Positions 1 to 52,163 of a DNA stretch of 52,163 nt are shown here, piece after piece. The notes below the pieces were generated by a model that made no database searches, had not been told where the DNA came from, and worked only from the letters and a program-made list of their open reading frames with translations. Positions within the stretch are counted from its first letter, which is position 1. Every line of letters begins with the position of its first letter. The stretch covers positions 1-52,163 of the forward strand of contig JAISRB010000092.1 of the NCBI GenBank assembly GCA_031273825.1, given 5' to 3'. The translations under genes were made by a program, and so were the position numbers. The stretch is from Clostridiales bacterium. GTDB taxonomy: Bacteria; Bacillota; Clostridia; Christensenellales; JAISNN01.

Positions 1-105
1 AAATTATAAATACGCCTTTGGATAATTTAGAAAAGTTGTTAAAGTTTGAATAATTTTGCAATTAAATGCAAAAGCTTTGCGTGATAATAAGCAATACAAA
101 TAAAA

Positions 106-144
106 AGAGAGTAAAAAAATAAATGTTTTACCCTCTTTTTTTTG
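106..144. terminator. Imperfect hairpin flanked by A-run and T-run; candidate bidirectional terminator downstream of tRNA-Ser
   Basis: agagagtaaaa (106-116) pairs with ttttaccctct (126-136) with one mismatch. A T-run follows on the + strand, and T-rich sequence follows on the - strand. Confidence 0.4.
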
Positions 145-220
145 CCTTATCGGCGTATTATGATACCGAATAAGCCGTTCTTGAAAATATATTTGCAAGG
201 GTTCTTATTTGGTGTGTCTT

Positions 221-311
221 GGCGGAGAAGCCGGGATTTGAACCCGGGCGAGGCTATTAACCTCCTACTCCCTTAGCAGGGGAGCCCCTTCGACCTCTTG
301 GGTACTTCTCC
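221..311 (-). tRNA. tRNA-Ser (anticodon GCU), class II with long variable arm, CCA encoded
   Basis: The reverse complement reads GGAGAAG-TA-CCCAAGAGGTCGAAGGGG-C-TCCCC-TGCTAAG... The acceptor stem is GGAGAAG/CTTCTCC. The anticodon stem CTCCC/GGGAG encloses loop CTGCTAA. The T-arm is CCGGG-TTCAAAT-CCCGG, followed by GCCA. Confidence 0.9.
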
Positions 312-340
312 GTGACAATTTAATTAAAAGGCGATAATCG

Positions 341-376
341 GATAACCCGATTAAAGACAGTGATAACCCGATTAAA
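341..376. repeat. Two copies of a 15-bp direct repeat gataacccgattaaa (341-355, 362-376), 21-bp period, inside the predicted tRNA-Ser leader
   Basis: Exact 15-mer read twice; the first copy is part of the small hairpin aatcgg-ataac-ccgatt. Confidence 0.7.
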
Positions 377-392
377 AGACTTCAGCCTAATG

Positions 393-421
393 ATTTTAAC
401 ACAAAAGGCGCGGGTTGTCAA
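393..421 (-). promoter_or_regulatory. SigmaA-type promoter for tRNA-Ser
   Basis: On the minus strand: TTGACA (421-416), a 17-nt spacer, then TGtTAAAAT extended -10 (-10 hexamer 398-393). This predicts a ~75-nt leader before the tRNA 5' end at 311. Confidence 0.5.
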
Positions 422-463
422 ATTTTTTTGACTATTATTTTTTTGGGGATTTAAGCAAAACAA

Positions 464-520
464 TTTTTTTGCGGCAAAAGGCGTTCGGCTTGCTTTGAGC
501 AAACCCTTTGCCGCAAAAAA
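464..520. terminator. Long hairpin with A/T-run flanks, candidate bidirectional terminator (hppA side / tRNA side)
   Basis: tttttttgcggcaaaagg (464-481) is complementary to cctttgccgcaaaaaa (505-520) with a 1-nt bulge. Confidence 0.45.
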
Positions 521-525
521 TTATT

Positions 526-630
526 TTGAGATAGTTGTTTTATTCGTTGTGCAATATGCCCGGTAGGGGCGGCGTCATGCAAAGCTTGAGATAGCTGTTT
601 TATTCGTTGCGCAATATGCCCGATAAGGGT
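526..630. repeat. Two 45-bp direct repeats (526-570 and 586-630), 60-bp period, about 89% identical
   Basis: ttgagatagTtgttttattcgttgTgcaatatgcccgGtaGgggC versus ttgagatagCtgttttattcgttgCgcaatatgcccgAtaAgggT, with 5 mismatches in 45. Confidence 0.8.
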
Positions 631-652
631 AATTGCGCCGAAAATCATTACG

Positions 653-2854
653 TTAGCCTATAAGCGATTTTATCAACTCGATGAGGTTGTTTTCGCCGAA
701 TATTGAGACGCCGATAAGCGAGACGGTCGCCATAATCTTTATGAGAATGTCGAGAGACGGGCCGACGGTGTCTTTGAGCGGGTCTCCGACGGTGTCGCCG
801 ACGACGGCGGCGTCGTGCTCGGGCGAGCCCTTGCCCGCGCCCTCTATAAGACCTTGCTCGACGGCTTTTTTTGCGTTGTCCCACGCGCCGCCGGCGTTTG
901 CGGTAAATATGGCGAGCATGATGGCCGTGATTGTCGCGCCGATTAGAATTCCGCCGACAAAGTCCGCGCCGAGAGCAAAGCCGCCGAGAATAGGCACGCC
1001 TATGGCAAGCAGCACCGGCAGCTTCATTTCGCTTATCGCGCCGGCTGCAGAGATTTTTATGCATTGCTTATAGTCGGGGCGTTGCTCGCCCGTCAAAATT
1101 CCCGGCATTTCCTTGAATTGACGGCGAACCTCCTTGACCATTTTGCGCGCGCTTTTGGCTACGGCGTCGGTCAGCATTCCCGAAAAGAAAAACGGAAGCG
1201 CACCTCCGATAAAGGCTCCCGCAAGCGTCATATAATTGATGATGTCGAGACCGTTGGTGTGACCCGTGCCGCCGTCCTTTATTTGGCTGTGAATAAAGGA
1301 TATCAAGAGGCTCAAGGCCGCGAGCGCGCCGCTCCCTATGGCAAAGCCCTTGCCGATGGCCGCGGTGGTGTTGCCGACGGAATCGAGCTTATCGGTAATC
1401 TTTCTGACCTCGGGGTCAAGCCCGCTCATTTCGCTTATGCCGCCCGCGTTGTCGGCTATAGGCCCGTAAGTGTCGACCGAAACCGTCGCCGCGACGAACG
1501 ACAGCATACCGACCGCCGCCATGGTCACGCCGTATACTCCCGCGACGGAATACGCGCCTATGACGGAGGCCGCAAGCACGATGACCGGAAAAAAGCAACT
1601 TTTCATGCCGAGAGCGAGGCCTTTGGTTATGGTCAGAGCCGTGCCCTCCGAGGTAATTTTTGCAAGGTTTTGCGTCGGCTTATAGTCCGCGCTCGTGTAG
1701 TATTCGGCGAGAAGTCCGATGACTATTCCGCAGACTATTCCGATGACCGCGCCTATCCACGGCGAGAGAGGGCCGGCCGTGAAATTTAAGGCCGCCTTAA
1801 CCGCCGGACTGTCTATGTTTTGGTCTTTAAAGAATAGATAGCTCAAAACGCCGCCTCCGACGACTATGAGCGCCGCCGACGTCCAAAGCGCGATGTTCAA
1901 TTCGGTATGCGGCTTGTCGCCCGGCTTTTTGAATATTACGAACGCTATGCCTATGACGCAAGCAATCATGCCCAGCCCCGCAAAGGTGACGGGGAACAGC
2001 ATAAGCCTTTGGAGAAGCTCGGGAGGTATAGAGCCGGCTATCGCGGTAAACGAGGTATAGGCGGCGAGAACGACGGCGGCTATTATCGCGCCGACGTAGC
2101 TCTCCAAAAGATCGCTGCCGAGGCCGGCCACGTCGCCGACGTTGTCGCCGACGTTGTCGGCAATTGTCGCCGGGTTGCGAGGGTCGTCCTCCGGAATGTG
2201 CTCCTCGGTTTTTCCGACGAGATCCGCGCCCATGTCGGCGGCCTTGGTGTAGATGCCGCCGCCTATGCGGTTAAAGAGCGCGACCATCGAACAGCCTAAG
2301 GCGTAGCACGACACGACCATGGTAAAGGGTATGTAGGTCAGGTCAAACAAGCCGTTGGGCATGACCGTGATGTTCGCCGTATCCAAAAGCTTAAAGCCGA
2401 AGCCGAATATCAAAAAGCACAGCAGCAGCCCGAATATGGCGAAGCCGCCCACGCAAAGACCCATGACGCTTCCTCCGCGAAAGGCGACCTTGAGAGTCTT
2501 GCCGAGGCTCTTTTGCTCGCGCGCCGTGTTGGCGACGCGGACGTTGGCGATAGTGGCTATTTTCATGCCGACTAAGCCCGCCGCTCCCGACAGCGTCGTG
2601 CCTATGACAAAGGCTACCGCGCTGTAGACGTCGAGTACGACGCCGAGAAGGACGGCGACGCCGGCGGCGGCTATGGCTATTATTTTGTATTCGTGAGCGA
2701 TGAACGCCGCCGCGCCCTCGCTTATAGCTCCGGCTATTTCCGTCATTTTTTCGGTTCCGCTTTTTAGCTTTTTGACTTTAAAAAAATTATAAAGGGCAAA
2801 AAGCACGGCGAGAACGACTGCGCTCGAAGCAAAAACAATGAAGGGAACAAACAT
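653..2854 (-). CDS. hppA: Membrane-bound ion-translocating pyrophosphatase (M-PPase), K+-dependent subtype
   Basis: 733-aa polytopic protein. It carries the M-PPase motifs DNVGDNVGDVAG, GDTVGDPLKD and GNTTAAIGKGFAIGS; Ala rather than Lys in GNTT(A/K)A marks the K+-dependent family. An AGGAG RBS precedes the ATG at 2854. Confidence 0.95.
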   Translation of the reverse strand: MFVPFIVFASSAVVLAVLFALYNFFKVKKLKSGTEKMTEIAGAISEGAAAFIAHEYKIIAIAAAGVAVLLGVVLDVYSAVAFVIGTTLSGAAGLVGMKIATIANVRVANTAREQKSLGKTLKVAFRGGSVMGLCVGGFAIFGLLLCFLIFGFGFKLLDTANITVMPNGLFDLTYIPFTMVVSCYALGCSMVALFNRIGGGIYTKAADMGADLVGKTEEHIPEDDPRNPATIADNVGDNVGDVAGLGSDLLESYVGAIIAAVVLAAYTSFTAIAGSIPPELLQRLMLFPVTFAGLGMIACVIGIAFVIFKKPGDKPHTELNIALWTSAALIVVGGGVLSYLFFKDQNIDSPAVKAALNFTAGPLSPWIGAVIGIVCGIVIGLLAEYYTSADYKPTQNLAKITSEGTALTITKGLALGMKSCFFPVIVLAASVIGAYSVAGVYGVTMAAVGMLSFVAATVSVDTYGPIADNAGGISEMSGLDPEVRKITDKLDSVGNTTAAIGKGFAIGSGALAALSLLISFIHSQIKDGGTGHTNGLDIINYMTLAGAFIGGALPFFFSGMLTDAVAKSARKMVKEVRRQFKEMPGILTGEQRPDYKQCIKISAAGAISEMKLPVLLAIGVPILGGFALGADFVGGILIGATITAIMLAIFTANAGGAWDNAKKAVEQGLIEGAGKGSPEHDAAVVGDTVGDPLKDTVGPSLDILIKIMATVSLIGVSIFGENNLIELIKSLIG

Positions 2855-3009
2855 TTTTATCTTACTCCTTTTTGATTAAGTATTTTTTTGACGATAAGAT
2901 TATATCATAAATTTTTGCCGAACGCGCTTTTTTTGAGGTGCTTTTTTGCGTTTTGCCAAAAAAAACAGTAAAAAAGTTAAAAAAAATTAAAAAACTTTTC
3001 AAAGGGTAC

Positions 3010-3038
3010 TGTACAAGCGGGTTTTTTTGTGGTATAAT
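3010..3038 (+). promoter_or_regulatory. Candidate promoter for the 3133 gene
   Basis: tgtaca (3010-3015), a 17-nt spacer, then TGgTATAAT (TATAAT 3033-3038). Confidence 0.4.
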
Positions 3039-3132
3039 AACTAAGCAAGAAGATTCCTAAAGCGGAATCGACCGCCAAAATCAAATATCAAATAAGGGAT
3101 ACCGCCCGATTTAAAAGGCGGAAAATGTGTAA

Positions 3133-3843
3133 ATGAATAGAAAACGCGCGAGAGCCGAGCAAGTCAACGCGGCGGCTCAAAATCCTCAGATGATGCACAT
3201 TCCTCCTCAGCTTTCCGACGCCGGTCAAGACGCCGAAATTTATAATATGGTAAAGGGCGCGTCTCAGCCGAATATCGCGAACGACAAAAAAACATACTAT
3301 ACGCCTTTTTCGAGGCTGCTGTTAAAAATAGTGTGCTTGCTGCTCATTCCGATAGTTTTGATATACGCGATAACGGCTTACGCCGACAAAAAATACTATC
3401 CGACGCACGGCGACTTCAGCATATCCGTTTATCACCTCGATAAGCCCGACAAAATCTATTATGTCAAATCGAGAGACACCAAGCGGTTTCAGATAGAGGA
3501 TATAACGGCAAAAGCCGACGAAAACAAAAGCTGGCGGGGCTACGGGCTGTCGGAGCTTATCGACCCGAGCACGTCTAAATTCGGCGAGGGCTTTGACTAT
3601 TTTATAGTCGTAGGCGAGGACGAAAACGGAATCGCTAAGGAGGTCGAATACGACTATCCGAGAACCGAGCATATAATGGTGGCCGTCTTTAGGGTAGGCA
3701 AAAACGGCAAGCTCAACGACGTATACGGAAACGTCATACCGGAAAACGCTCTCTCAAAGAGCTTTATAATTTTTGATCCCGACAATACCAATACGGAGAG
3801 ATGGGTATATAACGTAAAGGAAATACGCTTTGGATTGAGGTAG
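3133..3843 (+). CDS. Hypothetical single-pass membrane protein
   Basis: 236-aa ORF with one hydrophobic segment (LLLKIVCLLLIPIVLIYAITAY). No recognisable motif, and the start codon is uncertain. Confidence 0.5.
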   Translation: MNRKRARAEQVNAAAQNPQMMHIPPQLSDAGQDAEIYNMVKGASQPNIANDKKTYYTPFSRLLLKIVCLLLIPIVLIYAITAYADKKYYPTHGDFSISVYHLDKPDKIYYVKSRDTKRFQIEDITAKADENKSWRGYGLSELIDPSTSKFGEGFDYFIVVGEDENGIAKEVEYDYPRTEHIMVAVFRVGKNGKLNDVYGNVIPENALSKSFIIFDPDNTNTERWVYNVKEIRFGLR

Positions 3844-3926
3844 AAGCATAATATCAACGTCAAGGATATCCGGCTCCGGTCGGATTGAAACTAAAAAATA
3901 AAATTCCGCTAAGGGAGGGACTATTC

Positions 3927-4562
3927 ATGTCCGAGAGTAAAATAAGCCCACAAGAAGCAGTAACGAGGCGCGGTTTTATATACAATAAACCGATGCCCGC
4001 CGGTTACGGCGCGCCTCCGATTGCGCCTTATACCGAGAGAAGACCTTCGGTTGCTCCTTACACGGAGAGGAGACCGTCAGTTTCGCCTTTTATCGACAAA
4101 AGGCCGACTGTCACACCTTTTAACGACACAAGACCGATCATCTCGCCGTTTGAGGACAGGAGGCCGTCTGTTACGCCTTTTGCCAATAAAAAACCCGAAC
4201 TTTCTCCGCCTTTGAGCAAGGAAGAAAAACTCGAAAAAATAAAGAATGAGAGCACCAGACGTTACATAAAACCCGCTCAGTCGGGGTATGCCGTGCCGTC
4301 GGTAGCGCCATATACGGAAAGGAGGCCGACTATTTTGCCTTACAAAGAAACAAAACCCGTTATACACCCTCACAAAGAGGTTCGGCCGGTTCCCGAGCCG
4401 TATTCGCCGCATCTCTTCTCGGATTACGATCCTAATTTCGTGCCGCCGGAGCCGGTTATGCCGCCCGATCCTTACGCCGACAAAAAAGCGTTGAGACAAG
4501 CCGTCAAGGAGCGTCTCAAGGCCGATAAAGCGGCAAAAAAGAACGCGAAAAAGAAAAGATAA
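3927..4562 (+). CDS. Proline-rich protein built from degenerate decapeptide repeats (P-Y/F-x-E/D-R/K-R-P-S/T-V-x), with a Lys-rich C-terminus
   Basis: The ATG at 3927 is preceded by AAGGGAGGGA, so the track's upstream TTG start at 3885 is less likely. Repeats read APYTERRPSV APYTERRPSV SPFIDKRPTV TPFNDTRPII SPFEDRRPSV TPFANKKPEL, and again APYTERRPTI LPYKETKPVI HPHKEVRPVP. Confidence 0.7.
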   Translation: MSESKISPQEAVTRRGFIYNKPMPAGYGAPPIAPYTERRPSVAPYTERRPSVSPFIDKRPTVTPFNDTRPIISPFEDRRPSVTPFANKKPELSPPLSKEEKLEKIKNESTRRYIKPAQSGYAVPSVAPYTERRPTILPYKETKPVIHPHKEVRPVPEPYSPHLFSDYDPNFVPPEPVMPPDPYADKKALRQAVKERLKADKAAKKNAKKKR

Positions 4563-4699
4563 GGTCAACCTTTTTGTCTCGGATTTATTCCGTGAGGGTG
4601 AGGTTTGCCCAAAAATATGACGAAATCGTTTTTTGTAAAGGATATCGGTCGCGTCATGTTTAGTTAAACGCGCGTTTGCGCGGAGTACGGTGTTTTTAA

Positions 4700-5188
4700 A
4701 TGTCAAAAAAAACGACGACAATTTTTCCGTTAATAAGCGCGGTGATAAGCTTTATCATCGCCTTTTTAATTTGCGGCGTCGGGGCATTCGTCCTATTCCC
4801 GAGGTTTTACGGCGCGATGAGACGCGCCGATACGGTTTTGCTTTTTATGCTCTTGATAGGCCTTCCGACGGCGGTCTGTTCGTTTTATATGCCGCTTTGG
4901 CTGTCGGGCTTTGATATAACCGAAAGCGGAATAAGGCGAAGTATTTTGGGGAAAACCGTCCTTGAATTAAGGTGGGAGGACATAGGAGAGATAAGGTTTG
5001 CGCTTTACGGGGCGAACGCGTGGCTGATTGTGTCAAAAACGGGCACGCACGGCTATTCGTTTAAGGAGATAAGGCGCAAAAAAGACACGATGAGAATATT
5101 GTGCTGTCAAAAAGCCTTGCTTGCCATCAAAAAATATTACGACGGCAAAATAGTCGATTATCCCGACGACAAATATATGCTGATTTAG
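4700..5188 (+). CDS. Hypothetical membrane protein (2 predicted TM helices)
   Basis: 162-aa ORF with two N-terminal hydrophobic helices and a soluble C-terminal part. No recognised motif. Confidence 0.55.
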   Translation: MSKKTTTIFPLISAVISFIIAFLICGVGAFVLFPRFYGAMRRADTVLLFMLLIGLPTAVCSFYMPLWLSGFDITESGIRRSILGKTVLELRWEDIGEIRFALYGANAWLIVSKTGTHGYSFKEIRRKKDTMRILCCQKALLAIKKYYDGKIVDYPDDKYMLI

Positions 5189-5206
5189 TGGATTTGTTTT
5201 AAGTTC

Positions 5207-5227
5207 AAACGCATTTTCATGCGTTTG
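5207..5227. repeat. 21-bp palindromic hairpin element aaacgcattttcatgcgtttg; a near-identical copy lies at 19099-19119
   Basis: aaacgcat / atgcgttt form an 8-bp stem. The second copy gaacgcgttttcatgcgtttg differs at 2 positions. Both lie just downstream of + strand genes. Confidence 0.7.
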
Positions 5228-5235
5228 ACCGGAGG

Positions 5236-5270
5236 GGGCTTGTCTTAAGGTTGAATTTTAAGACAAGTCC
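5236..5270. terminator. Strong hairpin between convergent genes (4700 gene and spoIIE), possible bidirectional terminator
   Basis: gggcttgtcttaa (5236-5248) pairs with ttaagacaagtcc (5258-5270). No clean U-run follows on either strand. Confidence 0.35.
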
Positions 5271-5274
5271 CGAA

Positions 5275-7275
5275 TCAATTTTTTTCGTATATCCTTATGA
5301 CGAGCGCGGACGAATCGTCGTTTGCGCCGTAGGAGACGGCTTGCTTGATTAGCGCGTCGGCCAGTGTTTGAGGATTTTTTGTTTTTATCGAATTCAAGAG
5401 AGAAATTAAGCCGCCCTCGGGAAAGGCGTCGGCGACGCCGTCGCTGACGAGAACTACAAAATCGCCCGCGCGCAATTGTTTTCCGATCAATGTCGCGGTC
5501 GCGTCCTTGACCGCGCCGAGGGGCAGAGCAGAGCTTTTTATGACCTCCGCGCCGTCGCGTCCGAGGACATATGCGTCGTCCGCGCCCATTTTGATAAAAT
5601 CGGTCAGGCCGTTTTTGAGGTCGATAACGCACATGTCGAGGGTTGCGAATACGTCGTCAAAGACGTCGCAAAGCACGCGGTTTATCAGCGACGGCGCGGT
5701 TTGGCCGGATAAGCCCGCGCGATAAAAATTCTCGACGAGATTTACCGCGTTTTCACTCGCGCGTTTTGCCCGCGGACCGCGTCCCATGCCGTCGCTCAAG
5801 ACCGCGATAAATTTATCGCCGCCTATCTTGAGCGCGCATTTGACGTCGCCCGATACCGCTCCGCGCGAAACGTGCGCCTCGCCGTAGACGATGTCAAATT
5901 TGTTTGCCGCCCGATATTCTATCGCCGCGTATCCGCGATAGGGAATATCCGCCGACGATACGGTCAGCCTTTGTCCGACGGCGTTTGAGACGGCTCTGGA
6001 CAGCGACGGATTTTGAACGTCGTTTTCGTTTATAATTATGAGAACCCTTGCGCTTTGCTCCGCGCCGTATACCGCGGCGGCGCGGCAGACGATATTTTCG
6101 GCGGCAAGGCTTTGATAAACGCGCCTTTCCGCGTCGTCGTCAAACGACAAGCCCGCAGAGGTCTCCTTTGAAAGATCATAAAAGATTTTTGCCGCGCCGC
6201 CAAATTGCTCCGACAACATGAGCCGCGCGGTCTCGGACTGCTTGTCCGTTGCTAAGCCCTTCAAAAGAACCGAGGTTTCGGAAAAAGCCGCGCCTACGGC
6301 GGACAGCTTGCGCGTCATAATAATGCGCGTATTGTTGACTATGCCGCGTTCCGACAGCCGGCTTTTGTCCGATTCGCGGCCGAGCGCGGAAAGAACCGCC
6401 GCCGACAGCTTGCGGTCAAACGCCAGCGGAGCAAGCGTTCCCGCGATAACCGCCGCCGCGTCGGCGGCGTTGAGTGGAAACGCGCCGATCGGCGTCATGG
6501 TCAGCAAAAAATAACAGCCGACGATCGCCGCCGCGCCCGCGTATTTTGTCAGCGGCCGCAACGCCGAGGAGGCGGCGGCAAGGCAGGTCAAAAGCGTCAG
6601 CGGCCGCATATCCCCGCCTTGCAGAGCCGCGCCCGCGCCAAAGACCGCCGCCGCGATAAACGCGCCCGTCGGCGCGTTGCAAAGGCATGCCGTCATTATT
6701 ATACCCGCGGAAAAGAAAAAAAACAGCGGAGAGCCGCCGAGGTTGACGCTATACAGACCCGAGGCCGCTGCCGCGGCGTATATGACAAAGGCCGCCTTTT
6801 CGTCGACGGTCAGAGCCGACAGCGTTCCCGCCTTGCGGATATACACCGCGCCGAGAGCCGCGAGCGCGGCGCAGGCGGCGGCGACGGAGACGGCAATCGC
6901 CGCCGCCGCGTATATCGCCTCCGCCGGCAGGCCTACAAACAAAAAAATCGGAGTTCCGCCGAGAAAGACGCAAAACAACGCCGCCGTCTTAGAGAACGGC
7001 TTGTTTAATTTTATAAATATTTGCGCCGCGAAAAAAAACACAAAGGCCGCGCCCGCCGCCGTTACGGCGGATTGCACGGATATTTCGGCGGTAAACGCTG
7101 CGGCGACATACAGCGCGGACAGTATCGCGGCGTTCTTTTTGACGTATATCGCCGCGCCCAATATTCCTGCCGCCGCCGGCGCGAAGGGCAGCGCGGATTT
7201 TGCGCGGAACAGTATCGCGAATAACGCAAAGCATATAATATAAAAAGCGGCGTCTGCCCGCTTGCGGTTTTTCAT
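5275..7275 (-). CDS. spoIIE: Stage II sporulation protein E-like: polytopic membrane domain plus C-terminal PP2C (SpoIIE-type) phosphatase
   Basis: The N-terminal ~300 aa are Ala-rich multi-TM. The C-terminal domain has PP2C/SpoIIE motifs GDKFIAVLSDGMGRGPRA and GDFVVLVSDGV. The start is uncertain: the ATG at 7275 has no SD, and the track's TTG at 7305 is the alternative. Confidence 0.85.
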   Translation of the reverse strand: MKNRKRADAAFYIICFALFAILFRAKSALPFAPAAAGILGAAIYVKKNAAILSALYVAAAFTAEISVQSAVTAAGAAFVFFFAAQIFIKLNKPFSKTAALFCVFLGGTPIFLFVGLPAEAIYAAAAIAVSVAAACAALAALGAVYIRKAGTLSALTVDEKAAFVIYAAAAASGLYSVNLGGSPLFFFFSAGIIMTACLCNAPTGAFIAAAVFGAGAALQGGDMRPLTLLTCLAAASSALRPLTKYAGAAAIVGCYFLLTMTPIGAFPLNAADAAAVIAGTLAPLAFDRKLSAAVLSALGRESDKSRLSERGIVNNTRIIMTRKLSAVGAAFSETSVLLKGLATDKQSETARLMLSEQFGGAAKIFYDLSKETSAGLSFDDDAERRVYQSLAAENIVCRAAAVYGAEQSARVLIIINENDVQNPSLSRAVSNAVGQRLTVSSADIPYRGYAAIEYRAANKFDIVYGEAHVSRGAVSGDVKCALKIGGDKFIAVLSDGMGRGPRAKRASENAVNLVENFYRAGLSGQTAPSLINRVLCDVFDDVFATLDMCVIDLKNGLTDFIKMGADDAYVLGRDGAEVIKSSALPLGAVKDATATLIGKQLRAGDFVVLVSDGVADAFPEGGLISLLNSIKTKNPQTLADALIKQAVSYGANDDSSALVIRIYEKN

Positions 7276-7281
7276 TATTAA

Positions 7282-7290
7282 ATTATAACA
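7282..7290 (-). promoter_or_regulatory. Extended -10 element (TGtTATAAT) 6 nt upstream of the spoIIE ATG; predicts a leaderless or near-leaderless mRNA
   Basis: The minus strand reads tgtTATAAT-ttaata-ATG (TATAAT 7287-7282, ATG 7275-7273). The -35 is poor. Confidence 0.4.
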
Positions 7291-7329
7291 AAAATTCCGC
7301 AACAAAAAATATCCGTTTGTAGCCGATAA

Positions 7330-7336
7330 TGTCGAA
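7330..7336 (+). promoter_or_regulatory. Perfect Spo0A-box heptamer TGTCGAA upstream of spoIIE
   Basis: TGTCGAA lies at 7330-7336, about 43 bp upstream of the spoIIE -10. B. subtilis spoIIE is Spo0A-activated via 0A boxes (established). A single heptamer could occur by chance. Confidence 0.35.
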
Positions 7337-7565
7337 TTTAGCGGTCGGCGGTCGGCGACGGTAATTAATCAATAACATGATAATACAACGAAACGACAGG
7401 GCGGACGCCCCCGGCCGCCCGAAAACACAGAATTCGCGCGCGACAAAAACGCGGACGCGGCGTTTCGGAGGACGCGCCGCAACCCCCAAATCCGCCGCGT
7501 TTGCCCGACGGGCAAAAGCGGAGAGGAAAAATATTATCTCAAAAAACGAAAGCGCGGTTTTTTGC

Positions 7566-7594
7566 TTGCAAAAAAATTGAAATGCTGATATAAT
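7566..7594 (+). promoter_or_regulatory. SigmaA promoter of the SRP RNA gene
   Basis: TTGCAA (7566-7571), a 17-nt spacer, then TATAAT (7589-7594). The predicted TSS at about 7601 coincides with the start of the terminal helix of the RNA. Confidence 0.65.
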
Positions 7595-7599
7595 ATCAA

Positions 7600-7868
7600 G
7601 GCTGTGCTAGGTGGGGAGCTAGCGGTGCCCTGTACCTGCAAACCGCTACAGCAGGACCGAAGGCCCGTGTCGGCGGTCGTGTGGAAAGTCTGACTTTGAT
7701 AAGGAATGTTGATATCAAGGTCCCATCCAATGTAAATCTGTGAACCATGTCAGGCCCGAAGGGGAGCAGCATTAAGCGGACAATTACATGTGCCATGGGG
7801 AAGCTTTGAAGGAGTCGCCTGTCATTAGTTCCGTTTCGGCATGACTGGTCAAAACGGGATGCACAGTT
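7600..7868 (+). ncRNA. ffs: Signal recognition particle RNA, long Bacillus-type (scRNA, with Alu domain)
   Basis: The 5' end GTGCTAGGTGGGGAGCTAGCGGTGCCCTGTACCTGCAAACCGCT closely matches the B. subtilis scRNA 5' domain. The domain IV motif GTCAGGCCCGAAGGGGAGCAGC is present. ctgtgc (7602-7607) pairs with gcacag (7861-7866). Length is about 269 nt. Confidence 0.9.
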
Positions 7869-7888
7869 ATTTGAAATATTATTTTTTG

Positions 7889-7922
7889 ACCGGCGGCTTG
7901 CCGTTAAGCCGCCGGTTTTTTT
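7889..7922 (+). terminator. Intrinsic terminator of ffs
   Basis: accggcggctt (7889-7899) pairs with aagccgccggt (7906-7916), followed by a T-run. It overlaps the stop codon of the convergent ABC gene. Confidence 0.8.
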
Positions 7923-10509
7923 AGCCCCTTATGCAATCTATCGGTTTCATTTTGTTTAGCTTGACTATAGGCAGCGTCGTCGCGATCAGGAGAATTGCCG
8001 CCATGAGCGACAGAGTATACAAGAAAGGGCGGTAGGAGAGGGTCAGCATAGAGGCGTAGCGGATCAAGGACGACCCGTAGCTTGCGACAAAATTTGAATA
8101 TAGTATATTATTCAAAAGCAAGGTCAAAGATATTATGAGGACGGAGCAGAGAATCGCGCTCATGATAAAGATTATCAGAGCCTGCAGCAAAAAGGCCTTT
8201 GAGATGTCCGCGCCGCGGACGCCCATTGCGCGGAGGATTCCGATTTCGTTTTTGCGGTCTTTGATATTTGACAGCATAAAGTCAAAGATAAACAGCGTCG
8301 CGACGAGGGCGATCAAAACGCTTATATAGGTAAAGACGGTTTTATAGACGGTCAGGTCGTTGAACATCTGATATATATAATACGAAATATTGCCGTAGTG
8401 AAAATAGGAGTCGGCGACGAGTGAATTTATCAAGGCTATTCTATCGGCGCGCGACGCGGGAAGCTTTGTGTGATAGGCTATGAGAAAGGGGCTTGTGTTT
8501 GCCGCATAAAAAAAGTCCGCGTCGGTAAAGACGACGGCGTAATCCTTTTTGATATAGTCGTCGTTTGAGCCGTTAAAAACGCCCGCTACCCTATAAGGGC
8601 CGAGGATAAGCGTGTCATACGGATAGGTATAGCGGTGGTGATCATAAAAATACTCCTTATCGGGAGAAAAGCTTTCGCCGAATACGGCAAAGAACAGCTT
8701 TGAGGAAAGAATAACCTCGCCGTCCGACAGCGCGTTTTTTCCGTTTGACCACGTTATGCGCGGACGCGTAGGCGAGGCGGACGACAGGCTTGTCACCTCG
8801 TCAAAATATGACGAGCTAAAGAGGTGAAAGCTTCCGTCGAGCATGGTTTTTGTGAACAGCCCTTCGTGAAAGCCCTCCGCGACGTACAGCGCGGTATAGT
8901 AGTTTGTATAATAGAGCATAGAATAAAAGCTATAATACGCCGGGTCGTTGTCGATATCATAGCCGGTCGCGCTGAAGCAGTCGGCGTATTTTTCAAAGTC
9001 CGTCTTTAAGACCGCCGAAACATAGATGAATTCGTTGCGGAAATCGACGGTTTTGCCGACTAATTCCTCCGCGTCAAGCCCCGAAAGGGAGTTGCCGTCG
9101 GCGTCGAACGCTCCGAAAGTTTTTATCATATAGGCGGCGTAGTCGGTTATTGCGGCGTGATAACGGCCGTTTTCGTCGCGTTCGCCGCTTGCCGGAAATT
9201 CGCCCGCCAAGACCGAATAGCCGTAATCGCCGAGGCGTTCGGCTCTTGTCTCAAAATAGCCGCGGATATGCGCGTAATATGACCAATAGCCGAAATTTGT
9301 GTCGTTAAAGACCAGATATTCGCGGTTGAGATAATAATATTTGTCTAAGTAATCTATGTTTTCATTTTTTAGCAGGGCTTCCCCGTCGTAGTCATACAAG
9401 GCGCGCCAATCGTATTCGACATAGCCGAACGGCGGAATTTTTTCTGCGCGTTCTATGAGAATTCCGTCGTCGCCGAATTTTTCAAAGGAATCCGCGCTTA
9501 CCGCGCCGATATCATAGCCGGCAAAGACGTTGGATATGCCAAAAACCGTCAGAGATATAAAGATGAGAAAGACCGACAGCAAAAACTTGACTTTTTGATG
9601 CAGAATCTTTGTAAAGGCAAGCTTAAAAAGAGTTTTGAAGGGCAGCTTAGTCTTGCCGGAGGAGACGTATATTCCTTCGTCCTTTAAATGCGGCCGATAG
9701 TCGTTGTAGCGCGTTTCCGGAGAAAAAGACAAACGCTTTTTTTTGCGCGCGTTTAGACAGGCGACCAATTTGTCCGAGACGGGCGCGTCGCGATAGACGG
9801 CGATATTATCGCGTCTTATATAAACGGCTCTTTCAAAATTATCGTTTTTTATAACGTCGCCGATGATTTTGCCGTCGGACATTTGAATTATTCTGTCGGC
9901 GTATTTTTCCGCGCCGTCTAAGTCGTGAGTGACGACTATGACGAGCTTGTCCTTTGACAATTCCTTCAGAGCGTCAAATATGACGGCTCCGTTCTTTTTG
10001 TCGAGGTTGCCCGTCGGCTCGTCCGCAAGGATAATTTTAGGATTTTTTGTCAGCGTTCTTGCGATTGCGGCGCGCTGCTTTTGACCGCCCGACAGCTGAT
10101 TGATTTTGCGGTTTTCAAGCCCGTCTAAGCCCACCTTAGAGAGAATTTTTTCGGCTTCTATGCCGTCTAATCCGCGCCCGTTTATCTCTCTTGCGACGCG
10201 CAAATTTTCGATGACCGTAAAGTCGGAAAGCAGATTGAAATCTTGAAATATTACGCCTATATATCCGTTTCGGTAATCGTCCGCATCGGCGGTCGAAAAG
10301 ACGCTTTTGTTGTCTATAACGACCTCGCCGCTATCGGGCGCGTCGAGCATTCCGATGATATTTAACAGAGTCGTTTTGCCGCACCCGCTTTTTCCCGTGA
10401 CAAAGACAAGCCCCGCACCCGGAAACTCCAACGAAACGCCGTCTAAGGCCTTAAATTGGTTCTTTTTGCCTTTGTTGTAGATTTTTGTTATGTTTTTTAG
10501 TTTTAACAT
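7921..10509 (-). CDS. Fused ABC transporter: N-terminal ATPase plus MacB/FtsX-type permease with a large extracytoplasmic domain
   Basis: Walker A GKSGCGKTT, signature LSGGQKQR and Walker B ILADEPTGNLD are present. The C-terminal FtsX-type motif is RKNEIGILRAMGVRGADISKAF, followed by 3 TM helices. Confidence 0.9.
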   Translation of the reverse strand: MLKLKNITKIYNKGKKNQFKALDGVSLEFPGAGLVFVTGKSGCGKTTLLNIIGMLDAPDSGEVVIDNKSVFSTADADDYRNGYIGVIFQDFNLLSDFTVIENLRVAREINGRGLDGIEAEKILSKVGLDGLENRKINQLSGGQKQRAAIARTLTKNPKIILADEPTGNLDKKNGAVIFDALKELSKDKLVIVVTHDLDGAEKYADRIIQMSDGKIIGDVIKNDNFERAVYIRRDNIAVYRDAPVSDKLVACLNARKKKRLSFSPETRYNDYRPHLKDEGIYVSSGKTKLPFKTLFKLAFTKILHQKVKFLLSVFLIFISLTVFGISNVFAGYDIGAVSADSFEKFGDDGILIERAEKIPPFGYVEYDWRALYDYDGEALLKNENIDYLDKYYYLNREYLVFNDTNFGYWSYYAHIRGYFETRAERLGDYGYSVLAGEFPASGERDENGRYHAAITDYAAYMIKTFGAFDADGNSLSGLDAEELVGKTVDFRNEFIYVSAVLKTDFEKYADCFSATGYDIDNDPAYYSFYSMLYYTNYYTALYVAEGFHEGLFTKTMLDGSFHLFSSSYFDEVTSLSSASPTRPRITWSNGKNALSDGEVILSSKLFFAVFGESFSPDKEYFYDHHRYTYPYDTLILGPYRVAGVFNGSNDDYIKKDYAVVFTDADFFYAANTSPFLIAYHTKLPASRADRIALINSLVADSYFHYGNISYYIYQMFNDLTVYKTVFTYISVLIALVATLFIFDFMLSNIKDRKNEIGILRAMGVRGADISKAFLLQALIIFIMSAILCSVLIISLTLLLNNILYSNFVASYGSSLIRYASMLTLSYRPFLYTLSLMAAILLIATTLPIVKLNKMKPIDCIRG

Positions 10510-10515
10510 AATAAG

Positions 10516-13500
10516 CTATTCCTTTTTCATTGCCTCAACGGGAGACAGCCGCGAAATTTTTAGCGTCGGATATATAACCGAAACAACGCCTATGACTATT
10601 ATCGCAACGGCGTTGATTATATAGGGCAGCTCGGTTACGTATAGCAGGACGATTAGCTTTATCAATTCTTGCGACAAAAACCGTATTCCTTGGGCGACGG
10701 CGGCATTTGCGATATTGCAGACCAAATCGACCGCGAGAGAGGACAAAATCAGAACGGAGACGATGGTCGCCGCGCTTTCGACGAGATAAATTTTGATGAT
10801 ATCAGGAGCTTTCATGCCGAGAGCCTTCATGACGCCGATATCCTTTTGCTTTTTTGTAATCGCGGTAATCAAAAACATCGGCATGGCGGTCAGCGCGATC
10901 AGCGCGATCAAAATTGCGACGGGAATAAACACCGCCTTTAGATTGTCAATCGTAGGCGCGACATAGGAGAGCAGCGTCGAATAAATCGAAACGCTTTGAA
11001 GTCCGTTTTTTTGCATATAAGAAAAAAGCGCGGAGGCCTCGTCAGCCGTTATCGACACGCGGATTGCGGAGATTTTGCTCAAAGCCCCGACGGTTTCGGC
11101 AAAGCCCTTGACGGATAATATTACGCCGAAGTCTCTCTCAAAGAGGTTTTCGCCCGAGGCGTTTTTGATGACGCCGACGACCTTATAGCCGCCGATCGGC
11201 ATTCCGTCTATAGGGTTTTCGACGGTATAGACCCTCGGATTGCTATCGAACGTAAAGCCGAAAAGATGAATAAAGGCGTTTTCGGTCATGACGACCTCAT
11301 TGTCGGCGAGGGCGTCGGACGGCGAATACCCGTCGGCATACCCGACAAGCCCCATAGCCGAATATTGCGCGAGGATACCGCTTGCTTCCGTCGAATAGTC
11401 AAAGACCGTCGTCATAAGCTTGCCGTTATAGCAGTTTTTTGAGAAACCTTTCGCGGCGTAGAGCCGCGCGTAATAGTTGTTTGCGTTAAAGGCGTAGTTC
11501 AAATATTCGACCTCTATCGATTGGCTCGGGTCGTTGACGTATTTGAAATATTTTTCCTTATATCCCGTGTCGAGGATTCCGACGACGCGGAGCGGACTGA
11601 TATTCGTCACGGAATTTAATTTGTTAAAGCAGTCTATCAAAACCGCCTCAAAGCCGCTGTGCAAAAACGCGCGCAGCTCCTCGCCCTCCGTCGGAATATT
11701 CAGGTCATAATACGGCGCGACGGCTGTGCCGAGGTGTTTCATGACGAGATAGACGAGAAAATCGGTGACGACTATTTCGTTCAGCCGTCTGCCTCCCTCA
11801 TATTCGGCGACGGGCAGACCCGTCGTCGGAAAGCGGCTTTGAAAGGAGACAACCGAATAATTATCTTTCAGCAAAATCAGTAGGTCGCCGACGGTTTGCG
11901 CGTTTTCGATTCCCGAAATTCCGCTAAACTCCGGGTTGTCTGTCAGGTTGTCAGGAAGCGGCGCGGACGGGTCGAATAAGTCAAAAAGCCCGAACCAAGC
12001 CGCAGGCGGCGCGGACGGGAGATTTTCGGGGTTAAAATATTCGGGATTGCTTTGAACGTACTCCAAAATCTCGGGATTTTCTCTCAAATAATCCCAAAAC
12101 TCCGTATTATTTCTTAAACGCTCCGGCAAATCGGGGTCGTTTTGAAGCTCCTCGAGAAAATCAGGATTGTTTTGCAGATCGTCCAAAAGGCCGGGGTTGG
12201 CGTTTATATATTCGACGATGTCCTGATTTTCGCTCAAAAAACCGGCGAACGTATAGAAGGCTAAAATATCCGCGGGCGAGTCTAAGACCGATTCGGGAAA
12301 GCCGTCGGGCAATAGGGAAACGTCAATTTGAGAGGGGTTTTGTTCGGCGTAGGCAAAAATATTCGGCACGTCGCTAAAATTCATGAGGGTATAGCCGAGC
12401 TTTGCAAGCTCGCTTCCCTCCATTTCAAAAACGCCGGTAACTCCCGTCAGACCGTCGGCGTCCGATTGCGTCAGATAGTCGGGAAATTCAAAGCCGAATA
12501 GCGGATATAGCTCCAAATAGCCGTCGGGATAGTCGGTCTTTAGTTCGGCTATAACGTCGCCGCTCATTTGACCGCCGTCTCTTTTTGTGATGATGACGTC
12601 GCTTTCGCCGTTTTTGATAAAGGTATGCGCGGCGGCCTGATATTCGTCATAAGAGACGATGACCGTCGAAAGCCCGAGCGTAGCAAACAAAACGACGCAA
12701 ATGACGATTGAGCTAAGGGTCTTTATCATTCTCGACGTTAGGTTTTTGTAGGCGAGAAAGAATATGTCCTTGCCCCTTAAGCCGCGGTTTTTCTTTTTTT
12801 TCGCGGCCTTATTTTTGCCGTCGGCTATAATGTGCGCGGAGTCGCGCTTTTCCGCGCAGTTTCCGTCGGCAACGGACGGTATAGAGCCGGATTTTTTTGC
12901 GTCAAAGGCGGCAAACTTCGTTTCCCTTGAGAGAATGACGGGCTTGTCGGCGTTTTCGTTCAATATATCCAAATCGTTTTGGTTAAGCCGCTTTCCGCGG
13001 AGCAGATATACGCCGTCGCCGTCCGTCGTCGTTTCGGCTATGTAGCGCGGATTTTTTAGCTTGTCCGAAACGACGCGCCCGTCTGACAGCTCTATTATTC
13101 TGTCGGCGTATTTTTCCGCGCTTTCTCTGTCGTGAGATACGACGACGACGAGGATTTTTTCCGATAGGCTTTTTAAGATGTCAAAGACTATTTTTCCGTT
13201 GGTCTCGTCGAGCTTTCCCGTCGGCTCGTCGGCGAGTATCAGCTTTGGCTTTTTGATTAAAGCCCTCGCAATCGCCACGCGTTGCCGCTCTCCGCCGGAC
13301 AGCTTGTTGACCTTTTTTTTGGCTTTATCACTTAACCCGACCGCCGAAAGGGCTTCGGCGGCTTTTTTTGAATCGACGCCCCCGCGTTTAAGACGCTCCG
13401 ACAGCAATATATTTTGCTCGGCGTTGAGACTCTTGTTGAGATTAAATTCCTGAAAGATAAAGCCTATCGTATTGTTTCTGTAGTCGTCATAATCGGACGC

Positions 13501-13713
13501 GCTTGTCAGCCGCCTCCCGTCGACCAAAATCTCTCCGTCGCACGGAACGTCAAAGCCGGCAATGAGGTTTAAGAGAGTAGACTTTCCCGAGCCTGATTTT
13601 CCAAGCACAAAGACGGTTCCCTTGTCGGGGAACGCGATATCGACGCCGTCTAAGGCCTTGACCTCCGCGTCGTCGGTTTTGTATGTCTTACTCAAATTTT
13701 TTATCAGCAACAT
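10516..13713 (-). CDS. Second fused ABC ATPase / MacB-FtsX-type permease with a very large extracytoplasmic domain
   Basis: Walker A GKSGSGKST, LSGGERQR, ILADEPTGKLD and the FtsX motif KQKDIGVMKALGMKAPDIIKIY are present. The start is taken at MLLIKNLSKTY (ATG 13713), because the longer track ORF (to 13794) would run through the promoter. No SD precedes this ATG. Confidence 0.88.
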   Translation of the reverse strand: MLLIKNLSKTYKTDDAEVKALDGVDIAFPDKGTVFVLGKSGSGKSTLLNLIAGFDVPCDGEILVDGRRLTSASDYDDYRNNTIGFIFQEFNLNKSLNAEQNILLSERLKRGGVDSKKAAEALSAVGLSDKAKKKVNKLSGGERQRVAIARALIKKPKLILADEPTGKLDETNGKIVFDILKSLSEKILVVVVSHDRESAEKYADRIIELSDGRVVSDKLKNPRYIAETTTDGDGVYLLRGKRLNQNDLDILNENADKPVILSRETKFAAFDAKKSGSIPSVADGNCAEKRDSAHIIADGKNKAAKKKKNRGLRGKDIFFLAYKNLTSRMIKTLSSIVICVVLFATLGLSTVIVSYDEYQAAAHTFIKNGESDVIITKRDGGQMSGDVIAELKTDYPDGYLELYPLFGFEFPDYLTQSDADGLTGVTGVFEMEGSELAKLGYTLMNFSDVPNIFAYAEQNPSQIDVSLLPDGFPESVLDSPADILAFYTFAGFLSENQDIVEYINANPGLLDDLQNNPDFLEELQNDPDLPERLRNNTEFWDYLRENPEILEYVQSNPEYFNPENLPSAPPAAWFGLFDLFDPSAPLPDNLTDNPEFSGISGIENAQTVGDLLILLKDNYSVVSFQSRFPTTGLPVAEYEGGRRLNEIVVTDFLVYLVMKHLGTAVAPYYDLNIPTEGEELRAFLHSGFEAVLIDCFNKLNSVTNISPLRVVGILDTGYKEKYFKYVNDPSQSIEVEYLNYAFNANNYYARLYAAKGFSKNCYNGKLMTTVFDYSTEASGILAQYSAMGLVGYADGYSPSDALADNEVVMTENAFIHLFGFTFDSNPRVYTVENPIDGMPIGGYKVVGVIKNASGENLFERDFGVILSVKGFAETVGALSKISAIRVSITADEASALFSYMQKNGLQSVSIYSTLLSYVAPTIDNLKAVFIPVAILIALIALTAMPMFLITAITKKQKDIGVMKALGMKAPDIIKIYLVESAATIVSVLILSSLAVDLVCNIANAAVAQGIRFLSQELIKLIVLLYVTELPYIINAVAIIVIGVVSVIYPTLKISRLSPVEAMKKE

Positions 13714-13714
13714 A

Positions 13715-13764
13715 TATTTATTATACACGATAAACGGCGGTTTTGCAAGAGGTAATTTGGATAT
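13715..13764. repeat. Copy 1 of a perfect 50-bp direct repeat (partner at 15413-15462)
   Basis: tatttattatacacgataaacggcggttttgcaagaggtaatttggatat is identical at both sites. The flanking bases differ on both sides. Confidence 0.95.
13720..13748 (-). promoter_or_regulatory. Near-consensus promoter inside repeat copy 1, 6 nt upstream of the ABC ATG (leaderless geometry)
   Basis: On the minus strand: TTGCAA (13748-13743), a 17-nt spacer, TATAAT (13725-13720), then aaatat-ATG (13713). Confidence 0.6.
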
Positions 13765-13772
13765 CCGTTTTT

Positions 13773-15314
13773 TTATTTCGCCTTGACCGCCCAATAGCCG
13801 TCGCGCTTGCCGTTATTTCGTTCAAGCAAGCCTTTTTCTTGAAGTTTGTTCGTCAGCCTCTTTGCGGTTCTTTCTGATTTTTTGATATGCGCGGCAATTT
13901 CCTTTTGAGTCGCCCGCGGATTTTGACGCAGAAACTTTATGACGTTTTCTTCGTCCAAAGTATCATCATCGCCCAAAACACCATTCAAAGTGCCATTCAA
14001 AGTGCCATTATCATCATTCAAAGTGCCATCATCGCCCAAAACGCCGTTCAAAGTGTCATTCAAAGTGCCATCATCATCATTCAAAGTGCCACCATCATTC
14101 AAAGCGTCCTTTGATTGCGCCTTAAACCGCGCCGTATCAAACGAGTAGCTATCGTTGAGCGGTACTATTATCTTAAAAATATCGCCCTCGATAAATTGCG
14201 GCTCCTTGCCCGAATACAGCTTTGTATATTTGTATAGATTGCGCACGCCCGACCCGAGCGTATCGGCGTAGCCTATGTTTCGGAAGAACGCCGCTATTAT
14301 CGGATTCTTTGGGTTTGGGGTAAAGTTGTCGGGCGTAATCGCTCCTATACCCGCGGCGCGGTTGGCGTTCGACACATACATTTTATCCTTTTCAATCACG
14401 AAGTTAGCGATATATGAGCTTGTAAATTCGCGGTGCATAAGCGAATTGACAAGCATTTCGCGGGCTATCGCGCTTCTGAGCGACACTCTCGCGTCGCCGT
14501 CCAAATAAAACTTATCCCACAAATGCTTTGCGGCAAAGCCGATTAAAAGGTCATAGCTCTCTATCAGGTTGGTTTCTACTATAAGTCTGTCGTCGTAGCG
14601 GTCGGCGTTTACCTTGCGCAGCAACGCGTCCGTCAAATAAGTCGGGCAGACGGACTTTATGACGTCGTCCTTGCCGAGCAGCATTACCGCGGCGAGATTG
14701 TAGCCCGTTTTGCCCGTTTCCGCATCTCTGCCCATAAGCCCCGCGCTTATAACAAGTTCATTGTCCGACAAGCCCTTCCACGTGTGTTCAAATTGTCTGT
14801 TTACCGCCATTTGCCGAACGCGGGAAATTAAATCAAACCGCAGGTCGTTATCTTTTATATAAGGAAAAATCTTTTTTTCGGTATAAACGTTCTGTTTGCG
14901 GATATATAATTGTGCGATTTGTCCCGTCGCCGTGACCTTGACGTCGGCGTCGTCCACGCGGTCATAAATGGTTTTTTTGTAGGTGTGAACCTCCGACGAC
15001 GGCGGAATATGAATTTGAACGACGGTTTTGCCCTCATAATCAAAAGCCTCCGGTGCAAGATAAACCGTCGGATTTATTACCTCCTGATTGCCGACCATTT
15101 TTATAATATTTTTTATGATATCCGAAACCGCGTTTTTTGCAACGCCGCAAACCGTGCCGTTGTCCTCAACGCCAAAATAAATATCACCGCCGAAGCGGTT
15201 CAAAAACGAGCATATCGTCTGATATGTGTCGTCGTCAATCTTTCCTCCGCGCTTAAACTCAACCGCTATGTTTTCACCCACGGCAAGCGTCAGCCGAAAC
15301 CTTTTAACGTCCAT
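13773..15314 (-). CDS. AlbA_2 (Schlafen-like) domain protein with an HATPase_c_4-like middle region and a C-terminal winged-helix; often auto-annotated 'RecG-like helicase / transcriptional regulator'
   Basis: The N-terminus ENIAVEFKRG...TICSFLNRFGGDIYFGVEDNGTVCGV fits the AlbA_2 signature as I recall it. The C-terminal wHTH reads NPRATQKEIAAHIKKSERTAKRLTNKLQEKGLLERNNGKRDGYWAV. An internal GTLN/D-rich tandem-repeat linker is present. An AAGGGGA RBS precedes the ATG at 15314. Confidence 0.8.
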   Translation of the reverse strand: MDVKRFRLTLAVGENIAVEFKRGGKIDDDTYQTICSFLNRFGGDIYFGVEDNGTVCGVAKNAVSDIIKNIIKMVGNQEVINPTVYLAPEAFDYEGKTVVQIHIPPSSEVHTYKKTIYDRVDDADVKVTATGQIAQLYIRKQNVYTEKKIFPYIKDNDLRFDLISRVRQMAVNRQFEHTWKGLSDNELVISAGLMGRDAETGKTGYNLAAVMLLGKDDVIKSVCPTYLTDALLRKVNADRYDDRLIVETNLIESYDLLIGFAAKHLWDKFYLDGDARVSLRSAIAREMLVNSLMHREFTSSYIANFVIEKDKMYVSNANRAAGIGAITPDNFTPNPKNPIIAAFFRNIGYADTLGSGVRNLYKYTKLYSGKEPQFIEGDIFKIIVPLNDSYSFDTARFKAQSKDALNDGGTLNDDDGTLNDTLNGVLGDDGTLNDDNGTLNGTLNGVLGDDDTLDEENVIKFLRQNPRATQKEIAAHIKKSERTAKRLTNKLQEKGLLERNNGKRDGYWAVKAK

Positions 15315-15412
15315 TATTTTTTATCCCCTTTTGGCGTTTTCCTTTCGGGTATTATTTTAGTCATATTCGCGGCCTTGCAATCAAATCGGCGTTGCAAATT
15401 TTTATGATGCGC

Positions 15413-15462
15413 TATTTATTATACACGATAAACGGCGGTTTTGCAAGAGGTAATTTGGATAT
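15413..15462. repeat. Copy 2 of the perfect 50-bp direct repeat
   Basis: Identical to 13715-13764, with an offset of exactly 1698 bp. Confidence 0.95.
15418..15446 (-). promoter_or_regulatory. Duplicated promoter (TTGCAA-17-TATAAT) now positioned to drive the AlbA_2 gene
   Basis: Same sequence as 13720-13748. It sits about 100 nt upstream of the ATG at 15314. Confidence 0.55.
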
Positions 15463-15549
15463 GTCGGAAAATCGCGGGGCTTTAATGGTTTTAGCCTCAA
15501 ATTTTTATTTAAAAGCCGTCAAAAACGGGTTGACCGGCTTGCAAAACGA

Positions 15550-15578
15550 TTGACAAGCGCGGCGATAATATATATAAT
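15550..15578 (+). promoter_or_regulatory. Consensus sigmaA promoter for the lipoprotein/argS unit
   Basis: TTGACA (15550-15555), a 17-nt spacer, then TATAAT (15573-15578). Confidence 0.7.
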
Positions 15579-15665
15579 ATTATGTAAGGCTATCTATAAA
15601 TAAGGCCTTAGGCGGGGCGTCGTTTGACGCCGCGACCGCCGGGAATTAACGGAGTAAGATAATAA

Positions 15666-17231
15666 ATGAAAAATTTTAAGAGAATACTCATTGTCGTATT
15701 GAGTTTTGTCATGCTGTTTAGTCTCGCGTCCTGCACGCCCAAGTTAGAGGGCGGCGACAAAAACGCCGAGGTAAGCGGCAACGGTTCGCTTGTCGTCAGA
15801 CAGGGCGACTATATTTATTTTGTCAACGGAATGACGTCGGAGGCGTTGATTCAGGACGACGCGGAGGCAAAGCTTGAACCCGTCAAGGGGGCGATATTGC
15901 GCCAAAAGATAAACGCGTCGACGGGCGCGCTCGAGGGCAACCCCGAGACTGTCGTCAAGGAGGCTTTGTTTACGACCTATAAGGGCGGCGGCATATATAT
16001 CTTTGACGAATGGATTTATTATGTCACGCCGAATACCGGAAAGAACAAGAGCGGGACTATGCTTATGACGCAAACCCTTTTGAAACGGACAAAAATCGAC
16101 GGCTCAAAGACTAAGACTATAGCCACGCTCAAGGATAACGACAGCTTTAAGTCGGGCTTTGAGTTTAAGGTGACGAGAAATTATTTCTTTTATCTCGACA
16201 GCGGCAAGCTCCAAGCCATAGACCTGCAAAAAAACAACTTCAAGGTGACGACCGTCGCCGAGGACGTTACGGGCATGATAATCCCTAAGGCCGACACATA
16301 TAAGCCTAACTCCAATCCGGGGATATTCGACTACGTCATATTTACGCAAAGCTCTGAGGAGGAGGTGACGGGGCTTTCTCACAACATAGTCAAGATGACC
16401 AACGGAACCGACACGAGGACGTTGATTTCCGACAGCGCGTATTTTGAAAACCCGAACGGCGGCTGGATTGCCAACATAAAGAGCATATACAACTATTCGG
16501 TGGTCAGCGCGGGCTACGAGGGCAACGACCTAATCGTCTATCTCAACAAAAACAGGGTCGCGCCTAACAACGGAACCGAGGAGGCCGAGGGGCTTTTTGA
16601 ATATCGCTTTAAGGAAAGCGAGGGCTACGCGTTCAAAAAAGAAAACGCCTACAGAGTTTCAAAAATTTCTCTGACGGCATTTTTGCCTTTGGGCTACGGC
16701 AAGGGCGTTTTGACGAGCGACTCGTCGGCTAACGGAATACTTTATTATAAGGGAACGACAAACCTCGACACGAGCAACGCCGATTCCGTGCCTAAGCCGG
16801 TCAAGGTCTACGGCGCGGCGGTCAATTTGTTGACGGTCGGCGGCAACGTTGACTCCGGCATAATCTATCTTTACTACACCGACGGAAGCGAATCGGGCGC
16901 GCTAAAGAGAGTCAAGGCCGACGTCAACAACGGCTCGTCCCCGGACGACGATTACGCCGGCTATAAGCCTGCCGGAAACAATCAGATTTTGATTCGCTCC
17001 GACGTCACGGTCAGCTGGATGCAGCCGGTTTTCAGAACCTACGGAAGCGCGACGTATTTTTATTTTATCTACGCGTATGACTACAACTATCTCGCCAGAA
17101 TCAAAATCAATCCGTCGGATTCTCCGTCGATAGCCGACCATGACGACAGAGGCGAATACTCCAAGATATCGACGCTCGGGATATTCAGCGACGCGGATAA
17201 AAAGCTTTTTGACGAGAGAGCCAACGCCTAA
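15666..17231 (+). CDS. Putative lipoprotein of unknown function (beta-rich, possibly propeller-like)
   Basis: The signal peptide with lipobox reads MKNFKRILIVVLSFVMLFSLASC. A GGAG RBS is present. The 521-aa protein has no catalytic motif I recognise. Confidence 0.75.
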   Translation: MKNFKRILIVVLSFVMLFSLASCTPKLEGGDKNAEVSGNGSLVVRQGDYIYFVNGMTSEALIQDDAEAKLEPVKGAILRQKINASTGALEGNPETVVKEALFTTYKGGGIYIFDEWIYYVTPNTGKNKSGTMLMTQTLLKRTKIDGSKTKTIATLKDNDSFKSGFEFKVTRNYFFYLDSGKLQAIDLQKNNFKVTTVAEDVTGMIIPKADTYKPNSNPGIFDYVIFTQSSEEEVTGLSHNIVKMTNGTDTRTLISDSAYFENPNGGWIANIKSIYNYSVVSAGYEGNDLIVYLNKNRVAPNNGTEEAEGLFEYRFKESEGYAFKKENAYRVSKISLTAFLPLGYGKGVLTSDSSANGILYYKGTTNLDTSNADSVPKPVKVYGAAVNLLTVGGNVDSGIIYLYYTDGSESGALKRVKADVNNGSSPDDDYAGYKPAGNNQILIRSDVTVSWMQPVFRTYGSATYFYFIYAYDYNYLARIKINPSDSPSIADHDDRGEYSKISTLGIFSDADKKLFDERANA

Positions 17232-17250
17232 TCGGATAAAATCGGCAGTT

Positions 17251-18996
17251 ATGAATTATATAAACGAAATAGCCAAGCTAATAAAAATTCAAGGCGTAGA
17301 GCCTTGCGACATAGAGTCGTCGCTTACAACGGCGGCGGATAGTTCCTTTGGGGACTATTCGCTGCCGTGTTTTAAGTTTTCAAAGGCGTTGCGGCAAGCT
17401 CCGAATGCAATCGCCGCGCGGATAGCCGACGGAATAGAGTCGGCAAAGCCTGACTTTTTGGAAAGCGTCGAGGCCGTCGGCGGCTACGTCAACTTTTCGC
17501 TTGACAAAAAGCTTTTTTCGACGCTGACGCTCGGCGAAATTTTTCAAAGGGCGGGAGAGTACGGCAATTCCGACGAGGGGGCGGGCAAGACGGTTTGCAT
17601 AGACTTTTCGTCGATAAATATCGCCAAGCCCTTTCATATAGGACATCTCGGAACGACGGTCATAGGCGCGGCTCTATACCGCATTTTTAAAAAACTCGGA
17701 TATAACGCCGTAGGCATAAATCACCTCGGCGACTTCGGAACTCAATTCGGCAAGCTCATCGTCGCCTACAAGCTGTGGGGCGACGCGGACGATATAAAAA
17801 AGCGGGGGCTAAAGGCTCTCGTAGACATATACGTCAGATTTCACAAGGAGGAGGAGCAAGACGCGGGTCTGACGGCTCGGGCGCGCGAATGGTTCTTAAA
17901 AATCGAAAGGGGTCAGGAGGAGGCCGTCGCGCTTTTTAATTTTTTTAAAGAGGTGACGATGAAGGAGGTCGAGCAAACCTATAGGCGTCTCGGCGTTACC
18001 TTTGACAGCTATGCCGGAGAGAGCTTTTATAACGACAAAATGCAACCCGTCATCGACGAGCTAAAGCAAAAAGACCTGCTAAAGCTCAGCGACGGCGCGT
18101 CTATCGTAGACCTCTCTCGGTTTGACATGCCGCCCTGCCTGATTTTGAGGAGCGACGGCGCGTCGCTCTACGCCACGCGCGATTTGGCGACAATTTTTTA
18201 TCGCAAAAAGACCTACGACTTCGACAAGTGCCTATATGTCGTCGCCTATCAGCAAAATCTGCATTTTAAGCAGGTGTTCAAGGTCATTGAGCTTTTGGGC
18301 TACGAATATCATAAGGATTTGATTCACGTCGCCTACGGCATGGTGTCGCTTGAGGACGGGGCCATGGCGACAAGAAAGGGCAATATGGTATACCTTAGCG
18401 ACGTTCTCGACCGCGCCGCTCAAAAATCGCTGGCGATAATACGCGAAAAATCGCCCGACTTAAAAGACGCGGAGGCGGTCGCCGAGGCCGTCGGGGTCAG
18501 CGCGGTCATCTTTAGCGCGCTCATAAACAACCGAATCAAGGACAACGTCTTTACCTACGAAAAAATTCTCAATTTTGACGGCGAAACCGGCCCGTATCTC
18601 CAATATACCTGCGCACGCTGTCACAGCATTATAGAAAAAGCCTTAGGAGCTTTTGCGGCGGACGGCTCGCAGGCCGCCCTATACCCGTCGCTTGCCGAAG
18701 CCCTAAAGTCCGCCGACGCGGACGCGCTGACCGCTCCGGACGCTTATGAGGTAATCAAGCTTTTGGGCAAATATCCCGACGTAATAAGAGCCGCAAAGGA
18801 AAACTACGAGCCGAGCTTAGTGACGCGGCATTTGATAGACATAGCGCAGAGCTACAACAAATTTTATTTTGACAACAGAATCCTCGACGAAAGAAGCGGG
18901 GTCAAAAACGCGCGCGTGGCAATCACCGCCGCCGTAAAAGAGGTGTTAAAAAACGGGTTTGAGGTTTTGGGTCTCCGCGTTGTCGAGAGAATGTAG
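17251..18996 (+). CDS. argS: Arginine--tRNA ligase
   Basis: The class I HIGH motif PFHIGHLGTTVIG is present, and the length and layout are ArgS-like. The start is at MNYINEIAKL (ATG 17251); the track's 17140 start overlaps the previous gene. Confidence 0.9.
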   Translation: MNYINEIAKLIKIQGVEPCDIESSLTTAADSSFGDYSLPCFKFSKALRQAPNAIAARIADGIESAKPDFLESVEAVGGYVNFSLDKKLFSTLTLGEIFQRAGEYGNSDEGAGKTVCIDFSSINIAKPFHIGHLGTTVIGAALYRIFKKLGYNAVGINHLGDFGTQFGKLIVAYKLWGDADDIKKRGLKALVDIYVRFHKEEEQDAGLTARAREWFLKIERGQEEAVALFNFFKEVTMKEVEQTYRRLGVTFDSYAGESFYNDKMQPVIDELKQKDLLKLSDGASIVDLSRFDMPPCLILRSDGASLYATRDLATIFYRKKTYDFDKCLYVVAYQQNLHFKQVFKVIELLGYEYHKDLIHVAYGMVSLEDGAMATRKGNMVYLSDVLDRAAQKSLAIIREKSPDLKDAEAVAEAVGVSAVIFSALINNRIKDNVFTYEKILNFDGETGPYLQYTCARCHSIIEKALGAFAADGSQAALYPSLAEALKSADADALTAPDAYEVIKLLGKYPDVIRAAKENYEPSLVTRHLIDIAQSYNKFYFDNRILDERSGVKNARVAITAAVKEVLKNGFEVLGLRVVERM

Positions 18997-19061
18997 CGCG
19001 GCGGGGCAACCTAAAAGCGCGGTTTTTGCCGCCCTTAAATAAAGCGAAATACGATTTGACA

Positions 19062-19091
19062 ACGGTTTGCCGACGGCTACCGTTTTTTTTT
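19062..19091 (+). terminator. Intrinsic terminator after argS
   Basis: acggt...accgt stem enclosing gccg-a-cggc, followed by T9. Confidence 0.55.
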
Positions 19092-19153
19092 AAGGGGCGA
19101 ACGCGTTTTCATGCGTTTGGTCTGAATAAAAATTAAAATTTTACGTAACGGGG

Positions 19154-19182
19154 TTGATTTTTGAGCGATAATGATTTATAAT
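19154..19182 (+). promoter_or_regulatory. SigmaA promoter upstream of the small ORF and LysR gene
   Basis: TTGATT (19154-19159), a 17-nt spacer, then TATAAT (19177-19182). Confidence 0.6.
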
Positions 19183-19215
19183 ATAGGCGGATAGATTTTT
19201 TGCGGAGAGTTTGAT

Positions 19216-19383
19216 ATGGAGAGAAGCATAGGTTTTCATTTTTTTAAGGCCGCGGCCGTCGGGAGAGACAACCAAGCCTTTCTTTGGATAGCGGCGGTTT
19301 TGGCGGCGGCGGTTGTCGCCGTAATACTTTACGCGACGGTTTTTTCGGCGTTAAAAAAGCGGGGGAATAAAAATGTCGGTTAA
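19216..19383 (+). CDS. Possible 55-aa small membrane protein (not in the ORF track, below its length cutoff)
   Basis: My translation is MERSIGFHFFKAAAVGRDNQAFLWIAAVLAAAVVAVILYATVFSALKKRGNKNVG. GGAGAG lies 8 nt upstream and there is one TM segment. It overlaps the LysR start by 11 nt. Confidence 0.3.
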   Translation: MERSIGFHFFKAAAVGRDNQAFLWIAAVLAAAVVAVILYATVFSALKKRGNKNVG

Positions 19384-20260
19384 TTTGGAGCTGTACAGGT
19401 TTTTTTATACCGTCGCAAGGTGCGGCTCGCTGACAAAGGCGGCGCAGGAGCTTTTTATTTCACAGCCGGCGATCAGTCAGTCGATAAAGCTTCTCGAGCA
19501 GCAGATAGGCGGCGCGCTCTTTGTCAGAACGGCTAAGGGCATGGAGCTTACCTATGAGGGCAAGGTTATATATGACTATATCGAGAGGGCCTACGAGCTT
19601 GTCGACGCCGCCGAGAGCAAATTTGCGCAGTTAAAAAACCTGAAATTCGGCTGTTTTACCATAGGCGCGAACGACACGCTGTGCAAAAACTTTTTGTTGA
19701 AGCATATATGCCGCTTTAACAAGCTATACCCCGACGTAAAAATTCAAATGACAAACCGCCCGACGGTCGACACAATCAAGCTGTTAAAAAACAGCAAGGC
19801 CGACATAGGCTTTGTCAATCTCCCTGCCGATACGGCGGGCTTGAATGTCGAGGAATGCTTCAAAATAAACGATATATTTGTCTGCGACGGGCGGCGTTAC
19901 GGGCAGATAAAAGCTCCGTTGCCGATAGAAGAAATAGCCGCCCTGCCGCTTATCGCAATCGAGCGGACCTCGACGACGAGAATGAGCGTAGACAATTTTT
20001 TTGCCGACAGGGATATTACGCTAAAGCCCGTGTTTGAGCTGTCGAGCCACGAGCTTGTCGTCGAGTTTGCAAAGGCGGGGTTGGGCGTAGGCTGTGTCGT
20101 CAGAGAGTTTGTCGGCGAGGAGCTAAAAAACGGAACGCTGTTTGAGCTTCCGCTTACCGAGAGCCTGCCGACGCGCGGAATAGGCTTAGTGACGCTAAAG
20201 GACGCGCCGATAAAATTTGCGGCGAAGCGTTTTGCCGAGATGATAATCGGAGACGCGTAG
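19373..20260 (+). CDS. LysR-family transcriptional regulator
   Basis: The N-terminal HTH reads LTKAAQELFISQPAISQSIKLLE. Length is 295 aa with a typical LysR substrate-binding region. Confidence 0.9.
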   Translation: MSVNLELYRFFYTVARCGSLTKAAQELFISQPAISQSIKLLEQQIGGALFVRTAKGMELTYEGKVIYDYIERAYELVDAAESKFAQLKNLKFGCFTIGANDTLCKNFLLKHICRFNKLYPDVKIQMTNRPTVDTIKLLKNSKADIGFVNLPADTAGLNVEECFKINDIFVCDGRRYGQIKAPLPIEEIAALPLIAIERTSTTRMSVDNFFADRDITLKPVFELSSHELVVEFAKAGLGVGCVVREFVGEELKNGTLFELPLTESLPTRGIGLVTLKDAPIKFAAKRFAEMIIGDA

Positions 20261-20275
20261 ATATAGGTGAATAGC

Positions 20276-23200
20276 ATGACAAATTTGATTAATCAAAAAA
20301 CCAAAGGAGAGGAGCTTATCAGGAGAGCGGTTTGCGTTTTTTTGGCGGTCGCGCTTTTGACGCTGACAACGGCGGCCTTTTCGGGTTGCAAGGAATGGTT
20401 TAAGCCCAAGCCCGCGACCTACAGCGTCACCTTTGTCATGAATAACGGCGAGCCTAACCGCGTCGTCAAATATACGGAGGGCGCGGTCATAGAGCCGCCG
20501 TCCGCCGAAAAATCCGGCTATAGCTTTTTGGGCTGGTATACCGATTCGGGCTTTTCTCAAAAATTTACCGACGGCGCGACGGCGGCCTCCGACATTACGC
20601 TTTATGCGAAATTTGAGGAAATAACGGTAATTATCAAAATAACCTTCGTCATGAATAACGGCGAGCCGGACTTGATAGCGGAATACGCCCCCGGCAGCGT
20701 CATAAGCTTGCCCCGGCCGAATAAGGACGGACACGTCTTTGACGGCTGGTACCGCGACGCGGATTTTTCGCAAAAGCTTGCCGACGGAACAAAGGCCAAC
20801 TTTGACAGAACGCTATACGCCAAATTTATAAAAATACATTCGGTTTCCGGCGGACTCTTTGACTTAGACGGAAATCCGATAAACGCCGGCTCGATTGCCG
20901 GTCTCGGCGAATATTCGGACGGAACGAGGGTGCAGCTTAGGGCGGTCATAGACGAGGGCTATGTCTTTGACGGTTGGTATAAGGACGGCGCGTATTATTC
21001 CTCCGACAAAAATATTACTATAACCGTAACCGCCGACGCGGTATATAACGTCAGAGTCGTCAGAGGCGTTACCGTCCGCGCGGACTACTTTGACGGCGTA
21101 GCCGGCGGCGTCTTAAAAATCAACGGTCAGGTCGTTTCGTCTTATTTGTCCGTCGAGGGGAGTAAGATTACGCTGAGCGCGGAGGTTCTGACGGGCTACG
21201 TATTCGACGGCTGGTACAAAGACGGCGGCGACTCGCTCTATTCCTCCGCGCCGTCGTTTGAGGAAACGCTTACGGGCGGCGGAACGGTTTTGTTTAAGGC
21301 TAAGTTTTCTTATGTCGGCTATGAAATCGAGACCGACGTATCGCCGACGGGCGGCGGCGGCATAACGCTTTCTCCGCAGCAAAGCTATTATCACATCAAC
21401 GATACCGTCACGGTTTTAGCGGCGGCGGCGCAGGGCTACTTTTTTGACGGGCTGTTTATCTTTGACGGCTCGGGGTACGTTTTGCTTTCCGATTCGCCGA
21501 ACGCGGAGCTTTTTGTCTCGCAGCTCGCGGAGTCGTTCGGAGAGCTGCCGAAGTTTTTGCTGAAAGCCGAATTTATCAACGCGGACAATTCCGCCGCGCG
21601 TTATTCATATGAGAGCGTGACGGGCGGCGTCAAAATAACCGGCGTTATATCGCCGTTCGCGTCGGTCAACGCCGCCGTTCCCGAAAGGATAAACGGGCTT
21701 ACCGTCTTGTCGATAGCTTGCTCGGCTTTTGACGGCGTCGACGGCGTAGAAATGCTGATTTTACCGTCGGGGCTGACGGAATTTAGCGGAGGAACAAACC
21801 CCTTCGGAGGAATGGCGGGGCTAAAATTTATAAGAGTAGCCTCGGGAAACGCGGCGTTTTCAAACGATGAAAACGGAATTTTGTACGACAAAAGCAAAAC
21901 AAAAATCATAAGCTGTCCGCGCTCCGCGGCGTTGACCTCTCTTGTTTTGCCCGTTTCCGTGCAAAGAATAGGCGCGGGGGCGTTTGAGGGGCAAAAAAAC
22001 ATAACGTCGGTGACGGCCTTAGCAAGCCTGTCAAATATCGGCAACTTTGCCTTTAGAGACGCTAAGGCGTTGACGCAAATAAGCGTCGCCTCGTCTCCGT
22101 CGTCCTTTGTCATAGACTCGTTCGCGTTTTTTGGTTGCGACAAGCTCGCGGTCGTCAATATAAATATAAGCGGAGCGGCCGCGGCCGTCGACGCAAACAA
22201 CCCGAGAAGCGCGCAAAGCTCGAGAATTATGCAGTGGGCCTTTTCGGGCTGCAAAAGCCTGACCGCGCAGGGCTTGACGCTAAACGGAATAAAGGGGCTG
22301 TATGACGAGCTGTTTGCCGGGTGCGTCCTCTTGACCGAGATATATCTGCCGTCGTCGCTGGTGTTTATCGCCGCCGACGCGCAAACTAACGCGGGGTCGG
22401 ATACCTTTAGAAATTCGGCTATTCAAAGCATATACGTCGACGGCGCGTCGGTTTGCTATGAGAGCGTCGACGGCGTTCTCTACGACAAATTTAACGCCGC
22501 CGAAAAGCGGCTGGTCAGGTGTCCCGAAATGAGAGCGGGGCATGTCGCCGTCTTAGACGGAACGGCAATCATAAACGACTACGCCTTTGCAAACTGCGCG
22601 TATGTCACGTCTATAGACGTTCCGTCAAGCGTCAGGGCTATAGGCGCGGGCGCGTTCTTAAAAAATATCAGTCTCGCCGTCTTTAGCATAGCGGCAAATT
22701 CGACGGTGTCTTCGATAAAGGACTACGCGTTTTTTGGCTGCTCGTCGCTTATGTCGCTGTCGCTCCCAAGCTCGGTTTTGACTATCGGCGAATATTCGAT
22801 AGCCGGCTGTTCGTCGCTTTTGACGCTCAACCTCGGCGAGGGGCTGACCGATTCGCATTCTACGTCCTTCAACGACTGTTCGTCTCTCGAGGTTCTTGCG
22901 TTTCCGTCGGCCATATTTGAGATAGGCGATCGTTTCGGGCCGAGATACGGCGTAGGCGTCGGCGACGACGGCGCAAACCCGCTGTTTTTGGGCTGTTCGT
23001 CTCTCCAAAACATATACGTCGGCATAGACTCGCCGCGCTATAGGTCGATAGACGGAGTTTTGTATAAGGGCGACAACGCCGAAAAGAACGAAATGCTTAT
23101 CAAGTGTCCCGAGACAAAAACCGGCTTGATAGAGGTCGCCTCCGATTATATAGTAAAGATAGCCAACTACGCGTTTTATAAGAGCGCGGTTTCGGAGGTG

Positions 23201-23692
23201 TGGTTCAACTTTTCTATCGCGCTTCAAAAGCCGCCTCTGCTATATATCGGCACGGCGGCGTTCGCCTATTCCGCGCTGAGCGCGATAGCTTTGCCGTCAA
23301 GCGTAATAGAGATAGGCGCGGAAGCGTTTTATGCCTGCTCCGGTTTGATTGTCGTAGGGCTGTCCTATGATTTAAAAAAAATAGGCGCGTCGGCCTTTTC
23401 GGGCTGCGCCTTTTCGGAGATAATCATTACGGAATATGTGACGGAAATCGGGAGCTTTGCCTTTTCTCATAACCTCAATCTGCAAGGCGTATATGTCAAG
23501 GCCGAAAACCCGCCCGCGATAGCTATTTTTAACGATAAGACGGGCGGACTTTTTGAGGGGTGCGTTCATTCGCAGTTTGCCGTTTACGTCAGAAAGAGCG
23601 GCTCGTCGTCCAACGTCAGCAAATATAAGGCGGTGACGGGCTGGAAGGACTATTCGTCCAAAATAACCGATTGGAACGAGGGAACGCTATGA
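20276..23692 (+). CDS. Large surface lipoprotein: Listeria-Bacteroides (Flg_new) repeats plus GYVFDGWYKDG repeats plus a BspA-type leucine-rich repeat region
   Basis: The lipobox is LTTAAFSGC. There are two repeats of the form TFVMNNGEP...G(Y/H)xFxGWY...TLYAKF, three ...GYVFDGWYKDG... modules, then many LRR_5-like units (I..IG..AF..C..L..I.LP.S). An AGGTG RBS precedes the ATG at 20276, with GTG 20267 as the alternative start. Confidence 0.85.
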   Translation: MTNLINQKTKGEELIRRAVCVFLAVALLTLTTAAFSGCKEWFKPKPATYSVTFVMNNGEPNRVVKYTEGAVIEPPSAEKSGYSFLGWYTDSGFSQKFTDGATAASDITLYAKFEEITVIIKITFVMNNGEPDLIAEYAPGSVISLPRPNKDGHVFDGWYRDADFSQKLADGTKANFDRTLYAKFIKIHSVSGGLFDLDGNPINAGSIAGLGEYSDGTRVQLRAVIDEGYVFDGWYKDGAYYSSDKNITITVTADAVYNVRVVRGVTVRADYFDGVAGGVLKINGQVVSSYLSVEGSKITLSAEVLTGYVFDGWYKDGGDSLYSSAPSFEETLTGGGTVLFKAKFSYVGYEIETDVSPTGGGGITLSPQQSYYHINDTVTVLAAAAQGYFFDGLFIFDGSGYVLLSDSPNAELFVSQLAESFGELPKFLLKAEFINADNSAARYSYESVTGGVKITGVISPFASVNAAVPERINGLTVLSIACSAFDGVDGVEMLILPSGLTEFSGGTNPFGGMAGLKFIRVASGNAAFSNDENGILYDKSKTKIISCPRSAALTSLVLPVSVQRIGAGAFEGQKNITSVTALASLSNIGNFAFRDAKALTQISVASSPSSFVIDSFAFFGCDKLAVVNINISGAAAAVDANNPRSAQSSRIMQWAFSGCKSLTAQGLTLNGIKGLYDELFAGCVLLTEIYLPSSLVFIAADAQTNAGSDTFRNSAIQSIYVDGASVCYESVDGVLYDKFNAAEKRLVRCPEMRAGHVAVLDGTAIINDYAFANCAYVTSIDVPSSVRAIGAGAFLKNISLAVFSIAANSTVSSIKDYAFFGCSSLMSLSLPSSVLTIGEYSIAGCSSLLTLNLGEGLTDSHSTSFNDCSSLEVLAFPSAIFEIGDRFGPRYGVGVGDDGANPLFLGCSSLQNIYVGIDSPRYRSIDGVLYKGDNAEKNEMLIKCPETKTGLIEVASDYIVKIANYAFYKSAVSEVWFNFSIALQKPPLLYIGTAAFAYSALSAIALPSSVIEIGAEAFYACSGLIVVGLSYDLKKIGASAFSGCAFSEIIITEYVTEIGSFAFSHNLNLQGVYVKAENPPAIAIFNDKTGGLFEGCVHSQFAVYVRKSGSSSNVSKYKAVTGWKDYSSKITDWNEGTL

Positions 23693-25323
23693 CGGCGCAC
23701 ATGTCGATGTATGAATTTCTCACAAGAGAGAGGCACGCCAAGGATTGGGATTCGTGGAACGCCGTCGTCTGCTTCGGCAAGCGGCTCAAATTCGGCCGTC
23801 TGATAGCCGGCATAGACGGCATAGCCTATTATCTGTCAAAAAACGGAATAAAAAAAGGCGACGGGGTGGCTATTTGCCTGCCCAATATCCCCCCCGCCGT
23901 CATGGCCTTTTACGCCGTCAACAAATGCGGGGCGGTGGCAAACATAATTCACCCCATGATAAGCGAATACGGCTTGCTTAATATCATCAAAAAGACCGCG
24001 CCCAAGCTGATTTTTATCGCCGATATCTTTTATGAAAAATATAAAACCGTGCTGTCTGATATCGGCATCGCCGTCGTCGTCTGCCCTATGAATAAATATG
24101 CGTCGCCGATAATAAAAATCGGAATAGCCGCAAAAAAGGCCAAGGAAAAGGTTCTCCCGATAGCCTACGGCGGCAAGGTCGCGCGCTTTGCCGACACGAT
24201 AAAAAAGCGCGGCAGGGTTGACGTCTGCACGGGCGGCGGCGACGTTGCCGCGTATCTGCACAGCGGAGGAACGACGGGCGAATCAAAGACCATAGTTTTG
24301 AGCAATTACGCCATAAACGCCGTCGCCATAAACGCCACGGCCGGACTCGGCTGTTCCATAGAGAACGATGCGGGCTTTATGGTTTTGCCGATATTTCACG
24401 GCTTTGGCTTAGCGATAAATATGCACGCCGCTTTGGGCTTCGGCTGTCGGATAGTAATGCTTCCGAAGTTTACCGTCAAGGAGGCCGTGCGGATTATAAA
24501 AAAAGAAAAAATAAGCTTTATAGTCGGCGTGCCGACCATGTACGAAAAGCTCCTCAACGACAAGCGGTTCAGACGGCTAAGCTGCAAAAATTTCAGGTTT
24601 TTGATATGCGGCGGCGATTCGCTAAACCCCGTATTCAGAGAAAAATTTGACGCTCACGTAGCGTCAAGGGGCGGCAAGGCGAGATTGCTCGAGGGCTACG
24701 GGCTGACCGAGATTGTGACGGTGTCGTCGTTCAACACGCCGTCGCAATACCGCGCGGGCTCCGTCGGCAAGCCGATTTTGGGAGTCGAGGCAAAAATCGT
24801 CGACGACAACGGAATAGAATTGCCGCGCGGCAGCTACGGCGAAATATTGCTCTCGGGTCCCGGGCTTATGGAGGGCTACTACAACGACGAAATAACGACA
24901 AACGAGGTAATCAAAACCGACGAAAACGGCAAAAGATGGCTCAAAACCGGCGACTGCGGACTTATCGACGACGACGGCTTTATTTTCTTTAAGGATCGCA
25001 TAAAGCGCATGATAATAATAGCCGGCGTAAACATTTTTCCCTCCGAGATAGAGGAGGTCGTGTCGCTCATGCCCGAGATAAAAATGTGCTGCGCCGTCGA
25101 GGGGCGCACTAAAGAAAACAAAATAATAATAAAGCTGTTTGTCGTTTTGAACGACGGCTACAAATATAGCCTCACCTTAGAAAACAAAATCATCAAGACC
25201 TGCGCCGACAACCTGATAAAATTTGCCGTTCCCGGCAAGGTCATCGCAAAAAAAAGCCTGCCCGTCACCATTGTCGGCAAGGTCAATTATAGATTGGTCG
25301 AGCAGATGAACGACGAGGAGTGA
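23689..25323 (+). CDS. AMP-dependent synthetase/ligase (acyl-CoA ligase family)
   Basis: The motifs YLHSGGTTGESK, GYGLTE and WLKTGDCG are present. The ATG overlaps the upstream stop (ATGA), suggesting translational coupling. Confidence 0.88.
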   Translation: MTAHMSMYEFLTRERHAKDWDSWNAVVCFGKRLKFGRLIAGIDGIAYYLSKNGIKKGDGVAICLPNIPPAVMAFYAVNKCGAVANIIHPMISEYGLLNIIKKTAPKLIFIADIFYEKYKTVLSDIGIAVVVCPMNKYASPIIKIGIAAKKAKEKVLPIAYGGKVARFADTIKKRGRVDVCTGGGDVAAYLHSGGTTGESKTIVLSNYAINAVAINATAGLGCSIENDAGFMVLPIFHGFGLAINMHAALGFGCRIVMLPKFTVKEAVRIIKKEKISFIVGVPTMYEKLLNDKRFRRLSCKNFRFLICGGDSLNPVFREKFDAHVASRGGKARLLEGYGLTEIVTVSSFNTPSQYRAGSVGKPILGVEAKIVDDNGIELPRGSYGEILLSGPGLMEGYYNDEITTNEVIKTDENGKRWLKTGDCGLIDDDGFIFFKDRIKRMIIIAGVNIFPSEIEEVVSLMPEIKMCCAVEGRTKENKIIIKLFVVLNDGYKYSLTLENKIIKTCADNLIKFAVPGKVIAKKSLPVTIVGKVNYRLVEQMNDEE

Positions 25324-26310
25324 TCACCGTTCGCCGCCGCATAACCTAAATTGTTTAATCAGCCGTTCCTTTATTTTATCCAAAAAGCCTTGCGGCCCCA
25401 GCACCCTGACGGTCGGGCCGAAGCTCAATATTCTGATAAGCAGCTCCGCTTCGTCGTCTAAGTCGTAGGATATTTGACAGGTATAAACGCCGCGTACTCT
25501 GTCGTATTCGGTCTTTCTGTCAAAGGAGGCGAACTGCAAAAAAAACCGCTCCGGCGCGTTTCTTTCGTTTGTTATCTCGAGCGTAATCGGCGGATTTGCC
25601 GACTGCTCCAAAAACAGCCGGCACAATTCTTCGCGCGATATGCGGCGGTTTAGTCCGGACGGCGCGGCGGATATGACGCGCCCGAGATTCAAGGTTCGCT
25701 TGACGGGCTTTTGAGCCTTTGCGTCGAATACGGCGCACAGCAGTCGGAATTTGTCGTCCAATTCGGAATAGCTGAGCTTGAAGGGGTAATAAGTCCGCTC
25801 CGATACGCCCGTCTTTTCGGCGGCGTAGGCGATTGCGACGGGGTAGCCGCCCTTGCAGGCCTTCAAAATTTCGCGGAAATTCGCGATATAGACCGCGTCG
25901 CCGTAAGGGTCGCCGTCAAGGCGTTTGTCCGCGGAGACAAAGTCGGCCGCGTCGAACGCGGGCGTGGTTTCCTTTAGCGCGCCGCGAAGCCTTGTCAGGC
26001 TTTCGCCGCTCAAAAACAGCCCTATTCGCGGGTCGTTAGTCAGGGCGGCAAGCCACGACAGCTCAAGCCGCGTCAGGGGCCGCTCAAAACCGCCGTCAAA
26101 TTTTGAATAATATAGGTCGCCGCGCCTTTCGAGAAAGCTCCATTCGCCGCCGATTAGCCCGGGCAGCAGATGAAACGCGGTTTCCGAAAAGCCGCGCTCG
26201 GCTATGATGCTCTCGATATCTTTTTTTGATATTCCGTCCCTCGCCGCGTTCAAAACGCGCGAAACGATTCCGAAATAACAGCCGTAAATTTCAGAAAAAA
26301 GCGCGCTCAT
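25324..26310 (-). CDS. WYL-type regulator paralogue B (degenerate WYL core plus WCX-like C-terminal domain)
   Basis: The WYL-like segment is RTYYPFKLSYSELDDKFRLLCAVFD...LNLGRVISA. The C-terminal segment LIRILSFGPTVRVLGPQGFLDKIKERL resembles the WCX extension of WYL regulators. Assigned by motif recollection only. Confidence 0.65.
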   Translation of the reverse strand: MSALFSEIYGCYFGIVSRVLNAARDGISKKDIESIIAERGFSETAFHLLPGLIGGEWSFLERRGDLYYSKFDGGFERPLTRLELSWLAALTNDPRIGLFLSGESLTRLRGALKETTPAFDAADFVSADKRLDGDPYGDAVYIANFREILKACKGGYPVAIAYAAEKTGVSERTYYPFKLSYSELDDKFRLLCAVFDAKAQKPVKRTLNLGRVISAAPSGLNRRISREELCRLFLEQSANPPITLEITNERNAPERFFLQFASFDRKTEYDRVRGVYTCQISYDLDDEAELLIRILSFGPTVRVLGPQGFLDKIKERLIKQFRLCGGER

Positions 26311-27542
26311 TCCTCCGTTCCTCCCGTTTTGTCTATTCCGTACATTTCAAACATGCGGCTAAGGTCGCCGCAAAGCCGCTTTTTGAGGCGGTCGGAGGCC
26401 TCAAAGGATATAATTCTGCCGATAAAGGTTTTGACCCACGGCATCGCCTCGTTCGCGTCAAAGACGGTCCTTGTAAATTTAAAGGTATTCGCCCCGACGC
26501 GCTCCAAAACGCCGCCTCTGCCCTCCTTGTTTATTCTGTTTATGATATAGCCCTCGCGCCCCTCGTCGATATAGAGAGTCATAGAGAAGCCCGTTTGGTT
26601 TCGCGATTCGCCGTCGAACGACACGCCCCAAACCTTGCCGATATTGCGCGAGAGAGCCTTTTGCGTTTCGTCATAGTTTTCGGCGGGGCCGACGGCTTCG
26701 ACGGATTTTACCGTGTCGAGGCGGTATGTAAAAAATCTCCCGGCCGACGGAATATACGCGCACAAATAGCGTCTGCCGCTTGACAGACCGCACAAAATTT
26801 TTGCGGGAACAACCGTGGGTTTTACCGTTTTTCCGCTTTTTGAGCCGACTAACGCTATTTCTATTTTTTCGCGTCCGCGTATAGCCGTCAGGATATCGTA
26901 TAATACCGCGTCCTCGAGCGTCTGCGCTATATAGCTGTGCTTAAAGACAAAGAGGTCGTTTACCGCGTCCGCGTTATCCAAAATATAGTTTCCGATTACG
27001 CCCAAGCTTCCGCCCTGAAAAAATTTGACCGCGTCTAACAGCTCTTTTTCGGGCTTGACGGCGTTTTGGGAAAGGCCGTAGACGTACTTTTTGCCTATTT
27101 TTTCTCTTGTCAGCAGACCTAAGCCGGCGTATTCGTTGCATTTTCCGCGCACGGTTTGCAGGTCAAACGACCTTTGGCTTTTTTGCGCAATTTCCTCGGT
27201 CAGCTCCTCCGCCGATTTGACGGCGGCTCTCAGCGCGTCAAAGATATAAAAGTGCAGCGTTATGTCGTTTGTCGTAAAGCTCTTGCTTTTCCACGCCGAA
27301 AACAGCGGGTTTGCCGGAATAGCTCCGCAGTCCGCCGAGACAAAGGAGACCTTGCCGCCGCCCGAATAAGTCCATTTCATCGCGTCGCCGAGATAGCTTT
27401 CGCAACGCCGCTTTTCGTTGTCGTAGGTACGCGCGGATTTTATGGAAAAATCGTCGCGCGTCTTGAAGCCGTATATATAGAAGTCGCGCATAAAGCTTCT
27501 TATCTTATTAAAATTTTTGATAAGCTCGGAAAATTCCGCCAT
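26307..27542 (-). CDS. WYL-domain transcriptional regulator paralogue A (N-terminal wHTH-like region, WYL, WCX)
   Basis: The WYL core is VVPAKILCGLSSGRRYLCAYIPSAGRFFTYRLDTVKSVE, and the C-terminal segment is EAMPWVKTFIGRIISFEASDRLKKRL. The stop overlaps the start of paralogue B by 4 nt (ATGA). Confidence 0.7.
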   Translation of the reverse strand: MAEFSELIKNFNKIRSFMRDFYIYGFKTRDDFSIKSARTYDNEKRRCESYLGDAMKWTYSGGGKVSFVSADCGAIPANPLFSAWKSKSFTTNDITLHFYIFDALRAAVKSAEELTEEIAQKSQRSFDLQTVRGKCNEYAGLGLLTREKIGKKYVYGLSQNAVKPEKELLDAVKFFQGGSLGVIGNYILDNADAVNDLFVFKHSYIAQTLEDAVLYDILTAIRGREKIEIALVGSKSGKTVKPTVVPAKILCGLSSGRRYLCAYIPSAGRFFTYRLDTVKSVEAVGPAENYDETQKALSRNIGKVWGVSFDGESRNQTGFSMTLYIDEGREGYIINRINKEGRGGVLERVGANTFKFTRTVFDANEAMPWVKTFIGRIISFEASDRLKKRLCGDLSRMFEMYGIDKTGGTEE

Positions 27543-27570
27543 AGATACCGCACCTCTTTTAATTTATGTA

Positions 27571-27599
27571 ATTATAGCATATAAATAAAGGCAAGTCAA
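27571..27599 (-). promoter_or_regulatory. Near-consensus promoter of the WYL operon
   Basis: On the minus strand: TTGACT (27599-27594), a 17-nt spacer, TATAAT (27576-27571), then an AGAGGTG RBS and the ATG at 27542. Confidence 0.65.
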
Positions 27600-27650
27600 A
27601 TTTATGGGGGTTTATCGATTTTTTAGTCTAAAAACGCGTTATTTTTACCG

Positions 27651-27708
27651 TTCGCAAACTTTTTTATACGCAAAATCGGCAAAATCGTGTTTTCGCAAAT
27701 TTTTTTAT
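27651..27708. promoter_or_regulatory. Two 17-bp direct repeats TTCGCAAAyTTTTTTAT (27651-27667, 27692-27708), 41-bp period, in the WYL/rtcB divergent region; candidate operator
   Basis: Read directly, with one mismatch. A gcaaaatcg-gcaaaatcg mini-repeat lies between them. The proximal copy ends 23 bp upstream of the rtcB -10. Confidence 0.4.
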
Positions 27709-27728
27709 TCGATTATTCGCGGCGGCTT

Positions 27729-27737
27729 TGATATAAT
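27729..27737 (+). promoter_or_regulatory. Extended -10 (TGaTATAAT) of the rtcB promoter; weak -35
   Basis: TG 27729-27730, TATAAT 27732-27737, GGAGGG RBS 27746-27751, ATG 27770. Confidence 0.5.
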
Positions 27738-27769
27738 ATCGGCGTAATCAAAAACGGAGGGCAAAGACA

Positions 27770-29002
27770 ATGCTTACGATAGAGAACGAACAAATGAAAT
27801 TTCCGATTAAGGCGTGGTTAAAGGACGCGGGTCAAGCCGACGGGACCTGCTTAGAGCAGGCGGCGCGTCTTGCGGGGCTGCCGTTCTTACATAAATGGGT
27901 CTGCTTAATGCCCGACGCTCACGCGGGAATGGGAATGCCTATCGGCGGCGTAATCGCGACAAAGGGCGTAATTATTCCCAACGCCGTCGGCGTGGACATC
28001 GGCTGCGGAATGGCTTATGCCGGCACGGACGTCAGGGTAGACGAAATAAAGAATATCTCCGTCGGCAACGGAAGCTTTATTCAGGCTCTCGTCGGCAACA
28101 TACTGCGCGACGTTCCCGTCGGCTTTAACCGCCACAAGACAAAGCAGGCCTGCGCGGCCTTAGACAAGGCAAACGCCGAAATGGATAAATACGCAAAAAA
28201 TCCCGGGCTTGCCGAGCAAATCGAGGCCGGATATTATCAGGCCGGGACGCTCGGCGGCGGCAATCACTTCATCGAAATTCAGCAATCCGACGACGGATAT
28301 TTGGGGATAATGATACATTCGGGCAGCCGCAATTTCGGCAAGCAGATATGCGATTATTATCACAAGGCCGCCCGCGCGCTCAACGAAAGGTGGTATGCTC
28401 CCGTTCCCGACGAGTGGCAGCTGGCGTTTTTGCCGACGGACAGCGAGGAGGGGCGGCAATATATCGACTGGATGAATCTCGCCTTAGAATTCGCCTATGA
28501 AAACCGCGCGCTGATGCTAAAAGCCGTAAAGGACATATTTGACCGCATGATGAAAAAATACGCGGACGCCGACTATCGGTATACCGACGAAATCAATTGC
28601 CATCACAATTACGCCGCCATAGAGCGGCACTACGACGCCAACGTGTGGGTTCACCGCAAGGGCGCGACGAGGGCGAGAGCGGGAGAGCGGGCGGTCATTC
28701 CGGGGGCTATGGGCTCGTTTAGCTACGTTGTCGAGGGCTTGGGAAACGCGGAAAGCTTTTGCTCAAGCTCGCACGGCGCGGGCAGACAATATTCGAGAAA
28801 GGCCGCGATGGAAAATTTTTCGACCGAACGGGTCATGCTCGACCTAAAGGAGCAAGGCGTGGTTTTGGGCAAGGCCGACAAGTCGGACGTCGCCGAGGAA
28901 AGCCGCTTTGCGTACAAAAATATCGACGAAGTAATGGACAATCAAAGAGACCTTGTCAAGGCCGTCACGCGTTTAAAAACCGTCGGCGTAGTCAAGGGCT
29001 AA
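27770..29002 (+). CDS. rtcB: RtcB-family RNA 3'-phosphate/5'-OH ligase
   Basis: Metal and GMP-site motifs are present: PDAHAGMGMPIGGV, GGGNHFIE, HSGSRNFG, NCHHNY and SSSHGAGR. Length is 410 aa. Confidence 0.95.
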   Translation: MLTIENEQMKFPIKAWLKDAGQADGTCLEQAARLAGLPFLHKWVCLMPDAHAGMGMPIGGVIATKGVIIPNAVGVDIGCGMAYAGTDVRVDEIKNISVGNGSFIQALVGNILRDVPVGFNRHKTKQACAALDKANAEMDKYAKNPGLAEQIEAGYYQAGTLGGGNHFIEIQQSDDGYLGIMIHSGSRNFGKQICDYYHKAARALNERWYAPVPDEWQLAFLPTDSEEGRQYIDWMNLALEFAYENRALMLKAVKDIFDRMMKKYADADYRYTDEINCHHNYAAIERHYDANVWVHRKGATRARAGERAVIPGAMGSFSYVVEGLGNAESFCSSSHGAGRQYSRKAAMENFSTERVMLDLKEQGVVLGKADKSDVAEESRFAYKNIDEVMDNQRDLVKAVTRLKTVGVVKG

Positions 29003-29159
29003 AAAAGGTATTAAGGGTCAACGCACCCCAAAAATACATTCGTTCTTATCCTATGCGGACGGTTTTCGACAAAAAGAGCCGTCGCGGCGCCTTTCGCCTT
29101 TGGCGTTTTAGGTGTGCCGGATAATAGCGGATTTTAGCCGTTAGCTTACATCTTAACGG

Positions 29160-29252
29160 CTCAAACAGAGACAGTATCGCGGGTTCAAATCCCGCACCGG
29201 GCAACCGGTTAGCTCAGAGGTAACAGCATGTCTAAATGAATTTCTTTTTGAG
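29160..29252 (+). ncRNA. Circularly permuted tRNA-like RNA element (YrlA-like tRNA mimic); core 29169-29233, true transcript ends unknown
   Basis: AGACA(29169-73)/UGUCU(29229-33) forms the anticodon-stem equivalent. Then come a 5-nt variable loop GUAUC, the T-arm GCGGG-UUCAAAU-CCCGC, an acceptor-like stem ACCGG-GCAA-CCGGU capped by a GNRA loop, UA, a 16-nt D-arm GCUC-AGAGGUAA-CAGC with GG, and A26. Every segment length matches canonical tRNA. An outer helix CUCAAA(29160-65)/UUUGAG(29247-52) is also possible. Confidence 0.75.
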
Positions 29253-29515
29253 AAAGAGACTGTCCTACGGATTTTAGGCAAAGACCTTCGGCGGCGCGCC
29301 GAAACCTTCGGCGCAAGCGCGGCGGCTTTTTTGCCGGCGGCAAGGGGATACCGCTTGTCGCGCCTTATACCCATAACGCTTTTGTTATATCGGGAGCGTA
29401 AGCCGGATAAGACCGCGCCAAGCTAAACCGTCGCCCCGCAAAAAAACCGCGAGGGTCTTTGACCGAAGGTCCAACTATCAAACGCTAAAAATCAAAAAAA
29501 AGGAGAACAAGAAAA

Positions 29516-30634
29516 ATGAAAATTATTATCAAGCAAAACGAGCGCGGCTTTTTATTTAAAAACGGCGCGTACCGCAGGCTGTTGCAGCCCGGCAAAAACG
29601 TAATATATCCATTCTTAGGCGAGACCTGCGTATTCGCGCCCTTAGACAAGCCGATCGACGTGCCGGGCGCCGACGCGGAAATTTTAATGGCGGACAAGGA
29701 CTTCGCTCAAAACGTCGTCAAAATCGACGTACCCGACGGCTGTGTGGCCGTTCGCTTTGAGGAGGGCAGAGTCGCGGGCGCGCACGACGCCGGCAGATAT
29801 TTTTACTTCAACTACTATCAAAACGTCACATACAGGCTTTTTGACGTGTCAAAGGCGGAAATCGAGGGCTTGACCCCGGAGCAAATCAACCGCCTGCCGC
29901 GCGAGCTTTATATCAAGATAATCGTCGCCGAGGGCGAGACGGGGCTGTTGTTTTTGGACGGCAAATTTAGCCGCGCCCTAAACGCGGGCGCGTATTATTT
30001 CTGGAACACAAAGACCGCCGTGACCTGCGAAAAGGTCGATTTGAGAAGTCAGGAGTTAGATATCGGAGGGCAGGAGATTTTGACCGCCGACAAGGTGTCG
30101 CTGCGCGTAAACTTCGTCGCAAGCTACCGCGTCACCGACGCGGTCAAAATGATAAGCGAGGTCAAAAACTACAAGGAGAGGATTTATACGGTGACTCAGC
30201 TTGCCCTGCGCGAGTATATCGGCAAGTTTCGTTTTGACGAGCTTTTGGAGCAAAAGGACAACATCGCGTCAAGCGTGTTGTCGCGGCTTCAAGCCCAAAA
30301 CGGGGAGCTTTGCGTCGAGTTTACAAGCGCGGGCTTAAAGGACGTAATTTTGCCGGGCGAAATCCGCGAGATTATGAATACCGTTTTGGTCGCGGAGAAA
30401 AACGCGCAGGCCAACGTCATCGCCCGCCGCGAGGAGGTCGCCTCGACGAGAAGCCTTCTCAACACGGCAAGGCTCTTAGACGAGAACGCCACGCTTTATA
30501 AGCTAAAGGAGCTGGAGTACTTAGAGAAAATCTGCGACAAGGTCGGCTCTATTTCGGTCGGCGGCGGCAACCTCTTATCGGAGCTTCAAAAAATCGTCGG
30601 CATAACGCCGGCAACAAAACAAAAAGCAAACTAA
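29516..30634 (+). CDS. SPFH/Band-7 (stomatin/slipin-like) domain protein
   Basis: The Band-7 core reads EILTADKVSLRVNFVASYRVTDAVK...AQANVIARREEVASTRSLLNTARLL. An AAGGAG RBS is present. I see no N-terminal TM helix and no NfeD partner gene. Confidence 0.8.
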   Translation: MKIIIKQNERGFLFKNGAYRRLLQPGKNVIYPFLGETCVFAPLDKPIDVPGADAEILMADKDFAQNVVKIDVPDGCVAVRFEEGRVAGAHDAGRYFYFNYYQNVTYRLFDVSKAEIEGLTPEQINRLPRELYIKIIVAEGETGLLFLDGKFSRALNAGAYYFWNTKTAVTCEKVDLRSQELDIGGQEILTADKVSLRVNFVASYRVTDAVKMISEVKNYKERIYTVTQLALREYIGKFRFDELLEQKDNIASSVLSRLQAQNGELCVEFTSAGLKDVILPGEIREIMNTVLVAEKNAQANVIARREEVASTRSLLNTARLLDENATLYKLKELEYLEKICDKVGSISVGGGNLLSELQKIVGITPATKQKAN

Positions 30635-30638
30635 AACA

Positions 30639-30680
30639 AGCCTTGCGCGGTATAAAAAACGCGCAAGGCTCATTTTTTTT
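30639..30680 (+). terminator. Strong intrinsic terminator after the SPFH gene
   Basis: An 11-bp perfect stem agccttgcgcg / cgcgcaaggct is followed by T8. Confidence 0.85.
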
Positions 30681-30861
30681 GGAGGGAGAGTAAACGCATA
30701 TCGGCGCATAATGAAGTATAAGAACTTGACAAGGCGGGTTATACTATGCCGCCCGAAAGAATAGCTAAAAAATAGAATAAAGATTATTTGAAAATGTGCG
30801 GCAATTTAATTTGCAAGCTATATTATCGAAAAGTTTTTTTTGAGAAACACCCGAAAAACGG

Positions 30862-30890
30862 TTGCAAAAAGTTTTTTATAGCTTTATAAT
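30862..30890 (+). promoter_or_regulatory. SigmaA promoter of the four-gene operon
   Basis: TTGCAA (30862-30867), a 17-nt spacer, then TATAAT (30885-30890). Confidence 0.65.
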
Positions 30891-30937
30891 AATGTTGTAT
30901 TAAAGCATTCAGGCTTGCGCGAGAGGAACAACGCACT

Positions 30938-31285
30938 ATGATATTATATCGTCCGGTAGGGCAAAAGGAATTGGACTTGATAGAAAAAAGCCGATATAAG
31001 GAGTTTCCGCCGAGGCTTGAGGGGCAGCCTATTTTTTACCCGGTCGTGAATAAGCAATACGCGCGGCAAATAGCAAGCGAATGGAACGTTAAAGACAAGC
31101 TTTCGGGTTATATCGGCTATGTTGTGGAATTTGAAGTTGACGACGGATATTTGAAACAATACGATATTAAAACGGTCGGGGCGGGCGGGCATAAAGAATA
31201 TTGGATACCCGCCGAAAGGCTGGCGGAGTTTAACGGTCATATAATCGGCCGGATAAGGGTGCTTGAAAAATTTGAAAGCGCCTAA
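30938..31285 (+). CDS. Conserved hypothetical 115-aa protein (YRPVGxKELDLI...FPPRL...QPIFYPV...EYWIPAE family)
   Basis: The sequence type is familiar to me from many bacterial genomes as an uncharacterised family, but I cannot name the family. An AGAGGA RBS is present. Confidence 0.7.
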   Translation: MILYRPVGQKELDLIEKSRYKEFPPRLEGQPIFYPVVNKQYARQIASEWNVKDKLSGYIGYVVEFEVDDGYLKQYDIKTVGAGGHKEYWIPAERLAEFNGHIIGRIRVLEKFESA

Positions 31286-31310
31286 GGAACGAAAACCGAG
31301 GGTTTTTGCA

Positions 31311-31628
31311 ATGTTATTTAAGATGGCAAACGGTATGTGCAGGCTAAAAAAGAAAAACAAGCAAGAGCCGGTTTTTATTCAAAAGCAAGAAACTCCGCCC
31401 GAGCCGCAGTTTAGAGAGGAGACCGTCGCCGTCGTGTGGGGAGAGGACAAGACGCGGTATTGCGAGGTGTTTTTTAAACACGGTTGTTATACATATTACG
31501 GCGAGCAACTTTTTTATGATGACGACGAGGGATATTATTGGTCGCCTAAGTTCAATATGTCCGTAAGCTTTTTTGACACCCTCGACAAGGCAAAGCAAGC
31601 GGCGGAAGCTTTTTTGCGGGGGGAATAA
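31311..31628 (+). CDS. Hypothetical small protein
   Basis: ORF in an operon context. The ATG at 31311 has GAGGG upstream, whereas the track's TTG at 31263 overlaps the previous gene. The stop overlaps the next ATG (TAATG). Confidence 0.5.
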   Translation: MLFKMANGMCRLKKKNKQEPVFIQKQETPPEPQFREETVAVVWGEDKTRYCEVFFKHGCYTYYGEQLFYDDDEGYYWSPKFNMSVSFFDTLDKAKQAAEAFLRGE

Positions 31629-32272
31629 TGAAAACCGTTAAGCTTGAAACAAACGAATATGTTTTGATTAACGAAATCGATATTTCCGAGGATATCGGTT
31701 TGTGCTTATCCGAAATAAAAGAGATAGACGGCGTTTGCGAGAGAAAGCTTGAAAAGGCCGTAAAGCACATTCCGACGGTTGTTCAATTTGTTGTCGGCTT
31801 AGGTGCTTTGACGGTATTGACCGCCGTTTTGATTGTTATAGCCTTTATAAACAAGGAATTATTTTGGTTGTTTTATATCGGCTTATTCGGGGCGGCGTGG
31901 ATTCCTTTGATTGCTTTGGTATTCCGTTGGGAATTCAAAAAGAAAACGACTTTTTTGAAGACCGCCGATATCTATCCGGCGCAGATAACGGGAATGCGCC
32001 GAGAGGAAGAGGCCGTCGATTCGGAGGACGTGATAATGCACGATTATAGATATGCAATCGATTATAATTTGTTTAAGGGCGATGAGATTATCAAGGGGAC
32101 GTTCAAAATGAGAGCCGCGAGCCTTTTCCGCAATTCCGTCGGTTTGGAGGAAGGTCTATATAATTATTACTGCACAAAAAGATATATGTTGATGCTGTTT
32201 AACCCAAAAAACAAAAGAGTCTATCCCGTGCGTTTATATAAAAAACAAGGAATGCCGCATGAAATATTATAA
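31628..32272 (+). CDS. Hypothetical membrane protein (2 TM helices)
   Basis: A GGGGGGA RBS is present. The hydrophobic segments are VVQFVVGLGALTVLTAVLIVIAFI and LFWLFYIGLFGAAWIPLIALVF. Confidence 0.6.
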   Translation: MKTVKLETNEYVLINEIDISEDIGLCLSEIKEIDGVCERKLEKAVKHIPTVVQFVVGLGALTVLTAVLIVIAFINKELFWLFYIGLFGAAWIPLIALVFRWEFKKKTTFLKTADIYPAQITGMRREEEAVDSEDVIMHDYRYAIDYNLFKGDEIIKGTFKMRAASLFRNSVGLEEGLYNYYCTKRYMLMLFNPKNKRVYPVRLYKKQGMPHEIL

Positions 32273-33059
32273 ATTGAGCTTTAGAGCAAAAAAAGACGAT
32301 TTTGACCGTGACGCCGACGTCTATTTAGTAGAGGAGTATTTGGGCTGTCTTTATAAAAACGGACAAATAGTAGATTATGACGGCATGTTTGTCAAGGACG
32401 GTTTTGTATATTGCCACGCGACCTTGCCCGAGGCGGACGCGCTGTCAAGGACAAACGACAACAAATATGTCGCGGAAGGGCGTGATAAGGTCGGGCAAAT
32501 ATTTGAAATCGGCTTAGAGGAGCCGCTCGGCGACGATTGGCACTTGGACTTGGAGGCTTGCCGCTGTGAGTCGCCGAGCCGTTATATGCTCGATTGCGGC
32601 CCTTGCCATGACGACAGCCCGATAACCTGTTGCGATTGCATGTCTCCGATTCCGCTCTATAGACTGCCAAAAATATTCGGCGAGGAGGAGTTTTATACGC
32701 TTCGCGAATTTGAAAGAGAATGCAAGGCAATCGGGGAGCTGTGGCTGTCGGGTCTGAATGATAAATTTACCTTTAAGCAGAGAAACGACCCGTCCTCGCA
32801 ATTGGCCAAAAAAGGCCGCAAAATCTGCAAGGCCTTTGAAAAAGCGACGGGAAAGCCGTTCTATTATTTTTTATCGTTTGACTATTGGTCTTTTTTTTAC
32901 GACAAAAAAGACAACTGTCAAGAACACCCCGCCCCTAAGGAATGTCCGTCCTGCGGCAAAAATTGGGAGGTCAAAAAAGGGGAGTCGGTTGTCGGATATA
33001 GGTGCGACGCTTGCCGGCTACTCTCCCAAAAAAACCGAGATTTGCAAGCGGAGGAGTGA
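32259..33059 (+). CDS. Cys-rich Zn-ribbon protein (DUF2310-like by recollection)
   Basis: The Cys clusters are [27 protein letters not shown] and CPSCGKNW...YRCDACRL. The N-terminal ...NGQIVDYDG...[10 protein letters not shown] resembles the DUF2310 pattern. It overlaps the previous gene by 14 nt. Confidence 0.6.
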
Positions 33060-33162
33060 AAGAACAAAGAGGGGGCGGTTTGCCGTCCCCCATAGAAACC
33101 GATCGGTTAAGTCCGCAAAAACGAAAAAGCCGCCCCCGTCGGTTAAGGCGGGGGCGTTTTTT

Positions 33163-33238
33163 TGGTGGAGATGAGGGGGATCGAACCCCTGACCTATGCG
33201 TTGCGAACGCATCGCTCTACCAACTGAGCCACACCCCC
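33163..33238 (-). tRNA. tRNA-Ala (anticodon CGC)
   Basis: The reverse complement is GGGGGTG-TG-GCTCAGTTGGTAGAGC-G-ATGCG-TTCGCAA-CGCAT-AGGTC-AGGGGTTCGATCCCCT-CATCTCC-ACCA. It contains the G3:U70 alanine identity pair. Confidence 0.9.
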
Positions 33239-33256
33239 AAAAAAATTGACAATATG

Positions 33257-33265
33257 ATTATATCA
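33257..33265 (-). promoter_or_regulatory. Extended -10 (TGaTATAAT) for tRNA-Ala
   Basis: The minus strand reads tatgaTATAATcatattgtcaattttttt followed by the tRNA. Confidence 0.45.
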
Positions 33266-33362
33266 TATTTTTTGAGAAAAACAAAAGATTTTTGCGGGGT
33301 TTTTAAAAAAAGTTAAAAAACGGCGCGGAATCTAAACTCAAACGACCGGCGCGGCAAGGCTC

Positions 33363-33470
33363 ATAGTTCAAAAGGTTTGAGCGGATACGCAAGGGCGGAG
33401 GGCGGAGGGCGGTTTGCGAGGTTTAATACCGCAAGGTTTATAGTTCAAAAGGTTTGAGCGGATACGCAAG
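33363..33470. repeat. Two 31-bp perfect direct repeats atagttcaaaaggtttgagcggatacgcaag (33363-33393, 33440-33470) with a (ggcggag)n tract between them
   Basis: Read directly, with a 77-bp period. The region is intergenic between tRNA-Ala and the tRNA operon. Confidence 0.85.
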
Positions 33471-33566
33471 AGCGGCGCTACGGAGGCTCAAAATAGCGCG
33501 TCGGGGGCGGTTTATAAATTTAAAAGCCTAAATTTCAGGGTTTTTATCTTTTTTGCCTCAAATCAT

Positions 33567-33595
33567 TTGACAAACATAGTTTTTTCGTATAAAAT
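33567..33595 (+). promoter_or_regulatory. SigmaA promoter of the tRNA operon
   Basis: TTGACA (33567-33572), a 17-nt spacer, then TAAAAT (33590-33595). Confidence 0.65.
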
Positions 33596-33642
33596 AATAT
33601 GGCTGTGAAAGTGTGGTAAAAGGTTTGTCGCAGTTTTTACGT

Positions 33643-33718
<76 letters not shown>

Positions 33719-33741
33719 TTTTTTTATTCTTTTATTTTTTT

Positions 33742-33818
33742 GGCGGCGTAGCTTAGCAGGTTAGAGCAGTCGGTTCATACCCGGCAGGTCGTCGGTTCGA
33801 GTCTGACCGCCGCTACCA
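33742..33818 (+). tRNA. Elongator tRNA-Met (CAU)
   Basis: The cloverleaf is GGCGGCG/CGCCGCT with anticodon loop TTCATAC. The overall sequence resembles B. subtilis elongator Met rather than Ile2 (by recollection). Confidence 0.8.
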
Positions 33819-33821
33819 CAC

Positions 33822-33896
33822 GGCCCTATGGTCAAGTGGTCAAGACATCGCCCTTTCACGGCGGTAACGGGAGTTCGAACCTCCCTAGGGTCACCA
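33822..33896 (+). tRNA. tRNA-Glu (UUC)
   Basis: Acceptor stem GGCCCTA/TAGGGTC, anticodon loop CTTTCAC, T-arm GGGAG-TTCGAAC-CTCCC, then CCA. Confidence 0.9.
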
Positions 33897-34016
33897 CTTC
33901 TTTGAAACCGTGTTTTATGTCAAAAGAACGCCTTAGCGGCGTTTCCTCATAAAGCACCTCTTTTTTTGTACGGTACGATAATTCACGGCGCTTGCCTTGA
34001 TTTATAATACCATTCC

Positions 34017-34092
34017 GGGAGCATAGCTCAGTTGGTAGAGCATCTGCCTTACAAGCAGAGGGTCACAGGTTCGAGCCCTGTTGTTCCCACCA
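34017..34092 (+). tRNA. tRNA-Val (UAC)
   Basis: Acceptor stem GGGAGCA/TGTTCCC, anticodon loop CTTACAA, T-arm ACAGG-TTCGAGC-CCTGT, then CCA. Confidence 0.9.
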
Positions 34093-34102
34093 AAAACACC
34101 CC

Positions 34103-34148
34103 AAAAGCCCGAAAAACAATTGTTTTAAGGCTTTTTTCTTTTTTTTTG
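34103..34148 (+). terminator. Terminator of the tRNA operon
   Basis: Outer stem aaaagcc...ggctttt with inner stem aaaaca-at-tgtttt, followed by a T-rich run. Confidence 0.5.
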
Positions 34149-34328
34149 ACTATCCGCCTCTTATTTTGTGCGCCGTGATAATCGTAAGGCTTTTTGCATT
34201 GACGGTTATCGCCGCGTCGGTTTTGTAAGCATAGAGATTCTTGCCCCGACGGATTATAATATTCGCCGCCGTTGTCGCGTCCTTGCGCCGCGAAACGACG
34301 TTGTCCGTCGTCAAATTAAGATTGCGCC

Positions 34329-34940
34329 TTATTCGCTCAACCCCAATTCCGTCGTGTGAATTTTATCTATGTTGTTTTTTAAGTCGTTCATGCCCGGTTT
34401 GTTGTTTTTATTTTTTACCCAAACGTGAGTTATTTCTCCGAATACGTATTCGCGGTAAACGCCGGCTTGCTTATAGGCTTCGTTTATGCGGTCTTTGGTT
34501 TCTTGTTCAAAAAAATCATCGGGGCGAGCCGTCGTCGCTTGCTTTAATTTGCACTCGATAATAAGCCTTGCTTCGGCAAACGACATGTTTCCGGACGGAG
34601 TTTGAACGCCTGTTAGTTCGACCTCCTTCATTTTTTCGCTATCTTTTCCCGATTTGCTTCCCAAAAACAGGACTTGCTTTTTATATTCATCCGGAAAATA
34701 CGACAGCGTATAGGTTCGTTCTTTTTTAATAAATTCGAGCGTATAACGATTCGACGGAAAAATACACCATGTAACGGGTTTCATAAAAAGCATTCCCATG
34801 CCGCCGCCGCTTGCCGTCATAGAGTTGTAACGCTCTATTTTTCCCGCTGTGACAACGGGAAAAGCTTTTCCTACCAACGTAAACACGTTGTCGCATATCT
34901 CGTCCGGCGCAATTTGTTTAAATAACCGTGTGAAATTCAT
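34329..34940 (-). CDS. Flavin reductase-like (FMN-binding split-barrel) protein
   Basis: 203 aa. The pattern ...VVTAGK...YNSMTASGGGMGMLFMKPV... is typical of the flavin reductase-like domain (by recollection). Confidence 0.6.
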   Translation of the reverse strand: MNFTRLFKQIAPDEICDNVFTLVGKAFPVVTAGKIERYNSMTASGGGMGMLFMKPVTWCIFPSNRYTLEFIKKERTYTLSYFPDEYKKQVLFLGSKSGKDSEKMKEVELTGVQTPSGNMSFAEARLIIECKLKQATTARPDDFFEQETKDRINEAYKQAGVYREYVFGEITHVWVKNKNNKPGMNDLKNNIDKIHTTELGLSE

Positions 34941-35037
34941 ACGCTTATTATATCACAAAAGCGGTTGAAAGGTATAGTAATTAAGCCCGTTCTTTAGGCA
35001 TAGGCGATAAAATTTTTTACTTTTTTTTAAATGCCTA

Positions 35038-35066
35038 TTGACAAGGGTTAATATATGTGTTAAAAT
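35038..35066 (+). promoter_or_regulatory. Orphan consensus promoter (no + strand gene downstream)
   Basis: TTGACA (35038-35043), a 17-nt spacer, then TGtTAAAAT (-10 at 35061-35066). Confidence 0.6.
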
Positions 35067-35140
35067 AAATATAAGGCTGAAACACAAAAGACTTTCGGCA
35101 ACTATAAATTAGCTTACTTTCCTTCTCTCTATATGAAAAA

Positions 35141-35175
35141 CCCTCGTTAGCGTTAAGCCGGCGAGGGGTTTTTCA
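35141..35175 (+). terminator. Weak terminator about 100 nt downstream of the orphan promoter
   Basis: ccctcg (35141-46) pairs with cgaggg (35162-67) across a 15-nt loop, followed by gttttt. Confidence 0.35.
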
Positions 35176-35200
35176 TAAGAGCGGACTTTATGCGCCCACG

Positions 35201-35234
35201 GGGCTTGCCCAAAACCGCGGTTTTTGGCAAGCCC
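35201..35234. repeat. Palindromic element gggcttgcc-caaaa-ccgcgg-ttttt-ggcaagccc (member of the A-tract/GCGCGG/T-tract hairpin family)
   Basis: A 9-bp GC-rich outer stem plus an A4/T4 inner stem, located downstream of leuS. Confidence 0.7.
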
Positions 35235-35292
35235 GATTAAAATAACGGAGCAACTGCGCAAAAAAAAGCTTTTGTGCGCTTGCCGTTTTTTT

Positions 35293-37713
35293 TTAAATTA
35301 TAAGGTTTAATATTTTTTTAGGCACGTAGATTTCTTTTTTTACGGCGTTGCCCGACAAGAGCGCGGACAGCGCGGGGTTGGCTCTTACGGCGGCCTTTAC
35401 CTCGTCGAGGCTTGCCTCGGCGGCGACTCTTACTGTTCCTTTGAGCCTTCCGTTTATTTGTACGGGCAGCTCTATTTCGGCGTCTGTCAGCTTTGACGGG
35501 TCATATTTCGGATAATCGGATTTTGCGAGTATAGTCGAATATCCCAAAAGCTCGTTGATTTCCTCGGATATGTGCGGCGCGAAAGGGTAGAGCAGGAGGA
35601 GGAGAATTCTAAGCTCGCCCTTGGTTATCGCGTTTTCCGACGTTACCTCGTTTAAAAAGGTCATCATAGCGGCTATAGCCGTATTGAACTTGAGACATTC
35701 GATATCCTCGGAGACCTTTTTTATCAGGCGGTTGACCGCGCCCTCGCGTTTTTGAGAAATTGAGTCTTGCGACAGGTCGGCGATATCGAGCAAATTGTAT
35801 ACGCGCTCGATAAACCGGCGGCAGCCGATTATCCCGGCGTTAGACCACGGAATACTGCTTTCATAATCGCCTATAAACATGGTATAGAGTCTTATCACGT
35901 CCGCTCCGAAATCTCTGACGAGGGAATCGGGGCTGACTACGTTTCCGAGAGATTTTGACATTTTTGCGCCGTCCTCGCCCAAAATGAGACCTTGCGCGGT
36001 GCGCTTTTTGTAAGGCTCTCTAAAGGGAACTACGCCGATATCGTACAAAAACTGATTCCAAAACCGTGAATATATGAGGTGGCGCGTGACGTGCTCCATG
36101 CCGCCGTTATACCAATCGACGGGGCCGAAATATTTTAGCTTTTCATAATCGGCGAGAGCGTTCGGGTTTTTGGGGTCGATATAGCGCAGATAATACCATG
36201 ACGAGCCGGCCCACTGCGGCATAGTGTCGGTTTCGCGTTTTGCGTCCGCGCCGCATACGGGGCATTTGCAGTTGACAAAGTCGCTAACTCCGGCGAGCGG
36301 CGATTCGCCCGTCTCCGACTGGCGGTAGCGGTCAAGCGGCGGCAGTACGACGGGCAGGTCGGCCTCGGGAACGGGCACCGCGCCGCATTTCGGGCAGTAT
36401 ATTATAGGAATAGGCTCGCCCCAATAGCGTTGGCGGTTAAACGCCCAGTCTTTCATGTTATAATTGATTTTTTTGCAGCCTATGCCGTCTGCGGTCAGTT
36501 TGCCGACGACGGCTTTGCCGGCCTCCTTTACCGACAATCCGTTGAGAAAGCCCGAGTTGACCATGACTCCGTTTTGAATGTCGGTGTAGGCCTCGCGGCT
36601 TATGTCTCCGCCGGCTATGACCTCGACGATCGGCAGGTCAAACTTTTTTGCGAACTCGTAGTCGCGCGTGTCGTGGGCGGGAACCGCCATGACCGCGCCC
36701 GTTCCGTAGTCGGGCGTGACGTAATCGGCTATGAATATGGGGATTTCGAGGCCGTTTATCGGATTGACGGCGGTTAGTCCTTGAATTTTGACGCCGGTTT
36801 TGTCCTTGTTGACGTGCGCGCGCTCAAACTCGTTTTTTTTGCGGGTTTCGGCGCGATAGTCCTCAAGCTGCCGGAGATTAGAAATAAAGCCGGCGTTTTC
36901 GGCGATAATCGGGTGTTCGGGCGCGACGACCATAAAGGTTACGCCAAAGAGCGTGTCGGCTCGCGTCGTGAATACCCGGAGCTTTTGACCGGGCTTGCCG
37001 CCCTTGACGGCAAAATCGATTTCCGCGCCCTCCGATTTGCCTATCCAGTTTATTTGTTCGGTCTTGATTCGCGGCAGATAGTCGAGCCCTTCAAGCCCGT
37101 CGAGCAGGCTTTCGGCGTAGTCGCGGATTTTGAGAAACCACACGTCCTTTTCCTTTTGAATGACGTCCGAGCCGCAGCGGTCGCACACGCCGCCCTGCGA
37201 TTCCTCATTGGCCAAAATGACCTTGCATTTTTCGCAATAGTTGACGTAGGCCGTGCTTTTGTAGGCCAGACCCTTTTTGAAGAGTTGAACGAATATCCAT
37301 TGCGTCCATTTGTAATAGTCCTTGTCGGTAGTGTCGACGACGCGCGAATAGTCGAACGAATAGCCGAGAGCCTTTAACTGAGAGGTAAAGGTTTTTATGT
37401 TGTCGTCTGTGACGCTTCTCGGGTGCCGCCCCGTCTGCATGGCGTAGTTTTCGGTAGGCAGACCGAAGGCGTCAAAGCCGATGGGAAACAGCACGTTATA
37501 GCCCTCGAGCCGCCGTTTTCGCGAAACTATCTCGAGAGAAGTAAACGCTCTGAGATGCCCCATATGCAGACCGCTCCCGGAGGGATAAGGAAACTCTATA
37601 AGCCCGAAAAACTTGGGCTTAACGCCGAAGTCTACGGCCTCATGAACCCTTTGGGTCTCCCAAATTTCCTGCCATTTTTGTTCTATGCCTTTAAAGTCGT
37701 AATCGGGTTTCAT
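35293..37713 (-). CDS. leuS: Leucine--tRNA ligase
   Basis: HIGH (GLHMGHLRAF) and KMSKS (KMSKSLGN) motifs with a CP1 editing insertion; 806 aa. Confidence 0.95.
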   Translation of the reverse strand: MKPDYDFKGIEQKWQEIWETQRVHEAVDFGVKPKFFGLIEFPYPSGSGLHMGHLRAFTSLEIVSRKRRLEGYNVLFPIGFDAFGLPTENYAMQTGRHPRSVTDDNIKTFTSQLKALGYSFDYSRVVDTTDKDYYKWTQWIFVQLFKKGLAYKSTAYVNYCEKCKVILANEESQGGVCDRCGSDVIQKEKDVWFLKIRDYAESLLDGLEGLDYLPRIKTEQINWIGKSEGAEIDFAVKGGKPGQKLRVFTTRADTLFGVTFMVVAPEHPIIAENAGFISNLRQLEDYRAETRKKNEFERAHVNKDKTGVKIQGLTAVNPINGLEIPIFIADYVTPDYGTGAVMAVPAHDTRDYEFAKKFDLPIVEVIAGGDISREAYTDIQNGVMVNSGFLNGLSVKEAGKAVVGKLTADGIGCKKINYNMKDWAFNRQRYWGEPIPIIYCPKCGAVPVPEADLPVVLPPLDRYRQSETGESPLAGVSDFVNCKCPVCGADAKRETDTMPQWAGSSWYYLRYIDPKNPNALADYEKLKYFGPVDWYNGGMEHVTRHLIYSRFWNQFLYDIGVVPFREPYKKRTAQGLILGEDGAKMSKSLGNVVSPDSLVRDFGADVIRLYTMFIGDYESSIPWSNAGIIGCRRFIERVYNLLDIADLSQDSISQKREGAVNRLIKKVSEDIECLKFNTAIAAMMTFLNEVTSENAITKGELRILLLLLYPFAPHISEEINELLGYSTILAKSDYPKYDPSKLTDAEIELPVQINGRLKGTVRVAAEASLDEVKAAVRANPALSALLSGNAVKKEIYVPKKILNLII

Positions 37714-37744
37714 TGGTTATAACCTCTCTTTAAAATTCCAAAAT

Positions 37745-39478
37745 TCAAATTTTGACGCTTTTTAACAGCTCGTCGGCCTTTGCGTCCGCGGCCTCGGGGG
37801 TTTCACGCGAAACGGAAACGTAGAGCTTGAGCTTAGGCTCTGTGCCGCTCGGTCTTGCGCATATAAAGCCGCCGCCCTCTAAGCCGTAATATAAAACGTC
37901 GCTTTCGGGCAGGTCTATGCGGCGTTTTTCGCCGTTTTTGAGAACGCGCATTCCCGACAGATAATCGTCGGTAAAGGCGACGGAACAGCCGGCGAACGAG
38001 TCGGTCTTAGCTTTGCGCAGGCGAGTCATAGCGTCGGACATTTTTTGCATCGCGTCGGCTCCCGAAAAGGCTATCGAAAGATTCTTTTCGCAAAAATAGC
38101 CGAATTTTTTGTAGAGCGCGTCGAGGCGTTCGAGTACGCTTACGCCGATATGCTGATAATAGCAAACCATTTCGCAAAAGAGCATAGAGGCGACGACCGC
38201 ATCCTTGTCGCGCGAATGCGTGCCGGACAGATAGCCGTAGCTTTCCTCATAGCCGAATATAAAGGTATGCGAGCCGTCCTCCCATTCCTTTATCTTTTCG
38301 CCGATAAACTTGAAGCCCGTCAGTACGTCGACTATTTGGCAGCCGTAGCTTTCGGCGATTTTTGCGGCAAGCTCGGTTGTGACTATGGTTTTGACGGCGG
38401 CGGCGTTTTTTGGCAGGGTATTAGTCTGCGTCTTTCTCGTCAAAATATAATCGAGAAGCAACGCGCCCGTCTGATTTCCCGTCAGGAGCGTATAGCCTCC
38501 GTCGGTCTTTAGAGCCGCGCCCATTCTGTCGCAATCGGGGTCTGTGCCGATGACGACGCTTGCGCCTATGCTTTTTGCAAGCTCTATGCCCAGCTTTAGC
38601 GCGTCGGGCTGCTCGGGGTTGGGCGCGGACACCGTCGAAAAGTCAAAGTCGGGGTCTTTTTGCGCGTCTACCACCGACGCGTTGATTCCGATAGCCTTTA
38701 AAATCGTCGTCACGGGAACATATCCCGAGCCGTGAAGGGGAGTGTAGACGAGCTTTACGTCCTTGCCTACGGCCTTGACCGCGTCGGGCGACAGCGTGAG
38801 CTTTAATATTTCGGAATAATAAGCGTCGTCGACGCTTTTGCCTATGACGGTTATGTTTTTGTCTATCTTTAGGCCGTCGCGGCCTTTTATGCCGTTCTTT
38901 GTTATGCCGCCGACGTCGGCCGAGCCGACGTCAAAATAGCCGGCCTTTGCGATATATCCGACGACCTTATCCGTCGCCTCCGGCGACATTTGCGCCCCGT
39001 CGTCTCCGTATACCTTATAGCCGTTGTATTCCTTGGGGTTGTGGCTTGCGGTGATGATTATTCCCGCCGCGGCGTTTAAGCGTCTTATGGCAAAAGAGCC
39101 GACGGGCACGGGTCTTACGTCGTCAAAGAGAAAGGCCTTGACGCCGTTTTTTGACAGCACTCCCGCCGCCGACAGCGCGAATTCAAACGAATAACGCCGC
39201 GTGTCATAGGCTATGACCACGCCGCGCTCCGCGTATTCGCGGCCGAGAGATAAAATATAGCCGGCAAGCCCCTTTGTGGCGCGGTTTACCGTCAGGTAGT
39301 TCATGCGCGCGGGGCCGACCCCGATTATTCCGCGCATTCCCGCCGTACGAAACTCCAAATCGCCGTAAAAGGCGTCTTTTATTTCGTCGTCGTTTCGGGC
39401 GATTGCGGCGAGCTGCGCCTTTAGCTCTTCGGTCAGGGGCGCGGCAAGCCATTCGGCGTAAGCCTTTTTGTAATCCAT
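37745..39478 (-). CDS. Phosphoglucomutase/phosphomannomutase family (alpha-D-phosphohexomutase)
   Basis: The active-site loop TASHNPKEYNGYK and metal loop GTDPDCDR are present. Length is 577 aa, with a GGGAGG RBS. Confidence 0.9.
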   Translation of the reverse strand: MDYKKAYAEWLAAPLTEELKAQLAAIARNDDEIKDAFYGDLEFRTAGMRGIIGVGPARMNYLTVNRATKGLAGYILSLGREYAERGVVIAYDTRRYSFEFALSAAGVLSKNGVKAFLFDDVRPVPVGSFAIRRLNAAAGIIITASHNPKEYNGYKVYGDDGAQMSPEATDKVVGYIAKAGYFDVGSADVGGITKNGIKGRDGLKIDKNITVIGKSVDDAYYSEILKLTLSPDAVKAVGKDVKLVYTPLHGSGYVPVTTILKAIGINASVVDAQKDPDFDFSTVSAPNPEQPDALKLGIELAKSIGASVVIGTDPDCDRMGAALKTDGGYTLLTGNQTGALLLDYILTRKTQTNTLPKNAAAVKTIVTTELAAKIAESYGCQIVDVLTGFKFIGEKIKEWEDGSHTFIFGYEESYGYLSGTHSRDKDAVVASMLFCEMVCYYQHIGVSVLERLDALYKKFGYFCEKNLSIAFSGADAMQKMSDAMTRLRKAKTDSFAGCSVAFTDDYLSGMRVLKNGEKRRIDLPESDVLYYGLEGGGFICARPSGTEPKLKLYVSVSRETPEAADAKADELLKSVKI

Positions 39479-39499
39479 AAAAAAACCTCCCGCTCTTAT

Positions 39500-39745
39500 C
39501 TACCGCTCTTCCGCGTCGGCGGCTTCCGCTTCGGCCTCGGCCTCGGCGTCCGCCTCGGCGGCTTTTCGGGCCTCGAGCCGTTCGATTGTCCGTTTTAGGG
39601 CGTAGGTCGCGCCGATTATCAGACAGATGACTATAAAAATAGCCAAAAGCCCCTTCCAAAAGATTTCGAGCGATTTTAATAAATTACCGGCGTATTCCTC
39701 CGCCGATAAAACCGCGGATAAGATTGAATTTATCATGACAAGCAT
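39500..39745 (-). CDS. OadG-like small membrane subunit of a Na+-translocating decarboxylase
   Basis: 81 aa with one TM helix and an acidic Ala/Glu tail. It lies immediately downstream of the beta-subunit gene. Assigned mostly by context. Confidence 0.5.
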   Translation of the reverse strand: MLVMINSILSAVLSAEEYAGNLLKSLEIFWKGLLAIFIVICLIIGATYALKRTIERLEARKAAEADAEAEAEAEAADAEER

Positions 39746-39779
39746 TTCTTTTTATTCCTTATATTATAATTTTTTGAGC

Positions 39780-40919
39780 TTACGCCAGCACCAAGGCTAT
39801 AATGAGACCGCCGACAATCGCCGAGGCGACCTGTCCCGAGACGTTCGCGCCTATGGCGTGCATGAGCAGATAGTTTGTCGGGTCTTCCTTTCTTCCGAGC
39901 TTGTGGACTATTCTCGCCGACATAGGAAACGCCGATATTCCCGCCGCGCCTATCATCGGGTTGATTTTCTTTTTGAGGAACAAATTCATAAAGTCGGCGA
40001 ATAGTATTCCTCCGATTGTATCAAAGACAAAGGCAAAAAGACCGAGGCCGACTATTATGAGCGTATTGACGTTCAAAAACGACGCGGCCTGCATCTGAAA
40101 GGAGATTGTTATGCCGAGGAGCAGGGTTATGAGATTGACAAGCTCGTTTTGAGCCGTCCTCGACAGCTGATTCAATACGCCGCATTCTCTTAGCAGGTTG
40201 CCGAACATCAAAAAGCCGATGAGAGCCAGACTCTTTGGCGCGATAAGACCCGAAACGACGGTGATGACGATAGGGAAGAGTATTTTGACGGATTTCGGAA
40301 CGGGTTTTATTACCTGATCGTCCATTCTGATAAGCCGCTGTTTTTTTGTCGTGACGAGCTTGATGACCGGCGGCTGAATTATCGGCACCAACGCCATATA
40401 AGAATAAGCCACAATGGTTATAGGCCCTAAATATTGACTGCCCAAGGCCTTTGCCACGACAATCGACGTCGGGCCGTCGGCCGCGCCGATTATGCCGATA
40501 GACGCGGCATCGTTCAAGCCGAACGCGCCCGTCAGACACGCCAAAAGTATGGTTATGAATATGCCGAGCTGCGCAAAGCCGCCGAGCAACATCATTTTTG
40601 GGTTGGATATCAGCGGCCCGAAGTCTATCATCGCGCCTATGCCGATAAAGAGCAATATAGGCATGGCCTCCGACGCGTCTATGCCGACCTCAAACAGCCA
40701 TTGAATTATACCCGCGCCGCCCTCGTCGCTCAAGACGTTAGTAAAGGGCATGTTGACGAGTATACAGCCTATGCCGATAGGCAGCAACAGCATCGGCTCC
40801 ATATCGCGCTTGATTGCAAGATAAATCAGCGCGAAGCCGATAAGCCACATGACGGGCTGACGCCATGTTATAGCGTTGATAGCCTCAAACAAAAACTCAA
40901 AATTTGCCAAAAAATCCAT
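39780..40919 (-). CDS. Sodium ion-translocating decarboxylase beta subunit (OadB/GcdB/MmdB family)
   Basis: 379-aa polytopic protein. IGIGAMIDFGPLISNPK and the overall pattern are typical of the beta subunit. Confidence 0.85.
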   Translation of the reverse strand: MDFLANFEFLFEAINAITWRQPVMWLIGFALIYLAIKRDMEPMLLLPIGIGCILVNMPFTNVLSDEGGAGIIQWLFEVGIDASEAMPILLFIGIGAMIDFGPLISNPKMMLLGGFAQLGIFITILLACLTGAFGLNDAASIGIIGAADGPTSIVVAKALGSQYLGPITIVAYSYMALVPIIQPPVIKLVTTKKQRLIRMDDQVIKPVPKSVKILFPIVITVVSGLIAPKSLALIGFLMFGNLLRECGVLNQLSRTAQNELVNLITLLLGITISFQMQAASFLNVNTLIIVGLGLFAFVFDTIGGILFADFMNLFLKKKINPMIGAAGISAFPMSARIVHKLGRKEDPTNYLLMHAIGANVSGQVASAIVGGLIIALVLA

Positions 40920-41194
40920 AATAAGAAAAGTATAGCCTAAAAGACGCGTTTTGTCAAGAAATCGACAACCATAAATAAAATAAGGGCGTTAAATGCGCAA
41001 AAAAAGTTTTTTATGTCAATACGTTTTTTTAAAATTTTCCGTTTTTTGCGGAATATTATTTTTTAGTTGCGTTTTTTATGAGGTTGTGGTAGCATAATAA
41101 TATACCGTAGCCGACAGCTACAGCGTATTATACCGTTGTTTTCGGGCGGCCGGCGGCGTCCGCTCATGCGGTTTCGTTTGGGTTGTAATGCGTT

Positions 41195-41240
41195 TACTAA
41201 TCACTAATCACTGACCACTGACCACTGCCTACTAACCACT
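41195..41240. repeat. 6.5 tandem heptamers YACTRMY (tactaat cactaat cactgac cactgac cactgcc tactaac cact) abutting the RBS of the PPC gene
   Basis: Read directly. The array ends 5 nt before the AAAGGAG RBS of the gene starting at 41260. Confidence 0.85.
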
Positions 41241-41259
41241 AAAAAAAGGAGAACTCCCG

Positions 41260-41679
41260 ATGGAATACAAAAGGTTTTCAAACAACATTGTCGCAAGAAT
41301 AGACAAGGGCGAGGAAATTCTCGCCGCATTGGAGAATATAATAGAGAAAGAAAACGTCGCGCTCGGAAGCGTCGCCGCCATAGGCGCGATAAACCGTTTG
41401 AGGGCGGGGCTGTTTTTGCCCGATACAAAGGTCTATAAGACAAACCTTTTTGAGAGGGATATGGAGATAGTTTCGCTTTACGGAAGCATAACGACAAAGG
41501 ACGGGCGGCCCTATATTCACATTCACATAAGCGCGTCGGACGAAAACGGGAACGTAGTCGGCGGGCATTTAAACGAGGCCGTCGTCAGCCTGACCTGCGA
41601 AATGACGGTAAATATATTTGACGGCCGCGTCTCGCGCCGTTTTGACGACGGCGTCGGACTAAATCTTTTGGAGTTTTGA
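41260..41679 (+). CDS. PPC (DUF296) domain protein
   Basis: 139 aa. The pattern ...GSVAAIGAI...IVSLYGSIT...PYIHIHISASDENGNVVGGHL is typical of the PPC/DUF296 fold. Confidence 0.8.
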   Translation: MEYKRFSNNIVARIDKGEEILAALENIIEKENVALGSVAAIGAINRLRAGLFLPDTKVYKTNLFERDMEIVSLYGSITTKDGRPYIHIHISASDENGNVVGGHLNEAVVSLTCEMTVNIFDGRVSRRFDDGVGLNLLEF

Positions 41680-41864
41680 CGGCGATTCGGAGGGGCGTTT
41701 TAGCCGCCGTGTTTTTTATGTTTTGTGCGCCTCTATAACGCCTAAAAACTAAGGATAAGCCCGACGGTTTCGTGAAAAATAGCGCAAAAAAGTTATTCAA
41801 ATACAAAAAACGTCAAAAAAGAGCATAAAAATATAAAAAAAATTGAAAAAACGGCAAATAATGC

Positions 41865-41893
41865 TTGCTTTATTTGTCAAAACGATATATAAT
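41865..41893 (+). promoter_or_regulatory. SigmaA promoter for the Sel1-repeat gene (about 145-nt leader)
   Basis: TTGCTT (41865-41870), a 17-nt spacer, then TATAAT (41888-41893). Confidence 0.55.
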
Positions 41894-42037
41894 TACGAAT
41901 AGGAGGCGTCGAGTCGTACATATTAAAATCGGGAGTATAGAACCTCGTTATTTATATTTACGCGCCGCAGCTCCGATACGCAGCAAAAAAATGATAGACA
42001 AGGAAACAAAAAAGTAAAAAAACGGAGACAAATTTTT

Positions 42038-45000
42038 ATGAAAAAGAGTAGGTACTTATGGGCGGTAGCCCTTGTGTGCGCCGCGCTTATCGGCTTAGCG
42101 GTGCAAATCATACTCGTCGCCTCAAAAGACGGCGTGCAATATTTAGCGCATATATCGGTGTTAGTAAACCTTGCCGCTTGCGTCTGGTTGCTGTTTGCGG
42201 GAATCGGAATACTTTCCGGTTCGGGCAAAAAACGCGCATTTCAAACGCTTGCCGGCTCGAGAATACAAGGCGCGCTGGTCACTTATCTGATAGCCGCGTC
42301 CTTAATATTTTGGATAGCGTTTGCGGGACACATTCCGCCGTTTAGCCCCGAATGGTTTAAGGGCGAAGTCGCGATAGCTTACATATACAACAACGCGGTT
42401 TTGCCGTTGTTTATGCTTGCCGTTTGGCTGTTCTATCCGACAGACAAAAAAAGGATGCAAAAAAACGACCCGTTTTATTGGTTGGTCGTTCCGTATCTTT
42501 ACTTTATGGTCATACTCATCGTCGCGCTCGCGGCTAAGACGTATGTCTACGAATTTATCGACCCGATTTGGGTCGAAGCCCAAATCGGAGTAAACAAGAC
42601 GATAAACCTCTTGTGGGCGTTAGCCGTCGCGGCGGGGCTCGGTCTTTTGTTCTACTATTTGGGACGCTTTATCATAACGCTTAGACACAAACAGCTCGCG
42701 GGCGCGGCGAGACAAAAAACCGTCGACACGCTTGTTCTCGACGAATCCGCCGAGAGCGAGACCTACTTAGACGGCGTTGTCGGCGGAGTTGTCGCAGGCG
42801 GAGCGGTCGCCGCGACGGACGAGGAAACCGCCGAACCGAATTATGTCAACGTCGAAGTCGAACAGCTGCACGTCGTCTCCGCCGCCGCCCAAAACGGCGA
42901 CGCAGTCGCTCAGCTTATCGTCGGCGTTTGCAACGAAAAGGGCTTAGGCTCGGATGTGGATTATGCCGAGGCGGCCAAGTGGTACGCTGCGGCGACCGGA
43001 AACGGAAACGCCGACGCCGCCAACAACCTTGCAAACTGCTATGCGACGGGCAAGGGCGTAGAAAAAAATCCCGAGCAAGCCGTTTCGCTTTATATCCAAG
43101 CCGCCGAGCAGGGCAACGCCGACGCGCTTTATAATCTGGGCAATTGCTACTATAGCGGTTTCGGAGTCGGTCAAGACTATGAGAAAGCCGCAGGGTGCTA
43201 TCTGGAGGCCGCCGAAAAAGGCTCGCCTAAGGCTCAAAACAATATTTCCGACTGTTATGAAAAGGGCTACGGCGTAGCAAAAAATCAAGCCGAGGCCGAC
43301 AAGTGGAAAAAGAAAGCCGCCGAGTCGGGCTACAAGGCAAAGCAAGCGGGAATCTGCAAGGAGCGGGCCGGTTATCCGGACGGCGCGGACATTTCTGAAA
43401 GCGCGGCCGGGCTGTATGAGGCGCGCGCCGACATGGGCGACGCCGACGCGTTGCTTGTCGTCGGAGTCTCCAGAGAAAAGGGTCTCGGAGTCGAGCGCGA
43501 TTATGAGCAGGCCGTTAAGAGCTATGAGAAGGCGGCGAAAAAGGGCAACGCCGACGCGGAAAACAACCTCGGTGTGCTTTACGCCGTGGGCTACGGGGTC
43601 AAAAAGGACGAAAAGAAAGCCTATAAGGAATTTGCCAAGGCCGCCGAGCAGGGCAACGCCAACGGTCGGTACAATTTGGGCAACTGCTACTATTTCGGCT
43701 GGGGCGTGACGCAAGACTATGAGAAAGCCGCCAAGCTGTACGCCGACGCGGCCGGACAAGGTCACGCCAAGGCTCAAAACAATTTGGCTTATTGCTACGA
43801 AAACGGACACGGCGTAACGCCTAATCCGGAAAAAGCCGCCGCGCTTTATGCGCAAGCCGCCGAAAAAGGCGAGGCTTACGCCGACAAGCGTTTGGGCATA
43901 TGCAATCTGACGGCGAGCTATCCGGACGGAGCAGACGTTGCCGCCGTCAAAGATGCGATTTACGGTCGCGAGGTGCGCGAGGGCATTCTTGTCGCCGCCG
44001 ACACAAAGCCGACCGACGACGCGGCTATAGCCGAGGAGACCGCAAAAGCCGCCGAGCAAGCCGCGATAGCGGCCGCCGCAGAAACGCAAGCCGCAGAAAC
44101 GCAAGCCGCAGAAGCGCAAGCCGCGATAGCGGCCGCCGCAGAGCAAGCTGAAATAATAGCCGCCGCCGAGGCCGCAAAGGCCGAGGAAGAGGCGCAAGCC
44201 GCAAAAGCCGCCGAGGAAGAGGCTATAGCCGCCGAGGCCGCCGAGGAGGCGCGTCAAGAGGCCGCGGCCGCGGCCGTCGCCGTCGAGGAGGCAAAACGCG
44301 CCGCAGAAGCCGCCGAGGAGGAGGCCGAGGCCATAGCCGCCGAGGAGGCCGAGGCAAGACGCATCGCCGAGCAGACCGCCGCCGCCGCGCTAAAAGAAAA
44401 GAGCGCGGACGACGAGGAAGACGCCGAGGAAAGACCGATAATGGAAATTCCGGACGGCTGGATGTATCAAGACGGTTGGTATTATGTCAGCGAAACCGGA
44501 GAAAGAGTCGAAATACCGGCTGTTCACGACGAATATTATCACGATTTGCCTGAGGAATTAAAGTCGGAATTCAGAGATTTATTTATCGACGGAGGACGCG
44601 TCAGCATACCGAGATTCCCGTTCTATGTCATAGACGGCGACAACACAATGTTCTTTAGGCTGGTGTTTACCTTTATAACGAGATACAGAAAGATAATATC
44701 AATCGCCTTGCTCGAAAATCTCTATAATTACCTCGTCGAAAAATTCGGCGACAACCCGATCGCCATATCAAGAATAAACGACAAGCTGATAAGAATATAT
44801 TTCACGAGAAGAAAGGAAGAGGGAATTCTCGATAAATGCGAGGCCAAGTGTCGCGAGGATATCGATTATTGCCTGAAGTACGTTCAAAATTATCCGGCTA
44901 ATCTCTATTCGTTCAAGCGTTTGACGATGATATTAGAGCGCGGAGACAGGCTCTACGAGGCGCGCGCGCTTTGCAAAAAGGCCATAGAAATCGGGCTTGT

Positions 45001-45097
45001 CGACGGAACTAAGGCCGGCTACGCCGGACGTCTCGAAAGAATCGAAAGACGAATTCAAGAGGAAGAGGACGCAAAAAAAGAAACCCCGGAAGCTTAA
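42038..45097 (+). CDS. Multi-domain membrane protein: N-terminal polytopic Pr6Pr/AIG1-like domain, two blocks of Sel1 (SLR) repeats, an Ala/Glu-rich low-complexity linker and an unknown C-terminal domain
   Basis: About 6 TM helices end with ...NDPFYWLVVPYLY...YVYEFIDP. Roughly 8-10 Sel1 units follow (e.g. AANNLANCYATGKGVEKNPEQAVSLYIQAAEQGNADALYNLGNCYYSGFGV). The linker contains AAETQAAETQAAEAQAA. A GGAG RBS is present. Confidence 0.85.
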   Translation: MKKSRYLWAVALVCAALIGLAVQIILVASKDGVQYLAHISVLVNLAACVWLLFAGIGILSGSGKKRAFQTLAGSRIQGALVTYLIAASLIFWIAFAGHIPPFSPEWFKGEVAIAYIYNNAVLPLFMLAVWLFYPTDKKRMQKNDPFYWLVVPYLYFMVILIVALAAKTYVYEFIDPIWVEAQIGVNKTINLLWALAVAAGLGLLFYYLGRFIITLRHKQLAGAARQKTVDTLVLDESAESETYLDGVVGGVVAGGAVAATDEETAEPNYVNVEVEQLHVVSAAAQNGDAVAQLIVGVCNEKGLGSDVDYAEAAKWYAAATGNGNADAANNLANCYATGKGVEKNPEQAVSLYIQAAEQGNADALYNLGNCYYSGFGVGQDYEKAAGCYLEAAEKGSPKAQNNISDCYEKGYGVAKNQAEADKWKKKAAESGYKAKQAGICKERAGYPDGADISESAAGLYEARADMGDADALLVVGVSREKGLGVERDYEQAVKSYEKAAKKGNADAENNLGVLYAVGYGVKKDEKKAYKEFAKAAEQGNANGRYNLGNCYYFGWGVTQDYEKAAKLYADAAGQGHAKAQNNLAYCYENGHGVTPNPEKAAALYAQAAEKGEAYADKRLGICNLTASYPDGADVAAVKDAIYGREVREGILVAADTKPTDDAAIAEETAKAAEQAAIAAAAETQAAETQAAEAQAAIAAAAEQAEIIAAAEAAKAEEEAQAAKAAEEEAIAAEAAEEARQEAAAAAVAVEEAKRAAEAAEEEAEAIAAEEAEARRIAEQTAAAALKEKSADDEEDAEERPIMEIPDGWMYQDGWYYVSETGERVEIPAVHDEYYHDLPEELKSEFRDLFIDGGRVSIPRFPFYVIDGDNTMFFRLVFTFITRYRKIISIALLENLYNYLVEKFGDNPIAISRINDKLIRIYFTRRKEEGILDKCEAKCREDIDYCLKYVQNYPANLYSFKRLTMILERGDRLYEARALCKKAIEIGLVDGTKAGYAGRLERIERRIQEEEDAKKETPEA

Positions 45098-45183
45098 CGG
45101 GAGGCGGCTTTTTAAAAAAAATTAATATTAACGGTACAAAACGGGGGAAGACTTTTTGGGAAGGCTTTCCCTCGGTTTTTTTA

Positions 45184-45243
45184 ATAGGGCTTGCGCATTC
45201 GTGCAAGCCCTGTGTAGGGGCAACGCGCTCGTTACGCGTTCGC
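45184..45243. repeat. Isolated copy (about 1.5 units) of the 41-bp repeat family
   Basis: atagggcttgcgcattcgtgcaagccctgtgtaggggcaacgcgctcgttacgcgttcgc is about 90% identical to 45408-45467. It contains the hairpins gggcttgc/gcaagccc and aacgcg/cgcgtt. Confidence 0.8.
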
Positions 45244-45322
45244 TACACTCGCCGGGTTTCCCCTCTTGCGGCAACAAGATTGCCGCAATTCACCCCTTTT
45301 CGCGGACTTTGTCCGTCAAGGG

Positions 45323-45354
45323 GGGCAACCAAAAAGCGCGGTTTTTGGTTGCCC
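45323..45354. repeat. Perfect 13-bp-stem palindrome gggcaaccaaaaa-gcgcgg-tttttggttgccc
   Basis: Read directly. It shares the aaagcgcggttt core with sites near 7549, 19014 and 45397, and with the variant at 35211. Confidence 0.8.
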
Positions 45355-45407
45355 TAAGTGAAGTTTAGTGCTTACGCATAGTCAAAGCGTGTCAAAAAGC
45401 GCGGTTT

Positions 45408-45581
45408 ATAGGGCTTACGCATACGCGCAAGCCCTGTGTAGGGGAAACGCGCTCGTTACGCATTCGCATAAGCCCTCATTAGGGGCAATGCGCTCGTTAC
45501 GCGTTCGCATAAGCCCTCATTAGGGGCAACGCACTCGTTACGCATTCGCATAAGCCCTCATTAGGGGCAACGCGCTCGTTT
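45408..45581. repeat. Tandem array of about 4 units of a 41-bp repeat (cgcataagccctcattaggggcaaYgcRctcgttacgcRtt)
   Basis: Unit starts at 45465, 45506 and 45547 are exactly 41 bp apart, preceded by a more divergent unit from about 45424. There are no spacers between units. Confidence 0.85.
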
Positions 45582-45664
45582 AGATATCAAAAAAAGTTTT
45601 TATGCGTAAACATTGAAGTTTTTATTAAAAAGCCGCAAAACGGCTACACTTTTTTTTTGTTTTA

Positions 45665-45673
45665 TGGTATAAT
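45665..45673 (+). promoter_or_regulatory. Extended -10 (TGgTATAAT) upstream of smc
   Basis: TG 45665-66, TATAAT 45668-45673. It lies downstream of a small terminator-like hairpin, agccg-caaaa-cggct plus T9. Confidence 0.45.
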
Positions 45674-45774
45674 TATTTCTGACTATGACGGCTTGCGGCG
45701 GCTTTTTTTTAAGAAAGCCGCGCGGCGCGTTTTTGGTATAGCAGTCCCACATAACGAAAAGAGGAACGCGAACG

Positions 45775-48700
45775 GTGAATTTTAATAAGATAGAGATGCA
45801 GGGCTTTAAGTCCTTTGCCGACAAGACAAAGATTGAATTTGACAGCGAGGTCACGGCTATCGTCGGGCCTAACGGTTGCGGCAAGAGCAACGTTGCCGAC
45901 GCTATAAGATGGGTTTTGGGCGAGCAGAGCGCAAAGACCTTGCGCGGCAAGCACATGCAAGACGTCATCTTTAACGGAACGGAAAACAGAAGATCCACGT
46001 CTTATTGCGAGGTTTCGCTGTTTTTTGACAACAAAAACAGAACCTTTAACATCGACTTTGACGAGCTTGTCTTAGGCCGTAGACTCGACCGCTCGGGAGA
46101 CAGCGAATATTTGATTAACCGCAACGCCTGCAGGCTAAAGGACGTCGTCGACCTTTTGCGCGACACGGGCGTAGGCCGCGAGGGCTACAGCATAATCGGG
46201 CAGGGGAGAATAGACGAAATATTGAGCGCGAAGCCCGACGATCGGCGCAACATATTTGAGGAGGCGGCGGGAATCGCCAAGTCTAAGAGCAAAAAGGTCG
46301 AGGCCGAACGTAAGCTTTTGAGAACACGCGAAAACCTTAGCCGGCACGAGGACATTATGGGCGAGCTTTTCAGACAGCTTGAGCCGCTCAAAAAGCAGTC
46401 GGAAAACGCGAGAAAATGCCGCGAATTTAAGGACGAACTAAAGCTTAACGAGGTCAACGCCTATATATATCAGTATGAAAACAACGCCAGAGAAAAGGAC
46501 GCGATAAACGCCGCCCTTCTCTTGACGGAGACGGGAATCAAGGCGGAGACGGAGGCGCACGACGCGATAGTCGCGGCGTTTAACAAGCGTCTTGCCGGAA
46601 TAGGCGACGCGGACGCCGAGATTGCGCGGCTGAGAGAGGAGCTGACCGCCTATCTCGTCGAGGCGGAAAAAAACGCGGGAGAGCTAAAGCTTGCAAACGA
46701 GCGGCTCAACAACCTCCGCTCCGAGGAGAGCCGCGTATCGGGAGATATAGACGCGCTAAAGGCCGCCCTCGAACAAAAGAGAGAGAAAATCGAGGCGATA
46801 CGCTCAAAGACCGCGGAAACCGCCGCCGAAGCGGAGCGCGAAAAATCGGCGGTAGAGCGGGACGACGGCAAGCTGTCCGAGCTGAAGGAAAGCCTCGGCG
46901 AGGGAGAGCTTGATATTGAGAATTCCAATAAAAGCATAATCGAAAACATGGCGCGGCTGTCGGATATCAAGTCGAATATGTCGCAGCTTTTGAAAGAAGA
47001 GGAGCTTTTGAGAGGCAATCGCGAGGTCATGTCAAAGAGAATAGCCGAGCTTGAGGCGTCGGTCTTGTCGCTGTCGGAAATAAAGCGGAATTTTGACGGG
47101 GAGACGGCGCGCGTAAAATCGGCGATAGACGCGGACGCCGACGAGCTGACAAGGCTCAACGCGGAATATAGCGGCAAACGCAAGGTAATCGACAAGGCGC
47201 AGGACGAAAGCCGTTCGTTGAGCGGGAGGATAACCGCCTTAGAAACCAAGCTAAAAATGCTCGAGGATATCAAAAGCCAATACGAGGGCTTTAGCTATCC
47301 GGTAAAAAAACTCATGACGGACGGCAAAACCAACGCCGACATAAAAAAACGCAACCGCGGTGTCGTCGCGGAGCTAATCGAGGTAGAGGAAAAATATGAG
47401 CAGGCCATCGACGTCGCGCTCGGGGCGGCCCTCCAAAACGTAGTCGTCGACGACGAGGAGGACGCGAAATATCTCATCGATTATCTCAAAGAAAAGCGTT
47501 ACGGCAGAGTTACCTTTCTGCCGCTTTCGAGTGTCAAACCGCGTTTTTTGGAGAGGGAATACGACGAAATCGCCAAAATTCCCGGTTGCTTCGGCGTCGC
47601 GTCGGAGCTTATCGGATACGATAAAAAATTTAGCGGAATAATCCGCAGTCTACTCGGCAGAACCGTCATAGTTGACCGCATAGACACGGCCATTATGATG
47701 GCAAAAAGATACGACTACGCCTTTAGGATAGTCACCTTAGACGGCGACGTATTTACCCCGGGGGGCGCGATAACCGGCGGCAGCAGAAGGTCGGACAACA
47801 ACGCCGACATTATAAGCCGCGACAGAAATATCGCCGCGGCAAAGGAGAGCTTAGACAAGAGCCGAGAGGGCTACGCCGTTCTCGAAAGAGCCATTCAAAA
47901 GGCCTTGACCGACGTCGAGGGGCTAAAAAACGCAATCGCCCAAAAGGAAGAGCTGCTCAAAAGGAACGAAATAGCATACGCCGCGCTTTTTGAAAGGCTG
48001 GAAAAGGTCTCCGCGCAGCTTGCCTCCGTCGACGGCGAAAGGCAGTCCTTAGACAGACAAAGCAAGGCCGTGTCGCTCAGAATGGATGAGATAAGGGCGG
48101 ACATAGACGGCGTAGACAAGCTTGAATCGGACATAACCGCCAGACGCGAAAGCATAGACCGCCTGCGCGAGGAGAGCCGCGCCGGATTAGAGCAAAAGCG
48201 GGCGGAGAGAGAGTCCTTAGAGGCCGCCGTAACGACGGCAAAAATAACCCTCTCCCGTCTGATAAAGGACGCGGAGTCCTTAGAATCGGCGGCCGCGGCG
48301 TTGACCGCGGAGATAGCCGAGGGGCAAACGCGTCTGCCGGTTTTGCAGAGCGCGCTGTCAAAAATAAAGGCCGCCGCAGACGAGCAGGAGAGTCTGACTA
48401 TCGCGGAAGCCATGAGCGAGGGCGAGCGGCAAAAAATCGCCGGGCTAAAGGAACGCTTGTCAAAGCTTGACGAATACAAGGCCGAAAACCAAAAACGGCT
48501 TGCGGAGTTAGAGGAGGAGCGCAACAAAAAAAGCGCGGAAATCGCCGCCCTGAACGAAAAAAAGATAAGAGAGGAAAGCGCGCTTGAGCGTCTTGATTCC
48601 GACGTCAATACGCTTGAGGAGAGGGTCAGAGAGGAATATTCTCTCGATTACGCGTCGGCTCTGCCCCTTCGCGCCGACGAATACGATCATCAAAAATCGT

Positions 48701-49374
48701 TGACGGCCATCAACCGCTTAAAGCGGAAAATAAACGAGCTTGGCGACGTCAATATGCTCGCCGTCGAGGAATATGACGAGGTAAGCGGACGCTACGGCGA
48801 CATGACGGCTCAGCGCGACGACATGCTGTCGGCCGAGGCCGATTTGTTAAAGATAATATCCGAATTGACGGGCGAAATGCACGAGAGATTCAAGACGGAA
48901 TTCGACAAGATAAACGCAAACTTTCAGGAGATATTCAAGCAGCTTTTCAACGGCGGCAAGGCAAAGCTGTCGCTTGAGGCCGCGGGCGACAGCAAGGATA
49001 TTTTGGACGCGGGGATAGAGATATACGCCGAGCCTCCGGGAAAGCGTCTGCAGCATATCTCACTGCTTTCCGGCGGCGAAAAGGCTCTGACTGCCATAGC
49101 CATCTTGTTTGCCATACTCAAGCTCAAGCCTATGCCTTTTTGCGTACTCGACGAGATAGAGGCCGCCTTAGACGACTCAAACGCCAACCTCTTCGCCGAA
49201 TATCTCAAAAAATTCAGCAAAAACACGCAGTTTATAGTCATCACCCACAGAAAGCCGACAATGGAGCTGGCCGACACGCTTTACGGCGTGACAATGGAGG
49301 AAAAGGGCGTGTCAAAATTGGTCTCCGTCCAGCTCAGCGAGGCCGTCAAGCACGTCGAAAAAGCAAGCGCTTAA
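45775..49374 (+). CDS. smc: Chromosome partition protein Smc
   Basis: Walker A GPNGCGKSN, long coiled coils and hinge, signature LSGGEKALTA and Walker B CVLDEIEAALD. The start is GTG at 45775 with an AGAGGA RBS. Confidence 0.95.
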   Translation: MNFNKIEMQGFKSFADKTKIEFDSEVTAIVGPNGCGKSNVADAIRWVLGEQSAKTLRGKHMQDVIFNGTENRRSTSYCEVSLFFDNKNRTFNIDFDELVLGRRLDRSGDSEYLINRNACRLKDVVDLLRDTGVGREGYSIIGQGRIDEILSAKPDDRRNIFEEAAGIAKSKSKKVEAERKLLRTRENLSRHEDIMGELFRQLEPLKKQSENARKCREFKDELKLNEVNAYIYQYENNAREKDAINAALLLTETGIKAETEAHDAIVAAFNKRLAGIGDADAEIARLREELTAYLVEAEKNAGELKLANERLNNLRSEESRVSGDIDALKAALEQKREKIEAIRSKTAETAAEAEREKSAVERDDGKLSELKESLGEGELDIENSNKSIIENMARLSDIKSNMSQLLKEEELLRGNREVMSKRIAELEASVLSLSEIKRNFDGETARVKSAIDADADELTRLNAEYSGKRKVIDKAQDESRSLSGRITALETKLKMLEDIKSQYEGFSYPVKKLMTDGKTNADIKKRNRGVVAELIEVEEKYEQAIDVALGAALQNVVVDDEEDAKYLIDYLKEKRYGRVTFLPLSSVKPRFLEREYDEIAKIPGCFGVASELIGYDKKFSGIIRSLLGRTVIVDRIDTAIMMAKRYDYAFRIVTLDGDVFTPGGAITGGSRRSDNNADIISRDRNIAAAKESLDKSREGYAVLERAIQKALTDVEGLKNAIAQKEELLKRNEIAYAALFERLEKVSAQLASVDGERQSLDRQSKAVSLRMDEIRADIDGVDKLESDITARRESIDRLREESRAGLEQKRAERESLEAAVTTAKITLSRLIKDAESLESAAAALTAEIAEGQTRLPVLQSALSKIKAAADEQESLTIAEAMSEGERQKIAGLKERLSKLDEYKAENQKRLAELEEERNKKSAEIAALNEKKIREESALERLDSDVNTLEERVREEYSLDYASALPLRADEYDHQKSLTAINRLKRKINELGDVNMLAVEEYDEVSGRYGDMTAQRDDMLSAEADLLKIISELTGEMHERFKTEFDKINANFQEIFKQLFNGGKAKLSLEAAGDSKDILDAGIEIYAEPPGKRLQHISLLSGGEKALTAIAILFAILKLKPMPFCVLDEIEAALDDSNANLFAEYLKKFSKNTQFIVITHRKPTMELADTLYGVTMEEKGVSKLVSVQLSEAVKHVEKASA

Positions 49375-49392
49375 GGAGTTGAAATATAGGGT

Positions 49393-50286
49393 ATGGGATT
49401 GTTTTCAAAGATAGCCGAGGGCTTAAAAAAGACAAAGGAAGCCATTTCAAAAAAAATATTCGAGGCCTTCAAGGCAACCGAGCTTGACGACGATTTTTAT
49501 AACGGACTCGAGGAGGCCTTGATTTTTTCCGATATGGGAGCCGTCGCCGCAAACGAAATCGTCGGCGAGCTAAAGACCGAGGTATTCAAAAGCAAGGTGA
49601 CCGAGCCTGCCGCCGCGCGCGCTCTGTTAAAAAAAATCATAATAAAAAAAATAGATTACGACGTGCCGCCCTATAGCTATCCGCTTTTGATAATGATAGC
49701 CGGCGTAAACGGCGTGGGCAAGACCACCGCCGTCGGCAAGCTGGCAAAATTTTTTAAAGACCAAGGGAAATCCGTCGTCATCGCCGCCGCCGACACCTAC
49801 CGCGCGGCGGCGTCCGAGCAACTCGAAATTTGGGCCGAACGGGCCGGCGTCAAGATAATTATGCACGGCGAGGGCGCGGACCCCGCCGCCGTCGTTTTTG
49901 ACGCCGTTTCGTCGGCAAAGGCAAAAAAGACCGACGTCGTTTTGGTAGACACCGCCGGCCGCCTCCAAAACAAAAAGAACCTCATGGAGGAACTAAAAAA
50001 AATCAACCGTGTCGTCGGCCGCGAATACGGAGATTGCGACACGAGAAACTATATCGTTCTCGACGCCACCACCGGCCAGAACGCGTTGTCGCAGGTCGGA
50101 ATATTTGACGAGGCCGTCGACATCGACGGCATAATATTGACCAAGCTCGACGGCACGGCAAAGGGCGGCATAGTCCTCTCGATCGCCTGCGAAAAGGAAA
50201 TCCCCGTCGTCTATGTCGGCGTCGGCGAAAAAATCACCGACTTGCTGCCGTTTGACGCCGAGGATTTTGTCGACGGAATATTATAA
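49393..50286 (+). CDS. ftsY: Signal recognition particle receptor FtsY (short form: NG domain only)
   Basis: GTPase motifs GVNGVGKTT, DTAGR and TKLDG are present. Length is 297 aa. Its position directly after smc is a common arrangement. Confidence 0.93.
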   Translation: MGLFSKIAEGLKKTKEAISKKIFEAFKATELDDDFYNGLEEALIFSDMGAVAANEIVGELKTEVFKSKVTEPAAARALLKKIIIKKIDYDVPPYSYPLLIMIAGVNGVGKTTAVGKLAKFFKDQGKSVVIAAADTYRAAASEQLEIWAERAGVKIIMHGEGADPAAVVFDAVSSAKAKKTDVVLVDTAGRLQNKKNLMEELKKINRVVGREYGDCDTRNYIVLDATTGQNALSQVGIFDEAVDIDGIILTKLDGTAKGGIVLSIACEKEIPVVYVGVGEKITDLLPFDAEDFVDGIL

Positions 50287-50332
50287 AAACGATATAAGCG
50301 TTTTGATAAGTTTTTGAATATACTCCCACGAA

Positions 50333-50743
50333 TTATCCGAGTAGATTTTTAATCCGCTCCAACGTTGCCGCTTTGTTATTTTTCTTAAGCTCGCACTCCC
50401 ATATACGGAGAACGCGCCAACCGCGAGTTTCGAACCTTGCCACAACTTCAATGTCGCGGCGCATATTGCGCTCGCGTTTCGCCGCCCAGTAATCAGAGTT
50501 AGCGGTGGGGCGAGTGTTGCGGCAGTCGTGACCATGCCAGAAACACCCATCTGCGAACACAGCTACGCGCAATTTGGGAAACACAAAATCGGGTTTGCCC
50601 TTGACGGGATAATTGCGTCGCCACCCCGTCAAACCTGCCGCTTTGAATAGCTCAATCAGTCGCAATTCAGTAGACTTGTTGCCTTTTGAGCGTACTTTGC
50701 TCATAACTACGGAGCGCATCTCCGGAACGAATACGTCAGCCAT
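50333..50743 (-). CDS. vsr: Very-short-patch repair endonuclease
   Basis: The motifs MSKVRSKGNKSTELRL and FADGCFWHGH are present. The start is taken at MADVF (ATG 50743), which overlaps the dcm stop by 8 nt. Confidence 0.9.
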   Translation of the reverse strand: MADVFVPEMRSVVMSKVRSKGNKSTELRLIELFKAAGLTGWRRNYPVKGKPDFVFPKLRVAVFADGCFWHGHDCRNTRPTANSDYWAAKRERNMRRDIEVVARFETRGWRVLRIWECELKKNNKAATLERIKNLLG

Positions 50744-51893
50744 TAGCGGTTTGAGCCGAGCAATAGTCGGCGTACAGTGAAACAGCACGTTTCAATTGCG
50801 AGCGCACGGTCGGCACAAGCGATTGATAATCAGCCGCTTGTTCGAGTGTGAACAGGTAATATGCATCCGGTACAGAGGGCAAAGCGCAAATCGCGGCGGC
50901 GCGTTTTAGACGCGATACGGTGTCGCGGCAGGTGCGCTCGCAAAGCGGTTGTGCATGCGTCAGCCAGTTGGAGAATGCCAAATAGTTAATCTGTCGCTCA
51001 CACTCGTCGATGTAGCGCGCTAAAGCTTTCGCAACGAACTCCGCGAGTTTTACGGGTACGGCGTTACCAATCATTTGCTCCATTTCCGTCTTGTTGCCAG
51101 CCCATTTGAAATTCGGCGGAAACGTCTGGATCAAGGCGCGTTCGAGCGTAGTCAGAGCGCGAATCGATTTGTCTAACGCTCTCGCGTCGTTCGGGTGACC
51201 GGGATAGCCGGGCGGCACGGGACGATTCATTCCTCTGACGGTCGGCGATGGCTCATCTATTGAGTATACGGCGCGACGGTTGTAATTGCGTGGGTGGCGG
51301 TAGTAATACTCGAAATCAAGAGACTCGCCAAAGTAGTCACGTAAGGTCGTTTCTGTATCGCTTAGGTTAGCAGTTATATAATCTGATAGAAAACCGTCGA
51401 CGGCGTCAAGCGAACCAATACAGAAAAAACGCTTGCGCTTTTGAGGAACTCCGCAATAACTCGCATCAAGTACGATTTCGGTCAACCCATAACCCGCGTT
51501 TTTAAAAATTGCTCTCGCCGTCGCATACGTGCCGCTCTTTTGAGCGCGGTCTACGTTCTCCATGACGAACCATCTCGGGCGGATTGCGGCAACAATGTTA
51601 GCGTATGCCTCGGTTAGAGCGGCACGCTTGTCCTCCACGCGTTTTCCGGCGTGAGAAAAGTCCTGACAGGGGGGGCCGCCGATAATAATGTCGGGATTCA
51701 GAGCTTTGATTTTTGGTAGTATGACATGGATGTCGAACAAGTCCTCTCTGAAAACAGGGTGATTAAAATTGGCTTCATAACAAGCGGCTGCGGTTTCCCA
51801 ATACTCAAACGCGCCTACAAACTCAAATCCCGCGTCTTGGAATCCTCGCGATAGACCGCCGCACCCCGCAAACAAATCAGCTATTTTCTTCAT
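50736..51893 (-). CDS. dcm: DNA (cytosine-5)-methyltransferase with a ~110-aa C-terminal extension
   Basis: Motif I FAGCGGLSRGF, motif IV GGPPCQDFSHAG, motif VI ENV, motif VIII QKRKRFF and motif X GNAVPV are present. A GGAGGAAA RBS precedes the ATG at 51893. Confidence 0.93.
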   Translation of the reverse strand: MKKIADLFAGCGGLSRGFQDAGFEFVGAFEYWETAAACYEANFNHPVFREDLFDIHVILPKIKALNPDIIIGGPPCQDFSHAGKRVEDKRAALTEAYANIVAAIRPRWFVMENVDRAQKSGTYATARAIFKNAGYGLTEIVLDASYCGVPQKRKRFFCIGSLDAVDGFLSDYITANLSDTETTLRDYFGESLDFEYYYRHPRNYNRRAVYSIDEPSPTVRGMNRPVPPGYPGHPNDARALDKSIRALTTLERALIQTFPPNFKWAGNKTEMEQMIGNAVPVKLAEFVAKALARYIDECERQINYLAFSNWLTHAQPLCERTCRDTVSRLKRAAAICALPSVPDAYYLFTLEQAADYQSLVPTVRSQLKRAVSLYADYCSAQTANG

Positions 51894-51966
51894 TTTTCCG
51901 TTTCCTCCTTGACTTTCGGCGCGTATCATGATATAATATATTAATTATATCACAGTTTTATAGTGG

Positions 51967-51982
51967 CGTCAATACATTGACG
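51967..51982. promoter_or_regulatory. Inverted repeat CGTCAAT-ac-ATTGACG in the dcm / partial-ORF divergent region; candidate operator
   Basis: A perfect 7-bp inverted repeat read directly, 30 bp upstream of the ATG at 52014. Confidence 0.35.
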
Positions 51983-52013
51983 TCAAAAAATATGAAATAT
52001 ACGGAGATTGAAA

Positions 52014-52163
52014 ATGGCTAAGCGTATATCAGATAAAGTGTTAACGTCATCGGGATTATTTGGGATAAAGCGCTCAAACCGCTCAACGGATAAACACTGG
52101 GGAAAGAATTGCTTTAACTCTAGTTTCCCGACTGCCGTTGCTTGCTATATGTTTGAGCATGAT
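52014..52163 (+). CDS. Partial ORF (first 50 codons) divergent from dcm; possibly the cognate restriction endonuclease
   Basis: GGAG lies 8 nt upstream of the ATG. The translation is MAKRISDKVLTSSGLFGIKRSNRSTDKHWGKNCFNSSFPTAVACYMFEHD..., truncated by the window edge. The function is inferred from position only. Confidence 0.4.
   Translation, partial: MAKRISDKVLTSSGLFGIKRSNRSTDKHWGKNCFNSSFPTAVACYMFEHD

Follow-up and report, generated by a model that had tools for sequence, protein, structure and literature searches.

In a 52,163 nt contig from a Clostridiales bacterium (JAISRB010000092.1), here termed the window, the gene for the RNA ligase RtcB is separated by a non-coding gap from a gene for an SPFH/Band-7 protein. 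A pair of genes for WYL-domain regulators diverges from these genes. This raises the question of whether the gap encodes an RNA that acts with the SPFH protein in RNA repair. The original prediction, made from the sequence of the window, envisaged a small tRNA-like RNA and the SPFH protein as a scaffold for RtcB. All of the features it described are present, at or within 1–2 nt of where they were first placed (Table 1); the RNA, however, differs greatly in size.

Table 1. Features of the rtcB–RNA–SPFH locus (window positions)
Feature	Position	Strand	Basis or detail
WYLb, 328 aa, second gene of pair, WYL + WCX domains	25324..26310	-	PADLOC, Pfam
WYLa, 411 aa, first gene of pair	26307..27542	-	Pfam WYL, PADLOC WYL
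Divergent control region between WYLa and rtcB	27543-27769		227 bp
Candidate WYL-gene promoter, sigma-70-type	27571..27599	-	TTGACT, 17-nt spacer, TATAAT; consensus scan
Operator-like motif copy 1, TTCGCAAACTTTTTTATAC	27651..27669	+	exact core match 27652-27666
Operator-like motif copy 2, TTCGCAAATTTTTTTATTCGAT	27692..27714	+	core match 27693-27707, 1 mismatch
Extended -10 element of operon, TGATATAAT	27729..27737	+	read from sequence
RtcB RNA ligase, 410 aa	27770..29002	+	Pfam PF01139
Non-coding gap rtcB–SPFH	29003-29515		513 nt
Large structured non-coding RNA, ~460 nt, filling the gap	~29013..29470	+	profile, covariation
RNA 5′ domain	29047..29123	+	closing helix 29047-51 / 29119-23
5′-domain hairpins inside closing helix	29055-29085, 29087-29115	+	
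Circularly permuted tRNA-like module	29170..29232	+	covariance model R1, 74 bits, E ~1e-23
Module: anticodon-stem-like strand; T arm	29170-73; 29179-95		
Module: acceptor-like hairpin; D arm	29196-29209; 29212-27		
Module: returning strand	29229-32		
RNA 3′ domain	29270..29470	+	helices 9-16 of 16 covarying helices
3′-domain long-range helices	29270-89 / 29451-70; 29322-42 / 29432-50	+	
3′-domain inner hairpins	29291-29320; 29345-52; 29365-71 / 29405-11; 29379-96	+	
Soluble stomatin-like SPFH ('slipin') protein, 372 aa	29516..30634	+	Pfam Band_7 E 3.8e-36
SPFH protein regions	residues 1-130; 132-280; 281-342		beta-rich N-terminal; SPFH domain; long helix
Intrinsic terminator ending operon	30639..30680	+	sequence + fold; stem 30639-30649 / 30660-30670

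The structured RNA of the gap

The whole gap is one structured RNA of ~460 nt, of which the tRNA-like fold makes up a single module. An element of 65–130 nt had been expected; the actual RNA is approximately seven times larger. Its nhmmer profile matches the + strand only, directly 5′ of SPFH genes, and no Rfam family matches it. Among 22 homologues, 94.4% of the base-pair cells hold standard pairs, compared with 38–47% in register-shifted (slid) controls, and both-side (compensatory) changes occur in 66 of 90 pairs, a value reached by none of 500 shuffles. RNAalifold, applied to alignment A2 (22 sequences), predicts 86 pairs, of which 62 are compensatory. The alignment has 201 G-U cells and 31 A-C cells, which fixes the strand of the RNA, and the single-sequence folding z-score is -6.2.

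The 5′ domain, where the secure core of the RNA begins, has the conserved sequences CCUAUGC, GCGGUGCC and GGUAUGCCGG. Its helices, numbers 2–4 of the RNA, are 96–99% paired, with both-side changes in 12 of 19 pairs; every one of the 19 is a standard pair in the window. The first hairpin, at 29013–29031, may be promoter or spacer DNA instead of a part of the RNA. In the 3′ domain, the hairpin at 29345–52 has the invariant sequence GGGAUACC, and double changes are found at 10 pairs of the 12-bp helix and at 12 of the 15-bp helix. Two helices are imperfect in the window, those at 29291–29320 (three of six standard pairs) and 29365–29411 (four of seven). The RNA lacks a terminator of its own, and its last helix stops only 45 nt before the SPFH start codon, two features that a cis-acting leader would share.

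The tRNA-shaped fold, first placed at 29169–29233, is located by covariance model R1 at 29170–29232. Across 80 species loci the model has 63 matches, of which a single one is not on the + strand 5′ of SPFH. Paired cells amount to 97.4%, against 38–48% when slid, and the covariation score is 0.75 against less than 0.09. Thus, the predicted fold is far from a chance product and is supported by covariation; in dozens of species the module and the entire gap are conserved and covary. Equivalents of the tRNA tertiary nucleotides U8, A14, G19, A21, T54, Psi55, C56 and A58 are invariant. The acceptor-like hairpin carries a GCAA loop, and the D stem in the window has one C-C mismatch. All tRNA elbow contacts are kept, but there is no anticodon loop and no free CCA end. 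YrlA matches the module weakly (23.4 bits), with the same order of arms; the module has the permuted topology described for YrlA (bioRxiv 10.1101/312249). Relatives carry two to four modules in tandem. An L-shaped tRNA mimic of this type would provide a docking surface or a decoy for factors that recognize tRNA and, because its acceptor end is closed and the anticodon loop is missing, would be immune to anticodon nucleases.

Encoded proteins and the control region

RtcB joins 3′-phosphate or 2′,3′-cyclic phosphate to 5′-OH. The assignment of rtcB is borne out by a match to the full Pfam profile (positions 1–426 of 426, E 7.6e-115) and by the motifs GG.H, HHN (residue 278) and HGAGR (residue 335). 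TROVE (Ro), RtcA, archease, a sigma-54 activator such as RtcR, and RlaP are absent from the 31 window open reading frames of at least 120 aa; the first four had already been thought missing.

The SPFH protein is likewise confirmed as an SPFH/Band-7 family member by Pfam and by matches to stomatin in PDB (1e-20 to 2e-18). With its AF2 model (pLDDT 80), the top Foldseek matches are human stomatin 16-mers (1.8e-15), together with HflK/C, prohibitin, erlin and QmcA. The protein has no hydrophobic segment (Kyte-Doolittle maximum 1.05). SPFH relatives form rings of 16–26 subunits.

The two minus-strand genes, which overlap by 4 nt, are of the WYL type as proposed. Pfam WYL matches WYLa above the gathering score (E 9.6e-6) and matches 15 of 15 homologues, and the PADLOC WYL model PDLC01652 matches both WYLb (E 6.3e-10, residues 138–317) and WYLa (6.7e-8). 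Homologues of WYLb show Pfam WCX in seven of 15 and WYL in three of 15. The best solved-structure match of WYLa is to mycobacterial PafBC chains (7p5x/9fnd, E 0.006), and WYLb weakly matches the PafBC structure 6sj9. The two proteins resemble each other weakly (hhalign E 0.004, probability 8%), and profile search found no DNA-binding domain in either.

In the control region, the putative WYL-gene promoter has 11 of 12 consensus matches and a TG preceding the -10 element, and is a consensus match only. In the opposite direction, no recognizable -35 hexamer lies upstream of the extended -10 element. The -35 region is instead spanned by copy 2 of an operator-like motif, which starts 40 nt before the -10 hexamer. 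The motif, TTCGCAAACTTTTTTA, is conserved 40 nt upstream of the -10 element of the predicted rtcB/RNA promoter, and this spacing is fixed across type A loci; TGnTAnAAT elements in relatives are at the equivalent position and at equal distance from it. Almost every type A and type C locus has the motif on the + strand, either 5′ of rtcB or immediately 5′ of the RNA. Loci without rtcB have it directly upstream of the RNA, and type B loci have a variant between WYLb and the RNA. Thus, a conserved operator-like motif covers the -35 region of the putative operon promoter. WYLa and WYLb, proposed to form a heterodimer, would bind this motif, switching the operon on or off, and would respond to a ligand derived from nucleic acid.

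No terminator-like site was found on the + strand between rtcB and SPFH. The terminator foreseen after the SPFH gene is present: an 11-bp stem with a 10-nt loop is followed by eight T residues (-22.3 kcal/mol, z-score -5.0). The sequence is best explained by a single operon running from the promoter at ~27729–27737 to this terminator and comprising RtcB, the RNA and SPFH.

Linkage across species and exchange of regulators

Many Clostridia carry this gene set, and one third of E. coli genomes have it in another form. Of the 50 species loci whose full context was available, 47 have a T-loop within 750 nt upstream of SPFH and the other three have it at ~950 nt; pairing of the RNA with the SPFH gene is therefore near-invariant. 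The WYL pair is present in 39 of these loci (WYLb adjoining WYLa), RtcB in 35 and both in 30. Accordingly, the RNA and SPFH constitute the invariant core, with the WYL pair and RtcB as frequent partners. The expected rtcB/RNA/SPFH linkage is strongly conserved, but RtcB is dispensable to the RNA–SPFH pair: 15 loci (30%) have no RtcB within 7 kb, and a dedicated link to RtcB repair is thus not obligatory. Stand-alone RNA–SPFH pairs are found among housekeeping genes. Genes of the conflict type (Fic, S_4TM, zeta toxin) adjoin some loci. No relatives were found in phage records or IMG/VR contigs.

In Burkholderia the order is rtcR, sigma-54 promoter, tRNA-like RNA, slipin, RtcB, RlaP, and in Citrobacter it is rtcR, sigma-54 promoter, RNA with a T arm, slipin, RlaP. 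Subdoligranulum has WYLa, WYLb, RNA, SPFH, RtcB, RlaP, the same order as Burkholderia apart from the regulator. In the proteobacterial versions, RtcR and a sigma-54 promoter thus take the place of the WYL pair. As these occupy the position of the motif, the proposal that the WYL pair has taken over the role of RtcR gains direct comparative support. The clostridial RNA profile has no sequence match in the proteobacterial upstream regions, which leaves homology of the full-length RNA between phyla unproven; only the T arm and tRNA-like pieces are in common.

Possible functions and known systems

The reading favoured, with modest confidence, is that the operon provides RtcB, the RNA and SPFH for an RNA-protein particle in RNA repair, under WYL control. 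The SPFH protein would bind the ~460-nt RNA. During translational stress or attack by nucleases, the resulting particle and RtcB, joined in other genomes by the nucleotidyltransferase RlaP, would handle tRNA or rRNA that has been cleaved. Alternatively, the RNA might act in cis as the 5′ leader of the SPFH mRNA and not in trans as a stable partner of the protein. As a large sensor or riboregulator, it would control transcription read-through, stability or translation of the SPFH gene, for example by binding a tRNA-recognizing protein or a metabolite. This is considered unlikely. The RNA is always on the same strand directly 5′ of SPFH, its conserved part typically stopping 22–50 nt before the start codon with no terminator between; type B and type C loci have a regulated promoter directly before it, making it the 5′ end of the SPFH transcript. 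However, neither an alternative terminator/antiterminator fold nor sequestering of the ribosome-binding site was found in the RNA, and its final helix closes the structure over a long range and does not form an expression platform. The distance to SPFH reaches 118–373 nt in some loci, with a small open reading frame between in locus L002, and the type A RNA sits inside the operon downstream of rtcB. In addition, its size, 16 covarying helices and YrlA-type tRNA mimic resemble RNAs of RNA-protein particles, and yrlA too is co-transcribed, inside the rsr-rtcBA operon (bioRxiv 10.1101/312249).

Still less probable is that the RNA is mainly a decoy or sensor substrate in RNA conflicts, independent of a stable SPFH complex. 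Its tRNA-shaped module or modules would serve to titrate nucleases or modification enzymes that target tRNA, or to report on them, and the WYL pair could sense fragments cleaved from the RNA, or host tRNA halves, as its ligand. Retained elbow contacts without an anticodon loop or free CCA end fit this role, tandem modules are expected of a multivalent decoy, and the conflict-type neighbours are in keeping with it. A competitive-inhibitor role has been proposed for the YrlA tRNA-like domain (Hughes et al., PMC7790460), and WYL domains bind ligands and regulate defence systems (PMC4012209). Nevertheless, a decoy leaves unexplained the near-obligatory adjacency to SPFH and ~400 nt of conserved structure beyond the module, and the absence from phage records and IMG/VR contigs also speaks against it. 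A further reading, in which the gap contains remnants of decayed tRNA genes or the scar of an integration, without function of its own, is practically refuted by covariation of the module and the whole RNA. The T arms have exactly the sequence of real tRNAs and ARAGORN occasionally calls odd tRNAs in relatives, but compensatory covariation is strong over all 460 nt among species with SPFH proteins of just 55–85% identity, well over 100 loci keep the position and the strand, and G-U pairs are invariant.

In function, the RNA–SPFH particle would correspond to Ro60 and its Y RNA. In the Anabaena trcR mutant, rtcB and a slipin gene, compared here by the name 'slipin', are both derepressed, and both genes are induced by translation inhibitors (PMC10272220). 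Burroughs and Aravind (2016), correctly cited in the original prediction, foresaw a 'band 7-associated tRNA' beside RtcB and a Band-7 protein, as restated in the relevant passage of Wang et al. (bioRxiv 10.1101/312249). The same passage notes that YrlA-type RNAs occasionally adjoin Band-7 proteins and describes the Band-7/tRNA-like RNA/RtcB association as predicted, without validation. The system in the window matches this apparently untested prediction (b7a-tRNA).

The RNA between rtcB and the SPFH gene

The gap between rtcB and the SPFH gene is 513 nt long, and a whole-gap alignment of relatives is conserved from just past the end of rtcB to a point ∼45 nt short of the SPFH start codon. Relatives came from 80 loci of species-level genomes and from 80 loci of metagenomes, the latter often of termite and mammalian gut. 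A profile of the gap, searched with nhmmer, matched ∼100 of the 160 loci, solely on the plus strand directly upstream of SPFH. The match is full length in ∼25 loci, and the window has a single match.

A sequence-only MAFFT alignment of 22 homologues (alignment A2) was used to assess covariation. RNAalifold gives 86 pairs, 62 with compensatory changes, and the 4-bp closing stem of the tRNA-like module brings the set to 90. Standard pairs occupy 94.4% of cells, versus 38–47% in six register-shifted controls, and 66 of the 90 pairs change on both sides, versus 21–30 in the controls. For covariation, the score of 0.48 compares with ∼0.1 in the controls and is reached by none of 500 shuffles. There are 201 G-U cells versus 31 A-C cells, and thus the transcribed strand is the plus strand. 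As read from these alignments, the gap is one multi-domain covarying RNA of ∼460 nt, of which a predicted tRNA mimic makes up ∼14%. No family in Rfam 15 matches any portion of this RNA. The original prediction had a tRNA-shaped fold within a non-coding gap. The fold is present, but the gap is not otherwise plain, since ∼460 nt covary as one RNA.

Features of the module and its RNA, in window positions
Feature	Position	Strand	Basis or remark
WYLb	25324-26310	-	ORF listing and profile searches
WYLa	26307-27542	-	ORF listing and profile searches
Divergent intergenic region	between WYLa and rtcB		227 bp
Operator-like motif, copy 1	27651-27669	+	motif match
Operator-like motif, copy 2	27692-27714	+	motif match
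-10 element TGATATAAT	27729-27737	+	read from sequence
rtcB	27770-29002	+	Pfam RtcB PF01139, E 7.6e-115
Weak first hairpin	29013-29031	+	A2 consensus
5' domain	29047-29123	+	A2 consensus
Variable hairpin	29138-29160	+	A2 consensus
tRNA-like module	29170-29232	+	covariance model R1, 74 bits
Variable linker	between module and 3' domain	+	close relatives with second orphan T arm
3' domain	29270-29470	+	closed by 12- and 15-bp long-range helices
SPFH gene	29516-30634	+	Pfam Band_7 PF01145, E 3.8e-36
Terminator	30639-30649 / 30660-30670	+	11-bp stem and run of eight T

The first hairpin is 89% paired across the alignment and has three of its five pairs in the window. At loci where the regulated promoter immediately precedes the RNA, the transcript seemingly starts beyond this hairpin, which may be the spacer of an internal promoter and not part of the RNA. 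In relatives, the segment corresponding to 29013-29041 resembles a weak sigma-70 promoter (TTATTA, 16-nt spacer, TATAAT). The RNA may have its own promoter besides read-through from rtcB. A tertiary pairing of CUAUG in the 5' domain with CAUAG in the 3' domain, noticed by eye, was set aside because its covariation is inconsistent.

ARAGORN, and Rfam at gathering thresholds (RF00005 included), have no hit in the gap. When Rfam is searched permissively, a single match is meaningful, that to the YrlA family (RF02553), at 29150-29257, with 23.4 bits versus a gathering threshold of 69 (E 0.086). The order in the matched alignment is T arm, acceptor-like hairpin, D arm. The match is below threshold, and the RNA was not filed under YrlA. 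A covariance model of the module, R1, was built from 18 homologous modules. The elements run in the order 4-nt strand, variable loop, T arm, closed acceptor-like hairpin, equivalents of U8 and A9, D arm and returning strand. A GCAA loop shuts the acceptor end, and an anticodon loop is missing. The equivalents of U8, A14, G19, A21, T54, Psi55, C56 and A58 are invariant among homologues (alignment A5). By its T arm, D arm, acceptor-like stem and conserved elbow and core nucleotides, the module is classed as tRNA-like, a predicted mimic of the L-shape. It is not taken for a true tRNA, being unseen by ARAGORN and RF00005, closed at the acceptor end and devoid of an anticodon loop.

Within the 80 species loci, R1 has 63 matches at E < 0.001; with one exception, these lie on the SPFH strand, 270–700 nt upstream of SPFH. 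In the alignment of these matches, which had been fitted to R1, 97.4% of cells are paired versus 38–48% with slid partners, and the covariation score is 0.75 versus <0.09. The tRNA-shaped fold originally placed at 29169-29233 is thereby located almost where it was predicted, with helices that covary in this window's relatives, and the model finds it in other genomes. A single-sequence minimum-free-energy fold, with the D-arm region paired downstream, is overruled by the comparative data.

The number of modules varies. Two to four tandem permuted modules lie upstream of SPFH in L008 (6330-6520), L054 (6258-6442) and L010 (6554-6749), and also in L016 and L019; the window has one. The clade L083–L097 has an additional orphan T arm (GAGGUUCGAAUCCUC) in the linker. 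At L081 (3320-3659), an extension of ∼340 nt with another T arm (GCGGGTTCGAATCCCGT) separates the conserved RNA from SPFH.

Proteins of the module and their linkage to the RNA

The rtcB product matches the Pfam RtcB profile over positions 1–426 of 426, with 385 bits versus a cut-off of 27, and the assignment as RtcB is secure. Its motifs are HGAGR at residue 335, HHN at 278 and GGNH at 163; HGAGR presumably holds the catalytic histidine, and the remaining His/Cys motifs presumably bind metal.

The neighbouring protein belongs to the SPFH/Band-7 family, as proposed, both by its Pfam Band_7 match and by similarity to stomatin in the PDB (1.2e-20), and it falls in the large clade of slipins, the stomatin-like SPFH proteins. 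In ring-forming stomatin, HflK/C and prohibitin, a long coiled-coil helix comes after the SPFH domain. The AF2 model (pLDDT 80) has a beta-rich N-terminal region (residues 1–130), an SPFH domain (132–280) and a long helix (281–342). Its top Foldseek matches are human stomatin 16-mers (1.8e-15), HflK/C, prohibitin, erlin and QmcA, all formers of rings or cages. Stomatin, HflK/C and QmcA typically have an N-terminal membrane anchor, either a hydrophobic hairpin or a transmembrane helix. No hydrophobic anchor is found here, the maximum 19-residue Kyte-Doolittle score being 1.05, and therefore the protein is probably soluble, which is atypical for the family. Modelled alone (pLDDT 86), the N-terminal region has no PDB structural match at E < 0.001; its opening strands are similar to the beginning of an SPFH domain. 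Matches of the full model to the major vault protein, MVP, are weaker (1e-10 to 4e-8) and extend over the SPFH domain and helix. Membership in the MVP/vault family was rejected: the N-terminal region alone aligns to MVP repeats at E 0.2 (probability 0.23), and there is no Pfam Vault match.

In the window ORF listing, the two minus-strand genes have 4 nt in common. The Pfam WYL profile picks up WYLa together with 15 of 15 WYLa homologues, but only 3 of 15 WYLb homologues; the PADLOC WYL model PDLC01652 matches both proteins (WYLb 6.3e-10, WYLa 6.7e-8), which establishes the WYL identity first proposed for them. WCX is matched in 7 of the 15 WYLb homologues. The nearest solved structures in profile searches are PafBC chains, and these matches are weak (E 0.006 for WYLa and 0.046 for WYLb). 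A single-sequence search against solved structures gave no matches, where profile searches and PADLOC models succeeded. No HTH family rises above threshold in profile searches of the two proteins, and a PaaX-like HTH is seen in 2 of 15 WYLa homologues. NCBIfam has no informative name for either protein. WYLa and WYLb occur in 55 of 80 loci, invariably together and in that order.

TROVE/Ro, RtcA, archease, a sigma-54 activator of the RtcR type and RlaP are absent among all 31 window ORFs of at least 120 aa; the reading of the locus as Ro-less, and as lacking RtcA, archease and RtcR, thus stands.

The surroundings are those of ordinary chromosome, with ArgRS, LeuRS, FtsY, SMC, SRP RNA and tRNA genes. 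The SRP RNA is of the large, Bacillota type (7602-7866, plus strand, 172 bits). The tRNA genes are tRNA-Ser(GCT) at 220-311 (minus), tRNA-Ala(CGC) at 33163-33238 (minus) and a cluster of tRNA-Met, tRNA-Met, tRNA-Glu and tRNA-Val at 33643-34092 (plus); tRNAs are found ∼2.5 kb downstream of the module. Past the terminator, 30938-33059 holds a gene for a DUF2310 Zn-ribbon protein and three small ORFs without family (115, 121 and 214 aa). L002 has a homologue of the 121-aa ORF between RNA and SPFH (611-886); the genes of this segment are otherwise not conserved beside the module. Elsewhere, a protein with Schlafen/AlbA_2, HATPase_c_4 and winged HTH domains (13773-15314, minus) adjoins a pair of very large proteins in which ABC-ATPase and FtsX permease are fused (7921-13794), and a Vsr very-short-patch repair endonuclease lies beside a C-5 cytosine DNA methylase (50333-51929, minus).

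Across genomes, three arrangements are seen. In type A, that of the window, WYLb and WYLa are divergent from rtcB, which is followed by RNA and SPFH. Type B has WYLa, WYLb, RNA and SPFH, then a distant RtcB (28–31% identical) and in some loci RlaP. In type C the WYL pair is divergent from RNA and SPFH, and RtcB is not nearby. Type B gaps carry the core motifs GCGGUGC, GUAUGCC, the T arm and GGAUACCG, which places the type B RNA in the same RNA family.

Linkage was counted in the 50 species loci with full flanks. In 47 of them a T-loop lies no more than 750 nt upstream of SPFH, and in the other three it lies at ∼950 nt. The WYL pair occurs in 39 loci and RtcB in 35; 30 loci have both and six have neither. 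Linkage of rtcB, RNA and SPFH is therefore kept in relatives, as the original prediction had it. Stand-alone RNA–SPFH pairs adjoin housekeeping genes, for example downstream of cinA-recA. Since the T-loop is near-universal upstream of SPFH, stand-alone pairs exist, and RtcB and WYL genes vary, RNA and SPFH are the invariant core, with RtcB and the WYL pair as frequent yet optional neighbours. Many Clostridia are carriers, among them cultured members of the human gut flora from [Clostridium] symbiosum, C. asparagiforme, Enterocloster, Eisenbergiella and Robinsoniella. Strains in culture that have the module include Anaerocolumna xylanovorans DSM 12503, [Clostridium] symbiosum ATCC 14940, C. asparagiforme DSM 15981 and Robinsoniella peoriensis.

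At L015 (4038-8089) the RNA–SPFH pair is immediately downstream of cinA-recA, and at L161 (4858-12326) S_4TM and Fic genes flank the module; these neighbours suggest links to DNA damage or conflict systems. An origin from mobile elements was considered and dropped, SPFH relatives amounting to one partial match in INPHARED phages and none in IMG/VR contigs.

Promoters, regulators and proteobacterial counterparts

A sigma-70 promoter close to consensus precedes the WYL genes. On the other side of the divergent region, essentially all type A loci have the motif TTCGCAAACTTTTTTAAATGA upstream of rtcB, 40 nt before a TGnTAnAAT -10 element, and the -35 hexamer is missing from these promoters. In loci without rtcB the motif is immediately before the RNA, and type B loci have a variant (GTTCGCAGCTTTTTTTCCGTGA then GGTAAAAT) between WYLb and RNA. 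A terminator scan found none between rtcB and SPFH. Together with the placement of the motif across locus types, this indicates a predicted transcription unit of motif-promoter, [rtcB], RNA, SPFH, [RtcB, RlaP], where brackets mark optional genes. The WYL pair may bind the motif, as suggested by their co-occurrence and by analogy to PafBC-type promoters.

Full-length slipin homologues, with 31–37% identity that includes the N-terminal region, are found in Burkholderia, Photobacterium, Citrobacter and Escherichia coli. In C. freundii, rtcR is divergent from a sigma-54 promoter (TGGCACGCTTCTGGCA), which is followed by ∼290 nt with a T arm, slipin and RlaP (PF10127). Burkholderia cenocepacia has divergent rtcR, a sigma-54 promoter, a gap of ∼500 nt, slipin, RtcB and RlaP. 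In this gap (locus L165) ARAGORN reports a 'tRNA-???' of canonical order with a 4-nt anticodon loop at 5657-5729, and an extra T arm precedes it (the pair lies within 5608-5729). The canonical-order tRNA mimic is presumably the published b7a-tRNA, the band 7-associated tRNA. Subdoligranulum, of type B, has the Burkholderia gene order with WYLa–WYLb in the place of RtcR. This supports the early suggestion that a WYL pair has taken the RtcR place, and the exchange is read from gene order as a non-orthologous displacement of the regulator.

A 1657-bp query spanning slipin and the gap before it has matches in 1629 of 5426 complete E. coli genomes. The E. coli island lies between yjbD and lysC (L164, strain WAT, 3001-6416; L162). 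Its 529-nt gap contains a T arm as well as a sigma-54 promoter (TGGCACGCTTCTCGCA) and precedes the genes for slipin, an RlaP nucleotidyltransferase and a zeta toxin. The gap carries no annotation and no Rfam match; nor is an RNA annotated at the Clostridial and other proteobacterial loci. The proteobacterial upstream regions escape the Clostridial RNA profile, and R1 gives only marginal T-arm matches in them.

Proposed function and relation to known systems

RtcB is conserved from bacteria to humans. To our knowledge, the substrates and cofactors of bacterial RtcB are largely unknown, and the Ro–Y RNA partnership is the sole RNA-protein accessory of the rtc operon that has been studied. The explanation we moderately favour is that an SPFH oligomer and the large RNA would form an RNA-protein particle, a functional analogue of Ro–Y RNA. 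The particle would cooperate with RtcB and RlaP on damaged tRNA or rRNA; its switch would be WYLa/WYLb in Clostridia and RtcR in Proteobacteria. A more far-reaching version, which we hold only tentatively, is that a new class of large RNA and a soluble stomatin-like protein build a multi-subunit ring or cage, the counterpart of Ro–Y RNA and of the vault. Its tRNA-shaped modules would be a platform or bait for RtcB and RlaP when the translation apparatus is under attack, with WYL and RtcR as interchangeable sensors.

Other explanations of the RNA rank lower. It is unlikely to be a cis-acting leader of the SPFH mRNA: the consensus structure and the terminator scan show no terminator/antiterminator and no helix that sequesters the ribosome binding site, as a leader or riboswitch might have, although absence from a prediction is weak evidence. 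That the RNA acts free of the protein, as a tRNA decoy or sensor, seems somewhat less likely again. Decayed tRNA remnants are hardly conceivable, this explanation being effectively refuted by the covariation.

If an RNA-SPFH particle is indeed formed, the locus would represent a second, genetically tighter RNA-protein pairing for rtc, consisting of SPFH and a large RNA with a tRNA mimic. We know of few structured RNAs of >400 nt with this much covariation. Such large covarying RNAs have historically proved to be ribozymes or cores of RNA-protein machines. SPFH proteins are generally seen as membrane scaffolds, and a soluble member with a candidate RNA ligand would be unusual in the family. With the RNA boundaries and fold, a candidate operator and tractable hosts defined, a ten-year-old prediction becomes directly testable.

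That prediction is from Burroughs and Aravind (2016, Nucleic Acids Res), who, as related in bioRxiv 10.1101/312249, proposed that Band-7 proteins and b7a-tRNA occur next to RtcB. The same account states that YrlA occasionally adjoins Band-7 proteins and that the Band-7/b7a-tRNA system is experimentally unvalidated. A search for later experimental work on RtcB with SPFH/Band-7, b7a-tRNA, or RtcB with WYL brought up no relevant work other than that cited here. An independent experimental hint comes from Anabaena, where a trcR mutant shows 77-fold derepression of rtcB and 42-fold derepression of a slipin gene, possibly an orthologue, and both genes are induced by translation inhibitors (PMC10272220). 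As far as the 2016 system is described there, the window shares with it a Band-7 gene, a tRNA-like RNA in the adjacent gap and the RtcB link, and the L165 canonical-order element beside slipin, RtcB and RlaP fits the description. In contrast to b7a-tRNA, which in the quoted wording 'strongly resembles an authentic tRNA' and so has canonical order, the window module is permuted and missed by tRNA finders. It also differs from the system so described in being one module of a ∼460-nt covarying RNA, and in having as putative regulator a WYL pair with its own operator motif and not RtcR.

Several other systems bear comparison. YrlA is a Y RNA that acts with Rsr/Ro60, encoded in the rsr-yrlBA-rtcBA operon of Salmonella; a crystal structure (6cu1) is available, and TruB and DusA modify the RNA. 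The window module resembles it in keeping tRNA tertiary nucleotides, in sharing an operon with RtcB, and in its order of anticodon-stem strand, T stem-loop, closed acceptor hairpin, D stem-loop and returning strand (bioRxiv 10.1101/312249). Unlike YrlA, the module scores far below the family threshold and is embedded in a far larger RNA; no rsr (TROVE) gene is found among the 31 window ORFs, and the partner is SPFH and not a TROVE ring. There is also no Ro-binding stem in the window, the outer stem columns of the Rfam alignment being mismatched.

PafBC is a WYL-domain heterodimeric activator of the mycobacterial DNA-damage response, and PafBC-dependent promoters have a motif in place of -35, upstream of an (extended) -10. 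Similarly, the window has two adjacent, translationally coupled WYL(+WCX) genes whose best structure matches are PafBC chains, and a putative motif replaces -35 upstream of an extended -10. The differences are the weakness of those matches, no HTH by profile search, an unrelated motif sequence, and an RNA-repair operon as the presumed target. RtcR, a CARF and sigma-54 activator, controls rtcBA. It has the equal divergent position beside the homologous RNA–slipin(–RtcB)–RlaP module in Citrobacter and Burkholderia, but differs from the WYL pair in protein family, in promoter (sigma-54 versus sigma-70-like with the WYL-associated motif) and presumably in ligand.

The eukaryotic vault combines MVP, whose shoulder has the SPFH fold, with vault RNA and the TROVE protein TEP1. 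The window likewise links, at the gene level, a small-to-medium non-coding RNA to a protein that has the SPFH fold and a long cap-like helix. The N-terminal 130 residues of this protein, searched alone, do not match MVP repeats, the RNA is unrelated to vault RNA, and a closed cage is at most hypothetical here. OLE, ROOL, GOLLD and raiA are large structured bacterial non-coding RNAs of unknown function. The RNA described here shares with them a length of >400 nt, many covarying helices, a wide occurrence in Bacillota and an association with tRNA-like sequence, and is set apart by having no Rfam sequence or structure match, a fixed SPFH gene partner and a defined regulatory context.

As a class, then, the system is the one already predicted, to judge from the descriptions of the 2016 work that are available. 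The 2016 paper may in part contain what follows, but these features appear to go beyond those descriptions: the ∼460-nt RNA in which the tRNA mimic takes up ∼14%; a permuted Clostridial versus a canonical Burkholderia form; the WYL pair, its operator-like motif and the exchange with RtcR; RNA–SPFH, and not RtcB, as the core; and the spread of the system among E. coli isolates.

Follow-up and report, generated by a model that had tools for sequence, protein, structure and literature searches.

Positions 29169 to 29233 on the + strand of the DNA analyzed here, a stretch of 52,163 nucleotides from a Clostridiales bacterium that we call the window, form a circularly permuted tRNA-like unit, and we consider it reasonably probable that this unit forms the tRNA-mimic domain within a non-coding RNA that is embedded in an operon and is a putative subunit of a repair particle made up of RtcB and Band-7 proteins. 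The fold of the unit, its conservation, its synteny and its likeness to the tRNA-like module of YrlA were established computationally.

Read 5' to 3', the unit consists of one strand of an anticodon-like stem, a variable loop, a T-arm, an acceptor-like hairpin, the equivalents of U8 and A9, a D-arm, the equivalent of A26 and the other strand of the anticodon-like stem. In the window these segments are AGACA (29169-73), which pairs with UGUCU (29229-33), the variable loop GUAUC (29174-78), the T-arm GCGGG-UUCAAAU-CCCGC (29179-95), the closed hairpin ACCGG-GCAA-CCGGU with its GCAA loop (29196-29209), UA (29210-11), the D-arm GCUC-AGAGGUAA-CAGC (29212-27), which has three Watson-Crick pairs and a C.C at 13:22, and the A26 equivalent (29228). 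The first-pass annotation of this DNA had named these segments, from AGACA to UGUCU, as well as the flanking CUCAAA and UUUGAG, and a reading of the sequence found all of them at their positions. When 43 homologous units, among them neither the window nor its closest relative, were made into a covariance model (R3), this model gave 29167-29236 a score of 62.9 bits, with E 2.3e-17 in a search of the 52 kb; the other matches of this model in the 52 kb were tandem tRNA genes only, at 19.5-25 bits. This score and compensatory changes in the four helices bear out the permuted tRNA body that had been proposed: the fold of 29169-29233 is far beyond chance and is confirmed as a real, conserved permuted tRNA look-alike.

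The compensatory changes were measured across 45 units, taken from diverse Clostridia and aligned with MAFFT. In this alignment 88% of the cells in the four helices pair, a percentage that is inflated for the T and acceptor-like stems because the regular expression that picked the units demanded that both be perfect, compared with 62% when the partners are shuffled and 37-44% when they are slid by 1-3 columns. The bias in the choice of units leaves the variety of pair types, the D stem and the anticodon-like stem untouched. Two-sided changes occur in 16 of the 19 pairs, and the covariation score is 0.688 versus 0.206 after shuffling. An absence of compensatory changes, to which the first-pass annotation had pointed as evidence against the fold, was not seen; all four helices covary. 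The anticodon-like stem, for example, appears as GACAG/CUGUC, AUGAU/AUCAU, GGUAG/CUACC and UGAUA/UAUCA. In the acceptor-like hairpin the sequences are unrelated from unit to unit, with stems of 4-8 bp and loops of 3-10 nt (5 bp and 4 nt in the window), so that the GNRA tetraloop noticed earlier is present in the window but is a local feature. The invariant columns are U54, U55, C56, A58, G53-C61, A14, G18/19 and A21, the near-invariant ones U8, A9, G15 and C48, and together they are the tertiary-contact set of tRNA. The domain was shown computationally to adopt a tRNA-like L-shape with a T-loop/D-loop elbow, all standard tertiary contacts, an acceptor that is sealed and an anticodon stem that is open and continues into the remainder of the RNA.

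The genes on either side of the RNA, which the first-pass annotation had overlooked as its context, flank it directly. The gene for the RNA 3'-phosphate ligase RtcB (27770..29002, + strand; Pfam RtcB, E 7.6e-115) ends 160 nt upstream of the element, and a gene for an SPFH/Band-7 (stomatin-like) protein (29516..30634, + strand; Pfam Band_7, E 3.8e-36) starts 280 nt downstream, so that the element is explained by its context. The closest PDB sequences to the Band-7 protein are stomatins and QmcA, and its N-terminal 135 aa also match Band_7 as a partial second SPFH start. Two divergent genes for WYL-family regulators of 411 and 328 aa (25324..27542, - strand; Pfam WYL with a weak WCX, and PADLOC WYL models) lie beyond rtcB. 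A PDB sequence search found no relative of the 411-aa protein, and PADLOC gave no defence-system match for RtcB or Band-7 and generic WYL models only. Upstream of rtcB, two copies of the conserved, operator-like TTCGCAAAnTTTTTTAT (27651-67 and 27692-708) followed by TATAAT (27732-37) mark a probable control region of the operon (27651..27737, + strand). The same TTCGCAAAnTTTTTTAT stands directly upstream of the RNA in related loci where rtcB does not lie between (L010, L028, L029, L031, L036, L059, L065, L075 and L077). On the + strand between rtcB and Band-7 there is no sigma-70-like promoter and no intrinsic-terminator-like site, and from the absence of such signals we infer that the RNA is probably co-transcribed with both genes. 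Judging from the sequence, the promoter of the RNA, rtcB and Band-7 is probably under the control of the WYL regulators. The genes downstream of Band-7 (30938-33059, including one for a DUF2310 protein) were considered as members of the system; they are not conserved in related loci and are therefore not part of it.

A search with the Band-7 protein of one genome per GTDB species gave 80 loci, nearly all of them in Clostridia, and a covariance model of the unit (R1) located the RNA directly upstream of Band-7 in 76 of these. Nearly every locus has a T-arm, a closed hairpin and a D-arm 300-450 nt 5' of the Band-7 start. The genes occur in three orders: divergent WYL genes followed by rtcB-RNA-Band-7, as in the window; WYL-WYL-RNA-Band-7-rtcB; and RNA-Band-7 where no rtcB separates the RNA from the WYL genes. 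RNA and Band-7 adjoin irrespective of rtcB, which can precede them, follow them or be missing from the DNA examined; the WYL pair is nearly always adjacent and in most loci keeps its synteny with RNA and Band-7, in either of two orientations. By a strict parse with the regular expression, a single full unit was counted in 60 loci, two units in eight and three units in three, and some loci carry an additional lone T-arm. The tandem units keep the elbow nucleotides, and one to three units per locus with these nucleotides retained point to selection on presenting a tRNA elbow. Where units are arrayed in tandem, matches to the Rfam tRNA model are weak, at 30-40 bits, and combine the D-arm of one unit with the T-arm of the next. 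A scan of GTDB genomes for the pattern of a T-loop, a short spacer and TAGCTNAG gave at least 120 loci from many phyla; many of the matches listed are true permuted units by R1, and many of those listed adjoin homologs of Band-7 and/or RtcB, in Proteobacteria, Bacteroidota, Acidobacteriota and Paenibacillus.

The unit is one domain of a conserved structured RNA of ~460 nt that extends from about 29010 to 29470. The discrete element of ~90 nt closed by an outer helix that had been proposed at first was not borne out; the entire spacer between rtcB and Band-7 is conserved in blocks among relatives, and conservation over this length argues against a discrete gene of 100 nt. Alignments give a 5' domain (29015..29123, + strand) with a hairpin whose sequence varies among loci (29015-28), CCUAUGC (29050-56), a helix GACGG/CCGUC (29058-62/29079-83), GCGGCGCC (29084-91), a helix of 29087-92 with 29110-15 that is seen by covariation, 3 of its 6 pairs being compensated among 38 loci, and the conserved GCCGGAUA (29116-23). 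The order among relatives is the variable hairpin, GCGGYGCC and then this last helix. The 3' domain (29336..29470, + strand) was obtained with RNAalifold from 33 loci and consists of three nested helices (29336-41/29430-35, 29353-62/29414-23 and 29364-71/29405-11, the register of the alignment being corrected by eye) with compensatory changes in 16 of 18 pairs. These helices enclose GGAUACCG (29346-53), invariant in the 33-locus alignment, and further conserved single-stranded motifs; the conserved motifs of the domain, all on the + strand, also include GCCGGAUA (29402-09), CCAUAAC, CUAAAC and CCCCGC..CGCGAGG. A model of the 3' domain (R2) that includes the window itself scores the window at 71.8 bits. 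In the Oscillospiraceae-type loci an alignment of ~450 nt with many conserved helices starts right behind a TAAAAT box. Neither flanking domain matches a family of Rfam 15, a permissive search gave nothing beyond chance matches for the flanks, and we found no description of them in the literature searched, in which Burroughs and Aravind (2016) is represented by a paper that cites it.

Several other features of the spacer were considered. A long-range pairing of GGUAU in the 5' domain with AUACC in the invariant GGAUACCG of the 3' domain was rejected because the 5' strand covaries with a local GUGCC and GGAUACC never changes. The arms of the U-rich GCGGCGGCUUUUUUGCCGGCGGC (29318-41), considered as a terminator hairpin, are not complementary, and the segment belongs to the conserved 3' domain. 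The direct repeat CGGAUUUUAG (29128-37 and 29268-77) is probably fortuitous; its 5' copy is not kept in relatives. Just 5' of the unit is a conserved hairpin GCCGUUA/UAACGGC (29137..29160, + strand), for which equivalents were identified by eye: GCAGU/ACUGC in L001, GCGGU/ACCGC in L004 and CUCCG/CGGAG in L005, L008 and L009. The last base of this hairpin is also the first base of the outer helix of the first-pass annotation (CUCAAA 29160-65 with UUUGAG 29247-52, + strand). The outer helix does form in the minimum free energy (MFE) fold of 29150-29260 and is compensated in L001 and L006, which have UCCUU/AAGGA in its place, but other relatives have no counterpart, and we tentatively regard it as limited to the closest relatives rather than as a feature of the family.

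The main rival explanation is that the whole ~460-nt element is a cis-acting 5' leader or riboregulator of the Band-7 mRNA, which would sense a protein or an RNA (RtcB, a tRNA-binding factor or damaged RNA) and set the expression of Band-7 and would not act in trans. We consider this rather unlikely, but it has several points in its favor. The RNA is always immediately 5' of Band-7 on the same strand. In the Oscillospiraceae-type loci it starts just behind the promoter-like TAAAAT and is the 5' UTR, no terminator-like site precedes Band-7, and the RNA extends to about 50-70 nt from the start codon. A short conserved CCGC-N9-GYGG hairpin with 3-5 U behind it, at the 3' edge of the conserved region, could be a weak regulated terminator. 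This putative terminator hairpin, however, has 4-5 bp only, and the ribosome-binding site is in an unstructured, A-rich and poorly conserved spacer, so that there is no sign of its sequestration. A variable number of tRNA-like modules would be unusual for a riboswitch-type sensor, and the closest known relative, YrlA, is embedded in an operon and yet is a stable processed RNA (PMC4201824). The roles as a cis leader and as a trans-acting RNA are mutually compatible.

The relation to YrlA (Chen et al. 2014, PMC4201824; structure in Wang et al. 2018, bioRxiv 10.1101/312249) was examined with the Rfam models. In a permissive search of 28900-29600 (701 nt) the best match was YrlA (RF02553) at 29150-29257, with 23.4 bits (E 0.017) versus an Rfam gathering score of 69, a threshold that none of 20 related loci reached. 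The tRNA-like core aligns well with this model, but the alignment marks the pairs of the outer stem, which in YrlA binds Ro, as non-canonical. The motif of the Ro site, GNCGAAN0-1G (PMC4201824), is absent from 29003-29515. At least three loci from the pattern scan pass the Rfam threshold (L106 with 77.9 bits, L128 with 73.8 and L083 with 69.9), of which L106, with the classic layout of RtcR, Ro (TROVE and vWA_Ro60), YrlA and RtcB, served as a positive control. R3 scores these verified YrlA RNAs at 70.0 (L083), 62.2 (L128) and 60.2 bits (L106), in the same range as the window, which identifies the module of the window as that of YrlA. Taken in full, the RNA is not a YrlA, so that the YrlA topology suggested by the first-pass annotation stands for the tRNA-like module only. 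Both RNAs have the order of variable region, T-arm, closed acceptor-like stem-loop, D-arm and anticodon-like closing stem, both have the tertiary-contact nucleotides and neither a CCA nor an anticodon loop, and both are encoded inside an rtcB operon. YrlA is a discrete RNA of 80-130 nt, while the RNA of the window is conserved over ~460 nt, has its module joined to a 5' domain of roughly 150 nt and a 3' domain of roughly 135 nt, both conserved, lacks a Ro-binding stem and a nearby rsr gene, has Band-7 as its partner gene and has relatives with tandem units.

Given that R3 does not distinguish the module from that of YrlA, the RNA might still be a genuine YrlA Y RNA whose Ro60/Rsr partner is encoded in another part of the genome, of which the TROVE search covers 52 kb. 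We judge this very improbable in view of the YrlA score far below the threshold, the non-canonical pairs in place of the Ro-binding stem and the absence of the Ro-site motif. The flanks are conserved as another structure, and the constant partner over the 76 loci is Band-7. As the first-pass annotation had stated, there is no Ro gene here: no TROVE/Ro domain was found in the neighbors or in the 19 ORFs of at least 330 aa in the window.

An RNA of this kind was already predicted. According to bioRxiv 10.1101/312249, a 'band 7-associated tRNA' or b7a-tRNA, encoded beside Band-7 and RtcB, goes back to a prediction by Burroughs and Aravind (2016, NAR 44:8525), and YrlA is occasionally the RNA next to Band-7, so that a YrlA-type or tRNA-like RNA by Band-7 and RtcB without Ro is not new in the account of that paper. 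As far as this account goes, the RNA of the window fits the Band-7-associated tRNA-like RNAs of Burroughs and Aravind, as a non-coding tRNA-like RNA encoded beside a Band-7/SPFH gene and RtcB, and the window is an example of a YrlA-type RNA next to Band-7. The Band-7-associated tRNA is described there as bearing a strong likeness to a genuine tRNA, whereas the unit of the window is permuted and missed by ARAGORN and RF00005; the regulators in the window are WYL proteins and not RtcR, and its large flanking domains are without an Rfam family. Locus L110 (Pseudomonas sp. 21) has RtcR, a sigma-54-type promoter sequence, two tRNA-like units, Band-7 and RtcB, with the units in canonical order and with paired acceptor ends, an arrangement that matches the description in the same paper. 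Among the matches listed, units in canonical order were found in L110, L082 and L114. In the literature searched we found no later description of Band-7-associated RNAs since the 2016 prediction.

The statement of the first-pass annotation that the element, having no CCA end, is neither a tRNA nor a tmRNA agrees with our searches. ARAGORN found six ordinary tRNAs in the window, none at 29160-29252, and no tmRNA; an Rfam search at gathering thresholds, which included the tRNA model RF00005, gave no match at the site, and the Rfam tmRNA model matched the T-arm alone, at 17.3 bits versus a threshold of 47. A tRNA has free acceptor ends and an anticodon loop and is detected by tRNA finders, none of which applies to the unit. 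With tmRNA and viral tRNA-like structures the RNA shares the mimicry of a T-arm and elbow inside a larger RNA, but these have a free aminoacylatable CCA end, whereas its acceptor is sealed and it has no tag reading frame. Permuted tRNA genes of the Cyanidioschyzon type consist of complete tRNA halves, with an anticodon loop and a 7-bp acceptor stem, linked by a segment that can be processed, compared with no anticodon loop and 5 bp here. It could nevertheless be imagined that the RNA is a permuted pre-tRNA and a substrate of RtcB, whose ends at the open anticodon stem are cut and joined into a circle, as in Cyanidioschyzon, and whose acceptor is then opened by RNase P to give a tRNA-like product, because the adjoining gene encodes an RNA ligase that joins tRNA halves, RNase P cleaves the YrlA of M. 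smegmatis, whose acceptor stem has 7 bp, and CCA is added to it (PMC4201824), and some members of the family have acceptor-like stems of 7-8 bp. This is, if anything, slightly less probable than a Ro-binding YrlA: the stem has 5 bp and a 4-nt loop in the window and ranges over 4-8 bp in the family, the unit has no discriminator, CCA or anticodon-loop sequence, and the sequences beside the anticodon-like stem are themselves conserved structure. A functionless remnant of decayed tandem tRNAs or a chance resemblance, suggested by the weak match of R3 to tandem tRNA genes (33678-33776, 25 bits), has a negligible probability and is already refuted by covariation and synteny, with 62.9 bits under a model free of the window, compensatory changes in all helices and invariant tertiary-contact nucleotides in 45 units from diverse Clostridia, and a fixed position relative to Band-7.

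The binding partners and the function of the RNA can be proposed from these findings by inference. In the reading that we prefer, the RNA would be transcribed with rtcB and Band-7 from a WYL-controlled promoter and would provide the RNA component of a particle for RNA repair that also contains RtcB and Band-7, in which the flanking 5' and 3' domains would replace the Ro-binding stem and anchor the RNA to the SPFH oligomer. The search of Band-7 loci from other phyla with R2 gave no match, the 3' domain being found in Clostridial loci only, and the anchoring idea is therefore not generalizable. The tRNA-like elbow may serve as a handle or a decoy for proteins that recognize tRNA, with RtcB, tRNA-modifying enzymes and tRNA-cleaving toxins as candidate partners; RtcB is a candidate because a tRNA body left open at the anticodon stem is similar to tRNAs nicked in the anticodon loop, which ligases of the RtcB type join.

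The vault particle, which consists of the major vault protein, TEP1/TROVE and vault RNA, is a large protein assembly in which a shell protein with an SPFH-like domain goes together with a small structured RNA. Burroughs and Aravind reportedly connected the vault and Ro RNPs to bacterial repair systems. The Band-7 protein of the window is stomatin-like and not a major vault protein, and the likeness is by analogy only. A bolder proposal, which we hold to be possible but doubtful, is that the conserved RNA of ~460 nt, made up of the 5' domain, one to three tRNA-like modules and the 3' domain, represents an undescribed class of large structured bacterial RNAs that forms a vault- or Ro-like RNA-repair particle with the soluble SPFH/Band-7 oligomer and RtcB and mimics nicked tRNAs; its permuted tRNA bodies would then imitate tRNAs nicked in the anticodon and would dock RtcB or trap tRNA-cleaving toxins.

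For YrlA, modification by TruB (pseudouridine 55) and DusA (dihydrouridine) is known (PMC4201824), and it has been suggested that YrlA competitively inhibits an anticodon nuclease (PMC7790460). Under conditions in which tRNAs of Salmonella are cleaved, fragments of YrlA were not detected (PMC7790460), which speaks against a role as substrate and fits a role as decoy. The family described here keeps the tRNA mimic, swaps Ro for SPFH/Band-7, adds conserved RNA domains and sometimes multiplies the mimic. The retention of the mimic with Band-7 in the place of Ro argues that in RNA-repair operons it is the tRNA elbow that is the functional part, which bears on the role of the tRNA-like domain of Y RNAs and on the targets of bacterial RtcB. 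Since no Rfam family matches, genome annotation currently misses this RNA family. Cultured carriers are [Clostridium] symbiosum ATCC 14940, [Clostridium] asparagiforme DSM 15981 (complete genome NZ_CP102272), Anaerocolumna jejuensis DSM 15929 and Blautia celeris, among others. The family is thus present in gut Clostridia that have been cultured, such as Enterocloster, [Clostridium] symbiosum, Blautia and Anaerocolumna, and pull-downs, RNA-seq and genetics are therefore feasible.

The sequence on either side of the tRNA-like unit, the circularly permuted tRNA look-alike on the + strand, is a structured RNA that is itself conserved (window 29010-29130 and 29336-29470). This spacer RNA contains covarying helices and is marked by the invariant motifs GCGGYGCC, GGAUACCG, CCAUAAC and CUUAAC; no Rfam family matching these two segments was found. 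The octamer GCCGGAUA occurs once in each flanking domain, at window 29116-29123 (5' domain) and 29402-29409 (3' domain). Each copy occupies a conserved position, and the pair could represent one protein-binding site present twice. A direct repeat, CGGAUUUUAG, is also found on either side of the tRNA-like unit (window 29128-29137 and 29268-29277), of which close relatives keep the 3' copy but not the 5' copy.

The number and topology of the tRNA-like modules are plastic, because the related loci found with the Band-7 protein search contain tandem units, local anticodon-type hairpins and lone T-arms. Two or three units per locus are arranged in tandem in L013 (2341-2600), L063 (2267-2520), L015 (2563-2760), L016 (2580-2720) and L026 (2500-2730), each in its own locus numbering. 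The open stem of the last full unit is replaced by a local anticodon-type hairpin in L013, L015 and L063, and the array is followed by a lone T-arm in L013, L016, L026 and L063. A counterpart of the window's permuted element that is not permuted is present in Pseudomonas sp. 21 (L110, from the pattern scan for the T-loop arrangement), where two units in canonical order lie on the - strand between RtcR and Band-7-RtcB (5540-5720). Their acceptor ends are paired (GGCGCGG/CCGCGCC and UUCGA/UCGAA), both have short anticodon-type hairpins, and a sigma-54-like TGGCAC-N5-TCGCT precedes them.

In the window, two copies of TTCGCAAAnTTTTTTAT (27651-27667 and 27692-27708) followed by a TATAAT (27732-27737) are located 5' of rtcB. 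This motif, probably the operator of the WYL regulators, lies directly 5' of the RNA, with no rtcB in between, at L010, L028, L029, L031, L036, L059, L065, L075 and L077. The first SPFH strands are repeated in the N-terminal ~135 aa of the Band-7 protein (window 29516-29920); since no hydrophobic membrane anchor was seen on reading its sequence by eye, this SPFH protein may be soluble.

The window's 121-aa ORF (31263-31628) is downstream of the Band-7 gene, unlike its homologue in the close relative L006 (611-886; 49% identity), which separates the tRNA-like unit from Band-7. Three features unrelated to the tRNA-like unit are a large bacterial SRP RNA (window 7602-7866, 172 bits), a Schlafen AlbA_2/HTH protein gene (13773-15314) and a cluster of five tRNA genes (33163-34092), whose tandem Met tRNAs gave, as expected, a weak false match to the covariance model of the unit.
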